NCBI GenBank assembly: GCA_964640845.1 | Contig: CAZXIR010000001.1 | Location: 1-48,960 of the forward strand | Length of the DNA stretch: 48,960 nucleotides | Source of the DNA: an uncultured Syntrophomonas sp. | GTDB taxonomy: Bacteria; Bacillota; Syntrophomonadia; Syntrophomonadales; Syntrophomonadaceae | Direction of reading: 5' to 3' | Part shown: piece by piece, positions 1-48,960 of the stretch | How the letters are laid out: the number at the start of each line of letters is the position of its first letter | How positions within the stretch are numbered: position 1 is the stretch's first letter | Program-made: the position numbers and the translations under genes | The notes under the pieces: generated by a model | Seen by the model: the letters and a program-made list of their open reading frames with translations, nothing else | The model's database searches: none | Told to the model about the DNA's origin: nothing

Positions 1-29
1 AACAATGAATATTTCTTGGCTCATCTTGG

Positions 30-69
30 AAAAAATTAAGTGAGCCAGATTGGCCCACTTAATTTTTTT
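30..69. terminator. Intrinsic terminator hairpin usable in both directions
   Basis: TTAAGTGAGCCA (36-47) pairs with TGGCCCACTTAA (51-62): 12-bp stem, one mismatch, 3-nt loop. Flanked by A6 (30-35) and T7 (63-69). Lies downstream of the minus-strand CDS ending at 159. Confidence 0.6.
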
Positions 70-158
70 GCTTATAGTCAGTTTATGTTATAAAGACGAT
101 TCACAACCGGGGTTATCTTAATCCCAGTTTGAATAAATTTATTTATATCTTTAATGGC

Positions 159-773
159 CTATGCGGATATGTTTTTTGGTTTGATGATAGGCCCAGGTAC
201 AGGTAGTACTGCTCTTCCAAACTCGGTATTAAGGACGATACAGGCTGACATATAGACACCCAAAAGTCCAGTTATACCCAGGAAAGTACCGGCAATATGT
301 GCATAATCATGCCCAATAACCTGCAGGTCCTGCAGGGCTACAATGGGAACTGCAACATCGAGGCAAAGTACTAGGAGGGTCATTACCAGGGGAGACTTGA
401 AATAAGCCGGAGTCCAACACCAGAGGCCGAGCCATAATGCGGTCCAAGCATAGCCATCTATCCGAGCGTCAAGTGCTGGCCATCCATTGGCAATAACCAG
501 ATATTTGAAAATAAATTCCATCCCACCTGTCAGCATAAAGAAAGCCGAGAAGAACAGGAATACATTACCACCAGTTGTGGCACCTTCCATAAGCTCAATA
601 ATCGCAACCGTGAACTGTACTACGAAACCACCAATCAACCAGCATCCGAGCAGAGGTATACATGTACCTTCAACCTTACCACCTAATACTGCATAAAACG
701 TAAAACAGGCTATTGCTAGAGCAAGCAAACCTGCGGGGGCGGGATTCGCCCATCCACCTCCATGTCCAGACAT
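159..773 (-). CDS. GPR1/FUN34/YaaH (SatP-like) acetate/succinate uptake transporter family protein
   Basis: 204-aa hydrophobic ORF. N-terminal ANPAPAGL matches the family NPAPLGL signature. C-terminal LNTEFGRAVLP resembles E. coli SatP LNEQFGRTVLP. AAGGAGGAG RBS 5 nt before the ATG. Confidence 0.8.
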   Translation of the reverse strand: MSGHGGGWANPAPAGLLALAIACFTFYAVLGGKVEGTCIPLLGCWLIGGFVVQFTVAIIELMEGATTGGNVFLFFSAFFMLTGGMEFIFKYLVIANGWPALDARIDGYAWTALWLGLWCWTPAYFKSPLVMTLLVLCLDVAVPIVALQDLQVIGHDYAHIAGTFLGITGLLGVYMSACIVLNTEFGRAVLPVPGPIIKPKNISA

Positions 774-1623
774 TTAAACTCCTCCTTTTCTCATTTGAAC
801 TCTTATCTATCTAACTTAAGGGAAAAAGCCTACTATTTGTACACCCCCTCACCATGTATTTTACATCGAATTCCAATTTGTGTTAGAACTCGAAAGTTCT
901 TATTCTGAGTAAAAGAGTTAGAGCAGTATATTAATTTGGCCGTTTAATTGTTTAGAATGAACTGTCAAGATGAGCAAACACATAAGAATAAATTGTATTT
1001 GCTTTAGCGTGATATGCTTGTTGATGTGAATAAGCTAGAATGGACAACTACAAATTGCTAGAAAAATTTCATCGCCGGCCTTGCTGCTGATTTACAAAAT
1101 TGGGTTTTATAACGTATTAATCATTATTCTACAGATTTCAAAATTATTCAGAAAACCTATTTAAATTTTCAGCGATTATGGGTCGGGCAAACCTCTAGTT
1201 AATAGTTATATTGAAGAGCAATAATTCATTTAGAGATAAGAATTTTACAAAAATCTAGTCTCCAAGGTGCTTTAATTGTATGAGACGATTGCCTCTTTGT
1301 CAAGACGTAGTATTCGAAATCTTGCTAAAATTCTTGTGGAAAGGGCTCTTTTCAAGGAATTCCAGCTTTGTTGCCGGTGCGCTTATGAATCTAATCTGCT
1401 GCTTTATACTATCACCCAAGAACATAGTTTATTACCAAAATGTGGTTGTTGATATCTATGACCGACATTATAAGGAAATATAGGTGGCGGAGAAAAAACT
1501 AATGGCAAGGGTTATCAGCTCAGATATATGAATTAATCTGCCGCTTATATTATAATGGGTTACAGGATTAACCTATGGTGTATATAATGGCCATAGTAAT
1601 ACGGTCGCCCTGGAGGTGCAGTT

Positions 1624-2388
1624 TTGGACCAATTTAATGATAGCCTGGAAGGGCAGGTTTGCCTAGTAACCGGAGGCGGTCGCGGAATAGGTGCGGCCGT
1701 GGCTCGTGCGGTTGCCGCTCGGGGAGGGCGAGTTATAGTGAATTATAATTCTTCCTACAAAGAAGCCCAGGAATTAATTGATGAATTGCAAGATGGTGGA
1801 TATACCGCGCTAGCACTGCAAGGGGACATTAGCAGCGAGCAGGAGGTAGCCCGGTTATTTGCCCGGATTAGGAATACAGTGGGGGAAGTTGACCTCTTAG
1901 TAAATAATGCCGGGGTAACTCTCAGATCTCTGGTACAAGATACCAGTGTTGTTGAGTGGGATCGAGTTATGAATGTTAACTTGAGGGGTGCCTTCTTATG
2001 CTGTAAGCAGGTATTACCATATATGATTGGAAAGAAATTCGGTCGAATAGTAAATATTGCATCTACCCAAGGTATCGATGGAGCCTCTTTTGAGGCGGTT
2101 TATGCTGCATCCAAAGGAGGGCTGATAGCATTTACTAAATCCCTGGGAAGCGAAGTAGCCCCTTCCGGGATAACCGTAAATGCTATTGCTCCAGGCCCGG
2201 TGGCAACAGATATGATGTACTCTCAACTAGACATAGAGGAAATAAAAGCTCTGGAGGATGAGATTCCTACAGGAAGGTTGGCTGCTCCGGAGGAAATTGC
2301 CAGTGCCTGTGTGTTTCTTCTCTCCAGAACTGCGGGGTATATTAATGCTCAGGTTTTGTGTATTGACGGGGGCTGGAAAGCCAGGTAA
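1624..2388 (+). CDS. Short-chain dehydrogenase/reductase, 3-oxoacyl-ACP reductase (FabG)-like
   Basis: 254 aa. TGGGRGIG cofactor motif, NNAG, catalytic YAASK. TTG start preceded by GGAGGTG. Confidence 0.85.
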   Translation: MDQFNDSLEGQVCLVTGGGRGIGAAVARAVAARGGRVIVNYNSSYKEAQELIDELQDGGYTALALQGDISSEQEVARLFARIRNTVGEVDLLVNNAGVTLRSLVQDTSVVEWDRVMNVNLRGAFLCCKQVLPYMIGKKFGRIVNIASTQGIDGASFEAVYAASKGGLIAFTKSLGSEVAPSGITVNAIAPGPVATDMMYSQLDIEEIKALEDEIPTGRLAAPEEIASACVFLLSRTAGYINAQVLCIDGGWKAR

Positions 2389-2453
2389 AGATAATTACCA
2401 TGATTAGTGGTGGACGGCTTTGCCACTTGGAACGTGGATGGGGGAAATAATAA

Positions 2454-3104
2454 TTGAAGAAGTATGAGTTGATAATATTTGATCTGGATGGAACGTTGAC
2501 AGATTCTGCCCCAGGCATCATAAATTCTGTGAAGTATGCCCTAAAAAAATTTGGCATAGTAGAGGATGATGGCAATAAACTACGGGCTTTCATAGGGCCG
2601 CCGCTAATAGATTCTTTCCGGGAATTCTATGCTTTCAGCCATACCCAGGCTTGGCAGGCAGTACAATACTACCGGGAATATTTTGCTGTTAAGGGGATGT
2701 TTGAAAATAAGGTATATCGTGGTATACCCTCATTGCTGAAGGGTCTTCAAAATAGTGGCCGGATGATGGCGGTAGCAACCTCCAAACCAGGTGTTTATGC
2801 CCAACAGATACTGGATCATTTCGACCTGTTAAAATTCTTTGATTTGGTTGTGGGCAGCAACTTGGATGGCAGCAGGATAGATAAAGCCGAAGTCATAGCT
2901 TTTGTACTGGAAAACTTTAAGCAACTAGCGGGTAATGAGATTATCATGGTAGGGGACAGAAAACATGATGTGGACGGTGCCCGGGCCAATAGTATTGATG
3001 TAGCCGTCGTTACCTACGGTTATGCATCCGAAGGAGAGTTTTTGTCTTCCCGGCCTTTATATATTGTAGATACTGTATCCCAGCTAGAAAAGCTGTTATG
3101 CTAA
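2454..3104 (+). CDS. HAD-superfamily hydrolase (phosphoglycolate phosphatase-like)
   Basis: 216 aa. N-terminal FDLDGTL nucleophile motif, later VGDRKHD motif. TTG start with GGGGGA RBS. Confidence 0.8.
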   Translation: MKKYELIIFDLDGTLTDSAPGIINSVKYALKKFGIVEDDGNKLRAFIGPPLIDSFREFYAFSHTQAWQAVQYYREYFAVKGMFENKVYRGIPSLLKGLQNSGRMMAVATSKPGVYAQQILDHFDLLKFFDLVVGSNLDGSRIDKAEVIAFVLENFKQLAGNEIIMVGDRKHDVDGARANSIDVAVVTYGYASEGEFLSSRPLYIVDTVSQLEKLLC

Positions 3105-3260
3105 TATAGCCTATTTAGGTAGTGGTAGGAGGTACCCACCGTCTTGTAAAATTAGGGTTGTTGCAGACCACAGTGACAATTAACTCTAATTAAGGGTAAT
3201 ATAGATAAGAGTCCTATTTAGAATTAAGGATTGCGTGGAAAGGAGATTACTTAGTAAAAT

Positions 3261-4133
3261 ATGTATTTTAAAAGGATATCCCGAAATGATCCGTGCTGGT
3301 GCGGGAGCGGGAATAAATACAAGAAATGCCATATGGAGCAGGATGAACGACTAAGAGAAATGAGAAAGCTAGGCATTCCGATACCAGGTCGTAGTTTAAT
3401 TAAAAGTGAGGTCCAGATAGAAGGAATCCGTCAGGCATGCCAGTTAAGCAAGAAAATTATGGATATTATTTCAGATAGAATCAAGGTGGGGATAACGACT
3501 AACGATATCAATACTTGGGTTCACGATTTGACGATAACCCATAAGGCCATTCCGGCCCCGTTGGGTTATAATGGTTTTCCCAAGAGCGTTTGTACTTCGC
3601 TTAATAATGTTATTTGCCATGGGATTCCTGATCATACGGTTTTAAAAGAGGGGGATATACTTAACATTGATATAACCTGTATCCTGAATGGATACTATGG
3701 AGATATGAGCCGGATGTTTTTGCTGGGAGAAACCTCACCAGAAGCTCGAACCTTGGTTCAAGTAGCCTATGAATGTATGAATCTGGGGATAGAACAGGTT
3801 AAGCCTTTTAATCGCACTGGACACATAGGTTATGCTATCGAACAGCATGCTCAAAAACATGGTTTTTCAGTGGTGCAGAATTATGGTGGGCATGGGACCG
3901 GTAATAAATTTCATGAAGATCCATTTGTTCAGCATTATGGACAGCAGCAGTCGGGTATGGTGCTGGTTCCCAACATGGTTATGACCGTGGAACCGATGAT
4001 TAATGCAGGGGATTATCGCTGCCGGGTCCTGGCAGACAACTGGACTGCCGTTACCCAGGATGGCTCTTTGTCTGCGCAATGGGAACATACGGTAAGAGTT
4101 ACTGAAGAGGGTGTGGAAATTCTAACCTTATAA
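3261..4133 (+). CDS. map: Type I methionine aminopeptidase with N-terminal SEC-C zinc-binding motif
   Basis: 290 aa. CWCGSGNKYKKCH SEC-C motif at the N terminus. MetAP core motifs: ICHGIP, DITC...GYYGD, GHGTG, MVMTVEP, WEHTV. Confidence 0.9.
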   Translation: MYFKRISRNDPCWCGSGNKYKKCHMEQDERLREMRKLGIPIPGRSLIKSEVQIEGIRQACQLSKKIMDIISDRIKVGITTNDINTWVHDLTITHKAIPAPLGYNGFPKSVCTSLNNVICHGIPDHTVLKEGDILNIDITCILNGYYGDMSRMFLLGETSPEARTLVQVAYECMNLGIEQVKPFNRTGHIGYAIEQHAQKHGFSVVQNYGGHGTGNKFHEDPFVQHYGQQQSGMVLVPNMVMTVEPMINAGDYRCRVLADNWTAVTQDGSLSAQWEHTVRVTEEGVEILTL

Positions 4134-4180
4134 AAGCCATGAAATAAACAAGCATACGTCCTTGACCAGGCTCTCAGACC

Positions 4181-4214
4181 GATGACAAAATCCTTTGTCA
4201 TCAGTTTCCTATTT
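4181..4214 (+). terminator. Rho-independent terminator after map
   Basis: GATGACAAA (4181-4189) / TTTGTCATC (4194-4202): 9-bp stem, 4-nt loop, followed by the T-rich AGTTTCCTATTT. Confidence 0.6.
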
Positions 4215-4217
4215 CGA

Positions 4218-4946
4218 CTAGACCGGCAGCAGATATCGGTAGACCATCCAGTAATGACAGAAACTGCCCAGTAGCACAAATATATGGAATATTTCATGAA
4301 ATCCAAAGTATTTAATATTAAACTTCGGTTTTTTTAAGGCGTAAATCACGGCTCCGACCGTGTAGCTAAGTCCTCCCAGGGCCAGCCAGAAAACTCCTGA
4401 AAAAGATACCCGCAGATAAAGGGGATAAAGGGCTATCATTACCATCCAGCCCATGAGGATATATAAAAGAGTAGATAACCAACGGGGGGCATTAAAATAC
4501 CAGATCTTAAGGCATATGCCGGCAATAGTAAGGCTCCATACCGCAATTAACAGGCCCCATCCCCACCAACCGGGTAAGGCTATTATACATATTGGGGTAT
4601 AAGAACCGGCAATAAGAATAAAGATCATCATATGATCGATACGTCTTAGATTAAGAGTGCACTGTTCAGATATATTCAAAAGGTGATAAGTTGTACTGGC
4701 CAGGTATAGGAGAAAAAGGCTGACACCAAAAATATAGAGAGAACCATAGAAAGCCAAGCTTCTGCCTACGGGTGCCTGCTGTATCAAAAGATATACAGCA
4801 GGAATGGCCAGGAATACTCCCAGCAGATGAGTCAAACCGTTTACCAGTTCATAAGGCCGAATGAATTTTGTTATTCTGAACCGGAAGGATTGGCCCGGAT
4901 GTTCATGGTTTTGTTTGGGACGTGAGTCGGGATTAGATGGATACAT
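4218..4946 (-). CDS. Hemolysin III / PAQR family membrane protein (TrhA-like)
   Basis: 242 aa with seven hydrophobic segments. Family-typical motifs: NGLTHLLG, STTYH, DHMMIF, FHIFV. Confidence 0.8.
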   Translation of the reverse strand: MYPSNPDSRPKQNHEHPGQSFRFRITKFIRPYELVNGLTHLLGVFLAIPAVYLLIQQAPVGRSLAFYGSLYIFGVSLFLLYLASTTYHLLNISEQCTLNLRRIDHMMIFILIAGSYTPICIIALPGWWGWGLLIAVWSLTIAGICLKIWYFNAPRWLSTLLYILMGWMVMIALYPLYLRVSFSGVFWLALGGLSYTVGAVIYALKKPKFNIKYFGFHEIFHIFVLLGSFCHYWMVYRYLLPV

Positions 4947-5059
4947 ATAGCACCTCCGTGATGTAGTTATTGAAACTATGTTGTGTTATGTTTACATAAT
5001 AATATATCTTGTGCAATGAGGCAATAAATAATATTATCTATTTAGATATATTTTAGTTA

Positions 5060-5644
5060 ATGGGGGTATTATTAGTGTTGAATCAGGAAAATATAACCGA
5101 ACTCATCCGGGAAATATCTTCCAGCGGCCAAATTAGGACAGTTGATATTCCAGATATTGATTTATACATGGATCAGGTTACTACCTATATGGACCATAAA
5201 CTGGGTGGTTTAAAAAGAAGCGATAAAGATAAAATATTGACCAAAGCAATGATCAATAACTACGCAAAAGCTGGAATTTTAATCCCGCCCAAAAACAAGA
5301 AGTATTCCAAGGATAACATGATTCTATTAATATTGATTTACAAGCTCAAACAGATGCTGTCCATTAACGATATTGGGCAATTGTTTTCTCACCTTTTTGA
5401 TGGCTTGGAACAGGATGACAAATTCCTGGAGAAGGTATATGATACATTTCTGGAGATAGAAAAGCATAGAGATACCAAGTTGGAGGAAGTCGCTTTTCAG
5501 GAGATACAGTCCATAAAAGAAATAACCAACCTAAGTGAGGTAGAATCAGAACAATGGCAGAGCTTTTTACTGGTGATGCTCTTGCTAAGTCGAGCAGAAA
5601 TGGAGAGAAGGCTGGCCGAAAAGATAATCGACACTTACTTCTAA
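5060..5644 (+). CDS. DUF1836 domain protein
   Basis: 194 aa. IDLYMDQVTTYM ... LTKAMINNYAKAGILIPPKNKKYSK matches the DUF1836 signature as I remember it. The true start may be GTG 5075 or TTG 5078 (GGGGG RBS just upstream). Confidence 0.65.
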   Translation: MGVLLVLNQENITELIREISSSGQIRTVDIPDIDLYMDQVTTYMDHKLGGLKRSDKDKILTKAMINNYAKAGILIPPKNKKYSKDNMILLILIYKLKQMLSINDIGQLFSHLFDGLEQDDKFLEKVYDTFLEIEKHRDTKLEEVAFQEIQSIKEITNLSEVESEQWQSFLLVMLLLSRAEMERRLAEKIIDTYF

Positions 5645-5883
5645 ACTAACCCCCCGTGGCTAGGAGCCACAAACACTAATGAAAATTGGCTGAAGGTGAA
5701 CTGGCTTAAGTAGGCTTGGGGTCGGTCTTAGTTCTTAAGTTTAGGTTAGCTGGGAGTTGCTTGAGATTGATTGGAAAAAGTTATGATCCCGTTGCTCGAA
5801 TAGCCTTTCCCCCTACGCTAACCTTAAGCCTTCAGCCCCACCAAGTTATTTTCTTACTACATCTAGTATTATTAGGAGGTTTT

Positions 5884-8025
5884 ATGCAGAATAAGATTTT
5901 AAACATGGTAGCCCTTGCTAGCAGCATTGATGTAAAAAAGGTCAGCAGTACTGTTAAGCTGCTGGATGATGGCAATACCGTGCCTTTTATTGCTAGGTAT
6001 AGAAAAGAAATGACTGGAGGTTTGGATGAGGTACAGATAAGGCAGATTGCTGAACTGCTAACCTTCCATCGCAACCTAAATGAACGCAAACAAGATGTAA
6101 TTAGGCTGATTGAGGAACAGGGAAAAATGACCGCCGAATTACATGAAGCAGTTATGAATGCCGCTACTATAACCAGAGTTGATGATATATATCGGCCTTT
6201 CCGCCCCAAAAAGAAAACCAGGGCCAGTGCCGCCAGGGAAAGAGGACTGGAACCGCTGGCCGAATATATTTTGTCATTTCCATCACCGGAGTTATTATTA
6301 GAGAAAGCTGCCGAGTTTTTAAACCAGGACGTCGGTACTGTTGAGGATGCACTTAAAGGCGCCCGCGATATTATAGCTGAGAATATAGCCGATGATCCAT
6401 CAGTACGTGGGTGGATACGGGATTTCACCCGCCGTCGGGGATTTATTAGTTCCACCGCTCGGGATGCTGAAAAAATATCAGTATATACCATGTATTATGA
6501 ATATCGGGAAGAAGTGCAAAAGATACCCGCTCATAGAATACTGGCCATAAACCGCGGTGAAAGAGAAGATATATTAAAAGTAAAGATCGATGTGGATGAA
6601 ACCAGGATAGTGAATTATCTGGAAGAAAAATTTGCTAAAGCCGGGTCTCCCGGTGCAGAAATGATACAGGAGGCAATTCTGGATTCCTATAAACGGCTTA
6701 TACAACCTTCGGTTCAGAGGGACATCCGGGCTGAACTCACCGAAAAAGCCGAAAAACAAGCGGTTATTATCTTCTCCAAAAATCTGCGGCAACTGCTGTT
6801 GCAACCTCCGGTAAAGGGCAACAAAGTCCTGGGGATTGATCCCGCTTTTCGTACTGGCTGTAAGTTGGGAGTTGTAGACGAAACCGGTAAACTCCTGGAA
6901 ACCGCAGTGATATATCCCACCCCACCCCGCAATCAGATAGAAGAGGCTAAAAGAATTGTAGAACGGATTGTTTCCCAATACCAAATTAGTCTGATAGCTA
7001 TAGGAAACGGCACTGCTTGCCGGGAAACAGAGAAGTTTGTAGCCGATTTTATAAAAGAAAGTACCCGGAGTCTATTTTACATAATTGTGAATGAGGCCGG
7101 TGCCAGTGTGTATTCAGCATCTACCTTGGCTGCGCATGAATTTCCACAGCTGGATGTGTCAGAAAGAAGCGCCGTATCCATTGCTCGTCGTTTACAGGAT
7201 CCCCTGGCAGAACTGGTGAAGATAGAGCCCAGAGCGATTGGGGTAGGACAGTATCAGCATGATATAAATGAGAAGGTACTGGAGGAAAAACTTGCTGCGG
7301 TGGTGGAAACAGTGGTCAATTATGTAGGAGTTGATTTGAATACCGCATCTCCATCCCTATTAAGCTATGCTGCGGGAATTAATATGCCGGTAGCAGAAAA
7401 CATCGTCAAATTCAGAGAGGAGAATGGAGTATTTAAGAAACGCCGGGATTTACTTAAGGTTCCCCGTCTGGGACCAAAAACATTTGAACAATGTGCCGGG
7501 TTTTTGCGACTGCCGGGAGGAGAGCACCCCTTGGATGCAACCGCTATTCACCCCGAATCATATCCACTGACAGAAAACCTGCTGAAAATGCTGGAGGCCA
7601 ATCTGGCTGATATAGGGAAAAATGAGCTTAATGAAAAACTAAAAAAAATCGATTTGCATCGTACAGCTGAATATTTAGATACCGGAGTTCCTACTTTAAA
7701 GGATATTCTGGAGAATCTCCGGAAGCCGGGCCGTGATCCCCGGGAGGAACTGCCAACTCCAGTTTTCAGAGAAGATATACTTAATCTGGATGATTTAAAA
7801 GAAGGCATGGAACTGCAGGGAACAGTGATCAATGTAGTTGACTTTGGAGCATTTGTAGATATTGGTCTTAAACAAAGTGGTATGGTTCATATATCTCAGC
7901 TGGCTGATAATTATGTAAAACATCCCATGGATGTAGTCAACATAGGTGATCGGGTTAAAGTTAGAGTTTTATCAATTGATAAAGATCGGGGCCGGGTGGC
8001 TTTATCCATGAAGGAGGATAGCTAG
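5884..8025 (+). CDS. tex: Tex-like transcription accessory protein (YqgF/HHH/S1 domains)
   Basis: FIARYRKEMTGGLDE N-terminal Tex motif. C-terminal S1 domain (GTVINVVDFGAFVDIG ... VKVRVLSIDKDRGRVALSMK). ATG 5884 is preceded by AGGAGG. The track ORF start at 5716 adds 56 non-conserved residues. Confidence 0.9.
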   Translation: MQNKILNMVALASSIDVKKVSSTVKLLDDGNTVPFIARYRKEMTGGLDEVQIRQIAELLTFHRNLNERKQDVIRLIEEQGKMTAELHEAVMNAATITRVDDIYRPFRPKKKTRASAARERGLEPLAEYILSFPSPELLLEKAAEFLNQDVGTVEDALKGARDIIAENIADDPSVRGWIRDFTRRRGFISSTARDAEKISVYTMYYEYREEVQKIPAHRILAINRGEREDILKVKIDVDETRIVNYLEEKFAKAGSPGAEMIQEAILDSYKRLIQPSVQRDIRAELTEKAEKQAVIIFSKNLRQLLLQPPVKGNKVLGIDPAFRTGCKLGVVDETGKLLETAVIYPTPPRNQIEEAKRIVERIVSQYQISLIAIGNGTACRETEKFVADFIKESTRSLFYIIVNEAGASVYSASTLAAHEFPQLDVSERSAVSIARRLQDPLAELVKIEPRAIGVGQYQHDINEKVLEEKLAAVVETVVNYVGVDLNTASPSLLSYAAGINMPVAENIVKFREENGVFKKRRDLLKVPRLGPKTFEQCAGFLRLPGGEHPLDATAIHPESYPLTENLLKMLEANLADIGKNELNEKLKKIDLHRTAEYLDTGVPTLKDILENLRKPGRDPREELPTPVFREDILNLDDLKEGMELQGTVINVVDFGAFVDIGLKQSGMVHISQLADNYVKHPMDVVNIGDRVKVRVLSIDKDRGRVALSMKEDS

Positions 8026-8276
8026 ATTAGGAGTTATCCTGATATAGTGCAGTTAAGGTGAAGATTTTTGTATACAATAAATATTGAAACAGCTCAAGTC
8101 TTTGCGACTGTCGGGTGGAGAACAACCTCGTTATGTTATTCATTTTGAAATATCCGTACACTGACTTCGTTCGCTATAAGAAAGCCCATTAATGTAACTT
8201 ATGTTGAGCAGGAGATATCTATAATAATATAGAAAAAGATGGAGAAATGCCTTTATATTGTACAGGAGTGATAATC

Positions 8277-8741
8277 TTGAAAACCAGGCCCAGCAAAAAT
8301 GAATATTATCTAAACATTGCCTTGGATGTAGCATCTCGAGGCACATGTTTAAGAAGAAACTATGGAGCAGTAATTGTACAGAATGATGTCATAGTATCCA
8401 CCGGATATACAGGGGCGCCCCGTGGTCTGCCTAACTGTTGTGATCTAGGGTTTTGTGAGCGGGAAGCAAAAGGTGTACCCAGCGGAGAACGCTACGAACT
8501 GTGTAGGAGTGTACATGCCGAGATGAATGCCATAATTAATGCCGGTCGGGCAAAAACTATGGGTGCAACATTGTACTTATCCGGCTATGAAGTGGAAACT
8601 GGCAAAATACTAGACGCAGAGCCATGTTTTTTGTGTAAAAGGATAATACTAAATTCAGGCATACATAAAGTAATCTGCCACAACACCGATGGCAGCTACC
8701 GAGAAATAATACCGGAAGGACATCCAGCCTATGAAACATAA
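8277..8741 (+). CDS. Deoxycytidylate (dCMP) deaminase, ComEB-type
   Basis: Zinc-deaminase motifs HAEMNAI and PCFLCK. GAVIV...TGYTGAPRG is typical of dCMP deaminases. TTG 8277 follows AGGAGTG; the track start at 8247 lacks an RBS. Confidence 0.8.
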   Translation: MKTRPSKNEYYLNIALDVASRGTCLRRNYGAVIVQNDVIVSTGYTGAPRGLPNCCDLGFCEREAKGVPSGERYELCRSVHAEMNAIINAGRAKTMGATLYLSGYEVETGKILDAEPCFLCKRIILNSGIHKVICHNTDGSYREIIPEGHPAYET

Positions 8742-8769
8742 AAACAAACAAAACAAGAGTGGGGGACTA

Positions 8770-8823
8770 GGGGGACGGTTCTTTTAGTTGCTACCATGGT
8801 AGCAACTAAAAGAACCGTCCCCC
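8770..8823. repeat. Perfect 54-bp palindrome (27-bp arms) followed by a GTCCCC-rich tract
   Basis: GGGGGACGGTTCTTTTAGTTGCTACCA (8770-8796) is the exact reverse complement of 8797-8823. 8816-8855 contains repeated GTCCCC units. Confidence 0.9.
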
Positions 8824-8878
8824 TGGTCCCCCTGGCCGTCCCGTCCCCGCTCCCCTTTAGAAAATGAGGTGTAAGCCA

Positions 8879-10012
8879 ATGTCAGTGGTAGCCCTGGTAA
8901 GATGTGAAGATTATAATTATTCTAAGGTAAAGACTGCGGTAGAAACTGGTCTGGAACTGCTGGGAGGATATGATCAGTTTTTCCAGCCAGGTGAAAAGAT
9001 CCTGCTTAAACCCAACCTGCTGGCCCCAGCTTCGTCTGAGGAATGTGTTACTACTCACCCAGCAGTATTTAAGGCCGTAGGTGAAATACTACTAGCCCGC
9101 GGGGCTCGGATAAGTTATGGTGACTCTCCGGCGATAAGCAGTCCTATTAATGTAGCCAAAAAGTCTGGGATTTATCAGGCCGGGCAGGAGTTGGGTATAG
9201 AGATAGCTGATTTCAAAGAAGGGGTTAGAGTTCCCTTTCCCGCAGGAAAGCAGCATAAGAGCTTCGTTTTAGCTCGGGGAGTAGTTGAAAGTGATGCGAT
9301 CATAAGTATTGCCAAAATGAAGACTCATGGACTGACCCGTCTGACCGGAGCAGTAAAAAATCAGTTTGGTTGTATTCCCGGAGTACTAAAAGGTGAGTTT
9401 CATGCCAAATTACCTGAGCTGGATGATTTCGCAACCATGCTGGTGGATTTAAACCTTTTGCTAAAGCCGCGCTGGTATATAATGGATGGTATTATGGCAA
9501 TGGAAGGAAATGGCCCCCGGGGTGGAAGGCCCAGGAAAATGAACGTACTGTTGTTTTCCGCCGATCCAGTAGCGTTGGACGCTACTATGTGCCGAATATT
9601 GGGGGTTAAGCCTGATGAGGTACCTACTATACGAATAGGGCATAACAATGGTTTGGGACAGTATGAAGACGTTAAGTTGGTGGGCGATTCTCTCCAGGAA
9701 TTCCAGGTAAGTGATTTCTCCGTGGCCCGCTCCGGCTTGGCTTCCAGTATTAAGAGTAAACGCATGAGAAACATAATCGTTCCCCGACCAGCCATAGATG
9801 ACCTCAAATGCATAAAATGCGGTATCTGTGTTAATATGTGCCCGGTTACACCCAAAGCAGTTGATTGGGAAAGAAATGAAAAAGGGAAACCACCCATATA
9901 CAACTATGATCTGTGTATAAGATGCTACTGCTGTCAGGAAACCTGCCCGGAAGGAGCCATAGAAATAGTGACTCCACCTATAGGCAAACTCTTCAATCGG
10001 TTTAAACCCTGA
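8879..10012 (+). CDS. DUF362 domain protein with C-terminal 2x[4Fe-4S] ferredoxin domain
   Basis: C-terminal CIKCGICVNMCP and CIRCYCCQETCP cluster motifs. The N-terminal two thirds resemble DUF362. ATG 8879 is preceded by GAGGTG. Confidence 0.75.
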   Translation: MSVVALVRCEDYNYSKVKTAVETGLELLGGYDQFFQPGEKILLKPNLLAPASSEECVTTHPAVFKAVGEILLARGARISYGDSPAISSPINVAKKSGIYQAGQELGIEIADFKEGVRVPFPAGKQHKSFVLARGVVESDAIISIAKMKTHGLTRLTGAVKNQFGCIPGVLKGEFHAKLPELDDFATMLVDLNLLLKPRWYIMDGIMAMEGNGPRGGRPRKMNVLLFSADPVALDATMCRILGVKPDEVPTIRIGHNNGLGQYEDVKLVGDSLQEFQVSDFSVARSGLASSIKSKRMRNIIVPRPAIDDLKCIKCGICVNMCPVTPKAVDWERNEKGKPPIYNYDLCIRCYCCQETCPEGAIEIVTPPIGKLFNRFKP

Positions 10013-10025
10013 CAGGGTGACCCGA

Positions 10026-10072
10026 GCAGGGAAGGAAGCAGGGAAGAACCGTCCCCCTGCTTCCTTCCCTGC
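10026..10072. terminator. 18-bp perfect hairpin between convergent genes
   Basis: GCAGGGAAGGAAGCAGGG (10026-10043) / CCCTGCTTCCTTCCCTGC (10055-10072). The loop contains GAACCGTCC. There is no strong U-tract, so terminator function is inferred from position only. Confidence 0.5.
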
Positions 10073-10080
10073 TTCGCCTG

Positions 10081-10404
10081 TTATTCGGTGCAGTTGTTAT
10101 AAACCTGGTTGACTTCTCTTACTGCGCTTGAGGTAGAGATAAAGGCGGGCATATGCACCAGATCAATGGTTAGCAGATTGTTGCTGGTACGCTTTACATT
10201 GGCGATAAAATCCAAATTAGGCTTATTCATCTTGGAACTTTCCAAGCGTATATGCCATCTCCCGATATCCTTGTCTGGAACCTGCCAAATTGTAATCGAA
10301 TAATTATTACTTTGGGCAAATGCGCTCACCCGGGAGCGCATAGATGATTTCATGCAGTTAAACCGCTTTTTGCTTACATTCTTGTAACTTAGACTCCTGC
10401 TCAT
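10081..10404 (-). CDS. Hypothetical small protein (107 aa)
   Basis: ORF with GGGGGA RBS about 8 nt upstream of the ATG. No motif recognised. The hairpin at 10026-10072 lies directly downstream. Confidence 0.4.
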   Translation of the reverse strand: MSRSLSYKNVSKKRFNCMKSSMRSRVSAFAQSNNYSITIWQVPDKDIGRWHIRLESSKMNKPNLDFIANVKRTSNNLLTIDLVHMPAFISTSSAVREVNQVYNNCTE

Positions 10405-10474
10405 ACATCAATCCCCCATGAACACTTTATGATCCATATTATTCATATTGCTCAGGAAAGGTGACAGAAAACAA

Positions 10475-10501
10475 GGGGACCAGCTGTCTAACCTGGTCCC
10501 C
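10475..10501 (-). terminator. Terminator after PucR-type regulator 1
   Basis: GGGGACCAG (10475-10483) / CTGGTCCCC (10493-10501): 9-bp stem. On the minus strand it is followed by TTGTTTTCTGT. Confidence 0.6.
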
Positions 10502-10509
10502 TGGTCGTC

Positions 10510-11703
10510 TTATTGAAGGAAACCGTTGAGTTCCAGGGTATCCCAAACCTTAATGGCTGTATACAGGTTGACCCGGGTCAGCATTTGGGAAAGATCCAGT
10601 TCCAGGATTTCCTCTATTTTATTTATCCGATAATATAGGGTATTAATATGCACAAACAGTTTATCTGCAGTTTCCTTGAAGTTATAGCAGTTATCGAGCA
10701 ATTCGCGCAAGGTGGGCAGTAATTTGCCCTCGGTTTTTTCATCATATTCCAGCAGTTTGCCCAGGGTATTGAAGCTGTAGTTTTTCAAGCTAGCGGCATC
10801 CTGTGAAAATAAGATGGAAAATATACCTAGATCAGCATATTTCTGGACTGTTCCCTCCTGCCCTAGAAGACGCGGAAGGGTCAGGGCAGTGCGGGCTTCC
10901 GTATAGCTTATTCGCAAATCTGTTAGAGGGTATATTTGTCCCATACCATGACAGGTGCTGATATTAAATCTCCCATCCAGAAACATTTTAAGCTCATTAC
11001 TGTTGATCGGGTAATGTCCGTCTGATTGCACTTTCGGGTTATGGTCATGAATTGTGCCTGGGATAACCAACAGCAGATGATCGGTCTTGACAATGGGAAT
11101 GACATCAATCTTCAATCTTCTGAAATATTCCCCAGCGTATGAACTGACTAACTGCCAGTCGACTGGACCTACAGTTTCTGCTTCTACAATAGAAACCAAA
11201 TAAGGGCAGTCCAAGTCCAAGTTTCTTTCACTCAATTTTACTATTTCTTTGATATCGGCATTATTTTTGTTTGTTAGATAATCACCTAATTCCTTTTCAA
11301 AGGTGCTTTTGCTGCTAGTTATTTTGGAAAAATAGCATTTAACTGCTAGTTTTACTTCATCCAGAATTAGAACTGTAGATGTCTGTAACTTAACTGGAAT
11401 ATTACGAACAATAATAAAAGCACTGGCACCGTTGTAAGGCACCGGATAATATAGAGACTTTTCCCATTCATGATAATAGGGCTCATTCTGGTTTACATAC
11501 GTCGGTATCTGGATAAAGATATCATTAATCTCCTCGGCATTCCCAGATATTTCCGGATAATGTATATGACCATTGCAGTCGGTTATTATTATGGAGCGAT
11601 TAATCATCCTCTCCAGGTAGGAAGCTGCGAATCCCAAGCCTTCATCAAGTACACCGTCAATGAGTTGGTACATGCTTTTTGTTGCTGTACGCGCTAACGC
11701 CAT
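10510..11703 (-). CDS. PucR/CdaR-family transcriptional regulator (paralog 1)
   Basis: 397 aa. C-terminal PucR-type HTH: ETADKLFVHINTLYYRINKIEEILELDL. GGGAGG RBS 8 nt upstream of the ATG. Confidence 0.8.
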   Translation of the reverse strand: MALARTATKSMYQLIDGVLDEGLGFAASYLERMINRSIIITDCNGHIHYPEISGNAEEINDIFIQIPTYVNQNEPYYHEWEKSLYYPVPYNGASAFIIVRNIPVKLQTSTVLILDEVKLAVKCYFSKITSSKSTFEKELGDYLTNKNNADIKEIVKLSERNLDLDCPYLVSIVEAETVGPVDWQLVSSYAGEYFRRLKIDVIPIVKTDHLLLVIPGTIHDHNPKVQSDGHYPINSNELKMFLDGRFNISTCHGMGQIYPLTDLRISYTEARTALTLPRLLGQEGTVQKYADLGIFSILFSQDAASLKNYSFNTLGKLLEYDEKTEGKLLPTLRELLDNCYNFKETADKLFVHINTLYYRINKIEEILELDLSQMLTRVNLYTAIKVWDTLELNGFLQ

Positions 11704-11973
11704 AAATAAACCTCCCTAATGCCCTTTAGAAAAACTATAATGCAATAAATATGCCATCTTTTACTCCTTTGACAATCAGCGAAAATCGTCGTTTAATAGA
11801 ATAGAGCCATTCCTAAAATCGATCACTAGAATGAAATTCTTAGGTATTTTTATTAAAATTGTACTAATATGAGAATCGAAATTTTGAAAAATGACTGAAA
11901 TTTGATAATATTGTCGAATGATATTGAGTTGTAGAAATAGAGAAGCTGCTAGCTTAAAGGGGTGATTAATTTC

Positions 11974-14061
11974 ATGAAATCTTTGGAACAAATGCTTAGC
12001 CCTATGATTAAAAACCGCGGTCTTATTGTACCGGTCCTTGATCAGAATGACATTATACTAATGGAAAAAATACAGCAGCAAAAAGTTGATGTAGTAAATC
12101 AACGGATCAGCCCCTCCCAGGTGGACCTGGTTCGCCCGGAGGTGGTTGAATCATGGATAAGGTCATATAATTATGGTCTGGATCTTTTTAACTACAATTA
12201 TGGGCCAATTCTGGATGATTCCGAATTATCTAAACTAATGCGGGAAAAAGACCTGCTGATTCAGGCCGCTGACCCGTATCTTTGGCAACTGGAGACTATG
12301 TTATCTAAATCTGAATGCATAATTCTCTTATCAGACGAGCAGGGAGCTATGCTTCGGGTTATTGAAGGTAATGAGCAATTAAAGAAACAGAATAGAAGGT
12401 TTAATCTGGTGCCTGGTTCAGTTTGGACCGAAGAGACGGTAGGTACCTGTGCTCATGGAATAAGCTTGATAGCAGGTACTCCTATGCAGATATGTGGTCC
12501 TGAGCACTATTGCGGAACTTATGAGCAAATTTCCTGTTCTTCAGCTCCAATTTATGATGGGAACCGAAATATTGCAGGCACCCTGTGTATAGTCAGTCCC
12601 AGTTTTCACCAGCAGAGTTATCATTCTCTGGGCCTGGTGGTCTCTATGGCCTGGGCAGTTCAAAGTGAATTCCAATTGGCTTTAAATAACCAACTGCTTA
12701 GCGTAACTCTGGAATCAGCCCAGGAAGCAGTGATAACCATTAACAAAAAAGGATTCATTACCAAAGCAAATCTGACCGCAAGAAGAATGTTGCATTACTT
12801 GGATCAAGATCTGATAGGTAATTCTTTTGAAACGGTAATGGGTAAACAGCCACTAATAAGAGAGGTCTTGGATACTGGAAAACCGATATTGGATGCCGAG
12901 ATAGAAATTGAACAATTGAACCAGAGGCTGCAATTACGTTCTGCCCAGGCAGTTAAGGACCAATATGGTCAGAATTTCGGTTGCGTCTTGACCCTTAAGA
13001 AAATTGATCGAATAAAGAAATCGGGTAGTATTAAAATTAGCGGGGCAGATGCACAATTTACCTTTGATAGAATAATTGGTAACTGTCCTCCGCTGATTGA
13101 ATCAAAAAAAATGGCTAGAAAATTTGCTTCTTTGGATGCCAATATATTGATACAAGGGGAAAGCGGTACCGGAAAAGAGGTGTATGCCCAAGCTATTCAT
13201 AATGAAAGCCGGCCGGAAGGTCCTTTTATTGCTGTAAATTGTGCTGCTATACCTAGAACCTTGATTGAAAGTGAACTGTTCGGTTATGAAGGGGGAGCAT
13301 TTACCGGAGCCGAAAGGCAGGGACGGCCAGGCAAGATCGAGATGGCTGATGGGGGAACTTTATTTCTGGATGAGATTGGCGATATGCCCTTAGAAATACA
13401 GCCGGTACTGCTGAGGGTTTTGGAAGAAAAGAAGCTGATGCGGGTTGGAGGAAGCAGGTATATCCCAGTTGATTTTAGATTAGTTACTGCCACTAACAAA
13501 GACTTGCTGGATTTAATAAATGAAAAGAAATTCCGTGAGGATCTGTACTATCGTTTGAAAGTTTTGAAGATATTCATTCCACCTCTTCGAGAGAGGGGTG
13601 CGGATATTATTAGACTGGCTAAATACTTTATTCATTCCACAGCTCAGAAGCAGGGAATCGCCGTTCCTAATCTGGATGACGGAGCCATTTTCCGCTTATG
13701 CAAATACGGCTGGCCAGGTAATATCAGGGAACTCGAAAATGCTATGCTCTACGCGGTTAATACCTCTAGTGATGGAGTTATTAAACCGGAAGACCTTCCG
13801 GATGAAATTAGCGTTATTTCCCCCTGGCACGGTCAGCAAATAGAAAAAAATGATTACCTGTCGGAACATAATGTTCTGGAAAATCGCCTTTCTATTAAGG
13901 AGATGGAAAAAATAACTATCATGCAAACTTTGCTGCAAACGGGCTCTAATGTTTCTGAAGCTGCAGCCATATTAGGGATGAGCAGGTCCACGCTTTACAG
14001 AAAAATAAAGGAATTTCATCTGCTGGATGAAGTTAGATCCAAAGAATCAGCGGTCGATTAA
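11974..14061 (+). CDS. Sigma-54-dependent activator, AcoR-like (N-terminal GAF-like sensor, PAS, AAA+, Fis-type HTH); paralog 1
   Basis: Walker A GESGTGKE, GAFTGA sigma-54 contact loop, C-terminal SRSTLYRKIKE HTH. SWIRSYNYGLD AcoR-like N-terminal motif. ATG 11974 follows AAAGGGG. Confidence 0.9.
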   Translation: MKSLEQMLSPMIKNRGLIVPVLDQNDIILMEKIQQQKVDVVNQRISPSQVDLVRPEVVESWIRSYNYGLDLFNYNYGPILDDSELSKLMREKDLLIQAADPYLWQLETMLSKSECIILLSDEQGAMLRVIEGNEQLKKQNRRFNLVPGSVWTEETVGTCAHGISLIAGTPMQICGPEHYCGTYEQISCSSAPIYDGNRNIAGTLCIVSPSFHQQSYHSLGLVVSMAWAVQSEFQLALNNQLLSVTLESAQEAVITINKKGFITKANLTARRMLHYLDQDLIGNSFETVMGKQPLIREVLDTGKPILDAEIEIEQLNQRLQLRSAQAVKDQYGQNFGCVLTLKKIDRIKKSGSIKISGADAQFTFDRIIGNCPPLIESKKMARKFASLDANILIQGESGTGKEVYAQAIHNESRPEGPFIAVNCAAIPRTLIESELFGYEGGAFTGAERQGRPGKIEMADGGTLFLDEIGDMPLEIQPVLLRVLEEKKLMRVGGSRYIPVDFRLVTATNKDLLDLINEKKFREDLYYRLKVLKIFIPPLRERGADIIRLAKYFIHSTAQKQGIAVPNLDDGAIFRLCKYGWPGNIRELENAMLYAVNTSSDGVIKPEDLPDEISVISPWHGQQIEKNDYLSEHNVLENRLSIKEMEKITIMQTLLQTGSNVSEAAAILGMSRSTLYRKIKEFHLLDEVRSKESAVD

Positions 14062-14097
14062 AGAGTACTCATCTTGCCCACCATCCCGACAATCTGA

Positions 14098-14128
14098 AGA
14101 GAGTCTGAAAAATCAGACTCTCTTTTTT
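14098..14128 (+). terminator. Rho-independent terminator after sigma-54 activator 1
   Basis: AGAGAGTCTGA (14098-14108) / TCAGACTCTCT (14113-14123): 11-bp perfect stem, followed by a T5-6 run. Confidence 0.85.
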
Positions 14129-14154
14129 GATGCTCTTGCTACACTGCCCCTTGA

Positions 14155-15294
14155 AGTGCATACGCTGCTGCGGCGGTAGCGCCTGGGCAGGAAGTGACTT
14201 CATTTCCCACCGGTGCTATCGGATCAGTATATTACCTGCCTGTCCTGGTAGAGAAGGCAAAAGAACTAGGTGTAGATATATATTATGAAACCCCCCTGGT
14301 ACAGCTGATCCGGGAAGATAACAGCCGGGTAACCGGTGCCATTGCCAGGAACAAACAAGGTGAGTATATCCGAGTAAATGCGCAACAGGGCGTTATTCTG
14401 TGCACCGGGGGGTATGCCCGGGATGTGGAAATGGTCGAGAAACTCTGCCCTACTGCATTGGCTACCAGTATGAGTGTATGCCCTTTGACCAATACCGGTG
14501 ATGGGATAAAAGCTGGTCTGTGGGTGGGAGCAGCGATGGACCCGGTGCATGCAATGATGGTATTTGACCGGGGTATAGTACTGGACGGTAAACCGATTGG
14601 CCCACCCTGGCAGGGCGGATATCTTCAGCTGGGTAGTCAGCCATTTCTCAGAGTAAACACACGGGGTGAGCGGTTCGTAAATGAAGATCTGCCCTATGAT
14701 TACTGCTGGGATGCTGCTTTAATGGAACCAGGTCAGGTATGGTGGCAGGTATGGGATGCCAACTGGAAAGAAGATGTCAAGAGGTTTCATACCACTATCT
14801 GTTCTCGAATTGTAGATCATCCTGGAGCTCCGCCCCGCGGGGGTCTGGATCTGCAGGAAGCAGAAATTAATAAACTGGTGGAGATGGGTTTGATAAAGAA
14901 GGCTGACAGCATAGATGAGTTAGCCGGGCTAATGAAAGTGCCGGCCGGAACTTTTTCTGCCACCGTTAACCGATATAACGAACTAGCGCAAAAAGGGGAA
15001 GATTTGGATTTTGGCAAGATTACTTTTAGACTATCAACATTGCAACAGGCTCCTTTTTACGCGGCCAATCTGGCCGGCATGCTCATTTGCAACCTGAATG
15101 GTTTGAGGATCAATACCCGGATGCAGGTGCTTGACCAGGAATTAAATGCCATTCCCGGTCTCTATGCAGCTGGTAATGACAGTGGTTCCTTTTTTGCGCT
15201 AAACTACCCGGAAATGTTGGGCGGAATTGCACTGGGACGTACGGCTACCTTTGGCCGAATTGCTGCCCAGGCTGCGGTTCAGGAAAAAGCCTAA
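14155..15294 (+). pseudogene. 5'-truncated FAD flavoprotein (fumarate reductase / KstD-like superfamily), C-terminal about 65 percent only
   Basis: The open frame starts right after a stop at 14152-14154, only about 25 nt past a terminator. There is no RBS and no GxGxxG FAD Rossmann segment. The sequence aligns with residues about 210-570 of the 570-aa paralog (ILCTGGY vs IIATGDY; GERFVNED vs GERFKNED; GLYAAGN near the C terminus). Confidence 0.75.
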
Positions 15295-15443
15295 CTATGC
15301 GACAGTGCGACAGTGGTCTCGGACGGTTCCCGATGTCGCATTTCTGTTGGATAGCGGGGTCTGTCATTCTATCGACTAGCCTGACTAGATAATATGGAAG
15401 TGCAATTATAGCAGCAATGCTCAACTACATATCATGATTATGA

Positions 15444-15468
15444 GTAGAGCCTGAATCCCAGGCTCTAC
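15444..15468. terminator. Hairpin at the convergent junction of the truncated flavoprotein and sigma-54 activator 2
   Basis: GTAGAGCCTG (15444-15453) / CAGGCTCTAC (15459-15468): 10-bp perfect stem. TTCTATTT follows on the plus strand. Confidence 0.6.
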
Positions 15469-15470
15469 TT

Positions 15471-17375
15471 CTATTTATCAGCTCTTATGGTGCTCAGCAG
15501 CTGATATTTATTAATTCGCCTATAAAGAGTAGACTTACTCATACCCAGCATAATGGCAGCCTTGCTGATATTATTCCCCGACTGCAGCAAGGCCTTCAAG
15601 ATGGTTATCTTCTCTATATCTGTAAGTAAAAGTTCATGGTCTGCCCGGGTACTGGTCTGGCGGATCGAGGGTAATACGCTGCCGCTATTGCTCGGGCGGC
15701 TGATTTCCGGTGAAAGATCTTCAGGTTTGATTATTCCATCACGGCTGGTATTCACAGCTCGAAGGATTATGTTTTCCAGTTGCCGTATATTTCCTGGCCA
15801 CCTAAATCGCATTAAAAGGTACATAGCGGATTCACTTAAAACAGGAGCAGGTATCCGCTGTTTTACTGCCGTCATCTCGATGAAGTGCTCAGCCAAGGTA
15901 ATGATGTCAGTACCTCTTTCCCGTAAGGGCGGGATCTGAATATCCAGTACTGCCAGGCGATAATAAAGGTCTTGGCGGAACTGCTGCTTCTCGACTAATG
16001 CTGTCAGGTCTTTGTTGGTAGCAGTGATCAACCGAAATTCCACCGGTATATAATGGCTGCCCCCGACTCTCATAACGACTTTTTCTTCGATTACTCGAAG
16101 CAGCACACTCTGCAGCTCGAGAGGCATATCTCCAATTTCGTCCAGGAACAGTGTTCCTCCGTGGGCCATTTCAATTTTTCCTGGACTGCCCTGCCGGCCA
16201 GCTCCAGTAAAGGCGCCACCTACATAACCGAACAATTCGCTCTCGATTAGAGTGCGAGGTATGGCGGCACAATTTACTGCTATAAATGGTCCGTAGGGTC
16301 GGGTTTCATTATGTACAGCCTGAGCAAATACTTCTTTGCCGGTACCACTTTCTCCTTGGACTAAAAGGTTGGATTCCAAACGGGCATATTTTTTCACCTG
16401 CTCGATAGTTTTGAGCAAGGTTGGGTCATGACCAATAATGGAGTCGAAAGTATATCTGGCTTTTAAGCTATTGGGAACACCCCCCATTCTCCTGGATCGT
16501 TCGGGCTTTTTCGGTGGAAGTGTCAAGCGAAGGTGATTTTGAATGGCCCAGGCAGTGGACACGGTCAGCCCCAGTGAGTGAGGGTTCTGGTGGTATAAAT
16601 AGGGGCTGATGATGGTTATGCTGCCAACCAGACTTGAATTGCCATCATAAATAGGAGCTGAGGAGCAGGAGGTCTGGTTGCAAGTTTCCGTATTCTGCTC
16701 CAGAGCAGCTTGCAAAGGACTTCCCAGTATGAGTCCCATCACCTGGGAACAAGTTTCCGAATACATCTCTGGTCCGCATAATTGGATCGGGCTGCCCAGG
16801 GAAAGGCTCATCACATGAGAAACAGTCCCTACCGTTTCCTCGGTCCAGACCGTACCGGGTGTAAGTGAAAAACGTTCTTCGATCTGTCTTAGGATCGTAT
16901 CATTGCCGGTTCCCAGTCGCAGAATGACACCCTGTTCATCGGTCAATAGAATCAGATAGTTGTTGCCAGACAGCATGATTTCCAGCTGACTGATATACGG
17001 GTCTGCGGCTTGAATAATAGAGCCTTTCTCCCGCAGCAGTTCTTCAAAAGCAGATTGGTCCAGAGTGGGGCCATAAACAAAATCAAAGGGGTCCAGGCCG
17101 TAACTATGGGACCGCAGCCATGATGCTACGATTTCTGGACGTACTATATCTATCTGGGATGGTGTAATGCGTTTTTCTAACAGGTCTAATTTTTGCTGCC
17201 TAATCCTATCCAGGAGTATAAGTTCATCTTTATCGAGATTTTGTGCAACAACACCTGCTCTATTCTTGATCACAGGGCTCAACATTTGTTCCAGATGTCG
17301 CAACTCATAACCCTCCTCTTTATCATACTGGTCAGGTGCCAGGCTGAATATGTATGACGCCATCTCAGCTTTCAA
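15471..17375 (-). CDS. Sigma-54-dependent activator, AcoR-like, PAS-less paralog 2
   Basis: GESGTGKE, GAFTGA, C-terminal SKSTLYRRINK HTH. The N-terminal sensor is collinear with paralog 1 from LEQMLSPVIKNR. The start is ambiguous (TTG 17375 or ATG 17363). Confidence 0.85.
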   Translation of the reverse strand: MKAEMASYIFSLAPDQYDKEEGYELRHLEQMLSPVIKNRAGVVAQNLDKDELILLDRIRQQKLDLLEKRITPSQIDIVRPEIVASWLRSHSYGLDPFDFVYGPTLDQSAFEELLREKGSIIQAADPYISQLEIMLSGNNYLILLTDEQGVILRLGTGNDTILRQIEERFSLTPGTVWTEETVGTVSHVMSLSLGSPIQLCGPEMYSETCSQVMGLILGSPLQAALEQNTETCNQTSCSSAPIYDGNSSLVGSITIISPYLYHQNPHSLGLTVSTAWAIQNHLRLTLPPKKPERSRRMGGVPNSLKARYTFDSIIGHDPTLLKTIEQVKKYARLESNLLVQGESGTGKEVFAQAVHNETRPYGPFIAVNCAAIPRTLIESELFGYVGGAFTGAGRQGSPGKIEMAHGGTLFLDEIGDMPLELQSVLLRVIEEKVVMRVGGSHYIPVEFRLITATNKDLTALVEKQQFRQDLYYRLAVLDIQIPPLRERGTDIITLAEHFIEMTAVKQRIPAPVLSESAMYLLMRFRWPGNIRQLENIILRAVNTSRDGIIKPEDLSPEISRPSNSGSVLPSIRQTSTRADHELLLTDIEKITILKALLQSGNNISKAAIMLGMSKSTLYRRINKYQLLSTIRADK

Positions 17376-17753
17376 GAGGCTCGCATTGCGTTAGCTCTAC
17401 CCCAACTGTTAGGAAGGCAACCCCATATCCAGCATTTTGCTGAGCAGGGAATGTTTACCCATATATTTTCCCAGGATACCGAATGCCTGAAGGAATTTTG
17501 CTGCAGGACGCTGGGATCACTCATCGAATATGACAAAAATAACAACGGTGAGTTACTGTCTACTTTACGACAACTGCTGGACAGTAGTTTTAACTGGAAA
17601 GCCACAGCTCATAGCCTTTTCATTCATATCAATACCTTGTATTATCGGGTAAATAAGATACAAGAACTGCTGGAGCTTGATTTGTCCAGGATGGATACCC
17701 GGGTTAATCTATATACCGCTGTGAAGATATGGGATACTCTCAATTTGATCTGA
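17358..17753 (+). pseudogene. 3' fragment (about 130 codons) of a PucR-family regulator gene
   Basis: SFQEARIALALPQLLG ... FIHINTLYYRVNKIQELLELDL ... AVKIWDTLNLI is collinear with the last third of both full-length PucR paralogs. The N-terminal two thirds are absent. The fragment abuts and overlaps the start of the divergent activator gene. Confidence 0.8.
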
Positions 17754-17792
17754 CACAGCAACAGCATGGCAGATCTACTCCAATTCTGTTTC

Positions 17793-19349
17793 TTAAATAT
17801 GTCGCGAAGGGATCATATCATCTATATCTTTCCCGGCGGCGATAATGCCGGCGATGCGGCCAAAGGTGATGCAGCGCCCGTGACCGATACCCGGGCAGAT
17901 AGTAGGATAGTCATTGGCGAAAAAACCACCGGCGGTAGCTCCAGCAACATATAAGTTCTCAATAGGTCGGTCATATATATCCAGCACTTCGCAGTTAGTG
18001 TTAGTACGCAAGCCACCTGAAGCAGTTAGTATGGTACTTAATAATTTACCTGCGTAAAAGGGCGGTTTTACAATCGGAGTAAGCAACTCCGGACGTTTGC
18101 CATAATCGGGATCATCCTTTTGAGCAACTAATTCATTATAGCGTGTAACTGTGGCCTTAAAATTATCAACCGGAACCTTTATTTTTTGAGCCAACCCTTC
18201 AAGGGTGTCAGCAGTAAATACTTTGCCAGACCTTATATGATCCTGTAGTAACGCCTGTTCAGCATCCATATCCCATTCTTCACCTATCAAACGATTTATT
18301 TGATCCCAGAACAAACCACCGCCTATACCCATTGACACGGCTTTTTGAACATCAGATAAACCATTGGCATCATATATGGACCATGCTAGTCCTCCCGTCT
18401 CCAGTTCTTTAGTTAAGCTTTTGGACTGTATGTTTACATCTTCATTCTTGAAGCGTTTTCCCTGAGAATTTATGTGAAGGAAAAAATAACTCATTGCTCC
18501 AGCTTCTAAATGTATTACCGCTGCATGGGGTTCTATTTTTTGCATGGCTGCGCCAACCCACATGGCCATTATGTGTCCCTCCCCCATGTTAGATACCTGG
18601 GGAAAATAGAGCTGAGCATCAACTTGAAGTGCATAAGGAGCATACCTTTCCAGCATTTCTGTATTAGAAGCATAATCACCTGTGGCAATTATGACGCCTT
18701 TATCAATATTATACTGGGTATAGTTATTGGGATGACCAGCAATAACCCCGGTAATGGGCCCATTGCCATCCCTGATTAACCTTGTTGCTGGCAGATTGTA
18801 GAGGATTTCAATTCCTCGGCTCTGAACAGTCTGTTCCAGTATTTTGGCCAGACCGTAATTCCATGACTTATCTGGTCGGCCAGGAACATGAAATATATGA
18901 GCGACTGGATATTCAGTATAATAGGATCCTTTGTAATAACCATCCCAAATACCTACTTCCAATCCACCGTTTTCTGCAATATCAATAAGCCAGTCCATGC
19001 ATGCCCCACTTTTTCTAGCAAATTCCCAGAGTAAATCCTCATCAAGTTTGCCTTGAGCCCAGGCGATCCATGCACGAATGACTTCCCGGTAGTTTATTTC
19101 GATACCCAACTTCTGCTGCACCTTGCTGCCAAATGCCGCATTATGACTTCCTCTTGCTGAAAAGTACCCGTTTTTCTCAATGATTATGGGGGTGGAGCCT
19201 GCCTCTTTGGCGGATAGGGCTGCTACCATTCCTGTAAGACCTGCACCAATTATCACTATATCTGTATTAACTGTTTTTTTTATTTCAGCAGCTGGGATAG
19301 GTAATGGTTGAGTTTCCCAACTCCATTTATTATTTTGAGCCATATTCAA
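17793..19349 (-). CDS. FAD-dependent oxidoreductase (non-canonical fumarate reductase / KstD-like flavoprotein), no signal peptide
   Basis: 518 aa. DIVIIGAGLTGMVAAL FAD Rossmann motif. By eye about 60 percent identical to the 570-aa paralog, starting exactly at KWSWETQPLPIP, the residue block that follows the signal peptide in the paralog. Confidence 0.85.
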   Translation of the reverse strand: MNMAQNNKWSWETQPLPIPAAEIKKTVNTDIVIIGAGLTGMVAALSAKEAGSTPIIIEKNGYFSARGSHNAAFGSKVQQKLGIEINYREVIRAWIAWAQGKLDEDLLWEFARKSGACMDWLIDIAENGGLEVGIWDGYYKGSYYTEYPVAHIFHVPGRPDKSWNYGLAKILEQTVQSRGIEILYNLPATRLIRDGNGPITGVIAGHPNNYTQYNIDKGVIIATGDYASNTEMLERYAPYALQVDAQLYFPQVSNMGEGHIMAMWVGAAMQKIEPHAAVIHLEAGAMSYFFLHINSQGKRFKNEDVNIQSKSLTKELETGGLAWSIYDANGLSDVQKAVSMGIGGGLFWDQINRLIGEEWDMDAEQALLQDHIRSGKVFTADTLEGLAQKIKVPVDNFKATVTRYNELVAQKDDPDYGKRPELLTPIVKPPFYAGKLLSTILTASGGLRTNTNCEVLDIYDRPIENLYVAGATAGGFFANDYPTICPGIGHGRCITFGRIAGIIAAGKDIDDMIPSRHI

Positions 19350-19498
19350 GAAATCACACCCTTAATGAAAAGCTTCATAAAAATTTCCTAATCTAATAAT
19401 ACTAATATCTACTAATTTAAACAACATTAGCCCCTTTACCGATAGTTCCTCAAGAACAAACCGCTTTGACTAAAATAACAATGTCTCGCTTACCCTAT

Positions 19499-20692
19499 CT
19501 ACTCCATGAGATTACAGGTATTAAGGGTATCCCAGGCTCTAATAGCAGTATATAGATGAAGGCGGGTTTCAAACAAGGAAAAATCTACATTGAGAAGTTT
19601 TTGAACTTTGAACATCCTATAATAAACGGTATTTACATGAACGTACATCTGGTTGGCGGTAGTTGTCCAGCTACAGGAATTATCCAGTAGAATTCTCAGT
19701 GTATCCATCAAGTCAGTTCCGTACTTTTCGTCATGTTCAATTATCTGGCCCAACACCTGAAGACAGTAATTTTTTACCGTTTCTGTATGATGGGAGAATA
19801 TTATGGAAAATACACCTAGTTGAGAAAAATATTGTATAAAGCGTTTTTGCCCTGTCAAGCGGGGCAGGGCTACAGCTATACAAGCTTCCTGATAACTCTG
19901 CAGCAAACCCGATGGCCGGTAAATTCGGCCTAAACCCTGAGAATAAGTTATGTTGAATTTATTTTCTATAGTTTGTTTGGTTGCAGGCAAGGTTTCCCTT
20001 CCCGGCCAGTCGGGATCTATGTTCATGGGACTGCCTTTAGGATTGGCTTGTAAAATAGTAACCAGTCGGTCCCGGGCTATAATAGAACTGATATATTCGC
20101 AACGATCTCGGTTAAAAGTCTCATAAATATAGGAACGAAGTATTCTCCAATCCAAATGATCCGGAATTTCCTCCATATCCAAGACCGATACAAAATAATA
20201 ATTATTTATGTCCATTTTCTGTTCATATATTTTAAGTTTATCAGGGATGCTCACATCTGCAGACAAGAAGAAGTTTTCATAAAGGCTCTGTCCGAAATCC
20301 TCCTTATTCTTAATCACTTCGTTATTTATATGAAAGTGATACTTCAAAGCTAGCCGACTTTCTTTCAATAGCGCCAGGACAGGAGCTGTGTTTTCCGGGG
20401 ATATGTTTTCAACTATTACATAACCAATGCAGGTGGAGTTATGGTGAAGCCGGTAATAAAGAAAATTATTGCTTAACAAGACATCAGGATGATCGATAAA
20501 TCCATCTGGAATATCCATGAAGAGATCATCAGCATTGTAAGCGACATCTGACTTATCCGGGTAGTGTATTCTGCCGGTAGCATCAGTTATTATTATACCT
20601 TTGCCGACTTTTTTCACCAGGTAGGCGCCGACAAAAGGTAGTCCGGTATCCAGCATACCTTCCATTAAATAATGCGAAATTTTAAAGTCCAT
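19499..20692 (-). CDS. PucR/CdaR-family transcriptional regulator (paralog 2)
   Basis: C-terminal HTH TTANQMYVHVNTVYYRMFKVQKLLNVDF. Likely start at ATG 20692 (MDFKISHYLMEG), preceded by GGTGGTG. The track start at 20716 adds 8 residues. Confidence 0.8.
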   Translation of the reverse strand: MDFKISHYLMEGMLDTGLPFVGAYLVKKVGKGIIITDATGRIHYPDKSDVAYNADDLFMDIPDGFIDHPDVLLSNNFLYYRLHHNSTCIGYVIVENISPENTAPVLALLKESRLALKYHFHINNEVIKNKEDFGQSLYENFFLSADVSIPDKLKIYEQKMDINNYYFVSVLDMEEIPDHLDWRILRSYIYETFNRDRCEYISSIIARDRLVTILQANPKGSPMNIDPDWPGRETLPATKQTIENKFNITYSQGLGRIYRPSGLLQSYQEACIAVALPRLTGQKRFIQYFSQLGVFSIIFSHHTETVKNYCLQVLGQIIEHDEKYGTDLMDTLRILLDNSCSWTTTANQMYVHVNTVYYRMFKVQKLLNVDFSLFETRLHLYTAIRAWDTLNTCNLME

Positions 20693-20872
20693 TGATAAAT
20701 GCACCACCAATATCAAACAATCACGGTTTTACGTCTGTTATAATAGTATGGCTGATAAAAGATCCTGCAATGCTCCCTGTTAGGAGGAGATTCATCGACA
20801 ACATTTACAATAAGTTACTGCTATTACTGCCTCTCCATATACATGATTACAATGTTCCCCGATGTGAGGAAA

Positions 20873-20899
20873 TAGGGAGAGTCAGATAGACGCTCCCTA
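20873..20899 (-). terminator. Possible weak terminator after the Tat flavoprotein gene
   Basis: TAGGGAG (20873-20879) / CTCCCTA (20893-20899): 7-bp stem, 13-nt loop. TTTCCTC follows on the minus strand. Confidence 0.35.
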
Positions 20900-20938
20900 T
20901 AAAACCTAAATTCAAGCAATATTTAATAGAGTATCAGA

Positions 20939-22651
20939 CTAGATCTTTAGAGAAGCAATAGTATCCAATGATCCTCCGGCAGCCAAAACACCAGTCATCC
21001 GGCCAAAAGTAATACAACGGCCATGGCCGATACCCGGACATATGGTGGGATAGTCATTGGCAAAGAATTCACCCTGAGCCGCTCCGGCTACATATAATCC
21101 CTCAATAGGCTTGCCAGCTTCATCTAATACATGCAGGCTCTTATCAGTCCTCAGACCACCGCACATTGTGAGGAGGGTGCTATAAAGTTTGCCAGCGTAA
21201 AAAGGTGCCTTTACTATGGGGTTTAACAGCTCAGCACGCTTGCCATAGTCAACATCATTCTTTTGGACTGCCAATTCATTATAGCGGGCCACAGTAGCCT
21301 TAAAAGCATCAACAGGGACCTCCATTTTTTGAGCCAGTTCTTCGATGGTGTTAGCTACTACTACCTTTCCATCCTTAATATGCGCATCTAAGGTAGTCTT
21401 CTCGACCTCCATATTCCATTCCAGGCCTTTGATCTGCCACATTTGCCCATAGAACAATCCACCGGCGATACCGCTGTCTACCTGCTGTTTGACCTGGTCT
21501 AAACCATCAGCATCGTAAATGGTCCAGGCTATGCCTTCAGGTTCCAGCTCTTTGGTGCAGCTCTTGGACTGGGTATTAACGTCCTCATTTTTGAAGCGTT
21601 CACCCAGAGCATTGACATGAAGGAAACCATAACTTGCAGCTCCTGCTTCCAGATGAATAACGGCTGCGTGCGGCTCATGTCTCTGCATAGCTCCTCCAGC
21701 CCACATAGCCATTATCATGCCTTCGCCGGTATTACATTTATTAGGGAAGTAAATCTGCGCATCAGCCCTGAGTGAAAACGGATCGAATCTTTCTTTCATT
21801 TCGTCATTTGATGCATAATCACCGGTAGCGATAATTACTCCGCCTTTACCATTATACTGGATATAATTAGCTGCTTCACCGGCAACTACACCGGTAACAG
21901 GGCCATCGCCTTCTCTAACTAGTTGAACTGCTGGTGTGCCGTAGTCTATTTGAACGCCCTTTTCTTTAGCAATAGCTTCCAGTTCTCTGACCAGTACTAT
22001 GTTTCCAATTTTATCAGCATTACCTCCAATATACAGGAAGTCAGTATCATCCTCTAAGAAGAAGTGAGTAACCGGGTATTCTGTATAATCAGGTCCTTTG
22101 TAATATCCATCCCACATAGCTGTCTTTAATCCGCGTGGTGTTACCATGTCAATAACCCAGTCCATGCAAGCTCCGCTTTTTTGTCCGAACTGCCAGAGTA
22201 AATCTTCATCGATTCTGCCTTGGGCCCAGGCAATCCATTCTCTGATGATTTGGCGGTAGTTATTATTTATCCCCATTTCCTTTTGTAATTTGCTACCAAA
22301 AGCAGTTATATGGCCACCCCTTGCTGCCCAAGTATCATTCTTTTCAATAATGACAACTTTAGCACCTTGTTCAACAGCTCCTAGACTTGCACATATTCCA
22401 GCCAGTCCAGCACCGATTATAACTACATCTGCATCAACGGTTTTCTTAATCTCCGAGGCAGGTATCGGATCAGGCTTGGTTTCCCAGCTCCACTTGGTAC
22501 CAGCGCCAGCCTGTCCATCGGGAGGGGTTGCCTCATTAGGGCTGCAGCCTACCAGCATGCCGGCTGAAGCTAGCCCTACAGCGCCAATAGCCGTACCCTG
22601 AATAAATTTTCTTCTAGATATGCCCTTTTTGCCATTTTCTTCTAAACTCAT
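20939..22651 (-). CDS. Tat-exported lipoprotein FAD-dependent oxidoreductase (Cgr2/UrdA-like extracytoplasmic flavin reductase candidate)
   Basis: 570 aa. SRRKFIQG twin-arginine motif, hydrophobic h-region, lipobox LVGC. DVVIIGAGLAGICASL FAD motif, GERFKNED, GLYVAGA. AGAGGAG RBS upstream. Confidence 0.9.
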   Translation of the reverse strand: MSLEENGKKGISRRKFIQGTAIGAVGLASAGMLVGCSPNEATPPDGQAGAGTKWSWETKPDPIPASEIKKTVDADVVIIGAGLAGICASLGAVEQGAKVVIIEKNDTWAARGGHITAFGSKLQKEMGINNNYRQIIREWIAWAQGRIDEDLLWQFGQKSGACMDWVIDMVTPRGLKTAMWDGYYKGPDYTEYPVTHFFLEDDTDFLYIGGNADKIGNIVLVRELEAIAKEKGVQIDYGTPAVQLVREGDGPVTGVVAGEAANYIQYNGKGGVIIATGDYASNDEMKERFDPFSLRADAQIYFPNKCNTGEGMIMAMWAGGAMQRHEPHAAVIHLEAGAASYGFLHVNALGERFKNEDVNTQSKSCTKELEPEGIAWTIYDADGLDQVKQQVDSGIAGGLFYGQMWQIKGLEWNMEVEKTTLDAHIKDGKVVVANTIEELAQKMEVPVDAFKATVARYNELAVQKNDVDYGKRAELLNPIVKAPFYAGKLYSTLLTMCGGLRTDKSLHVLDEAGKPIEGLYVAGAAQGEFFANDYPTICPGIGHGRCITFGRMTGVLAAGGSLDTIASLKI

Positions 22652-23119
22652 GGATCCTACTCCTCTCTAATTGGTTTTTTTGCGAAAAAACACGAATCGT
22701 GTCACGAGTCTAACTCAATGGTAACACGCGGGATGAAGATATTCGATTGGGGGCGAATACTAAAATGAAGTTAAAAACTTAGGGTAGGCTCCAAAAGAAA
22801 TGAGCAGGTAGATAGACTATAATTGAGGAGAAATTGGTGAGGTGATCAGTTTGGTATTTCTGTAAATTTCATTCCATTATTATAAATGGCTACGGTCTTT
22901 TTGTACAGGGGGGAAGTTTGATATTGTGTACATCATGTAGCAATAAGCAGCAGATTGATAGTATACGGCGGAGTCTAAAATAGAAGGTGCTTTAAAGAAG
23001 AACTGAGACAAGTGGTTCTGCAATTAAGCGAACAGCTTGACCAGTTAATTGTAAGTTGCTACAAGTGCCAAAGCAATTTACAAAAAACCATAAATATAGC
23101 TAACAAGGGGGTCTTTTAA

Positions 23120-23662
23120 ATGGAAAATAACGCAGAAAATGGCGCCAAAGGATGGAAAGCTTTATTTAGTAAAAAAGTTATACTAGCAGGATTGGGATTA
23201 GCTGTTATTATTGGAGTTGGGGTAGGGGCCTATCTGGTAAAGGCCAGTGAAAATCCAGAATTTTGTAGCAGCTGTCATTTAATGGTGCCCTATTACGATT
23301 CCTATCACGACAGTAACCTTTTAGCCAACCAGCATGCTGAGGCAGAGCTGGATTGTCACGATTGCCATGAGAGCTCGATAGCTATACAAGCCCAAGAAGG
23401 ATGGAAGTTTATCACCGGGAATTATCAAATACCATTAGAGAGACGCGAGTTTTCTAAGGAATTTTGTCTTGAATGTCATGATGATTTTGATACTACCGTG
23501 AAAGCAGCCACCGATTTCGAACATGCCAATCCGCATGATTCTCATAATGGGGAATTGGAATGCAATGTTTGTCACAATATGCACAAACCATCTCAAGTTT
23601 TTTGTGCAGAGTGTCATATATTTGATTGGTTCGACGAAATTGATGAAAGCTGGGCTAATTAA
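23120..23662 (+). CDS. Membrane-anchored pentaheme cytochrome c (NapC/NirT/NrfH-like quinol dehydrogenase candidate)
   Basis: 180 aa. One N-terminal TM helix (VILAGLGLAVIIGVGVGAYLV). Five CxxCH motifs: CSSCH, CHDCH, CLECH, CNVCH, CAECH. Confidence 0.9.
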   Translation: MENNAENGAKGWKALFSKKVILAGLGLAVIIGVGVGAYLVKASENPEFCSSCHLMVPYYDSYHDSNLLANQHAEAELDCHDCHESSIAIQAQEGWKFITGNYQIPLERREFSKEFCLECHDDFDTTVKAATDFEHANPHDSHNGELECNVCHNMHKPSQVFCAECHIFDWFDEIDESWAN

Positions 23663-23901
23663 AAAGAGCGGGATCTGTAGAATCATTAGCATTAGATGCC
23701 TGTACAAATAGAGGGTGTTAATATTGGTGATTTATCCAAAGGAAATTTCTAAGAAACACTGTACAATGTAATTAATCCATGGGAGACATAACATAGAGGA
23801 ATTAGAGGACGGTTCTTTCTGTTTTAGTCATATTCAAGTGGTTATTTTTTAAGAGACAGTCGAACCGTTCATTTATGTCCTGGGGCTGGAGGAGTGATTA
23901 T

Positions 23902-24909
23902 ATGCGCCAGATTTTCCATACCCTGGTTAAGAATATCTCGTCGATGAAAACCGGATTAGTTCTGCTGGCATTGCTGGCAATATTTTCAGCAATAGGAAGC
24001 AGTATATTTCCGGACATGTTTCATCGATTACTACTATTTAATGCTTTAATTATTCTGTTATTTATTAACCTGGGATTATGTACTCTAAACCGCTGGCTTA
24101 AAATAGGAAAGCGGCTGTTGGTTAAGCAGCATAATATTATTAATCATCTTCGGCAGTGGGGACTGCTGGTTTTGCATACCGGATTAATTTTAATTCTGGT
24201 GGGGGGAATGATTAATTCTTTAGCGGGTCAAAGCGGAAATGTTAAGGTGGTTGAAGGAGAACGAGTAGTTATTGCCCATAGCAAAGAGGGAGAAGATATC
24301 AGCCTGTGCTTAGAAGAATTTGAAATAGAACTGTATGAAAATGGCATGCCTTCCCAGTATTTATCAAAAGTACTGATATATAAGGGGGATGACTTGGAAC
24401 AGCAGTCTACTATTAGTGTTAATCATCCTCTGCAGTATGATGGCCTAAAAGTTTACCAGCAGAGTTATGGCATTATGGTGGAGGTTATTGTTGAAGGGGA
24501 TGGGAAGACTGAAACCTACTCGGCATCAGAAGGCCAGATATTAGAAATACCGGGTAGCAGCTATCGGGTTAAGGTTTTTAAGTATGTGCCTGATTTTGAC
24601 CCTTCATACGGCATGGAAAGTAAGACTAATGAGCCTAATAATCCTCGGGTAATATATTCCGTTTATCAGGATGAACAGCTTTTAGGAGTAGGGGCAGCAC
24701 GCTGGGGGGAAAGGATAGAAATATCCGCAACATCTTTTGTGGAGTTTGATGGACCTAAGCCCTACTCGGTTCTGAAAGTAAAGGAAGATCCGGGATTACC
24801 TTATGCGGCAGCCGGGGGAATTCTATTTATGCTGGGGGCAGCCTTGGCCGAGATTAATATTTTTAGAAACAAGTCGGGAAAAAAGGTTAGAAAAACGGTG
24901 GAGGAATAA
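23902..24909 (+). CDS. resB: Cytochrome c biogenesis protein ResB/Ccs1 (system II)
   Basis: N-terminal MKTGLVLLALLAIFSAIGS, typical of ResB. Large extracytoplasmic loop and C-terminal TM segment. ATG 23902 follows GGAGGAG. Immediately upstream of ccsA. Confidence 0.8.
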   Translation: MRQIFHTLVKNISSMKTGLVLLALLAIFSAIGSSIFPDMFHRLLLFNALIILLFINLGLCTLNRWLKIGKRLLVKQHNIINHLRQWGLLVLHTGLILILVGGMINSLAGQSGNVKVVEGERVVIAHSKEGEDISLCLEEFEIELYENGMPSQYLSKVLIYKGDDLEQQSTISVNHPLQYDGLKVYQQSYGIMVEVIVEGDGKTETYSASEGQILEIPGSSYRVKVFKYVPDFDPSYGMESKTNEPNNPRVIYSVYQDEQLLGVGAARWGERIEISATSFVEFDGPKPYSVLKVKEDPGLPYAAAGGILFMLGAALAEINIFRNKSGKKVRKTVEE

Positions 24910-24911
24910 CT

Positions 24912-25697
24912 ATGGCAGTATTGATTAAGACTAGCATCATTCTGGCACTGTTTATGTATTTAATCAGCAGTTGCTTATATTTAACCGGGCTGAAAACTAG
25001 CAGGAATAACCTGCTCATGGTCGCCAGTTCAGCAGCAATTATTGGTGCTGTGGCTAACTTGGTGGCAATCATTGCACGAACTATATTAAGTGGCCGATTA
25101 CCTTTAACTGATGGCTATGAGTTTATATTATGTTTTACGTTTATAAGCGTTCTCTTGTATCTGTGGTATGAAAAGATGAGTAATAGTAAAAGCGGTGGGG
25201 CAGTACTGATGCTTATGGCTTCCTTGTTACTAGGTTCGGTATTTATTCTTATGCCTGATCAGCATGGGGTGTACAGTCCGTTGATGCCGGCCCTTAAAAG
25301 TTCGTGGCTAATCAGTCATGTATTAACAGCGGTATTGGCCTATAGTGCATTTACCTTGGCTGCAGCCCTGGCAGTAGTACAAGTAGCAAAAAAGGATAAC
25401 AGTGATGATATTAATGTTTATCGGGCAGTAGGCGGCGGGTTTGTCATGTTATCCATATCTATAGTATTAGGCGGGGTATGGGCGGAACAAGCCTGGGGAA
25501 CTTACTGGAGCTGGGATCCCAAGGAAACCTGGGCCTTGGTAACCTGGATAATCTATGCTATATACCTGCACATATATCGCAGCCAAGGCTGGAAGGGAAG
25601 CAATGCTAACCTGGTGGTTATAGCAGGATTCATATTGGTTCTCTTTACGTTTTTTGGAGTCAACTATCTATTATCGGGACTGCACAGCTACGGCTAG
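24912..25697 (+). CDS. ccsA: Cytochrome c assembly protein CcsA/ResC (system II heme handling)
   Basis: 261 aa polytopic protein. Tryptophan-rich WWD-type heme-handling motif WGTYWSWDPKETWA. GGAGG RBS. Confidence 0.85.
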   Translation: MAVLIKTSIILALFMYLISSCLYLTGLKTSRNNLLMVASSAAIIGAVANLVAIIARTILSGRLPLTDGYEFILCFTFISVLLYLWYEKMSNSKSGGAVLMLMASLLLGSVFILMPDQHGVYSPLMPALKSSWLISHVLTAVLAYSAFTLAAALAVVQVAKKDNSDDINVYRAVGGGFVMLSISIVLGGVWAEQAWGTYWSWDPKETWALVTWIIYAIYLHIYRSQGWKGSNANLVVIAGFILVLFTFFGVNYLLSGLHSYG

Positions 25698-25843
25698 GAA
25701 TAGGCCGGGGGGACGGTTCCAAAACGAAGAATAAGGTGGGTTTAAGTAGTATATATACTATTTGAAATAGGCGTTGTAGTAGCTGGAATAATTGACAGCA
25801 GAAGAATGCAGACTTTGGCCCGGCTAAAAAAGGAGGATGAATT

Positions 25844-26023
25844 ATGTTTGGACTTATTGGTAACTTTGGTCCTTGGGAAATGGGATTTATTCTGGTTGTT
25901 CTTTTAATAATAGTAGGACCCGGGAAATTACCCAAGGTAGGAGAGTCGATGGGTAAAGCCCTGAGCAATTTCAAGAAAGCCCGAGAAGAAAGCGATGATT
26001 ATTTAGATATATCCGAAAAATAG
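25844..26023 (+). CDS. tatA: Twin-arginine translocase subunit TatA/E (59 aa; absent from the ORF track because it is under 60 aa)
   Basis: My own translation: MFGLIGNFGPWEMGFILVVLLIIVGPGKLPKVGESMGKALSNFKKAREESDDYLDISEK. It has one TM helix, the GPGKLPKVG hinge and an amphipathic helix. AGGAGGA RBS 6 nt upstream. TAG stop at 26021-26023. Confidence 0.85.
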   Translation: MFGLIGNFGPWEMGFILVVLLIIVGPGKLPKVGESMGKALSNFKKAREESDDYLDISEK

Positions 26024-26044
26024 AGACGGTAGGCACGGGAGCTC

Positions 26045-26074
26045 AGCAGGCAGGGGGAGACCTTTCTGCCTGCT
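26045..26074. terminator. Hairpin between convergent tatA and the TRAP large permease gene
   Basis: AGCAGGCAG (26045-26053) / CTGCCTGCT (26066-26074): 9-bp stem. Confidence 0.55.
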
Positions 26075-26078
26075 TCCG

Positions 26079-27389
26079 TTATTTCATGAGGGTATTGGGG
26101 AGAAATGTGGCCAGGGTAGGAAAGGCAATTAACAATACCAAACAGAATACTAAAGCAATAAGAAAAGGCCATATACCTTTGAATATTAATTCTACTGGAA
26201 TCTCTGGCGCTACTCCTTTAATAACGTATACATTCATGCCTACCGGAGGAGTAATTACTCCCATAGCTACTACCATCACCATGATCACGCCAAACCATAT
26301 AGGGTCATAGCCTAGGGTATTTACCACCACTGGGAAGAAAATGGGAATGGTAAGTAGAATAAGGGCCAGGGCATCAATAAAGCAGCCCAGGATAAGATAA
26401 ATAACCAGAATAATGGCCATTACCACCACCGCTGGAAGGGCCAATTCTCCCGCCCAGGAAGCCAGTTCAAAAGGGACCCGGCTGACAGCCATAAATCGGC
26501 CAAACATCATAGCTCCGGCAATCATCAGCATAATCATAGCTGTAGTGCGGGTTGCATCAAAAAGGGATTTTTTAAAACCTTCCAGGCTTAGGTTTTTGCC
26601 CAGCAGTGCAGCCAAGAGTACACCAGCAGCACCTACTGCTCCTGCTTCAGTAGGAGTGAACCATCCTTTAAACAGGCCGCCCATGGATAGGGCAAATACA
26701 AATAGTACCTCAGCCAGGCCGCCGCGCAGGCTCTCCAGCCGCTCCTTCCAATCTGCCCGAGGTCCGGCCGGACCCAGTTCAGGACGGCGCAAGGTCAAAA
26801 TCCAGATGGTAACTATATAACACAGCATCAGCAGAATGCCGGGGATAATACCTGCCATAAACAATTTGCCTATAGACTGTTCCGTAGCCATTCCATAAAC
26901 AATAAAGATAACGCTAGGTGGTATTAAAACTCCCAGCACTCCGCCTGCAGCAATACTTGCTGTGGCCAAAGACATATCATAGTGGTATTTTTTCATTTCC
27001 GGCAGGGCAATAGCGCCCATGGTTGCTGCGGTAGCGGTATTGGAACCACAGATGGCGCCAAATACCCCACAGGCTATCTGAGTGGCTATGGCAAGGCCGC
27101 CCGGCCAGTGCCCAATCAGTTTATAAGCAAACACATACAATCTGGTTCCAATGCCAGAATAGAAAGCAAGAAACCCCATCCAGATGAACATTACAATAAC
27201 ACTTAGAGAATAAGAAGAAAAAGTATTATATATTTCCTTGGCTACCATACTGAAACCTGATGATATAGAAGTCAGGAAACTAAAACCTACAAAGCCCACC
27301 AGGGCCATAGCATAGGCAATTGGCATCCGTAGTATTAAAAGCAGCATAAAAGCAGCTAATCCTATAAGTCCGGCCACAAGCGAATTCAT
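26079..27389 (-). CDS. TRAP transporter large permease (DctM family)
   Basis: 436-aa polytopic protein. Start overlaps the DctQ-like stop. Typical DctM length and glycine-rich helices. Confidence 0.9.
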   Translation of the reverse strand: MNSLVAGLIGLAAFMLLLILRMPIAYAMALVGFVGFSFLTSISSGFSMVAKEIYNTFSSYSLSVIVMFIWMGFLAFYSGIGTRLYVFAYKLIGHWPGGLAIATQIACGVFGAICGSNTATAATMGAIALPEMKKYHYDMSLATASIAAGGVLGVLIPPSVIFIVYGMATEQSIGKLFMAGIIPGILLMLCYIVTIWILTLRRPELGPAGPRADWKERLESLRGGLAEVLFVFALSMGGLFKGWFTPTEAGAVGAAGVLLAALLGKNLSLEGFKKSLFDATRTTAMIMLMIAGAMMFGRFMAVSRVPFELASWAGELALPAVVVMAIILVIYLILGCFIDALALILLTIPIFFPVVVNTLGYDPIWFGVIMVMVVAMGVITPPVGMNVYVIKGVAPEIPVELIFKGIWPFLIALVFCLVLLIAFPTLATFLPNTLMK

Positions 27390-27871
27390 CTAAAAGCCCT
27401 CTTTAGCGATTCCGATAGTCCTACTGACAATACCAGGCTTAAAGCCAAAAGTCCGAAAGATATCAGGTAGACCACCGGATACAATGGTATTTGGGTGGTT
27501 GGAGATACGGTATTGCTTTCTAGCATAGTCCCGGCATATTTAGCCACATACCATGCAGACATTCCCCAAAATGATAGTGCGATAATATTGGTAAGCACAT
27601 CGGCAGCGGCCTGTAGTTTTTGAGAAAGTCGTTCGATGATAAAATCTACCGCTATATGACCATTCTGAGAGGCGCAGTGGGCCAAGGCCAGGCCGATACC
27701 TGCAGCGGTTAGCATAGTTACATATTCGTAAGTTCCCAGTATGGGACGATTAAAAAGCGCGCGCAGTAGGACGTTGCTTACTACCAGGACCATCACTGCT
27801 ACAACGCAAAGTCCTGCTAGATAATCTAGATGTTGACTTATTTTCTTTATCTGTCGAGTTAATTTATTCAT
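27386..27871 (-). CDS. TRAP transporter small permease (DctQ family)
   Basis: 161 aa with four hydrophobic segments, positioned between the DctP-like and DctM-like genes. GAGGAGGTG RBS. Confidence 0.85.
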   Translation of the reverse strand: MNKLTRQIKKISQHLDYLAGLCVVAVMVLVVSNVLLRALFNRPILGTYEYVTMLTAAGIGLALAHCASQNGHIAVDFIIERLSQKLQAAADVLTNIIALSFWGMSAWYVAKYAGTMLESNTVSPTTQIPLYPVVYLISFGLLALSLVLSVGLSESLKRAFR

Positions 27872-27890
27872 AACTGCACCTCCTCATCCC

Positions 27891-28979
27891 TTATTTGTAT
27901 TCCTGGTTATATTTTTCAGCCAGTTCCTTAACCGTATCCAATATCTCCTGTCCTGATTGTCCGCCTGCATCCATTCTGGCTATAAATTCATCTTGAATTG
28001 GCTTAACCAGGGTGATCCACTTATCTGCTTCCTCCTGTGAGAGCGGGATGACCTCCATGCCCTGCTCGTCGATTGCATACTTTAAGGCATCTTCATTCTG
28101 TTTATCCCATAAACCAATAGCTACCGCTTCAAAATACTCTTTATTGACAGCTTCAATAGCCTCTTGAATATCAGGGTCGAGCGAATTCCATTTATCAAGA
28201 TTTATAGTAATAAAAAACAAGGTATTGTATAGGAATGGGGTTTCAGTAATGTAACTGGTTACTTCGGCTTGTTTCCAGCCCTTCAGTACTTCAACCGGGC
28301 CTAGATTTCCCCGAACCACTCCCTTGGTTATAGCTTCATAGGCATCTGATTGGGGCATCGCGGCTGGGATAGCTCCTAGGGCTTGCAGGGTTTTGGCGCT
28401 GAGACCAGTGGCTCTGATTTCCATGCCCTGCAGATCCTCAAGATTGCGAACCGCATCCTTGGTGTACAAGTCGCCCGGGCCAGTAGTGAGTACCATCATA
28501 AGTTTAGTATCCTGAATTTCTGGGGGATTAAGTTCTTTTATACCTTCCCAGGCTACCTTGCTGGCCACCTTGGAATTATTATAGGTTATTCCCGGCAGTT
28601 CAAAGGCTTCCAATACCGGGAAACGACCCCTAGTGTACGAAAAACATGAAAGACCCAGATCGGCACTGCCATCCACTACTCCGGCATAAATGGAGTCAGC
28701 ATTCAACAGGGTTTGGTTGGGGTAACTGGTTATTTTCACCTGGCCATCGGTTGCTTCTTCTATAGCCTTAATCCAGGGTTGTATCAGTTCAGTTTCAGCA
28801 GGGTGAGTACTGGGGAAAAAATGTGCCAGTCTCAGCTCAACTGTCTTGGTTTGGTTCTGTTCCGGGCTACTGGAGTTTGAACACCCCATAGCAGTACCCA
28901 TTATTATAATGAGCAGCAGAGACAAGAGTTTAATACCTATCCGTTTTTTGTGTCCTTTTATACCCAACAAAGCTTGCAT
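27891..28979 (-). CDS. TRAP transporter solute-binding lipoprotein (DctP family)
   Basis: 362 aa. Signal peptide with lipobox AMGC. The RLAHFFPSTHP and YTRGRFP region is typical of DctP-type binding proteins. AAGGAGGAG RBS. Confidence 0.9.
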   Translation of the reverse strand: MQALLGIKGHKKRIGIKLLSLLLIIIMGTAMGCSNSSSPEQNQTKTVELRLAHFFPSTHPAETELIQPWIKAIEEATDGQVKITSYPNQTLLNADSIYAGVVDGSADLGLSCFSYTRGRFPVLEAFELPGITYNNSKVASKVAWEGIKELNPPEIQDTKLMMVLTTGPGDLYTKDAVRNLEDLQGMEIRATGLSAKTLQALGAIPAAMPQSDAYEAITKGVVRGNLGPVEVLKGWKQAEVTSYITETPFLYNTLFFITINLDKWNSLDPDIQEAIEAVNKEYFEAVAIGLWDKQNEDALKYAIDEQGMEVIPLSQEEADKWITLVKPIQDEFIARMDAGGQSGQEILDTVKELAEKYNQEYK

Positions 28980-29011
28980 TTTTCTCCTCCTTGTAATGTT
29001 ATTAAGGCAAG

Positions 29012-29123
29012 AAAAAAAACTCCCATAGGAGTCGTAAGAATGGTGTCAGGTCCTGCTTGCGCAAAGTGCAGCCAGGATTACCACCTCATTCTTTTACCTA
29101 CCGTCTTACCTTCCTACCTTTTT
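29012..29123 (-). promoter_or_regulatory. Candidate cis-regulatory leader RNA, proximal copy, ending in an intrinsic terminator 33 nt upstream of the TRAP binding-protein start
   Basis: Minus strand reads AAAAAGGTAGGAAGGTAAGACGGTAGGTAAAAGAATGAGGTGGTAATCCTGG...CACCATTCTTACGACTCCTATGGGAGTTTTTTTT. Terminator stem ACTCC/GGAGT plus U8. The 5' half is near-identical to the copy at 29271-29390. Confidence 0.55.
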
Positions 29124-29270
29124 ACTTGTTAAACCATCCTACAATACTACCGGTCAAAACCTCTTACCGGGTTTTCCCTACAGTATCAAATCTTAAAGAG
29201 TAACTAATATGAGGACAATACTGATTGATGATCTTAGTTATTTTCGCCTCCCTTTTTAAAATATCAGGGA

Positions 29271-29390
29271 AATAAAAAAACTCCCGCAGGAGTTGAAGAA
29301 CAGCATCAGATACATCATCCCGTTAGCATAACAGAAACAGGATTAGCACCTTTAGTCTTTTAACTACCGTTCTTACCTTCCTACCTTTTG
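29271..29390 (-). promoter_or_regulatory. Candidate cis-regulatory leader RNA, distal copy, with its own intrinsic terminator
   Basis: Minus strand reads CAAAAGGTAGGAAGGTAAGAACGGTAGTTAAAAGACTAAAGGTGCTAATCCTGTT...GCTGTTCTTCAACTCCTGCGGGAGTTTTTTTA. Terminator stem AACTCC/GGGAGTT plus U7. Confidence 0.55.
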
Positions 29391-30173
29391 ACAACCAACT
29401 ATTATGAATTTACCAATAAACCCAACTGAGAGTTGGTATTTATTCCTACTCTTGTATTTTCTCAGATATACATAAAAATTTCAATATCAAATTTTGCTGA
29501 TCTTGGTTTAATTCTATGCATTTTAGTTCTTAAAAATAGCTCTTATTTTAGAAGCTATTGTCCCACAATAAGGGAAATATCCCATTGGAATATCATTCTG
29601 GATAAACCTGAAATCCTTTTCCAATGCAAAGAGTAAAGCCCGGATCAAGATAAAACATTGGCCAGTAAATAAATCAGTATTATAATATATATAATCAATA
29701 CACATTGAAAGGGTTCAATTTCACACTGTATAAAGAAATTATCCACACCCTAAAGATTGTTTCAACCAATACTTAACTACAAATTAGTAAAGATTTTGCC
29801 ATTACAAGTAGGTTTAAGACTATTGTTCACGATTGACTTTGCACTATAATTAGACAATAATAGACATTGTGAACAAATATTCTTACGTGCTAGTAATATT
29901 GCAGCAGAATTGTTGAAATAAAAGGTTATTTAGCAGGTCTTTATATACCCGGAATTACATTGAAAACAGAAAAATGCCTAATATACAGTCCTTATATCTG
30001 AACTAATACTGTCTACTTCAGCTTAAGGGCCAGTCTGTTATAAATTCTGCATATAAAATGGGCTAGTTGCAGAAAATTGGAGAGGAGGAAAAGTCTGCAT
30101 TGAAAAGGGAAAAGAATCAAAACAAAGTTGGTAAAATCCGCGAAAGAGGTACTATGCAAAGGAGGGAAAGGGT

Positions 30174-30539
30174 TTGCTAGCAGAATATCCAGCCCTGGGA
30201 ATATTTTTTCTAATCACTTTGGCCTTTCCTGTGGCAGCCATGGCTATGGCCTGGCTATTCCGGCCTAAACCAAAGGCAGCACCAGACCATGAAAAATATA
30301 CCACTTATGAATGTGGGGTAGATACCCAAGGTAAAACCTGGATCAGGTTTAAAGTGAACTATTTTTTGTATGCTCTGGTGTTTCTGGCCTTTGATGTAGA
30401 AATCGTATTTCTTTATCCTTGGGCCGTCAAGTTCGGAGTCTTGGGACCTTTTGCCTTTATCGAGATGATAATCTTCATCGCCATATTACTTATTGCACTA
30501 TGGTATGCCTGGAAGGAGGGGGCTTTGGAATGGTATTAG
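30174..30539 (+). CDS. nuoA: NADH-quinone oxidoreductase (complex I-like) subunit A
   Basis: 121 aa, three TM segments, YECG motif. First gene of a collinear nuo cluster. TTG start after AAGGAGGG. Confidence 0.85.
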
Positions 30540-31042
30540 ATACTAAAAATAAGGACCAGGATAATGATGTAGAAGAACTGGCCAGTAACAATATCCTGGT
30601 TACTAGCTTTGAGAAACTATGGAATTGGGGAAGATCCTGGTCTTTCTGGCCCTTAAATTATGGCTGTAATTGCTGTCCCATCGAAGTCATGGCTGCAGGA
30701 GCAGGCAGATTTGACCAAGCTCGCTTTGGATATGAGGTAGTAAGGGCGGTGCCCCGTCAGGCTGATCTATTGACCGTGGCGGGTCCTATCACCCTTAAGA
30801 TGAAACCAGCCGTTGAGCGGGTGTGGGCGCAGATGCCGGAGCCCAAGTGGGTGATCGCCATGGGCAATTGTGCTATTAGCGGCGGACCTTTTACAGATGG
30901 CTACAGTGTGTTGCCGGGGGTAGATTCAATTATTCCCGTGGATGTATATATACCAGGATGCCCGGTAAGGCCGGAAGCCTTGTTTCACGGCATGCTGGAG
31001 TTAAAAAAGAAAGTCCAGCAGGGCGAATACCGGAGGAGTTGA
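30530..31042 (+). CDS. nuoB: Complex I subunit B (N2 Fe-S cluster subunit)
   Basis: [19 protein letters not shown] and PGCPVRPE cluster-binding motifs. ATG 30530 follows GGAAGGAGGGGG and overlaps the nuoA stop. The track start at 30419 lies inside nuoA. Confidence 0.9.
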
Positions 31043-31046
31043 TAAG

Positions 31047-31496
31047 GTGCAGGATTTTAACCTGGAGCAGATGGTCCAGAACCTGGAAGAGCAACTAGGA
31101 GATAAACTGAGAACGGTAATGGATCAATTTTTCACGGTCTTGAATGTAGAAAAAAGTGAATTAAAAACTTTAATGCTTAGACTCAGAGATAATTATGGAT
31201 TCAACCACCTGGCTAATCTTAGCTCGGTTGATTATAATGAGGAATTTGAAGTAGTTTACCACCTTTATTCGATTCCCACCAACCACAAGATTTGTGTTAA
31301 GACTAGGGTTCCCAGAAACTCGGCAGAAGTGGATTCGCTAATAGATATCTGGCCCACCGCCGACTGGCAGGAAAGAGAAGTATATGACCTGATGGGAATC
31401 CAGTTTAAAGGTCATCCCAACCTGATCCGGGTCTTGCTCCCGGACAATTTTGATGGGCATCCCCTGCGCAAGGATTTTGTGATGGGAGGGCGATGA
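31047..31496 (+). CDS. nuoC: Complex I subunit C
   Basis: 149 aa. WPTADWQEREVYDLMGIQFKGHPN signature. GTG start after GGAGGAG. Confidence 0.9.
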   Translation: MQDFNLEQMVQNLEEQLGDKLRTVMDQFFTVLNVEKSELKTLMLRLRDNYGFNHLANLSSVDYNEEFEVVYHLYSIPTNHKICVKTRVPRNSAEVDSLIDIWPTADWQEREVYDLMGIQFKGHPNLIRVLLPDNFDGHPLRKDFVMGGR

Positions 31497-31499
31497 TAG

Positions 31500-32600
31500 T
31501 TGATGCAAACCGATGTATATACAGTTAATGTTGGCCCCATTCATCCCAGTACCCATGGTGGTTTACACGCCGAAGCAGTAATGGATGGAGAGATCATCCA
31601 GGATGTCATCGTACACTTGGGCTATGTGCATAGAAGCGTGGAAAAAATCGCCGAAAGCAGAACTTATCAGCAGTTTGTTCCCTATACCGCCCGGCTGGAT
31701 TACCTGGCCACCAACCTGCCGGTTCTAGGCTACTGCCAGACGGTAGAAAAGCTGCTGGGTATCCAGGTACCGGAACGTGCTCAGTATATCCGGGTTATTA
31801 TGGCCGAACTGTCCCGGATTGCCTCTCACCAAATAGCCATTGCCGCCACGGGAATAGACCTGGGGGCTACTACCGGCCTGATGTATGGCATGCGGGACCG
31901 GGAGAGGATCATGAATATCTTTGAGATGACCGGAGGGCAGCGCTTGTTATCTTCCTACATCAGAATAGGGGGAGTTGCTCTTGATATACCAGATGGATTC
32001 ATTGGGACGGTCAGGAGTTTAGTAAATGATGTTCCCCAGATGATAGATGAATATAATGGCCTGATGACCGGTAACGAGATATGGGCTGCGCGGATGCAGG
32101 GAGTTGGTATCCTTAGCCTGGAAGATGCTGTGAATTACGGTGTGACCGGTCCCAACTTAAGAGCCTGCGGGATAGCCTATGATATTCGAAAAGCTGAACC
32201 CTATGGAATCTATGATCGTTTTGCTTTTGATATACCCATCGGCAATCGGGGAGATTCGCTGGACCGCTGGAAGGTTCGAATTGAAGAGATTGGGCAGAGT
32301 AGCCGCATCATAAAACAGGCCCTGGATAATCTTCCCGAAGGGGAAATAACCGCTCGAGTTCCCAGAGTCTTGAAACCTGAGCCGGGTAAAGAGGTCTATC
32401 ACCGGATCGAGTCAGCCAAAGGAGAACTGGGCTACTATATAGTAAGCGATGGCAGCAATAAACCTTATCGTCTGCACGTAAGGGCGCCATCCTTCATCAA
32501 CTTGATGGTTTTGCCTCTGGTATGCCGGGGAGGGGTGTTCCAGGACATCATTACCAATATTGCTACCCTGGATCCGATACTGGGGGAATCAGATAGATAG
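31500..32600 (+). CDS. nuoD: Complex I subunit D
   Basis: 366 aa. NVGPIHPSTHG, LGYVHRSVEKI and a C-terminal DPILGESDR-type ending. The start may be ATG 31503. Confidence 0.9.
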   Translation: MMQTDVYTVNVGPIHPSTHGGLHAEAVMDGEIIQDVIVHLGYVHRSVEKIAESRTYQQFVPYTARLDYLATNLPVLGYCQTVEKLLGIQVPERAQYIRVIMAELSRIASHQIAIAATGIDLGATTGLMYGMRDRERIMNIFEMTGGQRLLSSYIRIGGVALDIPDGFIGTVRSLVNDVPQMIDEYNGLMTGNEIWAARMQGVGILSLEDAVNYGVTGPNLRACGIAYDIRKAEPYGIYDRFAFDIPIGNRGDSLDRWKVRIEEIGQSSRIIKQALDNLPEGEITARVPRVLKPEPGKEVYHRIESAKGELGYYIVSDGSNKPYRLHVRAPSFINLMVLPLVCRGGVFQDIITNIATLDPILGESDR

Positions 32601-32649
32601 AAGCAGTCAATCCCATTGACTAATCAGACTCAAGAGGAGCGAATGATTT

Positions 32650-33690
32650 ATGGAACCTTTGTTTATTAATCTGGTAGCAGCCTTAACCGGGTGGCTGATA
32701 AGCCTGGGTTTGTCACCCATATGGGCCGATACTGTTTTGTTATTAGTTAAATGGATAATAATAATCACTATAATTACCCTAAACATTATTATCTTGATTT
32801 GGCTGGAGAGAAAAGTCAGTGCTTTTTTCCAGGAAAGATTGGGTCCCAATAGACTGGGGCCTTTCGGGATATTCCAAACCCTGGCTGACACCCTCAAGCT
32901 TTTGACCAAGGAAGATATTGTGCCGTCAGCAGCAGACAAACTCATTTTTAAAACCGCCCCCATGTTGTTCATAGTGGTGGCAGTAATGCTGTATACGGTA
33001 ATACCTATGGGTGAAGGTCTGGAAGTCATTAACTTGAATGTGGGACTATTGTTCTTCATTTCTATCGCATCTCTGGGTACCATTGCTCTGATAATGGCTG
33101 GCTGGGGATCCAATAATAAATGGTCTTTAATGGGCTCGCTGCGTTCAGTGGCCCAGATGATAAGTTATGAGATACCCCTGGCCTTTTCTCTGTTGGGAGT
33201 AGTGATGATCACCGGCTCATTAAACCTCCAGGATATTGTAGCGGCCCAAGATAACCTGTGGTTTATTATCCTGCAGCCGATTGCCTTTATAACCTATTTT
33301 ATTGCCGCTACAGCGGAGTTAAACAGGGGACCTTTCGATATGCCGGAAGCGGAGCAGGAACTGACCGGCGGTGCATATACCGAATATACCGGTATGCGTT
33401 GGGCGCTCTTTTTCCTGGCCGAATATACCAACCTGGTAGCCGTATCTGCTTTGATGGCCACCGTTTTCCTGGGCGGATGGCAGGGTCCCTGGCTGCCATC
33501 CTGGTTATGGATCATAATTAAGACTTACGGAGTTATCCTGGTATTTTTCTGGGTAAAATGGACTTTTCCCCGTATCCGTATGGATCATCTGATGTCTTTT
33601 AGCTGGAAGGTCTTGGTGCCAGTAAGTCTGGGCAACATACTGCTTACTGGCGCGGGAATCTATTTTTGCAGATGGATGGGGTGGTGTTAG
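32650..33690 (+). CDS. nuoH: Complex I subunit H
   Basis: 346-aa polytopic protein. ERKVSAFFQERLGPNRLGPFG and AELNRGPFDMPEAEQEL signatures. Confidence 0.9.
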   Translation: MEPLFINLVAALTGWLISLGLSPIWADTVLLLVKWIIIITIITLNIIILIWLERKVSAFFQERLGPNRLGPFGIFQTLADTLKLLTKEDIVPSAADKLIFKTAPMLFIVVAVMLYTVIPMGEGLEVINLNVGLLFFISIASLGTIALIMAGWGSNNKWSLMGSLRSVAQMISYEIPLAFSLLGVVMITGSLNLQDIVAAQDNLWFIILQPIAFITYFIAATAELNRGPFDMPEAEQELTGGAYTEYTGMRWALFFLAEYTNLVAVSALMATVFLGGWQGPWLPSWLWIIIKTYGVILVFFWVKWTFPRIRMDHLMSFSWKVLVPVSLGNILLTGAGIYFCRWMGWC

Positions 33691-33692
33691 AT

Positions 33693-34382
33693 ATGAATGG
33701 ACAAGGATTGATCAAAGGACTGGGCATTACCTTGAAACATTTCTTCCAGAAAGAGATAACCGAGCAGTATCCGGATGTAATGCCAGAACTGGCTCCGCGT
33801 TTTCGAGGCTGCCTGCAGTTTGAATTTGAAAAATGCATAGCCTGTGGTATTTGTGTAAACAGTTGTCCCAATAATGTGCTGTCATTTGAAACCGAAAAAG
33901 ATGAAAACAGTAAAAAGAAGAAACTGTTAAGCTATACCATAGATTTTCAACGCTGCATGTTCTGTAACCTTTGTGTGGAAGGCTGCCCCAAAGAGTGCAT
34001 ATATTTCGATCATAATTTTGAACTATCCAAATTCAATCGGGAGGATATAAAGATGGTCTATCTGCGCCCGGAAGGCCTGGACCTGCAAGAAGACGAAAGC
34101 GGTGCAGCCCAGCAAGACCAAAAGGTTGATAAAGAGCAGAAGCAGATCGAGGCCATGCAAAAAGCACTGCAGAAGAATCCCGGCAAAGTCCTGAGCAAAA
34201 TCATGGAACAGGAAGTGGATATCAATATATTGTCTGAATTGATGCAATCGGATGAGAAAACTGCCGGGAAAATTGCTGAGCTGATGGTTAAAGACAAAGA
34301 AAAGGCAGCTAAAGTAGCGGCAGGCTTTGTTAACAAGGAAAAGAAAAAGCGCCTCCAGGCAGAGGAAGGAGGAGAGGCATAA
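33693..34382 (+). CDS. nuoI: Complex I subunit I (2x[4Fe-4S]) with a roughly 105-aa Lys/Glu-rich C-terminal extension
   Basis: CIACGICVNSCP and CMFCNLCVEGCP motifs. ATG 33693 lies 2 nt after the nuoH stop. The tail from about 34065 is KE-rich low complexity. Confidence 0.85.
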   Translation: MNGQGLIKGLGITLKHFFQKEITEQYPDVMPELAPRFRGCLQFEFEKCIACGICVNSCPNNVLSFETEKDENSKKKKLLSYTIDFQRCMFCNLCVEGCPKECIYFDHNFELSKFNREDIKMVYLRPEGLDLQEDESGAAQQDQKVDKEQKQIEAMQKALQKNPGKVLSKIMEQEVDINILSELMQSDEKTAGKIAELMVKDKEKAAKVAAGFVNKEKKKRLQAEEGGEA

Positions 34383-34912
34383 TGTTGGATTTCTCTGCTT
34401 TCTCATTATATGATGCGGTATTTATAGCCATTGCTGGAGTAACGGTTTTTGGCGCCCTAGGGGTAGTCTTGTTCAGAAATATCATTTACAGCGCCTTGAG
34501 CCTGATTTTGGCCTTCCTGGGAGTAGCCGCAATCTATTTTCAGTTAAATGCCGGTTTTTTAGGAGTTATACAGATCCTGGTATATGCTGGAGCTATATCA
34601 GTATTGATTATTTTCGCCATTATGCTGGTGATGAATAGACCTGCCGGCAGATCTAATCTAACCAGTCCGCGCATCAGGGAAGCTTTTGTCGGTGGTACTA
34701 TTACTGCTATGATGCTTACGGCCCTGATTGCGGCCATTGGGCTTTCTGATTGGCCCAAAAGAGTGCTGTTTGCAGGAGCAGATGATACGGTGGGGATCTT
34801 GGCAGAACTAATGCTGGGTGACTATGTAGTGGCCTTTGAGGCCGCTGCTATACTACTCTTGGTAGCAGTTGTGGGGGCTATTATACTGGCAAAGGGGGTT
34901 GAAAACAAGTGA
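34382..34912 (+). CDS. nuoJ: Complex I subunit J
   Basis: 176 aa, five TM segments. ILVYAGAISVLIIFAIML signature. TAATG overlap with nuoI. Confidence 0.85.
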   Translation: MLDFSAFSLYDAVFIAIAGVTVFGALGVVLFRNIIYSALSLILAFLGVAAIYFQLNAGFLGVIQILVYAGAISVLIIFAIMLVMNRPAGRSNLTSPRIREAFVGGTITAMMLTALIAAIGLSDWPKRVLFAGADDTVGILAELMLGDYVVAFEAAAILLLVAVVGAIILAKGVENK

Positions 34913-35217
34913 TAGGATTACCCCATTATTTAGTACTGGGTGCGGTAGTTTTTTCCATTGGTGTTTTTGGAGTTCTAACCCGGCGTAATGCAGTAGCGGT
35001 ATTAATGTCGGTGGAACTGATGCTAAATGCGGTAAATATCAATTTCGTGGCTGCTAACAAGTTTGTTGCTGCCGGCACCGCGGTGGGACAGTTGTTTTCG
35101 GTATTCATTATTGTGGTAGCAGCGGCGGAAATCGCTGTCGGTCTGGCTCTGGTTATATCCATTTACCGGCAGCGGGGAACTATTGATCTCCATGATTTTA
35201 ATCTGTTGAAGTGGTGA
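34909..35217 (+). CDS. nuoK: Complex I subunit K
   Basis: 102 aa, three TM segments. MSVELMLNAVN and AAAEIAVGLAL signatures. GTGA overlap with nuoJ. Confidence 0.9.
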   Translation: MIGLPHYLVLGAVVFSIGVFGVLTRRNAVAVLMSVELMLNAVNINFVAANKFVAAGTAVGQLFSVFIIVVAAAEIAVGLALVISIYRQRGTIDLHDFNLLKW

Positions 35218-35218
35218 G

Positions 35219-37105
35219 GTGATGCATATGTATGAATTTATTTTACCTAATGCCTGGCTGATAGCCTTTTTGCCCTTTTTAGCTTCTGCACTAATAGGAT
35301 TATTTTTGCATCGCTGGCCCAGTTTATCAGCAGGTTTGTCTATACTCAGTATAGGTTTGGCATTTCTATTGTCTATCCCCATTGCCCTGGCAGTATTCTC
35401 GGAACCGGGAGGGGCAATATTCGAGTTTTCCGTGCGCTGGCTCAGTATGCCAGGATTACAGGTGGATATGGGTCTGCTCTTGGATCCGCTCACAGCGGTT
35501 ATGCTGATAGTAGTTACTTCAATAGCCACATTGGTGCAGATATATTCCCTGGGCTATATGGAGGGAGATCCGGGTTTTGCCAGTTATTTTGGCTACCAGA
35601 GTCTATTTGCAGCTTCCATGCTGGGTCTGGTGATGGCTAATAATTTTGGACAGATGTTTGTATTCTGGGAACTGGTAGGGATATGTTCCTATTTTCTGAT
35701 CGGGTTTTGGTTCGGGCTGGATTCTGCCAAAAACGCAGCCATCAAAGCCTTTATAACTAATCGGGTAGGAGACTTTGGATTTTTACTGGGGATACTATTC
35801 CTGCAGATTATTTTTGGTACCCTGAGTTTTACTGCTCTGGCCGACCAAGTGCCTGGCTTTACTAATATGGCAGTTTTAGTTCCGGTGGCCATACTGCTGT
35901 TCTTTGGACCCATGGGTAAATCGGCTCAGTTTCCTTTACATGGATGGCTGCCTGATGCCATGGAAGGTCCTACTCCGGTCAGTGCCTTGATTCATGCGGC
36001 CACCATGGTAGCCGCCGGGGTGTACCTGGTAGCCCGGGCCTTTTTCATATTTGCCAGTGTGCCACAGGCTATGACCGTAATAGCGGTAGTCGGTGGTTTT
36101 ACCGCCTTGTTTGCCGCTACCATCGCTATTACCCAGAATGATATTAAAAGGATCCTGGCTTATTCAACCTTAAGTCAGCTGGGGTATATGATGATGGCTA
36201 TGGGAGTAGGGGCTATGACTGCCGGTATGTTTCACTTGATGACTCATGCCTTCTTCAAGAGCCTTTTGTTCCTGGGGGCCGGTAGTGTGATACATGCTAT
36301 GCATGGTGAACAGAATATCTGGAAAATGGGCAATGTTTCCAAGAAGATGCCCATAACCACCTGGACCTTTATAATCGGGGCCTTGGCCCTGTCCGGAATT
36401 CCGCCCCTATCGGGATTTTGGAGCAAGGATGAAATACTCTTGGCTGCCTATTCCAGCGGCCATATGGGATTGTATGTTCTGGGGGCAGTAGTGGCTTTCA
36501 TGACCGCCTTTTATATGTTCCGGCTCATATTTACTGCCTTCTATGGTAAGAATACTCAGGGTGAGAAGGCCCATGAGAATAGAGGGGTTATTACCGTGCC
36601 TCTAATTCTCCTGGCCCTAGCAGCTATCTTGGTCGGCTTGGTTAATTCTCCCCTTATGCACCATGTGTTTGGAGAATTCGTCAACAGTCCGTTGGGCATC
36701 AATCCACATCCAAGCATGGCTATAATGATTTCATCCTCCCTGATAGCCGGGTCTGGAATATTACTGGCCTGGTTAATGTATCAGAAGGAGCTGATCAGTC
36801 ATAAAGCCTTGCGTAATAGATTTTCAGGCATTCACCAGCTGGTTCAGAATAAATACTATATCGATGAAATATATACCCGGATAGGAGAGATATTGGTTTA
36901 CGGAGGAGCCCGGGCCATGTTCTGGTTTGACATCCATGTGGTCAATGGGATAGTTGATGGCATCGCTTTTCTTACTGGTAAAAGTGGAGATACCTTGAGA
37001 TATACGGAAGATGGACAGGTTCAGAGCTATGCCATGTACATGATGGCCGGGGTATTAATCCTGGTAGTATTGGCTGCTGTAGCAGTCGAGTCGGCAGTAT
37101 TATGA
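35219..37105 (+). CDS. nuoL: Complex I subunit L (antiporter-like)
   Basis: 628 aa. GKSAQFPLHGWLPDAMEGPTPVSALIHAATMV signature. Confidence 0.9.
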   Translation: MMHMYEFILPNAWLIAFLPFLASALIGLFLHRWPSLSAGLSILSIGLAFLLSIPIALAVFSEPGGAIFEFSVRWLSMPGLQVDMGLLLDPLTAVMLIVVTSIATLVQIYSLGYMEGDPGFASYFGYQSLFAASMLGLVMANNFGQMFVFWELVGICSYFLIGFWFGLDSAKNAAIKAFITNRVGDFGFLLGILFLQIIFGTLSFTALADQVPGFTNMAVLVPVAILLFFGPMGKSAQFPLHGWLPDAMEGPTPVSALIHAATMVAAGVYLVARAFFIFASVPQAMTVIAVVGGFTALFAATIAITQNDIKRILAYSTLSQLGYMMMAMGVGAMTAGMFHLMTHAFFKSLLFLGAGSVIHAMHGEQNIWKMGNVSKKMPITTWTFIIGALALSGIPPLSGFWSKDEILLAAYSSGHMGLYVLGAVVAFMTAFYMFRLIFTAFYGKNTQGEKAHENRGVITVPLILLALAAILVGLVNSPLMHHVFGEFVNSPLGINPHPSMAIMISSSLIAGSGILLAWLMYQKELISHKALRNRFSGIHQLVQNKYYIDEIYTRIGEILVYGGARAMFWFDIHVVNGIVDGIAFLTGKSGDTLRYTEDGQVQSYAMYMMAGVLILVVLAAVAVESAVL

Positions 37106-37122
37106 GAGGGGGTAGGTAATCA

Positions 37123-38631
37123 ATGAACCAAATACCAGTATTAACTATAGCATTATTAGTACCACTGCTGGGAGCAGCGATAATCATGGGCCTGCCCGCT
37201 CTGCAGCACCAATGGATCAAGAGAACTGCTGCCATCTCCACCCTGGTCAGCCTGGTTTTATCTATAGCAGTATTGCTGGCTTATGACCAGACTGCGGGGG
37301 GAATGCAGTTTGTAGAGACCATACCTTGGATCAGGGATCTGGGGGTTAACTATGCCCTGGGGGTAGATGGGATAAGCATTCCCATGCTGCTCTTGACCAA
37401 TTTAATTGGGTTTAGTTCCATATATGCATCCTGGAATATTACTGAGCGGGTCAAGGAATTTTTTGCTCTGCTCTTAATACTCATTGCCGGAGTGATGGGA
37501 ACCTTTATAACCACGGATTTATTTATTTTCTTCCTATTTTATGAAGTAGTGGTGATACCCATTTATCTGATGGTGATAATGTTTGGCAGCACCAAACGGG
37601 TTACCAAAGAATACGCGGGAATGAAATTGACCATATATCTGCTCATCGGCAGCGCCTTCCTCCTTACTGGACTGATTGCTCTCTTTGTACAGGCTCAGGC
37701 TATCAGTGGCATAGCCAGTATGGATATGGCATTTCTAGCTACCCTGGAATATTCAACCGGCTTTCAGATTATTGTCTTTGCTTTTATGGCCTTTGGGTTC
37801 GGTACCCTGTTATCCATGTTCCCATTCCATGCCTGGTCACCGGATGGTTATGCCGGAGCGCCTACAGCTGTAAGTATGATTCATGCCGGAGTCTTGAAGA
37901 AGATCGGAGGATACGGATTAATCCGTATAGCCCTTACTATCCTGCCAGCAGGAGCCGCAGTTATAGCTCCGATCATTGCAGTATTGGCATTGGGCAATAT
38001 TGTTTATGCAGCCTATATCTGTTTAAGCCAGAAAGATTTGAAATATATTGTTGGTTATTCCAGTGTGAGCCACATGGGATATGTTTTAGTAGGCATCGCA
38101 GCCTTAAATATTATTAGCATAAACGGTGCAGTTATCATGATGTTTGCCCATGGGGTAATGGCGGCTCTGTTCTTTGCCATGATCGGCAACCTGTATGAAA
38201 AGAGCCATACCCGCAATATTGAAGATTTCGGTGGTCTGGCCCATCAGATGCCGAAACTGGCCACTGGCTTTATGATTGCCGGATTGGCTTCCTTAGGATT
38301 GCCGGGAATGGTTAATTTCATCGGTGAGTTTACCATATTCGTAGGAGCTTTCGGCACCTATAGAGTGATAACCATTATAGCCATATCGGGAATCGTATTT
38401 ACCGCCCTGTATGTCTTGCGGGCCCTGGGCAGGATGTTATTCGGACCTCGCAATGAGAAATGGGATCATCTGCAGGATTTAAAAGGAGTAGAGATGGTGC
38501 CCCTGATAGTACTGGGATTGGCTATTTTTATGGGAGGTTTCCTACCCTTTACCCTGATGGATTTAATCAATAGCGGTGTAGTAGACTTGGTAGCCCAGAT
38601 CGGATTGCCACAGATGGGAGGTTTATTATAA
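37123..38631 (+). CDS. nuoM: Complex I subunit M (antiporter-like)
   Basis: 502 aa. FPFHAWSPDGYAGAPTAVSMIHAGVLKK signature. Confidence 0.9.
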   Translation: MNQIPVLTIALLVPLLGAAIIMGLPALQHQWIKRTAAISTLVSLVLSIAVLLAYDQTAGGMQFVETIPWIRDLGVNYALGVDGISIPMLLLTNLIGFSSIYASWNITERVKEFFALLLILIAGVMGTFITTDLFIFFLFYEVVVIPIYLMVIMFGSTKRVTKEYAGMKLTIYLLIGSAFLLTGLIALFVQAQAISGIASMDMAFLATLEYSTGFQIIVFAFMAFGFGTLLSMFPFHAWSPDGYAGAPTAVSMIHAGVLKKIGGYGLIRIALTILPAGAAVIAPIIAVLALGNIVYAAYICLSQKDLKYIVGYSSVSHMGYVLVGIAALNIISINGAVIMMFAHGVMAALFFAMIGNLYEKSHTRNIEDFGGLAHQMPKLATGFMIAGLASLGLPGMVNFIGEFTIFVGAFGTYRVITIIAISGIVFTALYVLRALGRMLFGPRNEKWDHLQDLKGVEMVPLIVLGLAIFMGGFLPFTLMDLINSGVVDLVAQIGLPQMGGLL

Positions 38632-40049
38632 TGGATTTTTCTTTATTAGCCAGTGAAATCCTGATAGCCCTGTTAGGTCTGGCAGTTCTGGTTTTGGGTC
38701 TGTCCCTGCCGGGAAAGGCGCAAAAATATGTTAATGGTGTGGCACTAGCAGGTTTGGGCTTGATCCTGATTTATTTAATCACCGGCTTTTCTAAAGGAGC
38801 CACCCTATTCAACGGGGTTTATCAGATCGATTTATATGGCAACTATTTTAAGATATTATTCCTCAGTGCCGGTATCCTGGTAATGCTCATGGCAGGCAGT
38901 TATATCCAGCGCTTTGAAGAAAAGAGCAGTGAGTTTTACGGTTTGATGATATTGGCCACTTTGGGTATGATGCTCATGGTCTCCGCCGGGGAATTTATTA
39001 CCCTTTATGTGGGATTGGAATTAATGACCATAAGCTTCTATATTCTCACTGCATACCTGAAGAGTGATAAGCTGTCCGGTGAAGCGGGATTGAAGTACCT
39101 GATTCTAGGTGCAGTATCCTCGGCTATCCTCTTGTTCGGCATCAGCTTGGTGTATGCCAGTTTGGGAACCACTAATTTCATAGAAATTGGGGCGTCTTTC
39201 ACCTCATCCTCGGCGGTTATTGCCGGAGTAGTAATGATAATCGCCGGTTTTGCTTTTAAAGTCTCGGTAGTTCCCTTTCATATGTGGACCCCGGATATAT
39301 ATCAAGGTGCGCCTATTCCGGTTACTACCTATCTCTCAGTAGGTTCCAAGGCGGCCGGCTTTGCCGCATTAGTCAGAGTCTTCATGATAGCAGTTGATGT
39401 ATCCCAGCCAGTATTCAACTGGAGCCTGCTCCTGGCGGTCTTGGCAGCCATTACCATAATTATTGGCAACCTGATCGCACTGTCCCAGAGGGACATTAAA
39501 AGACTGTTGGCCTACTCCAGCATTGCCCAGGCCGGATATATCCTGGTGGGTGTAGCAGCCGCCAATTCTTACGGCTTAAAAGGGGTATTATTCTATGCCA
39601 TGATATATGTTTTTGCCAATGTGGGAGCATTTGCAGTGGCCACAGCGGTGGAAGTGGATACCGGCCGAACTGATATAGAGGCCTTCGCCGGCTTGAGTAA
39701 ACGTTCACCGCTGCTGGCAGCTATAATGACCATTTGTATGCTATCCCTGGCTGGCATTCCCCCCATGGCCGGTTTTGCCGGCAAGTTCTATTTGTTTGCC
39801 GGCGCCATACAGGCAGGATATCTGTGGCTGGCCTTAATCGGTTTGATCATGAGTATGGTATCAGTATACTATTACCTGGGGGTTTCCAAAGCCATGTACA
39901 TCGGGGAAAACAAACAGGAAAAACCACTGGGTATAGGATTAGCCAGTACCGTAGCTCTGTGGGTATGTGTTCTGGCTACCATCCTCCTAGGAGTTTACCC
40001 GGGACCATTATCAGAACTGGTCGGCGCTGCCATACAAGTATTAATGTAA
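38631..40049 (+). CDS. nuoN: Complex I subunit N (antiporter-like)
   Basis: 472 aa. VPFHMWTPDIYQGAPIPVTTYLSVGSKAAG signature. TAATG overlap with nuoM. Confidence 0.9.
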   Translation: MDFSLLASEILIALLGLAVLVLGLSLPGKAQKYVNGVALAGLGLILIYLITGFSKGATLFNGVYQIDLYGNYFKILFLSAGILVMLMAGSYIQRFEEKSSEFYGLMILATLGMMLMVSAGEFITLYVGLELMTISFYILTAYLKSDKLSGEAGLKYLILGAVSSAILLFGISLVYASLGTTNFIEIGASFTSSSAVIAGVVMIIAGFAFKVSVVPFHMWTPDIYQGAPIPVTTYLSVGSKAAGFAALVRVFMIAVDVSQPVFNWSLLLAVLAAITIIIGNLIALSQRDIKRLLAYSSIAQAGYILVGVAAANSYGLKGVLFYAMIYVFANVGAFAVATAVEVDTGRTDIEAFAGLSKRSPLLAAIMTICMLSLAGIPPMAGFAGKFYLFAGAIQAGYLWLALIGLIMSMVSVYYYLGVSKAMYIGENKQEKPLGIGLASTVALWVCVLATILLGVYPGPLSELVGAAIQVLM

Positions 40050-40120
40050 GGGTGCCAGGAACCTGACAAACTAAGCTATTTGAGAACATTGTCGAATGTG
40101 AAGGGGCGGCGCGGTCCCCC

Positions 40121-40195
40121 ACAAGCCACGGGGACAGGTTCCTTGGCCCACTTTGGATTGCCGAGTGGGCCAAGAAACCTGTCCCCGTGGCTTGT
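40121..40195. repeat. Long inverted repeat (32-bp arms, one mismatch) between convergent operons
   Basis: ACAAGCCACGGGGACAGGTTCCTTGGCCCACT (40121-40152) vs AGTGGGCCAAGAAACCTGTCCCCGTGGCTTGT (40164-40195), 11-nt loop. TTTCTACTTTTG follows. Confidence 0.9.
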
Positions 40196-40276
40196 TTCTA
40201 CTTTTGTCTCCATTAGTGTACCCGAACTGCATGATATCCTCTACTGATTTTGACTACTATTCTACATTGGGTATTA

Positions 40277-41620
40277 TCATTTTGCCTGAAAATAGAATTT
40301 GCTTTTCAATCCTTCTTTCAACTCGCCCCTAAAGTCGGGATGAGCTATGGAAATAAGCTCCATGGCGCGTTCTCGTCTAGTTTTATACTTTAGCTTTGCA
40401 ACACCATATTCGGTTACAATATGATCAGAAAAAGTACGTGGTACAGTAACCGGAGTTCCCAGTGGCAACTCGGGGAGAATGTTAGAGCTCAGACTGCCAT
40501 CCGGTCGTTTACTTGATGAAGGAACCAACGTTATGGCCCTACCGCCTTGCGACCAGAATGCACCCATCTGGAAGTTAAGCTGTCCGCCAGTGCCGCTGAT
40601 GTGCCTGTCTCCTACCCCTTCTGATGCAATTTGTCCGGTAAAATCTATCATAATTGCGCTATTAATAGAGACCATGTTGGAATGGCTGGCAATAAACCCA
40701 GGATTATTAGTATAGCTGGCGGGATGAAGCTCGAAGACCGGATTTGTTGAAACATAATCGTATAGCTCCTGATCCCCCAGGCAAAAGGTTGCAATGCTTA
40801 CGCCTCTGTGATAGGGCTTACAGTCGTTGGTAACAATCCCTTTTTCTATCAATTGGCCCAAGCCTGCGGGAGCCATTTCCGATAGTATCCCTAGGTTGTG
40901 CTTTCCCTCCAAATTAGCAACTACTGCTTCTGAAATCCCTCCTACACCCATTTGAATGGTATTTCCGTCATTAATTAATTCCAAAACCCTCTTTGCAAAG
41001 CCTATTTCGAATTCTGTTGGAATGATTTTGGGTAAAGTGGGTATAAATGTAGAGTTTTCAACAAAAAAATCAAACTGTGAAATGTGTGCCCAATTGTTGC
41101 CAAACACTACGGGCATTTGCTCGTTTACTTCTCCGATTACTAAACGAATACCTGATTCCTTTCTACTAATTAACATGTCTGTATGATAAAAATTGGATAA
41201 TCCAAAATTAACGTATCCACGACTATCGGGAGGAGTGACCATTAATATGAAGACGTCAGTTATTTTGTTTAGTTTATCGGCAACATCATTGCCCTGAACG
41301 GGATAAAAATCAACCAGTTGCTCTTTGAATATTTTTCGGCTGATCTTGAGACAAAAACCGGACATCGAATTTATTTTACCTTCAATTGATGCCATAAATT
41401 CTGGATCTACCAATCTGCTCGATTTAGTTAATACAACATCACAGATCCGAACATTCTCCAATTCCTGGTTTCGATCCAGAATAGCATCCACTACCTGTCC
41501 AGATGGACCTGAAACCCCAAATCCAATCGTGACGGTATCTCCAGATTCAACTTTGCCAGCCAATTCATTAATGGAAATCAGCTTTTTTTTATATTCTGAC
41601 TGCCACATATTTGATTTCAT
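40277..41620 (-). CDS. Acetyl-CoA hydrolase/transferase family protein (4-hydroxybutyrate CoA-transferase-like)
   Basis: 447 aa. LGILSEMAPAG (candidate catalytic Glu region) and SGTGGQLNFQMGA, typical of this CoA-transferase family. Confidence 0.8.
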   Translation of the reverse strand: MKSNMWQSEYKKKLISINELAGKVESGDTVTIGFGVSGPSGQVVDAILDRNQELENVRICDVVLTKSSRLVDPEFMASIEGKINSMSGFCLKISRKIFKEQLVDFYPVQGNDVADKLNKITDVFILMVTPPDSRGYVNFGLSNFYHTDMLISRKESGIRLVIGEVNEQMPVVFGNNWAHISQFDFFVENSTFIPTLPKIIPTEFEIGFAKRVLELINDGNTIQMGVGGISEAVVANLEGKHNLGILSEMAPAGLGQLIEKGIVTNDCKPYHRGVSIATFCLGDQELYDYVSTNPVFELHPASYTNNPGFIASHSNMVSINSAIMIDFTGQIASEGVGDRHISGTGGQLNFQMGAFWSQGGRAITLVPSSSKRPDGSLSSNILPELPLGTPVTVPRTFSDHIVTEYGVAKLKYKTRRERAMELISIAHPDFRGELKEGLKSKFYFQAK

Positions 41621-41661
41621 ACTTACATCCCCTTTCAGATTGTATTTTCAACACCGCCTGG

Positions 41662-42843
41662 TTAGATAATCTTTTTCATGGTCAAAGCTTTAAGGTCTTC
41701 AGCACTATAGCCTATACCCGACAAGACCTCCTCTGTATGTTCTCCCACTTCCGGAGGGGGAGTTTGCCATCCCGGTGCAATGGTGTCAAATTTTATCGGG
41801 AAAGCCATCTGAGGTACCAACCCCTCCAGAGAATACTCCTGCATGAACCAAAGTCCACGATTTATTATATGGGGGTCATTAAGCGCATCCTCGAAATTAT
41901 TCACTTGAGTTAGACAAACATCATAATTTTTGAAAACTTCCATCCATTCTGTACTAGATTTTTGCTTAAATATCTCAGCTACTTCTAAGATGATTTCTGT
42001 ACGTTGGGGTTCCCCGACAAACATCTCGGCAATCAGTTCTTCTCGCTCTACAACCTTGCAAAAGTTGCTCCAGAACTTTTCTTCTACACAGCCCAAAGCC
42101 AGATACTTCCCGTCTGAAGCCTGGTAGACATTATAGAATGCATAACCACCATTAATCCAATCGTCTGATATCCGATGTAAATCTCTTTCTACCATATACT
42201 GAGGCATGCCAAAACTTAGGAAGAAGTTTAGCCCATCGACCATGGCTACATCCAAAAACTGGCCAACCCCGGTGGAACGCTTTCCGTAAAGGGCTCCCAA
42301 AATAGCAATAGTTGCAGGTAAAGATCCGCCCCCTATGTCTGCAATAGGCAGTCCAGCCAGAATCGGTCTTCCTTCCCGTGTTTCCATCATGCTGAGTGCC
42401 CCACTAATCCCCAAATAATTAAGATCATGGCCCGGCAAATCCTTGTAGGGACCGTCCTGCCCGTAGCCGGTAAGAGAACAGTAAACTAAGCCGGGATTAA
42501 TCTCCCGCAAATGTTCCCAGCCCAGACCCAATCTGTCCATAACCCCCGCGCGAAATGTTTCCATAACAACATCGGCGGATTTGACTAGTCTTTTAAAAAT
42601 TTCCCTTCCTTCATCATCGCGGAGATTAAGCCGGATGCTCTTCTTGTTTCGATTTAAGGTGTAGAAAACTGGATTTTGATGCTTCATTTTAGGTTCTATC
42701 CAGCGGATGTAATCCCCGCCCACATGGTCTTCAATCTTGATAACTTCGGCACCCAGATCTGCCAGAATCAGAGTGCAAAGAGGCCCAGGAAGCAAGCGGG
42801 ATAAGTCTAAAACCTTGATCCCTTTGAGCGGTAAATTCATCAT
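41662..42843 (-). CDS. Family III CoA-transferase / alpha-methylacyl-CoA racemase superfamily (CaiB/BaiF)
   Basis: 393 aa. GIKVLDLSRLLPGPLCTLILADLGAEVIKIE N-terminal signature. Confidence 0.85.
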   Translation of the reverse strand: MMNLPLKGIKVLDLSRLLPGPLCTLILADLGAEVIKIEDHVGGDYIRWIEPKMKHQNPVFYTLNRNKKSIRLNLRDDEGREIFKRLVKSADVVMETFRAGVMDRLGLGWEHLREINPGLVYCSLTGYGQDGPYKDLPGHDLNYLGISGALSMMETREGRPILAGLPIADIGGGSLPATIAILGALYGKRSTGVGQFLDVAMVDGLNFFLSFGMPQYMVERDLHRISDDWINGGYAFYNVYQASDGKYLALGCVEEKFWSNFCKVVEREELIAEMFVGEPQRTEIILEVAEIFKQKSSTEWMEVFKNYDVCLTQVNNFEDALNDPHIINRGLWFMQEYSLEGLVPQMAFPIKFDTIAPGWQTPPPEVGEHTEEVLSGIGYSAEDLKALTMKKII

Positions 42844-42896
42844 AATCGCTCCTCTTTTTTAATTCCATAACCGCATTATCGGTGTCGTGTTGTTGC

Positions 42897-44060
42897 TTAC
42901 TTTGTTAGAATATGAACGCCTGCGACAACAGCAGATTCGATATTGGTAAGTACCCCACCCAGCATTTGGGCCATACCTACTTTGGCTCCTGGTACCTGAT
43001 TTGCACCCACCTCGCCCCAAAGCTGTCTGGCAACATCGACTACTACACGCACACCGGAAGCTCCCAAAGGATGTCCCATTGACAGTAATCCACCGCTAGG
43101 ATTGACTGGGCAGCGGCCGCCCATTTGTGCAGCCCCAGATCGGGCAAAAGCCACACCTTCACCAGGCTTGCACAGGCCCAACATTTCATATGCCGCCAGT
43201 TCTTCTCCCGAGAAGGCATCGTGTAGCTCTACCAAATCAATGTCTTTTTGGGGATCTACGCTTGCCATTACGCAAGCGGTCTTGGCGCCATCAACCAAAC
43301 TTTTCAAAGCCAGAGGATCATATGACGCGTCCTGGGCTCCGCTCACAGAAATGACAGAACCTGCAATCCTAATCGGTTTGCGTTTCCCTTTATTATGCTT
43401 TTCAAAATACTCCTTACTGCATAGTATAATAGCTGCTCCCCCGTCGCTTTGCGGAGTACACTGTAATACAGTTATTGGTTCTGCAATCATAGGAGAAGCC
43501 ATAATATCTTCGAATGTAACTTCAGTCTTGTACTGGGAGTATGGATTTGTCATCCCTGCCTTGTGGTTCTTAATTGAGGCATAACAAATATCCTCAAGTG
43601 TTGCACCGCGCTCCTGAATAAGCCGATTACACAGCTTGGCAAAAAAAGAAGGCATGGTTAATGCTAATTTGCTCTCAAGATCACCCTCAATGGCAATAAG
43701 CCCCTTACCCCACTTCTTATTAAAAGCGGACAAGGACTCAACACCAACAGCGATTCCAATATCGCAAAAATCTGAGGCAATATCTTTGTACAATAACTGT
43801 ATGGCGCTGGAGCCACTGGCGCATGCATTTTCAACGGTATACATAGGAATCCTGTCTATCCCCAAACGAGTGAGTATAGATTGGATAGGATTAGGTGGAC
43901 TGTATATCGATCCACAATAAGCGATTTGCAATAATTTGGGTGAGATACCAGCATCCTTGATTGCAGCCAAAGCCGCGGCTGCGCCCAAGTCATTTACGGT
44001 CTTATCGGCATGTTTGCCAAAAATGGTTTGACCAATACCAAGCACATATACGTTTCTCAT
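42897..44060 (-). CDS. SCP-x / nonspecific lipid-transfer-type thiolase
   Basis: 387 aa. VENACASGSSA active-site Cys region, C-terminal NPSGGLLSMGHPLGASG. Start overlaps the stop of the DUF35 gene (ATGA). Confidence 0.85.
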   Translation of the reverse strand: MRNVYVLGIGQTIFGKHADKTVNDLGAAAALAAIKDAGISPKLLQIAYCGSIYSPPNPIQSILTRLGIDRIPMYTVENACASGSSAIQLLYKDIASDFCDIGIAVGVESLSAFNKKWGKGLIAIEGDLESKLALTMPSFFAKLCNRLIQERGATLEDICYASIKNHKAGMTNPYSQYKTEVTFEDIMASPMIAEPITVLQCTPQSDGGAAIILCSKEYFEKHNKGKRKPIRIAGSVISVSGAQDASYDPLALKSLVDGAKTACVMASVDPQKDIDLVELHDAFSGEELAAYEMLGLCKPGEGVAFARSGAAQMGGRCPVNPSGGLLSMGHPLGASGVRVVVDVARQLWGEVGANQVPGAKVGMAQMLGGVLTNIESAVVAGVHILTK

Positions 44061-44467
44061 TTATCATCTACCTCCTCTACAGGCACGTAGTAGTAACCGA
44101 GAACTTCAGTGCCATCCTTTTCAGTCCAAAGAACGCCGGTTTCCATTTTTACTCTCATGCCCGTTTTGACATCCTGCACATTAGCATGAATTTGTCCAAA
44201 CACGCGGGTGCCTTCAGGTAAGTCGATATAAGCACCAATAATAGGTGGTTTGTATGGGCCAACAGGAACCCTGGTTACACTAAAAGAAAACACAATTCCT
44301 TTGGTACTAAGAGGAACCTTTTCCAGATCGTCAGAGGAGCAGAATGGACAAAGCTCTACAGCAGGGAAAGAGGTTTTGCCACAGTACTTGCACATATTTC
44401 CCATTTGCATGAGCATGCCATTCATTTCATCTAATGCCCCTGGATGAAAAACGATTTGCTTATTCAT
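44057..44467 (-). CDS. DUF35 Zn-ribbon/OB-fold protein (thiolase-associated, BbsA-like)
   Basis: CKYCGKTSFPAVELCPFCSS four-Cys ribbon followed by an OB-fold-like segment. ATG 44467 follows AAAGGTGAGGGTG. The track start at 44521 lacks an RBS. Confidence 0.8.
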   Translation of the reverse strand: MNKQIVFHPGALDEMNGMLMQMGNMCKYCGKTSFPAVELCPFCSSDDLEKVPLSTKGIVFSFSVTRVPVGPYKPPIIGAYIDLPEGTRVFGQIHANVQDVKTGMRVKMETGVLWTEKDGTEVLGYYYVPVEEVDDK

Positions 44468-44676
44468 GTATTCACCCTCACCTTTCATTAATAAATTCTT
44501 TGTTTGCGCAATTATCATCATTTCTGATTACTTGTCCAACCTCTTCAATAAATTCTTGAATAAAACCTGAGCTATGCCGATAAGTCCAAAACCTTAATCC
44601 TTCATCGGCAAATACATAATAATCAAGTCTTTTTAAGGTGCTAATTTCATATTACTAACGCAGGTTTCAATATAAT

Positions 44677-45831
44677 TTATAACTGCCCGCTGTAGAGCGC
44701 TTTGGCGGTGATCATCTTCATCACCTCGGTGGTGCCGCCATAAATGTTCATTATCCTGGCATCAACAAATCTCCTGGCGATTTCATACTCAGTACAGTAT
44801 CCGTAACCGCCAAACAACTGCAGGCACTGGTTCATCACCCGGTTTTGCAGCTCACAGGTATAGTTTTTGGCCATAGCCGCCGTCACATCTACATTCTCGC
44901 CGGCCGCCTCCACTAGAATACATTTTTCGACAAAAGCTCTACCCGCGGCAATTTGAGTTGCCAGTTCAGCCAGTACAAACTGGGTATTTTGGAATGATGC
45001 TAGTGGTTTCCCAAATACCTTTCTTTCATTGGTGTAGTTAACGGTTAACTCTAACGCACCTTCTGAATTAGCAATCGCTAGCATAGCAATAGTTATTCTT
45101 TCCCGTCCGAGCCGATGCATCATCTGGACGAAACCATGGTTTTCTTTACCCAAAAGATTAAAGGCAGGTACCCGGCAGTTGTCAAAGTACACTGGGCAGG
45201 TATCCTGAGCATGCTGCCCCAGTTTCTCTATTTGAGGGCCAATCTCCATACCCGGGGTGCCCTTTTCAACGACGAATAAGCTTATTCCCTCCGCAGGCCT
45301 ACCGTCAAACTTAGTTCTAGCTGCAACAACGAACATATCTGCATTTATGGCATTGGAAATGAACATTTTGGAACCGTTGATAATCCAATCATCGCTATCT
45401 TTAACCGCCCTGGTTGTTATCCCCTGAACATCTGAGCCAATCCCCGGTTCCGTTATGCACAGACCACACAGTTTCTTTGCCGCATTCAAATCACTGAGCC
45501 AGCGGTCTTTTTGTTGCTTATTCCCAAAGGCATCAAAATAGGGTATAAGGATAGCTGCTGTAACAATGGTGTGCACACTCAGAAAATTCTTTCGACCCAA
45601 TTCCTCAAGTATAATATTCCAATATAGGAAGTCACCTCCATCACCGCCGTATTCAGGATCACCATCCGGATTGTAATATCCGTATTCCGCCATCTTGCTA
45701 TAAAGTGTCTTCGGAATAATCCTGTCTTTTTCCCATTGGAGGTAATGGGGCGCAATTTCCTTCTCAACGAATTTAGTGAACCCTGTTCGAAACATCCTGT
45801 GTTCATCTGTATATGGTAGGATAGACTTCAA
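44677..45831 (-). CDS. Acyl-CoA dehydrogenase
   Basis: 384 aa. CITEPGIGSDV, typical length, C-terminal IYGGTTEVMK with the catalytic Glu region. Confidence 0.9.
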   Translation of the reverse strand: MKSILPYTDEHRMFRTGFTKFVEKEIAPHYLQWEKDRIIPKTLYSKMAEYGYYNPDGDPEYGGDGGDFLYWNIILEELGRKNFLSVHTIVTAAILIPYFDAFGNKQQKDRWLSDLNAAKKLCGLCITEPGIGSDVQGITTRAVKDSDDWIINGSKMFISNAINADMFVVAARTKFDGRPAEGISLFVVEKGTPGMEIGPQIEKLGQHAQDTCPVYFDNCRVPAFNLLGKENHGFVQMMHRLGRERITIAMLAIANSEGALELTVNYTNERKVFGKPLASFQNTQFVLAELATQIAAGRAFVEKCILVEAAGENVDVTAAMAKNYTCELQNRVMNQCLQLFGGYGYCTEYEIARRFVDARIMNIYGGTTEVMKMITAKALYSGQL

Positions 45832-45930
45832 ATCAATAATCTCCTTTCTATCGATTGATCACTAGCTTTCACTGTTTGCCCGTTCCCATACGTTTGACCC
45901 TCTTTCAGGTTGTTGTCATCCAAATACAAA

Positions 45931-46731
45931 CTAGTACCCTTTAAACTCTGGCTTCCTCTTTTCCACGAAAGCCGTTAGCCCTTCGGATAAATCGTAAGAT
46001 CTTATATGTTGTCGTAGAGCAAGCAGTTCCGAATGTATGGCAATCTTCACAGGTTGATCTAAACCCTGAACAACCAGCTTTTTCATGCGTCTCAAAACCA
46101 ATGGGCTTTTTGCAGACAATTTATCCGCTAATTTCTGAACAACAACCTCTAGTTCTGCGTCCGGTACCACCTGGCTTACAAGCCCAAACTCTTTCATCTC
46201 TGCAGATGAGATAAATTCGCCGGTAAACAAAAGGTACTTTGCACGGTTCAGTCCAATTCTTCTGGGCAAATGGACTGATCCGCCGGCCCCTGGCAGCACT
46301 CCAAAGTTAGAATGTGCATCACCAATCTTTGCTGAATCAGCTGCCAAGATCAGGTCAGCTGCCATTGCCAGTTCTAAACCGCCAGCTAAAGTAAGACCAT
46401 TTAGGGCAGCTATGAAAGGTTTGGGGAAATCAGCCAACATTCCAAAGGCTTGCTCAACGATCTCGAAAAAATCAGGTTCTGCACTTGGTTCCTGTGATAT
46501 AGTTTCGAATACTACCTTAAGATCGGCTCCGGCGCAAAAGGCAGGGCCTTTCCCGCTCATTACAAGGACTCTAATATCGTCATCAAGTCTTGCCTTTGAA
46601 AGAACCTCTTGGATTTCCAGTAACATGCCCGATGTGATTGAATTCATATCTTTGGGACGATTTAAGTAAATCCATAAGGTTTGATTGCGTTTTTCGCAGA
46701 GGATCTCTTTATAAATCTCCTGATAGCTCAA
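45931..46731 (-). CDS. Enoyl-CoA hydratase/isomerase (crotonase) family
   Basis: LNRPKDMNS, FCAGADLK oxyanion-hole motif, GLTLAGGLELAMAAD. Likely TTG start at 46731, 6 nt after AGGAGGTG. The track start is 46755. Confidence 0.85.
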   Translation of the reverse strand: MSYQEIYKEILCEKRNQTLWIYLNRPKDMNSITSGMLLEIQEVLSKARLDDDIRVLVMSGKGPAFCAGADLKVVFETISQEPSAEPDFFEIVEQAFGMLADFPKPFIAALNGLTLAGGLELAMAADLILAADSAKIGDAHSNFGVLPGAGGSVHLPRRIGLNRAKYLLFTGEFISSAEMKEFGLVSQVVPDAELEVVVQKLADKLSAKSPLVLRRMKKLVVQGLDQPVKIAIHSELLALRQHIRSYDLSEGLTAFVEKRKPEFKGY

Positions 46732-46775
46732 ACATCCCACCTCCTGTATCAACAATGTTTGTTAAGCAAATACGA

Positions 46776-47546
46776 TTATTTCATGGGTAAACGGAGCCCC
46801 TCATCAAGCCTGATAGTTTCACCATTCAAATACGGATTCTCGATAATGTGTTCTACCAGGAACCCAAATTCATCAGGTTTTCCCATGCGGGAAGGGAATG
46901 GAATGCCCTTGCATATTTCGACCTTCATGTGATCTGGCACCCCGCTCAGGATGGAAGTGTCAAAAAGCCCCGGGGCAATCGCGCAGCACCGAATGCCATC
47001 ACCGCTTAGATCTCTGGCAATAACCAGGGTCATTCCGACTACAGCTGCTTTACTGGCTGAATAGGCCGCCTGGCCCACTTGCCCATCATAGGCTGCTCCC
47101 GAAGAACAGTTTACGATGACTCCTTTTTCACCGTTCTCATTTGGTTGGTTCTTGAGCATATAGAAAGCGCACTGCCTGATAGTGTCAAAGTTGCCGATTA
47201 AATTGATATCAATGGTTCTTTTAAAAGCATCCAATTTGAATGGCCCTTTTTTTGTAGCAGTTTTGGATCCACTCCCAATCCCAGCGATAGGACAGCAAAT
47301 ATCTATCCGGTCCCATTTATCCATAACTCCGTCTACAGCTGCCTGAACCTCTTCGGGAACTGCTACATTGGCATTAAAGAAAACAACCTTATCGCTGCCT
47401 AATTCTTCAACCAAAGCCTTTCCGCCAGCCTCATTCATGTCCAGTATGGCTACCCTGGCCCCTTTACTCACCAGCCTGCGTACGGTCGCTTCACCCAGAC
47501 CGGAAGCTCCGCCTGTAACCACCGCCACTCTATCCTTTATGTCCAT
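46776..47546 (-). CDS. SDR, 3-hydroxyacyl-CoA dehydrogenase type-2 (HSD10)-like
   Basis: 256 aa. VTGGASGLGEAT, YSASKAAVVGMT. GGGAGGTG RBS. First gene after the sigma-54 promoter. Confidence 0.85.
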   Translation of the reverse strand: MDIKDRVAVVTGGASGLGEATVRRLVSKGARVAILDMNEAGGKALVEELGSDKVVFFNANVAVPEEVQAAVDGVMDKWDRIDICCPIAGIGSGSKTATKKGPFKLDAFKRTIDINLIGNFDTIRQCAFYMLKNQPNENGEKGVIVNCSSGAAYDGQVGQAAYSASKAAVVGMTLVIARDLSGDGIRCCAIAPGLFDTSILSGVPDHMKVEICKGIPFPSRMGKPDEFGFLVEHIIENPYLNGETIRLDEGLRLPMK

Positions 47547-47671
47547 ACATCCACACCTCCCTTTAATACAACAGCAAATTCAAAATACCATTTTCCGTCC
47601 AAACCGCCCCCTCCAAAAGCAATGAATCAATTTTCCAATTTTCCCTCCTTTCTCCATCATTACTTTATAAA

Positions 47672-47687
47672 TGCAATACCGGTGCCA
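47672..47687 (-). promoter_or_regulatory. Sigma-54 (-24/-12) promoter
   Basis: Minus strand reads TGGCAC-CGGTA-TTGCA, an exact match to the TGGCAC-N5-TTGCA consensus. It lies about 125 nt upstream of the SDR start codon at 47546, and a sigma-54 activator gene is divergently adjacent. Confidence 0.85.
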
Positions 47688-47910
47688 GCTTATGCCCGTT
47701 CCCTTTTATTCTAGGATTGATCATGAAATGCAGTCCGTCTTACAGTCAAACAAATTTAGACAGTACGGTATTTTAACTAGCCTATAGATAATAAAATTAA
47801 TAATCTTTTGATTTAATCACCTAACTTGTTGAACTAATAATTGTTTTAAATTGCTTTAAATTGTTATAATATATTTAAATAACTGAACAATTTAAGACAG
47901 GAAGCAGTGG

Positions 47911-48960
47911 ATGCTAATGGTTGATAACAAGTTAGCCGACTTAACAAACGATGATTTACTAGAAATTTTGAGCAGCCTTTCTGATGCTGTTGCGCTAAGC
48001 AATGAGTATGGACGTGTCATTTGGTTAAATAAAAGTCTTTGTGATTTATTGAATATCTCTCAGGAAGAATGGATGGGCAAAACAACCCGCGATCTCATAA
48101 ATGAAGGCCATATCACTCGATCATTAGCCAAAATAAAAACTAACGGAGTATCGACGGGATTTATCCTCACCAAGGATGGGAAAGAATTTATGAGTTCCGT
48201 CCGCCCCATATTTGATAAAGAGCACAAAATAAGGTTTTATTTATCTACTTCAATGGTTTTAGAGGAACTCAACAATCTCAAATTTCAACTGGATAAGTTA
48301 AGACGGCAAAACAATAGATATCATAGTGAGATTCAGTGTTTAAGAGAGCTTCTTTTTTTGGATAATGATATGGTCTTTGAAAGCGCTGAAATGAGGTCGT
48401 TGGTAAATTACGTAATTAAGGTTGCCGCTTTCGACACTACGGTTCTCATAACAGGAGAGTCTGGTGTTGGTAAAGAGGTGCTGGCTAAAACCATCCACCT
48501 AAATAGTCGTAGAAAGAATGGTCCTTTCATTCCTGTAGTAATACCGTCAATTCCTTCAAATCTATTGGAAACTGAGTTGTTCGGATATACAGAAGGAGCC
48601 TTTACAGGCGCGGTCCGCGGCGGAAAAGTAGGATTAATTGAGATTTCCCAGGGAGGTACTTTGTTCCTGGATGAGATCGGGGACTGTCCTAATGATATCC
48701 AGGTTAAAATTCTTCGCACTCTTGAAACCAATGAGATTAGAAGAGTGGGCGGAACAAAGAACATTAAGCTGGATTTAAGAATAGTTGCTGCAACCAATAA
48801 AAATCTTCCTCAAATGATTGATAAAGGACTTTTTCGAGAGGACTTATTTTATAGGTTAAATGTATTACCTCTCCATATAAAGCCGTTGAGAGAACGACCC
48901 AAAGATATTGAGCCGCTGTGCCAATTCTTTATCGAGAAATTAAACAACAAATACAATCTT
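47911..48960 (+). CDS. PAS-domain sigma-54-dependent transcriptional activator (partial, runs off the window end; absent from the ORF track)
   Basis: My own translation from ATG 47911: MLMVDNKLADLTNDDLLEILSSLSDAVALSN... (PAS-like), then GESGVGKEV Walker A, GAFTGA, TLFLDEIGD Walker B and RIVAATNKNL. 350 codons open to the end of the window. Confidence 0.85.
   Translation, partial: MLMVDNKLADLTNDDLLEILSSLSDAVALSNEYGRVIWLNKSLCDLLNISQEEWMGKTTRDLINEGHITRSLAKIKTNGVSTGFILTKDGKEFMSSVRPIFDKEHKIRFYLSTSMVLEELNNLKFQLDKLRRQNNRYHSEIQCLRELLFLDNDMVFESAEMRSLVNYVIKVAAFDTTVLITGESGVGKEVLAKTIHLNSRRKNGPFIPVVIPSIPSNLLETELFGYTEGAFTGAVRGGKVGLIEISQGGTLFLDEIGDCPNDIQVKILRTLETNEIRRVGGTKNIKLDLRIVAATNKNLPQMIDKGLFREDLFYRLNVLPLHIKPLRERPKDIEPLCQFFIEKLNNKYNL

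Follow-up and report, generated by a model that had tools for sequence, protein, structure and literature searches.

Closest described systems

The closest described counterparts of the locus reported here are extracytoplasmic flavin reductases and their cytochrome partners. In Eggerthella lenta, the Tat-exported FAD_binding_2 flavoprotein Cgr2 is encoded beside Cgr1, a membrane-anchored cytochrome with NapC/NirT (NrfH) and PF14537 features, in an operon described as two genes, and a LuxR-type regulator is reported for the cluster. Cgr2 has divergent fumarate-type active-site residues (PMC5953540) and is reported to carry 16 cysteines and a [4Fe-4S] cluster; many such flavin reductases occur in Eggerthellaceae genomes or lineages. 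In the Mrd/Mcc systems, which are distributed patchily across phyla, a haem-free Tat-exported flavoprotein is encoded alongside a separately exported multihaem cytochrome (PMC4427408). The Sec-exported fumarate reductase Fcc3 (FccA) of Shewanella joins a haem domain to flavin and clamp domains in a single polypeptide. UrdA (urocanate) and ArdA (acrylate) are extracytoplasmic FAD_binding_2 enzymes that reduce unsaturated organic acids and depend on FMN_bind. NrfH, as in Desulfovibrio vulgaris (2j7a), is a four-haem cytochrome whose partner is NrfA. Mcc is soluble, with 4–7 haems, and in Wolinella quinol oxidation for the Mrd/Mcc-type system requires a separate NapC-type protein. Maturation genes lie beside the cytochrome they serve in the dedicated haem lyase systems (Wolinella NrfI and CcsA1, E. 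coli NrfEFG), and the lyases of this kind that are known act on unusual motifs, among them CxxCK and Cx15CH.

Layout of the locus

The window, i.e. the whole 48,960-nt stretch of DNA analysed, contains the following features at and around a divergent flavoprotein–cytochrome pair (coordinates, strand, description).

15471–17375, minus: sigma-54 enhancer-binding protein with an uncharacterised N-terminal domain (PF00158, 218 bits)
17793–19349, minus: signal-less flavoprotein paralogue, 518 aa, 62% identical to the exported form
19499–20716, minus: PucR-type regulator (PF13556, 64.4 bits)
20939–22651, minus: Tat-exported FAD flavoprotein with lipobox, predicted catalytic reductase, 570 aa (PF00890, 141 bits)
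22652–23119, no strand: divergent control region, 468 bp (promoter scan)
23120–23662, plus: membrane-anchored pentahaem cytochrome c, 180 aa (PF14537, 54.4 bits; PF03264, 34.2 bits)
23875–24909, plus: ResB/CcsB, system II cytochrome c biogenesis (PF05140, 139.6 bits)
24912–25697, plus: CcsA/CcsB haem-handling subunit, system II (TIGR03144, 219.5 bits; PF01578, 154.6 bits)
25749–25817, plus: tatC remnant, last ~23 codons only (tblastn with TatC of loci L007 and L010)
25844–26023, plus: TatA, 59 aa (PF02416, 52.7 bits)
26045–26074, plus: terminator-like stem-loop, 13 pairs (7 G-C), closing the cytochrome–ccs–tatA unit
26079–28979, minus: TRAP transporter DctM-DctQ-DctP (DctP, PF03480, 157 bits)

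The ORF list and profile matches place the five genes named in the original prediction where it had put them, and the 468-bp spacer agrees as well. The flavoprotein has a Tat motif (SRRKFIQ), a lipobox (LVGC) and a FAD_binding_2 domain; the cytochrome has a single N-terminal hydrophobic helix and five CxxCH motifs; and the system II pair resB–ccsA and tatA adjoin the cytochrome gene (PF05140, TIGR03144 and PF02416 matches). The PucR-type regulator gene is likewise present at 19499–20692 or 20716 (minus strand), the ATG at 20692 giving a protein of 397 aa, as in relatives. The true start of resB is probably 23902, since its relatives have 334–335 aa. The gap between the cytochrome gene and resB is 212–239 bp, so the two need not share one transcript. 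The tatC remnant and the paralogue had both been overlooked in the first reading. The module is an extracytoplasmic flavin reductase of already known design, in a widespread family.

The exported flavoprotein

Every NCBIfam equivalog model scores the flavoprotein below its cut-off, TIGR01813 gives 171 bits against a cut-off of 285, and identity to solved structures is at most 25%. Neither the equivalog models nor the solved-structure comparison thus revealed tight grouping with a characterised enzyme, and the original view that the sequence does not disclose the substrate was upheld. Orthologues across phyla are 57–78% identical, and the searches made found no biochemical or expression data on any family member. 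The distribution is patchy, as for Mrd, but the window protein belongs to another orthologous group: Denitrovibrio has a Mrd homologue of 507 aa (YP_003505239) and, at another locus, the window orthologue (P0049, 568 aa).

The AF2 model (pLDDT 80.6, pTM 0.83) shares the flavin and clamp domain fold of Fcc3. Foldseek matches it to UrdA, Fcc3 and KstD at 20–25% identity, UrdA being the top structural match (TMt 0.84). KstD, delta4-(5alpha)-KSTD and cyclohexanone dehydrogenase score about equal to Fcc3 and UrdA, and the NCBIfam matches include several steroid and cyclohexane-carboxylate dehydrogenases. With Foldseek scores this similar, structure and sequence similarity cannot tell a reductase from a dehydrogenase.

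Aligned to Fcc3, R402 is replaced by Q361, H504/H505 by L494/T495, and R545 by I537 with a YPT insertion. Fumarate-type residues are thus divergent, as in Cgr2, and both active-site arginines are missing, unlike in UrdA and ArdA. Across 30 family members, among them paralogues, Gln361 and D533-Y534-P535-T536 are invariant (alignment A2). In an alignment to the 3-ketosteroid delta4-(5alpha)-dehydrogenase 4at0, its Tyr and Ser, which we take to be the catalytic residues, correspond to Y534 and T536, an equivalence that is tentative because the alignment is gapped around the insertion. Little et al. showed for cinnamate reductases that three out of the four clades have neither arginine and carry a conserved tyrosine where the second would stand (bioRxiv 10.1101/2022.12.26.521950).

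A Pfam scan found no FMN_bind domain in the flavoprotein, so electrons must enter via haem and not via covalently bound FMN. Only one cysteine is invariant in the family, and no Cgr2-like [4Fe-4S] site is therefore expected. All Firmicute orthologues combine RR with LxGC; diderm orthologues have RR and lack the lipobox cysteine. With its Tat signal and lipid anchor the window protein differs from the Sec-exported Fcc3, and as a lipoprotein it differs from Cgr2.

The pentahaem cytochrome

The cytochrome matches PF14537 and PF03264, both above cut-off, and its CxxCH motifs lie at C49, C79, C116, C148 and C162. Residues 18–98 align with NrfH (2j7a_C) through the N-terminal helix, the CxxCHxM first haem motif (FCSSCHLMVP versus FCTSCHIMNP) and the second haem motif at the same spacing, while residues 104–178 align with Fcc3 residues 24–98 (E 2.6e-7). 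Judged from these alignments, the N-terminal half appears NrfH-like and the C-terminal half resembles the Fcc3 haem domain, with haems 3–5 homologous to Fcc3 haems 2–4 up to the point where Fcc3 enters its flavin domain. Given the homology of both haem and flavin domains, the window pair looks like a split Fcc3, in two polypeptides and with an NrfH-like membrane module added to the cytochrome. Five haems, an Fcc3-type C-terminal half and a flavoprotein partner set it apart from NrfH, and its membrane anchor from Mcc.

The five haem motifs and H72, H139, H142 and H155 are common to all nine aligned homologues. Firmicute copies retain CH[LI]M and the N-terminal anchor, and diderm copies carry a Sec signal and lack the Met, as soluble periplasmic partners would. 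Flavoprotein and cytochrome are adjacent in Firmicutes, Deferribacteres, Desulfobacterota and Gammaproteobacteria. The best NCBIfam match of the cytochrome is Cgr1, at 62.7 bits against a cut-off of 340; TIGR03153 gives 40.9 bits against 134. The earlier label "Cgr1/Cgr2-like" therefore applies to the design alone, in view of this score and of the single invariant flavoprotein cysteine.

Maturation and export genes

CcsA exceeds the TIGR03144 cut-off (187.6 bits) and has the WWD-type motif WGTYWSWDP. Between ccsA and tatA, the remnant matches TatC residues 226–248 of L007 (74% identity) and L010 (67%), in both of which tatC is intact; tblastn with these two proteins found no remainder of the gene at the window locus. 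Window TatA is 93% identical to that of L007. With tatC reduced to 69 nt the local Tat set is incomplete, so that the module is not self-contained as had been proposed, and export needs a TatC encoded elsewhere in the genome.

Nor is the co-location of ccs and tat genes with a reductase a one-off. The cytochrome–resB–ccsA–tatA cassette occurs in at least eight independent Firmicute loci, beside differing Tat-lipoprotein flavoproteins, and is even duplicated in this lineage, which has many such reductases, as Eggerthellaceae do. The window gene order is repeated both with orthologous flavoproteins (L007, L010/L013, L014, L018) and with others (L015–L017, L019, L020, L022), indicating that the grouping is not due to chance. 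Maturation genes lie beside the cytochrome as in the dedicated lyase systems; unlike in those, all five motifs are ordinary CxxCH, and the cassette includes tatA and, ancestrally, tatC. The ccs and tat genes directly adjoining the cytochrome gene also distinguish the locus from the two-gene cgr operon.

Diderm orthologues and a possible acceptor class

Flavoprotein orthologues 61–65% identical to the window protein form a compact unit, with the same cytochrome, in Shewanella, Denitrovibrio, other Deferribacteres and Desulfosediminicola. Each of the six diderm loci has a XylR-type sigma-54 activator and a promoter, TGGCA[CT]-N5-TTGC, ~50–65 nt upstream of the flavoprotein start. Pfam detects XylR_N in the activators of L008, L009 and L012 and V4R in those of L009 and L012, and the activators of L001–L003 are 50–64% identical to that of L009. 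A Phenol_MetA_deg porin is adjacent in five of the six; in L012 the distance to the porin is ~7 kb, and the unit has reductive dehalogenase genes on its flanks. Downstream of the diderm units no catabolic genes were found, which fits a "reduce and release" activity.

The combination of sigma-54 promoter, XylR/V4R activator, cytochrome and porin points to a hydrophobic aromatic acceptor. We tentatively suggest an aromatic alkene, for example a vinylphenol-type compound or an aryl-acrylate, (hydroxy)cinnamates included. For the window protein, this reading is drawn from orthologues that differ from it by more than a third of their residues. Firmicute loci have no porin, and their regulators are others, namely PucR and a different type of sigma-54 activator.

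Proposed function and alternatives

With moderate confidence, we regard the module, which belongs to an uncultured monoderm Firmicute (Syntrophomonadaceae-like), as a quinol:organic-acceptor reductase that acts outside the cytoplasm and presumably in respiration. The single-helix cytochrome, whose N-terminal half (helix, haems 1 and 2, CxxCHxM) appears to be built in the manner of NrfH, would oxidise menaquinol at the face of the membrane; electrons would pass along haems 3–5, and the last haem would reduce the FAD of the flavoprotein. The latter is predicted to fold with FAD in the cytoplasm before Tat export and to be anchored on the outside of the membrane through the lipidated N-terminal Cys36. 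FADH− would then donate a hydride to the activated C=C bond of an organic molecule outside the cell, in an active site that lacks the Arg/His/Arg carboxylate clamp known from fumarate and urocanate reductases and is probably formed by Gln361 and the D533-Y534-P535-T536 insertion. The alignment of the insertion with the Tyr and Ser of 4at0 agrees with a site that polarises a carbonyl or phenolic oxygen. ResB and CcsA would attach the five haems outside the membrane, and TatA would contribute to export together with TatC from elsewhere in the genome.

That same alignment, the near-equal Foldseek scores of the three dehydrogenases and the dehydrogenases among the NCBIfam matches would also suit reverse operation, in which a KstD- or cyclohexanone-dehydrogenase-type dehydrogenase or desaturase oxidises an external ketone or phenolic and feeds the menaquinone pool via the cytochrome. 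We consider this improbable: by its redox potential menaquinone is an unfavourable acceptor for C–C bond oxidation, the known role of NrfH-type cytochromes is to oxidise quinol, the characterised extracytoplasmic pairs of this design (Fcc3, FccABC, Mrd/Mcc, Cgr) are all reductases, and the diderm loci lack downstream catabolic genes. Unlikely too, if less so, is an electron sink that removes a toxic unsaturated aromatic at the cell surface without conserving energy or supporting growth. By the predicted topology, quinol is oxidised and substrate reduced on one and the same outer face, and the branch alone therefore builds no proton gradient, and the diderm regulators are of a kind responding to toxic aromatics. 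Accepted respiratory periplasmic reductases share this topology, however, their upstream dehydrogenases conserving energy, and the window has a nuo-like cluster at ~30.2–40.0 kb, in which a 49-kDa subunit and a NuoL-like subunit were confirmed. Detoxification also largely overlaps the quinol:acceptor reductase, differing only in physiology.

Given the loss of tatC and the decay nearby (a truncated flavoprotein at 14194–15294 and a PucR fragment at 17451–17753), the function of the module may be compromised in this strain. L007 has a second cytochrome, and L007 and L010 a PAS sensor, neither of which is present here, and an identical decayed arrangement occurs in an independent sample (L024). 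Even so, a non-functional copy, with the activity residing in other flavoprotein–cytochrome cassettes of the genome, is the least probable of the three alternatives and very unlikely, as the ORFs of the six core genes are all complete and keep every family-invariant residue, and two other samples have a cytochrome 99% identical to this one. Gram-positive genomes commonly have one tatC and several tatA, e.g. D. hafniense DCB-2 (PMC3306737), so loss of a second tatC need not block export.

Regulators and neighbouring genes

The signal-less paralogue is a conserved member of the locus. It starts at KWSWE, the motif found at the mature N-terminus of the exported form, only 4 codons from the upstream in-frame stop, and retains every invariant column of alignment A2. 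The PucR gene lies between the two flavoproteins in the window, L007, L010/L013, L014 and L024, and occurs there as split ORFs in L004–L006.

A promoter scan of the control region gave a sigma-70-like flavoprotein promoter, TGTACA-17-TATAAT (22907–22879, minus strand), and a conserved leader of ~230 nt is present. Column identity among the window, L007 and L010 is 75%, concentrated toward the flavoprotein. No sigma-54 site was found in the 468 bp, and no Rfam family matched the control region or leader. Expression in Firmicutes would probably be under the PucR-type regulator, via a sigma-70-type promoter and the leader. The sigma-54 enhancer-binding protein is associated with the locus, a 38%-identical homologue occupying the same place by the paralogue on contig Ga0209639_1001970 (L014/L020); PucR and sigma-54 regulators here stand against the LuxR type of the cgr cluster.

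TRAP transporter genes neighbour the locus in L007 and L010 too, and the transporter may be functionally linked to the module. The solved binding proteins closest to the window DctP include Dde_0634 (4pgn, 4nap), which binds indole-3-acetate and D-Trp (PMC9543091, PMC10443332). This closeness to an indole-acetate binder was counted toward the aromatic hint.

Gene content and organization of the module

All genes of the original prediction are present in the ORF list at the coordinates it gave, and the divergent flavoprotein and cytochrome genes are separated by the 468-bp gap that had been described. The features of the locus are:

20939-22651, minus strand: flavoprotein, 570 aa (Pfam FAD_binding_2, 141 bits)
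23120-23662, plus strand: pentahaem cytochrome, 180 aa (Cytochrom_c3_2, 54.4 bits; NapC/NirT, PF03264, 34.2 bits against a cut-off of 24.1; both above cut-off)
23875-24909, plus strand: resB, 344-aa ORF (ResB, PF05140, 139.6 bits)
24912-25697, plus strand: ccsA, 261-aa ORF (CcsB equivalog TIGR03144, 219.5 bits against a cut-off of 187.6; PF01578, 154.6 bits)
25844-26023, plus strand: tatA, 59 aa (TatA, 52.7 bits)
19499-20716, minus strand: regulator (PucR helix-turn-helix, 64.4 bits)
26045-26074, plus strand: stem-loop of 13 pairs that ends the plus-strand unit

ResB probably starts at 23902, as its relatives have 334–335 aa, and an ATG at 20692 gives the regulator the 397 aa found in a near-identical strain (L024; 397–401 aa in relatives). 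Metagenomes (hydrocarbon and digester) and Syntrophomonadaceae MAGs supply the closest relatives of the flavoprotein. For the Tex protein encoded in the window, identity reaches 88% with a copy on a hydrocarbon-metagenome contig, 76% with those of Syntrophomonadaceae MAGs, and ~62% with those of Desulfotomaculum-like genera. As the host is an uncultured monoderm Firmicute, a lipid anchor on an exported enzyme is meaningful.

Such an anchor is predicted from the flavoprotein N-terminus (MSLEENGKKGISRRKFIQGTAIGAVGLASAGMLVGCSP), where a twin-arginine motif and a hydrophobic region are followed by an L-V-G-C lipobox, bearing out the proposed Tat signal and lipobox (SRRKFIQ...AGMLVGC, matching the pattern [LVI][ASTVI][GAS]C; the processing itself is a prediction). 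The RR motif and an LxGC lipobox occur in all signal-bearing Firmicute homologues examined, with the exception of a Desulfitobacterium homologue (L026) that has the lipobox and no RR.

A cytochrome resembling NrfH joined to the Fcc3 haem chain

A single hydrophobic helix (residues ~20–40) and five CxxCH motifs are present in the cytochrome, in agreement with the single-TM pentahaem protein that had been predicted. Residues 18–98 align with NrfH of Desulfovibrio vulgaris (2j7a_C) across the membrane helix, the first haem motif (FCSSCHLMVP vs FCTSCHIMNP) and the second haem motif, so that the protein has both the helix and the CxxCHxM first haem motif of the NapC/NirT/NrfH proteins. In NrfH the Met of CxxCHxM is a ligand of the haem adjoining the quinol site. 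The cytochrome is not an NrfH equivalog (TIGR03153, 40.9 bits vs a cut-off of 134.2). Residues 104–178 align with residues 24–98 of Shewanella flavocytochrome c3 (Fcc3; E = 2.6e-7), a stretch that comprises the last three haems of the haem domain and ends where the flavin domain begins. By these alignments the cytochrome reads as NrfH (helix, haems 1–2) fused to the Fcc3 haem chain (haems 3–5), and together with the flavoprotein it resembles a split, membrane-plugged Fcc3. Nine aligned cytochrome homologues share all five haem motifs as well as four additional invariant histidines.

Firmicute copies of the cytochrome retain the anchor and a CH[LI]M motif, whereas those of diderm bacteria (L001, L008, L009, L012) have a CX3CH first motif in place of CxxCH, no following Met, and a Sec signal, as expected for soluble periplasmic partners fed by another quinol dehydrogenase.

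The original prediction called the module Cgr1/Cgr2-like. The design is indeed of that type, a Tat-signal FAD_binding_2 flavoprotein beside a membrane cytochrome with NapC/NirT and PF14537 features (PMC5953540), while the individual proteins depart from it. Cgr1 (NF051471) is the best NCBIfam match of the cytochrome, with only 62.7 bits against a cut-off of 340 and over residues 65–167 only; the two are the same kind of protein from different families. Cgr2 is reported to have oxygen-sensitive [4Fe-4S] cluster(s) and 16 Cys in the mature protein, whereas among 30 members of the flavoprotein family only C538 is an invariant cysteine (C546 is nearly so), making a Cgr2-like iron-sulfur cluster unlikely.

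The flavoprotein belongs to a distinct and highly conserved family

The flavoprotein family is very tight: 30 aligned members, drawn from Firmicutes, Deferribacteres, Desulfobacterota and Gammaproteobacteria among others, are 57–78% identical to the window flavoprotein, with a mean column identity of 66%. The window protein falls below the cut-offs of all curated NCBIfam equivalogs. The two top matches are VprA (NF053717; 176.5 bits vs 600) and TIGR01813 (171.2 vs 285.45), the former barely exceeding the latter, and the KstD and delta4-(5alpha)-KSTD equivalogs give 89–125 bits against cut-offs of 788–793. Solved structures are remote (E about 1e-28), and an AF2 model (pLDDT 80.6, pTM 0.83) is about equally similar to UrdA, Fcc3, KstD, delta4-(5alpha)-KSTD and cyclohexanone dehydrogenase, at 16–25% identity.

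Table. Counterparts of known active-site residues in the window flavoprotein
Reference residue; counterpart; conservation in the family
Fcc3 Arg402 (catalytic acid); Gln361; invariant
Fcc3 His504/His505; Leu494/Thr495; L494 invariant
Fcc3 Arg545; Ile537, adjoining a three-residue insertion; within the invariant D533-Y534-P535-T536...C538-P539-G540
Fcc3 Glu378; Glu335; invariant
Fcc3 His365; His325; column not conserved
4at0 Tyr/Ser pair; Tyr534/Thr536; invariant

Of the Fcc3 residue set (Arg402, His365, His504, Arg545), the window flavoprotein thus has a counterpart of His365 only, in a column that the family does not conserve. The Tyr/Ser pair of the delta4-(5alpha)-KSTD structure 4at0, which we take to be the catalytic Tyr466/Ser468 after a 20-residue tag offset, has counterparts in Tyr534/Thr536; for the third Tyr of 4at0, just past the end of the alignment, no clear equivalent is seen, leaving the Tyr/Tyr/Ser set of KstD incomplete. 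A pattern of no arginines and a tyrosine at the last active-site position characterizes three of the four clades of gut cinnamate reductases, in which clade-specific residues are essential by mutation (Little et al., bioRxiv 10.1101/2022.12.26.521950), and it is with these three clades that the arginine-less, tyrosine-bearing active site of the window flavoprotein agrees. Pfam detects no FMN_bind domain in the flavoprotein, the domain whose covalently bound FMN takes up electrons in the UrdA/ArdA-type periplasmic reductases, hence electrons must enter via haem.

The methacrylate reductase Mrd of G. sulfurreducens AM-1 (about 510–526 aa) has homologues 62–65% identical in Anaeromyxobacter, Desulfatibacillum and Denitrovibrio, the Denitrovibrio homologue having 507 aa (PMC4427408). 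Denitrovibrio also holds a 568-aa orthologue of the window flavoprotein (P0049). The presence of both proteins in one organism indirectly suggests that they belong to different orthologous groups and speaks against the window flavoprotein being an Mrd orthologue. Literature searches on cinnamate and vinylphenol reductases, XylR/V4R regulators with flavocytochromes, ccs genes with flavoproteins, and Syntrophomonas cytochromes found no characterised member of the family.

Maturation and export genes form a recurrent cassette

The genes following the cytochrome had been interpreted as the machinery needed to mature and export the two proteins. ResB, CcsA and TatA are all present, and ResB/CcsB and CcsA both exceed their family cut-offs, as expected of a system II apparatus; the Tat part of the claim holds only partially. 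In the related loci L007 and L010 the gene order is cytochrome-resB-ccsA-tatC-tatA, whereas in the window ccsA and tatA are separated by only 146 bp, which include a tatC remnant (25749-25817, plus strand) corresponding to the last ~23 codons (74% identical by tblastn), the remainder of the gene being absent. No other TatC was found in the window by tblastn, so the minimal Gram-positive set of TatA plus TatC is not encoded there. The local Tat set is therefore incomplete, and the module would have to rely on a TatC from another part of the genome. Such a supply is plausible by analogy with D. hafniense, where a single tatC accompanies four tatA genes (PMC3306737). The contig of the near-identical strain stops inside ccsA, short of the tatC position. 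L007 and L010 also encode an 894-aa PAS-domain sensor between tatA and dctM, absent in the window.

Gene maps of 23 related loci, including those from a metagenome scan queried with a Firmicute-only cytochrome alignment, show the cytochrome-ResB-CcsA combination in nine metagenome loci (L013–L020 and L022, with L013 representing the same organism as L010), joined by TatA in L014, L016, L017, L019 and L020. Both orthologues of the window enzyme and flavoproteins sharing just 27–40% identity with it occur next to these cassettes. One 17.7-kb contig (Ga0209639_1001970) contains two complete cytochrome-ResB-TatA-CcsA cassettes (L014 and L020), with tatA between resB and ccsA, and L017 has one cassette surrounded by four genes for Tat-lipoprotein flavoproteins. 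All cassette-adjoining flavoproteins with a signal have the RR motif and LxGC lipobox; the two that lack a signal are the paralogue of L014 and an incomplete ORF of L016. Co-location of ccs and tat genes with a reductase had been described as unusual: the co-location is real, and it is not peculiar to one genome, being a conserved design of the lineage. Desulfitobacterium sp. Sab5 has the cytochrome and a divergent flavoprotein, with no ccs genes accompanying them.

A conserved paralogue without a signal peptide

A second flavoprotein gene (17793-19349, minus strand) encodes a 518-aa paralogue, 62% identical to the exported form and retaining every family-invariant residue. It starts exactly at the KWSWE motif, which follows the signal peptide in the exported form, and only four codons from an upstream stop. 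The trio of exported flavoprotein, PucR regulator and paralogue is kept in L004–L006, L007, L010/L013, L014 and L024. In a speculative reading that we regard as improbable, the paralogue could be other than cytoplasmic, leaving the cell by Tat hitch-hiking bound to its signal-bearing sister and yielding a two-flavoprotein surface reductase.

Two further ORFs are incomplete. The flavoprotein ORF at 14194-15294 (plus strand; 366 aa) has no N-terminal dinucleotide-binding part, its FAD_binding_2 match starting at profile position 147, and is probably a pseudogene or remnant. At 17451-17753 (plus strand), beside the paralogue, a 100-aa ORF contains only the C-terminal helix-turn-helix of a PucR regulator; in L007 this position, after the paralogue, is occupied by a second cytochrome gene. 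Both ORFs have the same arrangement in the independent sample L024, and the truncated flavoprotein ORF is thus not an assembly error.

Regulation

A sigma-70-like promoter (TGTACA-17-TATAAT, 22907-22879, minus strand) precedes the flavoprotein gene and is conserved in L007 and L010. Downstream of it lies a ~230-nt leader (22652-22885, minus strand), whose strong conservation among the window, L007 and L010 far exceeds that of the cytochrome-proximal half of the intergenic region. Rfam assigned no family to the leader, the sole match in 17000-26200 being a chance-level sRNA (E = 0.15), and a riboswitch or other known RNA is not supported, the fold predicted by RNAalifold from three sequences being weak (-6.5 kcal/mol). 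In that fold pyrimidine-rich tracts of the leader pair with the ribosome-binding site. Translational control is one possible role of the leader; alternatively, it might hold a group of regulator sites.

The two intergenic regions flanking the cytochrome contain 4 of the 15 TGTACA palindromes of the window (22902, 22927, 23701 and 23760), and L007 and L010 retain one in each region. The palindrome is a possible regulator site, with one copy doubling as the predicted -35 element. The gap between cytochrome and resB is likewise retained in relatives (212–239 bp), so the maturation genes may be transcribed from a promoter of their own. No sigma-54 site was found in 22652-23119, in the other local intergenic regions of the window, or in the control regions of the Firmicute loci.

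Sigma-54-type promoters do occur farther away. One (TGGCATATTTATTGCA, 11741-11756, minus strand) precedes a second PucR gene (10510-11703), with a sigma-54 activator (11962-14061) encoded divergently. The other, a perfect match (TGGCACCGGTATTGCA, 47672-47687, minus strand), precedes a gene at 46776-47546 that heads a minus-strand cluster including thiolase and CoA-transferase genes, and is divergent from a sigma-54 activator (47896-48960) that runs past the window end.

Diderm loci and the nature of the acceptor

Six loci of diderm bacteria (L001–L003, Deferribacteres; L008, Shewanella; L009, Denitrovibrio; L012, Desulfosediminicola) encode an orthologue 61–65% identical to the window flavoprotein in a compact unit that also comprises a divergent XylR-type sigma-54 activator, a pentahaem cytochrome and a Phenol_MetA_deg outer-membrane channel, the last adjoining in five loci and about 7 kb off in L012. 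Pfam detects XylR_N in the activators of L008, L009 and L012 and V4R in those of L009 and L012; the activators of L001–L003 are 50–64% identical to that of L009. XylR/DmpR-type activators sense aromatic effectors. The regulators of the Firmicute loci differ from these activators. A canonical TGGCA[CT]-N5-TTGC promoter lies ~50–65 nt upstream of the flavoprotein start in all six diderm loci, with inverted repeats farther upstream in most. Culturable diderms with the orthologue in a compact operon are Shewanella algicola, S. phaeophyticola, Ferrimonas lipolytica and Denitrovibrio acetiphilus, and examination of S. phaeophyticola and Denitrovibrio loci confirmed the sigma-54 promoter there.

In Desulfosediminicola (CP050699.1) the unit sits between two reductive dehalogenase gene sets, consisting of RdhA with VcrB-like and FMN_bind/Fer4_5 partners. 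No catabolic genes were found downstream of or beside the diderm orthologues, which fits an acceptor that is reduced and then released. A TRAP transporter is a neighbour in the window, L007 and L010, and its solute-binding protein (27891-28979, minus strand) has among its closest solved relatives Dde_0634 (E about 5e-48), which binds indole-3-acetate and D-tryptophan (PMC9543091, PMC10443332); from this similarity, the transported solute may be an aromatic acid. Taken together, the XylR-type activators, the Phenol_MetA_deg channel, the dehalogenase context, the missing catabolic genes and the TRAP likeness point, as a lead and not a result, to a hydrophobic aromatic acceptor whose double bond can be reduced, for example an aryl-acrylate or a vinylphenol.

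Proposed function

From the gene content, motifs, homologies and conservation we infer the electron path, its direction, the regulation and the substrate. In the best-supported scheme, menaquinol would deliver electrons to the NrfH-like end of the cytochrome, from which they would pass through haems 3–5 to the FAD of the lipid-anchored flavoprotein and on to an external activated alkene; ResB and CcsA would attach the haems and Tat would export the flavoprotein. The module would then work like Cgr1/Cgr2, Mrd/Mcc, FccABC and a split Fcc3, yet by the comparisons above it cannot be assigned to any of them.

Three other scenarios appear less likely. The enzyme could run in reverse as a dehydrogenase: its model is about as close to cyclohexanone dehydrogenase as to Fcc3. 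A pure detoxification role would fit the aromatic-type regulators of the diderm loci. The locus could also be decaying, as truncated tatC, flavoprotein and PucR sequences lie in or near it.

The module design itself is already known and will not surprise a specialist. Three features are notable: the cytochrome-maturation cassette recurs, the paralogue lacking a signal is conserved, and the orthologous family crosses phyla, with an aromatic-type regulator in diderms. As a further speculation, the cytochrome-ResB-CcsA-TatA(C) combination could be a duplicating plug-in hub that supplies quinol-derived electrons along with its own maturation and export parts, and that works for many different Tat-lipoprotein flavin reductases of Syntrophomonadaceae-like Firmicutes. 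Such a hub and a hitch-hiking paralogue would together give supposedly obligate syntrophs a hidden respiration on plant- or oil-derived aromatic alkenes; we regard this set of readings as improbable.

At 57–78% identity the family extends from Firmicutes to Shewanella, always beside the same five-haem cytochrome, and the compact operons of culturable diderms mean that inducer and acceptor could be found quickly. Should the acceptor prove to be an aromatic alkene, it would count as an additional electron acceptor in anaerobic digesters and in communities that degrade oil, and the physiology of Syntrophomonadaceae-like syntrophs would be read differently. Heterologous expression of Cgr1-type cytochromes has so far failed (PMC5953540), a problem against which the maturation cassette encoded with the cytochrome is a candidate tool.

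The window also contains, at ~30174-40049 (plus strand), a run of ORFs resembling a complex I (nuo-like) cluster, with two members confirmed, the 49-kDa subunit (31500-32600) and an antiporter subunit of NuoL type (35219-37105).

Follow-up and report, generated by a model that had tools for sequence, protein, structure and literature searches.

The region upstream of the dctPQM operon in the window (i.e., the whole stretch of 48,960 nucleotides of DNA that was analysed) contains a conserved cis-regulatory leader that is not in Rfam and that is named here the GUAG-repeat leader. It occurs as two units of about 115 nt on the minus strand, each carrying an intrinsic terminator at its 3' end. The leader has a defined anatomy, is conserved among relatives, is associated with particular transporter genes, and possesses bistable folds. 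Each unit may function as a transcription attenuator, in which a repeat array is bound by a trans-acting factor according to the logic of the RNA-binding protein TRAP (MtrB), a reading to which we give an even chance. To our knowledge, few systems exist in which a protein reads a short RNA repeat array to decide on termination, TRAP and HutP being the textbook pair. If the proposal is true, a widespread third array, with a different unit and a different period, in little-studied anaerobes, would widen this class and would point to a new RNA-binding protein, for the discovery of which the leader gives both a bait sequence and a regulon. In addition, the leader is a functional lead for a highly conserved TRAP-type transporter, with ties to the supply of aromatic or tyrosine precursors, and it adds a candidate family that is lacking in RNA databases.

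Architecture of the leader region

The leader is located in a non-coding stretch of about 1.2 kb, considered here on the minus strand, between the divergent gene nuoA (30174; Pfam Oxidored_q4) and dctP (28979-27891). A first-pass annotation, made from the nucleotide sequence, had reported a near-identical duplicated block in this stretch. Indeed, a 19-mer (AAAAGGTAGGAAGGTAAGA) is present in two exact copies in the window (29122-29104 and 29389-29371), against 0.01 expected, and two matches were obtained in none of 100 shuffles. Aligned with each other, the two units are identical in 83% of the columns, and the start of one core is 267 nt from that of the other. A covariance model built from homologues (R1), the seed of which included both units of the window, gave exactly two matches in the 49-kb window, namely these two units. 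A consensus scan revealed a promoter-like site for the whole leader on the minus strand (29456-29484; TTGAAA, a 17-nt spacer, and TGnGAAAAT), with a transcription start predicted from the consensus match at about 29449, and no promoter-like site between the two units. The promoter-like sequence is also kept in the relatives L001-L004 and L008. Because the single promoter-like site is distal to both units and none lies in between, the operon is probably preceded by one leader of about 470 nt, with two terminators in series.

The 5' end of this predicted leader (29422-29449, minus strand, as are all features of the leader) consists of GAGUAGGAAUAAAU followed by a small hairpin (CCAACUCUCAGUUGG; 29436-29422). 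The distal unit (covariance-model match 29393-29272, 89.2 bits) comprises a core repeat array (GGUAGGAAGGUAAGAACGGUAGUUA; 29361-29385), the third repeat of which is degenerate, a variable hairpin, P1 (AAGAACGGUAG / GCUGUUCUU plus AUCCUGUU / AACGGGAU; 29295-29360; folding z-score -2.0), and an intrinsic terminator (AACUCC-UGCG-GGAGUU followed by U7; 29272-29294; hairpin of -7.6 kcal/mol). A relic ribosome-binding site without a start codon (AAAAAGGGAGGCGAAAA; 29241-29258) is found 3' of the distal terminator. The proximal unit is preceded by an upstream cluster of GUAG motifs (29136-29181; GUAGGG at 29181, GGUAG at 29151-29147, and GUAGG at 29142-29138), which flanks a small hairpin at about 29175-29156. 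This unit (covariance-model match 29126-29011, 88.3 bits) is built up likewise of a core repeat array (GGUAGGAAGGUAAGACGGUAGGUA; 29095-29118), a variable hairpin P1 (AAGAAUG..GGUG / CACC..CAUUCUU around CCUGG..CAGG; 29034-29094; z-score -2.9), and an intrinsic terminator (GACUCC-UAUG-GGAGUU followed by U8; 29010-29033; hairpin of -6.2 kcal/mol). In accordance with the definition of an intrinsic terminator, both units have a 6-bp stem, a 4-nt loop, and a U7 or U8 tract.

Most of this anatomy had been outlined by the first-pass annotation. The three GGUA(A/G)G repeats with a phasing of 8-9 nt and the UUCUU tracts were seen in the units, and the internal hairpins fold as claimed (AUCCUG..CAGGA in unit 1, the proximal one, and AUCCUGUU..AACGGGAU in unit 2, the distal one). 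The small hairpin announced upstream of each unit is present too, at the positions given above. Furthermore, both terminators, with their U8 and U7 tracts, were recovered by a terminator scan over 1.5 kb (29033-29018 followed by U8, and 29294-29279 followed by U7), which returned four terminator-like sites against 1.1 expected.

Conservation and distribution

A set of 80 loci with DctP relatives, taken from one genome per species (53 Firmicutes and 27 Desulfobacterota), was searched with an nhmmer profile of the two units, a fuzzy pattern of core and terminator, and covariance model R1, all of which agreed. In about 50 of the 53 Firmicutes loci, the element was retrieved immediately before dctP and in sense orientation. 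Its carriers include Syntrophomonadaceae, Pelotomaculum, Desulfotruncus, Desulfoscipio, Desulfotomaculaceae, Desulfitobacteriaceae, Desulfosporosinus, and Thermoclostridium. It was found in none of the 27 Desulfobacterota orthologues (41-49% identical), and searches elsewhere in the window and in the flanks of the loci gave no match. Applied to sequences outside its build, R1 scored 24-90 bits at the position upstream of dctP; its scores for Desulfosporosinus orientis and for a Gracilibacter-like contig were 52.7 and 70.2 bits, respectively.

The conserved block had been said to match no known riboswitch class, and Rfam 15 indeed gave no match at the gathering score when the window and 16 homologous loci were scanned. 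At E ≤ 10, the matches in the window were noise only, namely snoRNA, lncRNA, and miRNA models at 11-19 bits. Nothing relevant to an earlier description of the leader was present in the literature searched. A metagenome scan with the core pattern matched at least 120 stretches and yielded, among the matches listed, at least about 35 low-GC matches that represent the leader before dctP. Also among the matches listed, three loci (L117, L155, and L170) contained the complete leader, including the terminator, before a gene coding for a 405-aa MFS protein, and one short contig (L082) contained the leader before the gene of another membrane protein. The 405-aa MFS protein scored 407 bits, against a cut-off of 320, with the NCBIfam equivalog model of the SfMCT L-lactate transporter. 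Since the leader precedes dctP and SfMCT-like MFS genes, it is not a dispersed repeat and marks a small regulon of carboxylate transporters. The first-pass annotation had named a repeat present at many unrelated loci as evidence against its reading, and this does not apply to an element that is tied to particular transporter genes and not scattered. An apparent DctP paralogue of 40% identity behind the leader (L197) was rejected as a new target, its contig being frameshifted.

The downstream operon and the probable signal

The regulated operon (26079-28979, minus strand; Pfam DctP, DctQ, and DctM; NCBIfam) consists of dctP (28979-27891), coding for a lipoprotein solute-binding subunit, dctQ (27871-27386), and dctM (27389-26079), and has its ribosome-binding site (AAGGAGGAG) at about 28992-28984. 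The nearest DctP relatives are from Syntrophomonas MAGs, with an identity of at most 87%, and the transporter is 60-87% identical across Firmicutes families, carrying the label 'unknown substrate 3'. Based on sequence and on predicted fold (model pLDDT 81), the nearest solved relatives of DctP, which are about 30% identical, comprise binding proteins of Desulfovibrio, the TarP group, and a marine binding protein 'specific for aromatic acid ligands'. The solved structures of the TarP group contain coumarate, caffeate, ferulate, cinnamate, or 4-hydroxyphenylacetate as the ligand. Furthermore, 'indole acids' are mentioned among the ligands of TRAP transporters in a review (PMC5812351). A transcriptome study of S. 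wolfei assumed that the TRAP system Swol_0329-31 imports butyrate (PMC11087674).

One orthologous locus, of a Bacillota MAG (L045) with a DctP that is 63-66% identical to that of the window, possesses a T-box in place of the GUAG-repeat leader (RF00230; score 106.6 bits, threshold 93). From the sequence on the 3' side of the specifier loop, GAA-A-UAC-A, the specifier of this T-box is UAC, hence tyrosine. Because of this one orthologue with a tyrosine T-box, the aromatic-acid-binding relatives of DctP, and the second target that resembles a monocarboxylate transporter, the signal read by the GUAG-repeat leader is, by analogy, probably the sufficiency of tyrosine or of aromatic amino acids or acids. 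As a lead, the regulon may import aromatic acids or amino acids and may be shut down by an abundance of aromatic amino acids, perhaps of tyrosine.

The GUAG repeat array

The purine-rich core has the consensus AAA-GGUAGGAAGGUUAGnAyGGUAGGnAuAAG and consists, in all instances, of three GGUAGnAy units with a period of 8-9. Divergent members keep only GUAG, for example GUAGGAAUGUAGUUAAGUAG in L028. A second GUAG cluster upstream of the core is statistically real. Indeed, in the 90 nt before the core of the homologues, GUAG is 3.6-fold enriched (112 occurrences, where dinucleotide shuffles predict 31 ± 4.9), GUAGG was counted 48 times against 7.7 expected, and pairs of UAG spaced 7-9 nt apart were counted 32 times against 8.3 expected; the antisense word CTAC is almost absent from these 90 nt. 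The linker from the upstream cluster to the core is A-rich and ranges from 2 to 82 nt, lengths of 21-25 nt being the commonest. Both the number of repeats, from 3 to about 15, and their arrangement differ between genomes, the leaders of Desulfosporosinus orientis and of the Gracilibacter-like contig containing 11-15 UAGs in several clusters. Conserved columns are found only in the linear repeat block and in the terminator.

Other roles for these sequences were considered and rejected. Most cores contain four to six GG runs, as could suit a G-quadruplex sensor, but the members L028, L034, L041, L014, and L021 lose the GG runs and keep GUAG. Similarly, the GGA of CsrA sites is not kept in L024, L025, and L014, whereas GUAG is. 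A boxA-like sequence in the linker (UUUAACAA) is restricted to a Syntrophomonas subgroup. Attenuation by a leader peptide was discarded as well, the peptide MRW* of unit 1 and other short ORFs not being shared between units or relatives.

Variable hairpin, terminator and alternative folds

The hairpin between core and terminator measures 42-164 nt, is hypervariable in sequence, and has no conserved loop. Nonetheless, this region folds better than its dinucleotide shuffles in 59 of 60 instances (median z-score of -2.85, with 40 of the 60 below -2). The terminator, (A)ACUCC-URYG-GGAGU(U) followed by a U tract, is conserved in both sequence and shape, and a hairpin with a U tract directly behind it is present in all instances; its 5' half plus loop, CUCCURY, is complementary to the GUAGG(A) of the repeats. 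When the core was forced to be single-stranded, the terminator folded in all 60 instances, whereas with a free core 30 of the 60 minimum-energy folds lost the terminator to a GUAGGA:UCCURY helix stacked on the hairpin. For the proximal unit of the window, the energies of the terminator and antiterminator folds are -28.1 and -26.1 kcal/mol, respectively, and for the distal unit they are -32.9 and -33.9 kcal/mol. In the distal unit, the antiterminator is formed by repeat 1 plus GUAAGAAC/GUUCUU, and the degenerate third repeat reads GGUAGU. The alternative pairing of a UUCUUAC segment, which the first-pass annotation had put forward as the mark of a switch, is real, the terminator and antiterminator folds being 1-2 kcal/mol apart in both units.

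In an alignment of 53 sequences, 86% of the cells allow GUAGG to pair with CCURY, compared with 36-72% after sliding of the partners. Variation in the terminator loop is limited to R followed by Y, whereby U-A/U-G and G-C/G-U pairs with the repeat are retained. Loops that break the pairing with GUAGG occur in the proximal units of L005, L006, and L052, and in L039 and L049. A composition-shuffled core still pairs with the 5' half of the terminator in 81% of the trials, compared with 62 of 64 observed; the pairing between repeat and terminator is largely compositional. Covariation in excess of that in shuffles was found neither for the antiterminator nor for the terminator, and the basal helix of the hairpin was not significantly better than pairings with shuffled or non-cognate partners (6.41 pairs, versus 5.93 with non-cognate ones). 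In addition, the terminator was the sole structure recovered by MAFFT plus RNAalifold. Covariation among homologues, on which the first-pass annotation had made its reading depend, was therefore seen for none of the proposed helices. On these results, the alternative fold is plausible, and the potential to form it is conserved.

Proposed mechanism

In the proposed attenuation mechanism, the nascent RNA would first expose the unstructured GGUAGnAy array, then the hairpin, and then the intrinsic terminator. With the repeats free, one of them would pair with CUCCURY while the 3' half of the terminator is still to be transcribed, and this pairing would give an antiterminator that extends the hairpin, enabling the polymerase to read into dctPQM. 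With the repeats occupied by a trans-acting factor, the terminator would form and transcription would stop. This factor would most likely be an oligomeric RNA-binding protein that is activated by a ligand, as is the case for TRAP on the Bacillus trp leader. The units being placed in series behind one promoter, a transcript would have to pass two checkpoints. Termination upon binding is the favoured direction of control, because occupied repeats remove the only visible competitor of the terminator, and because the analogy with the T-box of the orthologue implies expression upon starvation.

We infer that the repeat array is probably read by a trans-acting factor, most likely a protein, rather than being part of a metabolite aptamer, as the number of repeats varies, a conserved pocket is absent, and no covariation was found. 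A protein-read array is favoured in particular since TRAP and HutP also read repeated NAG-type triplets. The label of attenuator in the first-pass annotation, and its idea of pulling down an RNA-binding protein, thus fit best. In its fullest form, the proposal is that a third ligand-activated, repeat-reading attenuation protein, comparable with TRAP and HutP, reads GGUAG units with an 8-nt period and couples the aromatic amino-acid or aryl-acid status to precursor uptake in syntrophic and sulfate-reducing Clostridia; this form is tentative, the balance being somewhat against it.

Homologues of HutP, TRAP, and CsrA were searched for in the window and the flanks and not found, and a tblastn search for HutP gave no homologue in the 80 dctP loci either; the HutP query sequence had been verified against PDB 1VEA and the TRAP query likewise against its PDB entry. 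Within 4 kb on either side, no neighbouring gene besides dctQM is conserved over 54 Firmicutes loci. A conserved neighbour was hence rejected as the regulator, and the ORFs of the window do not include a dedicated RNA-binding regulator. The window also contains a gene for Tex (5716-8025), a general factor with an S1 domain.

Comparison with known attenuation systems

TRAP sites consist of 9-11 (G/U)AG triplets separated by spacers of 2-3 nt. The GUAG-repeat leader resembles the TRAP-controlled trp leader of B. subtilis in that NAG-containing, single-stranded repeats lie upstream of, and would overlap, an antiterminator in competition with an intrinsic terminator, as predicted here by folding. 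The likeness would extend to the logic, in which bound repeats let the terminator form, and to the signal, which would be an aromatic amino acid. In both cases, moreover, the targets include a transporter gene, which for TRAP is the tryptophan transporter gene trpP. The unit is different, however: it is GGUAGnAy with a period of 8-9 and mostly UAG, three of them forming the core, with irregular extra clusters. Consequently, the core has three UAG/AAG triplets with 5-6-nt spacers, and the spacers of the upstream clusters vary irregularly from 0 to 7 nt. Unlike the targets of the TRAP protein, those of the present leader are TRAP-type DctPQM or MFS transporters. Its hosts are also different, namely Syntrophomonadaceae and Desulfotomaculia, for which no mtrB was seen in a partial look-up. 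In this partial look-up of TRAP homologues outside the Bacilli, the names Syntrophomonas, Desulfotomaculum, and Pelotomaculum did not appear, those given being unclassified Clostridia MAGs, Limnochordales, and Halanaerobiales only. TRAP itself was rejected as the factor, given the misfit in spacing and with no lineage evidence found in this partial look-up.

HutP recognizes NAG triplets, preferably UAG, in clusters of three with 4-nt spacers (a period of 7); two such clusters, connected by a linker of 12-20 nt, flank a GC-rich terminator stem, and binding prevents termination (PMC2425495). The present leader is partly similar in its GUAG clusters, between which lies an A-rich linker of 2-82 nt, with 21-25 nt as the commonest length, and an amino acid containing an aromatic ring would again be the effector. 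In contrast with HutP sites, its repeats have a period of 8-9 instead of 7 and are all located 5' of the hairpin and terminator instead of on either side of the latter, and its logic is probably the reverse. Furthermore, hutP is the first gene of its own operon and lies just upstream of the HutP sites, whereas no hutP-like gene occurs near the present leader.

T-box leaders (RF00230) are, just as the leader described here, terminator/antiterminator leaders of Firmicutes that precede amino-acid-related transporters. Unlike these, the leader of the window has neither a Stem I with its specifier loop nor the T-box sequence AGGGUGGNACCGCG. No match to RF00230 was obtained in the window, nor was AGGGUGGNACCGCG found there by pattern, whereas the same model detects the T-box of L045. 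Tandem riboswitches, such as tandem glycine aptamers, are comparable in having two similar units in series in one 5' leader, here each with its own terminator. They differ in that the present leader has no aptamer-like conserved structure, and its tandem is confined to one clade and probably derives from a duplication of leader plus ribosome-binding site. Neither a covarying aptamer nor conserved junction or loop nucleotides, as are generic for riboswitches, were found.

Alternative explanations

The main reading of the first-pass annotation was a riboswitch. In that case, the purine block, the hairpin, and the 5' half of the terminator would together be an aptamer that recognizes either the compound transported or some related metabolite, for instance tyrosine or an aryl acid. 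Its ligand would tip the balance of terminator and antiterminator, and no protein would be involved. A conserved leader that ends in a terminator, has near-isoenergetic folds, and is without an Rfam match is compatible with this, as are the many instances in which both strands of the internal loop that separates the GUAGG:CCURY helix from the hairpin are rich in A; tandem arrangements are generally known among riboswitches too. The conserved nucleotides, however, form a linear GUAG array, present in 3 to about 15 copies depending on the genome and variably arranged, and not a junction or pocket, and the sole sizeable hairpin, 42-164 nt long and hypervariable, offers no conserved loop or junction, while no helix covaries. 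Repeats 1 and 2 and the upstream GUAG clusters would, moreover, be left unexplained, and a riboswitch is improbable. Control by a HutP-like antiterminator, which we deem unlikely, would retain a protein on the repeats but reverse its effect: the terminator would be the default, and a ligand-activated factor would wrap the GUAG clusters, prevent or melt the terminator, and induce the operon on substrate. The clusters with their A-rich linker of 21-25 nt resemble HutP sites I and II, with their linker of 12-20 nt, the terminator is already present in 30 of 60 unconstrained minimum-energy folds, and substrate induction is common for catabolic uptake systems. Unlike HutP site II, however, no NAG repeat is located in or 3' of the terminator stem, and occupation of the repeats takes away the only competitor of the terminator that is visible. 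Also, the T-box of the orthologue switches on in amino-acid starvation, which argues for end-product repression and not for substrate induction.

The repeats could instead be read by an RNA acting in trans, i.e., the 3' end of 16S rRNA or an sRNA or tRNA in which a sequence of the CCUAC type is present. The array is single-stranded and purine-rich, and UAGGAAGG could form eight pairs with the 16S tail CCUUUCUA (the 3' end of Bacillus 16S rRNA). Against such a partner, L024, L028, L034, and L041 keep GUAG but not GGA/GG, which is a misfit to one fixed partner, T-box features are lacking in the leader, and no complementary RNA was seen in the window, making this explanation highly improbable. 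It is, finally, very improbable that no sensor is involved at all and that the units merely terminate part of the transcripts constitutively or are genes of small RNAs with ends of their own, the purine block being kept for another reason, such as RNA stability or processing. The distal unit does have a promoter-like site and a terminator, so that termination would give an RNA of about 175 nt, and the lack of covariation would fit as well. An element without a sensor would, however, sit uneasily with the strict position and orientation upstream of two kinds of transporter genes across families, with the conservation of both the repeat-terminator complementarity and the near-isoenergetic folds, with the substitution by a T-box at one orthologue, and with the retention of both duplicates since before the species split. 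Attenuation by a factor on the repeats, with termination upon binding, is thus the reading that we prefer.

Tandem arrangement

Loci with two units are confined to the window's nearest clade, which comprises L001-L006, L008, and L052 and, among the metagenome matches listed, L095, L125, L139, and L167. Between genomes, the similarity is 0.76 among distal units and 0.84 among proximal units, whereas distal and proximal units of the same genome have a similarity of 0.72. Like units being closer across genomes than the two units within one, the duplication predates these species and both copies were retained. In all tandem loci, a strong Shine-Dalgarno-like AAGGAGGCGAAGA without a start codon is found 3' of the distal terminator. 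Because this start-less motif trails each distal terminator, the leader and its ribosome-binding site were probably duplicated together, the distal site being left over. The first-pass annotation had ascribed cooperative or two-input control to the tandem. No sign of cooperativity or of two different inputs was found in the tandem units, which are better described as diverged duplicates in series that would act as two checkpoints. The two serial terminators would multiply the effect of one signal.

Leader details in the window

Two further elements accompany the tandem GUAG-repeat leader units upstream of dctPQM on the minus strand. On the 3' side of the terminator of the distal unit is a relic ribosome-binding site (window 29241-29258, minus strand; AAAAAGGGAGGCGAAAA) with no start codon behind it, which is kept as AAGGAGGCGAAGA in all tandem loci, i.e. 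those loci of the clade closest to the window that carry two leader units. A perfect 6-bp palindromic hairpin (CCAACTCTCAGTTGG; window 29422-29436), scoring terminator-like on both strands, occupies the 5' end of the leader, approximately 15 nt past the predicted transcription start.

Leaders and leader-like elements at related loci

The GUAG leader, including its terminator, was also retrieved in front of a gene coding for an MFS transporter in three of the listed metagenome stretches matching the core pattern (L117, 678-777; L155, 3620-3513, minus strand; L170, 16-109). In all three, this transporter is 405 amino acids long and is a match to the SfMCT L-lactate transporter equivalog of NCBIfam. 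The ORFs next downstream of the MFS gene in L155 start with MNIRQGYVF... (406 amino acids) and MPITEFLVRNANLYGDEISLIE... (223 amino acids, cut by the contig end); judged by eye from its N-terminus, the latter resembles an acyl-CoA ligase.

In the Bacillota MAG locus L045, the dctP orthologue, starting at approximately position 724, lacks the GUAG leader and is preceded in its place by a T-box leader (281-659; RF00230, 106.6 bits) with the specifier UAC (tyrosine). T-box sequences were present in another DctP locus too, L024, the minus strand of which contains two of them (AGGGTGGTACCGCG), approximately 110 nt apart and each followed by a terminator. This pair falls inside the first 130 nt or so of the reverse complement (near plus-strand positions 8999-8870), on the strand opposite to dctPQM, and is a tandem T-box leader of another gene, situated past the end of the locus.

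In Desulfosporosinus orientis (CP003108; L201), two small ORFs (2169-2662), both of which recur in a related Logan contig (L202), are located directly 5' of the leader. One encodes a cysteine-rich protein of 53 amino acids (MKDVCAGCHQKMGC...); the other (97 amino acids), for which no Pfam match is on record, looks like a membrane protein from the appearance of its sequence. Farther upstream there is an EamA transporter gene, and on the downstream side a gene for a PALP enzyme.

Octamer arrays among the metagenome matches

About 80 of the listed matches of the metagenome pattern scan (L081-L200) consist of arrays in which the octamers GGTAGGAC, GGTAAGAC and GGTAGGAA are repeated in tandem, a feature that is unrelated to the GUAG leader; under the covariance model of the leader (R1), these arrays reached 14-23 bits only. 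Examples are those of L085 (minus strand, oriented positions ~900-1100), L104, L112 (6308-6400), L119, L126, and L172. Among the matches listed, the array-bearing contigs are mostly high-GC ones from soil and sediment. The arrays are mostly intergenic or directly follow genes, and in many cases CCTACCGT forms an inverted array close by.

Other genes of the window

Regulator and flavoprotein genes are clustered in the window between 10510 and 22651, encompassing three PucR-type HTH regulators (10510-11703, 17451-17753, and 19499-20716), two sigma-54 activators (11962-14061 and 15471-17375), and three fumarate-reductase-like FAD-binding flavoproteins (14194-15294, 17793-19349, and 20939-22651). 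This cluster is followed by genes coding for a NapC/NirT-type cytochrome c and for ResB and CcsA-type cytochrome c assembly proteins (23120-25697). Two minus-strand ORFs, 10081-10404 (107 amino acids) and 25660-25974 (104 amino acids), had no Pfam match, the latter lying directly 3' of dctM. Finally, 11 ORFs run in one direction at 30174-40049, the first being NuoA (Pfam Oxidored_q4; the only ORF of the set so checked). Their sizes match those of nuoA, B, C, D, H, I, J, K, L, M, and N, by which this region would be a candidate NADH dehydrogenase operon without nuoEFG.

Follow-up and report, generated by a model that had tools for sequence, protein, structure and literature searches.

A putative sigma-54-dependent operon for 2-methyl-branched acyl-CoA beta-oxidation in an uncultured Syntrophomonas sp.

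Seven genes for CoA-dependent beta-oxidation lie at positions 40277..47546 of the window (the whole 48,960-nucleotide stretch analysed, from an uncultured Syntrophomonas sp.) and raise the question of which acyl-CoA they act on. The ORFs are tightly spaced and co-oriented on the minus strand, with intergenic gaps in transcription order of 20, 99, 155, −4 (a 4-nt overlap of the DUF35 and thiolase genes), 53, and 41 nt, and each has strong Pfam support. In this order they encode an HSD10-like SDR (46776..47546; adh_short, 5.5e-45); a crotonase-type enoyl-CoA hydratase (ECH; 45931..46755; ECH_1, 6.6e-58); an acyl-CoA dehydrogenase with an LCAD/IVD-type catalytic base (ACAD; 44677..45831; three Pfam ACAD domains); a DUF35 protein, the thiolase partner (44057..44521; OB_ChsH2_C, 1.8e-10; zf-ChsH2, 6.6e-05); an SCP2/SCP-x-type thiolase (42897..44060; Thiolase_C_1, 2e-33); a family III CoA-transferase-fold protein (41662..42843; CoA_transf_3, 1.7e-108); and, as last gene, a 4-hydroxybutyrate/butyryl-CoA:acetate-type CoA-transferase (40277..41620; AcetylCoA_hyd_C, 2.1e-53). 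The Pfam assignments, along with the best solved-structure matches, confirm the seven genes and the family names of the initial annotation. The true DUF35 start is most likely the ATG at 44467, which is preceded by a GGTGAGGG ribosome-binding site; translation from this codon gives 137 aa, matching the orthologue length, and an ACAD–DUF35 gap of 209 nt. Because this 155–209-nt gap contains sigma-70-like matches, a second transcript may start ahead of DUF35.

A predicted sigma-54 promoter, TGGCACcggtaTTGC, matches the −24/−12 consensus exactly at 47673..47687 on the minus strand, 127 nt ahead of the start codon of the SDR gene. Genome-wide, the extended pattern TGGCACN5TTGCW has 19 occurrences, as against 0 for a control pattern, and rpoN was found on contig C36. 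Divergent from the operon is a sigma-54 enhancer-binding protein (EBP) with PAS and AAA+ domains (47911..48960, plus strand; Sigma54_activat, 3.6e-62). The window encodes its N-terminal 350 of 464 aa; the ORF continues in frame over a unique 55-nt contig overlap onto contig C43, which supplies the C-terminal part (AAA_lid_14 and HTH_8) up to a stop at C43:16573. The neighbourhood past 48960, reached through this join, includes another activator gene along with a paralogous operon of eight genes (operon 2). The two operons stand back to back inside a 22.5-kb block; operon 2 is conserved in the genus, and the block as a whole is absent from the nearest relative, synteny with which ends at 40036–40047. 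The host belongs to Syntrophomonadaceae: NuoL is 94% identical to that of the nearest genome, with named matches in Syntrophomonadaceae or Syntrophomonas. Between the operon end and the convergent nuoN lies a palindromic element of ~70 nt (40121..40195, no strand assigned), a possible terminator, which with its flanks has a predicted hairpin of −76.5 kcal/mol. The element is repeated across the genome, with copies or half-copies on several dozen other contigs; several copies sit at contig ends.

The presence of two CoA-transferases from different families had been taken to indicate separate activation and CoA-recycling steps. This idea fails because the family III protein bears the His/Asp/Glu triad of MCR, absent from the aligned transferases: its His139/Asp169/Glu254 align with MCR His126/Asp156/Glu241, described as catalytic in the available text of PMC10967716, whereas SUGCT and formyl-CoA transferase carry Tyr/Asp/Asn at these sites, without the His and Glu. 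Of the 120 closest homologues, 99 have HDE at the triad positions and 21 have HGE; among 23 paralogues and cluster copies that were aligned, 21 have HDE. From these residues, the protein looks like an alpha-methylacyl-CoA racemase or epimerase; the triad is required for racemase chemistry, yet is no proof of it. Full-length matches reach ~1e-59 for SUGCT and formyl-CoA transferase and ~1e-55 for AMACR (range 1e-59 to 1e-54), and only about 1e-33 for BbsE/F.

The DUF35 translation contains a Cys4 zinc ribbon (CxxC-N10-CxxC) and an OB fold, and is 60–80% identical to DUF35 proteins adjoining orthologous thiolases at other loci. The closest solved relative of the thiolase is BbsB (7pxp_C, 241.8 bits), with which it shares an HDAF motif; also conserved are the catalytic His, in GHP, and, in ENACASG, the nucleophilic Cys. 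Because the nucleophilic Cys is retained, an Ltp2-type steroid aldolase is ruled out (PMC12329534). The DUF35–thiolase pair has counterparts of 73–85% identity in Smithella, Desulfosarcina, and a small number of Firmicutes, was not found among 40 relatives, and belongs to a clade spread patchily over phyla; a thiolase homologue of 68% identity is present in Papillibacter cinnamivorans. Only 6 of the 18 loci retrieved with the pair, many of them short, include a family III gene, and at three long loci (L001, L006, and L011) the pair lies in unrelated contexts.

Among the remaining enzymes, the SDR has human and rat type II HADH/HSD10 as closest solved relatives (240–244 bits; top, human HSD10, 243.7). 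The crotonase has 5zai as top PDB match (182.8 bits) and falls below every NCBIfam equivalog cut-off (top, PRK07657, 201.6 vs. 363). Top-scoring PDB entries for the ACAD include 2pg0, at 345 bits, and human LCAD, at 305.7 bits; in the alignment, its Glu244 falls on LCAD Glu291, and IYGGT occupies the position of the MCAD Glu. LCAD accepts branched substrates, and its Pro132 has been linked to the enzyme's large cavity (PMC10925408); this residue is not kept in the aligned operon ACAD, which has Val86 instead. The last gene product, presumed to be the activating enzyme, has the 4-hydroxybutyrate CoA-transferase 3eh7 as top PDB match (291 bits) and scores under the TIGR03948 cut-off (227.7 vs. 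674.8).

The SDR, ECH, ACAD, DUF35, thiolase, and triad-bearing family III genes also occur together in Desulfosarcina alkanivorans PL12, Desulfatitalea, and Desulfocicer vacuolatum DSM 3385, and, with a 4-hydroxybutyrate-type CoA-transferase, in Smithella/Syntrophaceae MAGs. An AMP-forming ligase replaces the CoA-transferase in the sulfate-reducer modules, a swap that fits the last gene as activating enzyme. Like the operon, these modules have a divergent sigma-54 EBP (three loci examined), whereas those of Smithella and Syntrophaceae have TetR in its place. Compared with the operon, all these modules are 65–80% identical in DUF35, 73–78% in the thiolase, and about 50% in the SDR, but only 33–44% in ECH, ACAD, and the family III protein. 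No substrate assignment for either group of modules was found in the literature searched.

Taken together, the racemase triad, HSD10-type SDR, ACAD with LCAD/IVD-type base, crotonase, DUF35 and SCP2-type thiolase, and CoA-transferase fit beta-oxidation of alpha-methyl-branched acyl-CoAs. The initial annotation's general idea of CoA-dependent beta-oxidation of branched or bulky, over ordinary, acyl-CoAs is borne out. A 2-methyl-branched substrate is the most likely one, and we put at about even the chance that this is a sigma-54-dependent operon for alpha-methyl-branched (2-methyl) acyl-CoA beta-oxidation, with 2-methylbutyrate or a close homologue as prime candidate. The CoA-transferase would move CoA from acetyl- or propionyl-CoA onto the free acid, and the family III protein, as a racemase, would convert (2R)- to (2S)-2-methylacyl-CoA. 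The ACAD would then yield the 2-methyl-enoyl-CoA, the crotonase would hydrate it, the SDR would oxidise the resulting 3-hydroxy-2-methylacyl-CoA, and the thiolase would release propionyl-CoA and a shortened acyl-CoA (acetyl-CoA in the case of 2-methylbutyrate). Expression would be turned on by the PAS-domain EBP via the −24/−12 promoter. Several observations count against this reading: the full-length family III score is as near to SUGCT and formyl-CoA transferase as to AMACR, the closest solved thiolase, BbsB, acts on a bulky aromatic substrate, a thiolase homologue occurs in P. cinnamivorans, the DUF35–thiolase pair also occurs without a racemase gene, and the cavity-linked Pro132 of LCAD is not conserved. 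Moreover, L-isoleucine gives rise to (S)-2-methylbutyrate, which should not require a racemase.

The lead analogy of the initial annotation was to bbs, that is, to a pathway for aryl- or alkyl-succinates from fumarate addition. The gene families do overlap: both operons combine a DUF35 zinc-ribbon protein and an SCP2-type thiolase (BbsAB, PDB 7PXP) with a family III fold protein, ACAD, ECH, and SDR; BbsA is the only NCBIfam match of the DUF35 protein and BbsB the second for the thiolase, and many homologues carry the automatic JGI label "BbsB subunit". However, scores with the equivalog models for BbsA and BbsB are 83 and 261.7 against cut-offs of 250 and 750, and, in contrast to the paired BbsEF and BbsCD of bbs, the operon has one SDR and one family III gene, which carries racemase residues and is far from BbsE/F. 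The reported lack of bss-type genes in the window was upheld and extends to the whole 95.8%-complete MAG, where no fumarate-adding enzyme was found and the sole glycyl-radical enzyme is pyruvate formate-lyase (TIGR01255, 957.7 for a 616-aa stretch within a frame of 745 aa). Nor was the ring-cleaving hydrolase of the benzoyl-CoA lower pathway found in the genome (top TIGR03200 score 77.8 vs. a cut-off of 464, the top matches being ordinary crotonases). The bbs framing is therefore not supported, and a pathway of this kind is largely refuted. The same hydrolase result argues against beta-oxidation of an aromatic or alicyclic side chain (3-phenylpropionate, cinnamate, or a racemase-requiring 2-arylpropionate), in which the thiolase would release aroyl-CoA. 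The relationship to the benzoylsuccinyl-CoA thiolase BbsB and the P. cinnamivorans homologue favour such a substrate, as do the 2-arylpropanoyl-type ligands used with MCR-type racemases in the available portions of PMC10967716 and PMC12682127. It is nonetheless unlikely: the host family is named after fatty-acid syntrophs, the SDR is nearest to an enzyme of isoleucine/2-methyl-branched breakdown, and a racemase is superfluous for 3-phenylpropionate.

A redundant paralogue for short- or medium-chain straight-chain beta-oxidation, with the family III gene incidental or in another role, would be in keeping with the many paralogues in the genome (21 ACAD, 15 ECH, and 16 matches to CoA-transferases of the last gene's type) and with the several beta-oxidation gene sets reported for Syntrophomonadaceae in the accessible part of PMC5017805; the type II dehydrogenase PP_2214 of Pseudomonas putida also has a fitness effect on hexanoate, according to the accessible part of a preprint (bioRxiv 10.1101/2020.07.04.188060). 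We nevertheless regard this reading as improbable, given the dedicated sigma-54 activator and the co-recurrence of the racemase-triad gene, HSD10-type SDR, and DUF35/SCP2 thiolase in distant phyla and in operon 2. A mainly condensing, reductive direction, in which acetyl- or propionyl-CoA and propionyl-CoA would combine into C5/C6 acids with a 2-methyl branch, either to dispose of electrons or in a dismutation, is very unlikely. The thiolase, SDR, ECH, and ACAD are reversible in principle, orthologous DUF35–thiolase pairs (76–78% identical) lie within such Smithella modules, and the enzymes of the propionate-dismutating step in Smithella "have never been identified", in the words of an excerpt of PMC13685792. 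However, the AMP-forming ligase of the sulfate-reducer versions points to uptake and breakdown of free acids, and no mutase lies within or adjoins the operon.

Among the closest known systems is PP_2213–PP_2217 of P. putida, described in the available part of the preprint (bioRxiv 10.1101/2020.07.04.188060) as an operon for beta-oxidation of 2-methylbutyrate (from isoleucine) to acetyl-CoA and propionyl-CoA, in which mutants in PP_2213, PP_2214, PP_2215, and PP_2217 have fitness defects of −3.2 to −5.7 (PP_2216, −1.1). As far as that source shows, both comprise an activating enzyme, ACAD, ECH, type II (HSD10-like) 3-hydroxyacyl-CoA dehydrogenase, and thiolase, activation being by a ligase in P. 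putida and a 4-hydroxybutyrate-type CoA-transferase here. The present operon further differs in its SCP2-type thiolase with a DUF35 partner, its built-in racemase-type gene, its predicted sigma-54 control, and its strictly anaerobic host. In peroxisomes, AMACR is paired with SCP-x thiolase for oxidation of 2-methyl-branched acids (pristanate and the bile-acid side chain). Compared with this route and its counterpart in cholesterol use by M. tuberculosis, which employs MCR, the operon is small and bacterial, has a short-chain-type CoA-transferase, and lacks the steroid-type MaoC hydratase, the Ltp2 aldolase, and LCAD Pro132. It shares with them a His/Asp/Glu racemase triad and an SCP2-family thiolase, and the nearest eukaryotic relative of its ACAD is the branched-substrate enzyme LCAD.

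Operon 1 is a run of seven minus-strand ORFs (40277-47546) of CoA-dependent beta-oxidation type, with intergenic gaps of 20, 99, 155, -4, 53, and 41 nt. Pfam searches bore out the families that the initial annotation had named for all seven: in order, an SDR, a crotonase, an acyl-CoA dehydrogenase (ACAD), a DUF35 protein, an SCP2-type thiolase, a protein of the family III fold, and an AcetylCoA_hydro-type CoA-transferase. Among the NCBIfam models, no equivalog cut-off was reached by any of the seven proteins. The DUF35 gene probably starts at 44467 (137 aa), as the ATG there is preceded by a ribosome-binding site and its orthologues are also 137 aa long. A promoter and terminator scan across the operon returned sites no more commonly than in shuffled sequence, and is thus uninformative on internal starts or stops.

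The family III protein had been read as the second of two CoA-transferases, an assignment at odds with its active-site residues. Against solved structures, the protein matches SUGCT (succinate-hydroxymethylglutarate CoA-transferase; 7e-59), formyl-CoA transferase, and AMACR roughly equally (1e-59 to 1e-54). In the printed alignments, however, His139, Asp169, and Glu254 correspond to the alpha-methylacyl-CoA racemase triad His126, Asp156, and Glu241 of M. tuberculosis MCR, each of which reduces activity when mutated, as reported in PMC10967716; the surrounding motifs read GHDLNY, ADIGGGS, and VEEKFW here versus GHDINY, GDFGGGS, and IEPQFY in MCR. In the same output, the corresponding residues of SUGCT and formyl-CoA transferase are Tyr, Asp, and Asn. 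A MAFFT alignment of the 120 closest database homologues gives HDE in 99 and HGE in 21, the latter possibly through local misalignment. The triad is likewise HDE in 21/23 aligned paralogues and cluster copies, the exceptions being those on contigs C19 (FDW) and C194 (YDN) of the MAG. The gene thus looks racemase-like, with predicted epimerase activity. Identity as a succinate-glutarate CoA-transferase was rejected on the model score (228 versus a cut-off of 750) and the presence of the racemase triad; a protein atlas queried with the family III protein returned generic CaiB/BaiF clusters only.

Among the remaining enzymes, the SDR has as its top 16 PDB matches type II HADH enzymes and near homologues of these; the HSD10 group scores 240-244 bits, human HSD10 243.7 bits, and by overall similarity the SDR is closest to HSD10. 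The best-scoring structures for the ACAD are 2pg0 (345 bits) and human LCAD (306 bits), with SCAD and SBCAD lower at ~225 bits. ACAD Glu244 aligns with the LCAD catalytic base Glu291 on helix G, and a Gly occupies the position of the MCAD Glu. In LCAD, Glu291 is described as the helix-G base, and Pro132 as unwinding helix E and opening an enlarged cavity (PMC10925408); the proline is not conserved in the ACAD of operon 1, which has Val86 at that position. The DUF35 protein carries a Cys4 ribbon (CxxC-N10-CxxC) with Pfam zf-ChsH2 and OB_ChsH2_C domains, and its gene is adjacent to the thiolase gene with a 4-nt overlap. Aligned to BbsB, its best solved relative (241.8 bits), the thiolase has both the nucleophilic Cys (ENACASG) and the catalytic His (GHP), with an HDAF motif. 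The Ltp2/Sal steroid side-chain retro-aldolases, as characterized in PMC12329534, have lost the nucleophilic Cys and carry YDHF or YDCY; with its Cys retained and its motif reading HDAF, the operon 1 protein is therefore a thiolase, not an Ltp2/Sal-type aldolase. By sequence, the pair belongs to the class of SCP2-type thiolases with a DUF35 protein as predicted partner. The last gene of the operon is closest to 4-hydroxybutyrate (4HB) CoA-transferases (291 bits).

Operon 1 had initially been likened to the benzylsuccinate (bbs) operon, a comparison that fares poorly in detail. The models for the benzoylsuccinyl-CoA thiolase subunits scored far too low, NF053627 (BbsA) at 83 versus a cut-off of 250 and NF053628 (BbsB) at 261.7 versus 750. 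Operon 1 holds a single family III gene and a single SDR, rather than the two-subunit succinyl-CoA:benzylsuccinate CoA-transferase BbsEF and the paired BbsCD SDRs; the BbsE/F chains (9fn0) match the family III protein at 9e-34 and 2e-32, far more weakly than SUGCT. The absence of bss-type glycyl-radical genes, first noted for the window, holds genome-wide: PF01228 has one hit in the MAG (2.76 Mb in 382 contigs; 95.8% complete), and this is a pyruvate formate-lyase (TIGR01255, 957.7 bits on the part fetched). As the only glycyl-radical enzyme, it leaves no candidate for a fumarate-adding enzyme in the MAG. No ring-hydrolase marker scored above its cut-off in the genome. Many homologues of the thiolase nevertheless carry the automatic label 'BbsB', which in metagenome surveys could pass for evidence of anaerobic toluene degradation.

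Assignment of contig C1, which the window spans in full, to this host appears secure. NuoL, encoded next to operon 1, is 79-94% identical in 9/9 same-genus genomes, which rules out a mis-binned contig; its relatives identify the host as Syntrophomonadaceae, and on these sequence grounds the genes neighbouring operon 1 are native. GC3 of the operon 1 genes (0.38-0.48) falls inside the genomic range of 0.42 +/- 0.05. The adjacent nuo operon (30174-40049) comprises 11 genes (nuoA, B, C, D, H, I, J, K, L, M, and N); nuoE, F, and G are absent between nuoD and nuoH, and the NADH-oxidising module is thus not encoded at this site. A palindrome of ~70 nt at 40121-40195 (hairpin with flanks, -76.5 kcal/mol) recurs as whole or half copies on several dozen further MAG contigs, several of which have it at an end. 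By sequence it resembles a dispersed repeat of the REP type, and may contribute to assembly fragmentation.

Expression of operon 1 is predicted to be sigma-54-dependent. An exact -24/-12 box (TGGCACcggtaTTGC; 47687-47673, minus strand) precedes the SDR start by 127 nt; an enhancer-binding protein (EBP) with PAS and AAA+ domains is specified by the divergent gene at 47911, which is cut by the contig end; and rpoN is present (contig C36). The pattern TGGCACN5TTGCW has 19 matches in the genome versus 0 for a control pattern, and at least three exact boxes (on C63, C69, and C201) lie, by coordinates, directly upstream of acyl-CoA gene clusters. With 19 exact boxes, sigma-54 control appears unusually frequent in this genome. 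Two more EBPs are encoded in the window (11962-14061, plus strand; 15471-17375, minus strand) amid FAD_binding_2 flavoproteins and PucR-type regulators, and the PucR-type gene at 10510-11703 has a TGGCATatttaTTGC box upstream (11742-11756, minus strand).

Following the neighbourhood past 48960, as the initial annotation had proposed, completed this activator and uncovered a second one together with a paralogous operon. The last 55 nt of the window (48906-48960) match the reverse-complement end of contig C43 (locus L054, 1-16972), and this 55-mer is unique in the assembly. The activator ORF continues through the join to 464 aa, with HTH_8 at its end, on the C43 part. Next on C43 come a sigma-54 box, the gene for a second activator (709 aa; CBS-PAS-PAS-AAA+-HTH), and another sigma-54 box, this one with a single mismatch. 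Operon 2, which then follows, has eight genes and encodes ECH, ACAD, SDR, SCP2 thiolase, DUF35, a triad-bearing family III protein, and two CoA-transferases, one of 4HB type and the other a near-equivalog of the butyryl-CoA:acetate type (612 versus 674.8). Protein identities between the two operons are 34 to 55%.

The two operons differ in their distribution within the genus. Operon 2 and its activator occur in 9/9 same-genus genomes searched, with thiolases 82-99% identical; operon 1 was not found in the nine, whose closest matches reach 37-38% for the thiolase and 47% for the family III protein. In the nearest genome (G001; NuoL 94% identical), nuoN lies directly beside an abiGi-like gene that in this MAG comes after operon 2, so the 22.5-kb two-operon block is absent at that site. 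In two genomes of the genus (G005, contig C38; G003, contig C495), the operon 2 thiolase (L054 8047-9222) has a 99% identical counterpart although NuoL is only 80-82% identical, and the 12.5-kb operon 2 region is 90.7% identical to G005 at the DNA level, a possible sign that operon 2 was recently exchanged between members of the genus. In another same-genus genome (G007), the copy is missing two genes, those for the racemase-type protein and the butyryl-CoA:acetate transferase. Further ACAD/ECH/CoA-transferase/SDR clusters in the MAG are small and many (C13, C19, C22, C33, C53, C63, C69, C194, C201, C214, and C249), and DUF35 genes number six in all.

Beyond the genus, a scan in which each species was represented by one genome recovered 18 loci. 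In 16 of these the thiolase is 73-80% identical (Smithella, Syntrophaceae, Desulfosarcina alkanivorans PL12, Desulfatitalea, Desulfocicer vacuolatum, and a few oddly labelled MAGs); the other two are Eubacterium (50%). No thiolase match at E <= 1e-100 was found in 400 other genomes sampled across the host phylum, and Firmicute homologues in a large protein database fall in Tepidanaerobacteraceae (85%), Desulfitobacteriaceae (76%), and Papillibacter cinnamivorans (68%). The thiolase-pair clade is therefore patchy across phyla, a pattern that fits horizontal transfer. Searched against metagenomes, the SDR yielded a single close locus (L029; 79%, 3.9 kb), the other 11 loci holding distant SDRs. 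The DUF35-thiolase pair also occurs outside the module, since three long loci (L001, L006, and L011) hold it alone in unrelated surroundings.

Where the module is present, its activating gene varies. The loci of D. alkanivorans, Desulfatitalea, and D. vacuolatum combine the pair with an HSD10-like SDR (~50% identical), ECH, ACAD, a triad-bearing family III gene, an AMP-forming ligase, and a sigma-54 activator gene that is oriented divergently; in the Smithella and Syntrophaceae modules, a 4HB-type CoA-transferase (53-57% identical) and a TetR gene replace ligase and activator. A ligase in sulfate reducers versus a CoA-transferase in energy-limited syntrophs is the pattern expected of an activating step, and this exchange would leave the family III gene free to be a racemase. 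A strict regex found no sigma-54 box in the intergenic regions of the sulfate-reducer loci L002, L013, L014, and L015; by eye, all four contain TGGCAC with a degenerate -12 element (TTGG, TTGA, or GTGA), which lends weak support to sigma-54 control there. Between EBP and module in D. alkanivorans and Desulfatitalea (L002 4560-4850; L013 and L014 3590-3840), two palindrome copies each, close to TCATATATGAC, lie upstream of the TGGCAC element and are possible activator binding sites.

Taken together, the predicted racemase and the LCAD/IVD-type ACAD, with crotonase, HSD10-type dehydrogenase, and SCP2-type thiolase, make up the enzyme set for alpha-methyl-branched acyl-CoAs. The reading we favour, to which we give an even chance, is that operon 1 would oxidize 2-methyl-branched acids to propionyl-CoA and acetyl- or acyl-CoA, with every catalytic step predicted; it draws on this enzyme set, a parallel in P. 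putida, and the known 2-methylbutyrate degraders of Syntrophomonadaceae, whose enzymes are called unclear in PMC5017805. A weak point with respect to 2-methylbutyrate is that the isoleucine-derived (S) form has no evident need for a racemase. Operon 1 may instead carry out beta-oxidation of aromatic side chains, as the BbsB-like character of the thiolase and the presence of a homologue in Papillibacter cinnamivorans would allow. A more far-reaching proposal extends 2-methyl-branched acid oxidation to a reversible machine of DUF35/SCP2 thiolase, HSD10-like SDR, crotonase, ACAD, racemase-type family III protein, and CoA-transferase, which would both make and break the 2-methyl-3-oxoacyl-CoA bond. 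The Smithella orthologues (thiolase 76-78% identical) would then condense two propionyl-CoA, and the host would have acquired the thiolase pair to turn propionate into 2-methyl-branched C5/C6 acids or the reverse, depending on hydrogen pressure; as a whole, we consider this chain highly improbable. The enzymes of the condensing step in propionate dismutation by Smithella are described in PMC13685792 as never identified, and the shared thiolase pair could possibly supply candidates for this missing step.

The gene families and pathway type of operon 1 are already known. In the literature searched, we found no description of a module in anaerobes that unites a DUF35/SCP2 thiolase with its own racemase-type gene, activation by a CoA-transferase, and sigma-54 control, nor of its duplication around two activators. 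Syntrophic breakdown of protein-derived branched-chain fatty acids is a required step of methanogenic digestion, for which operon 1 and its genus-wide paralogue offer a concrete set of genes that can be tested and that has its own sigma-54 switch. The literature searches likewise found no experimental substrate assignment for such a module; the acetone and limonene clusters described there are different clusters, and for D. multivorans the genes for 2-methylbutanoate are reported in PMC5109826 as not assignable. Among bacterial operons with experimental support, the nearest is the 2-methylbutyrate operon PP_2213-2217 of P. putida, which, as presented in bioRxiv 10.1101/2020.07.04.188060, shares a type II dehydrogenase with operon 1.
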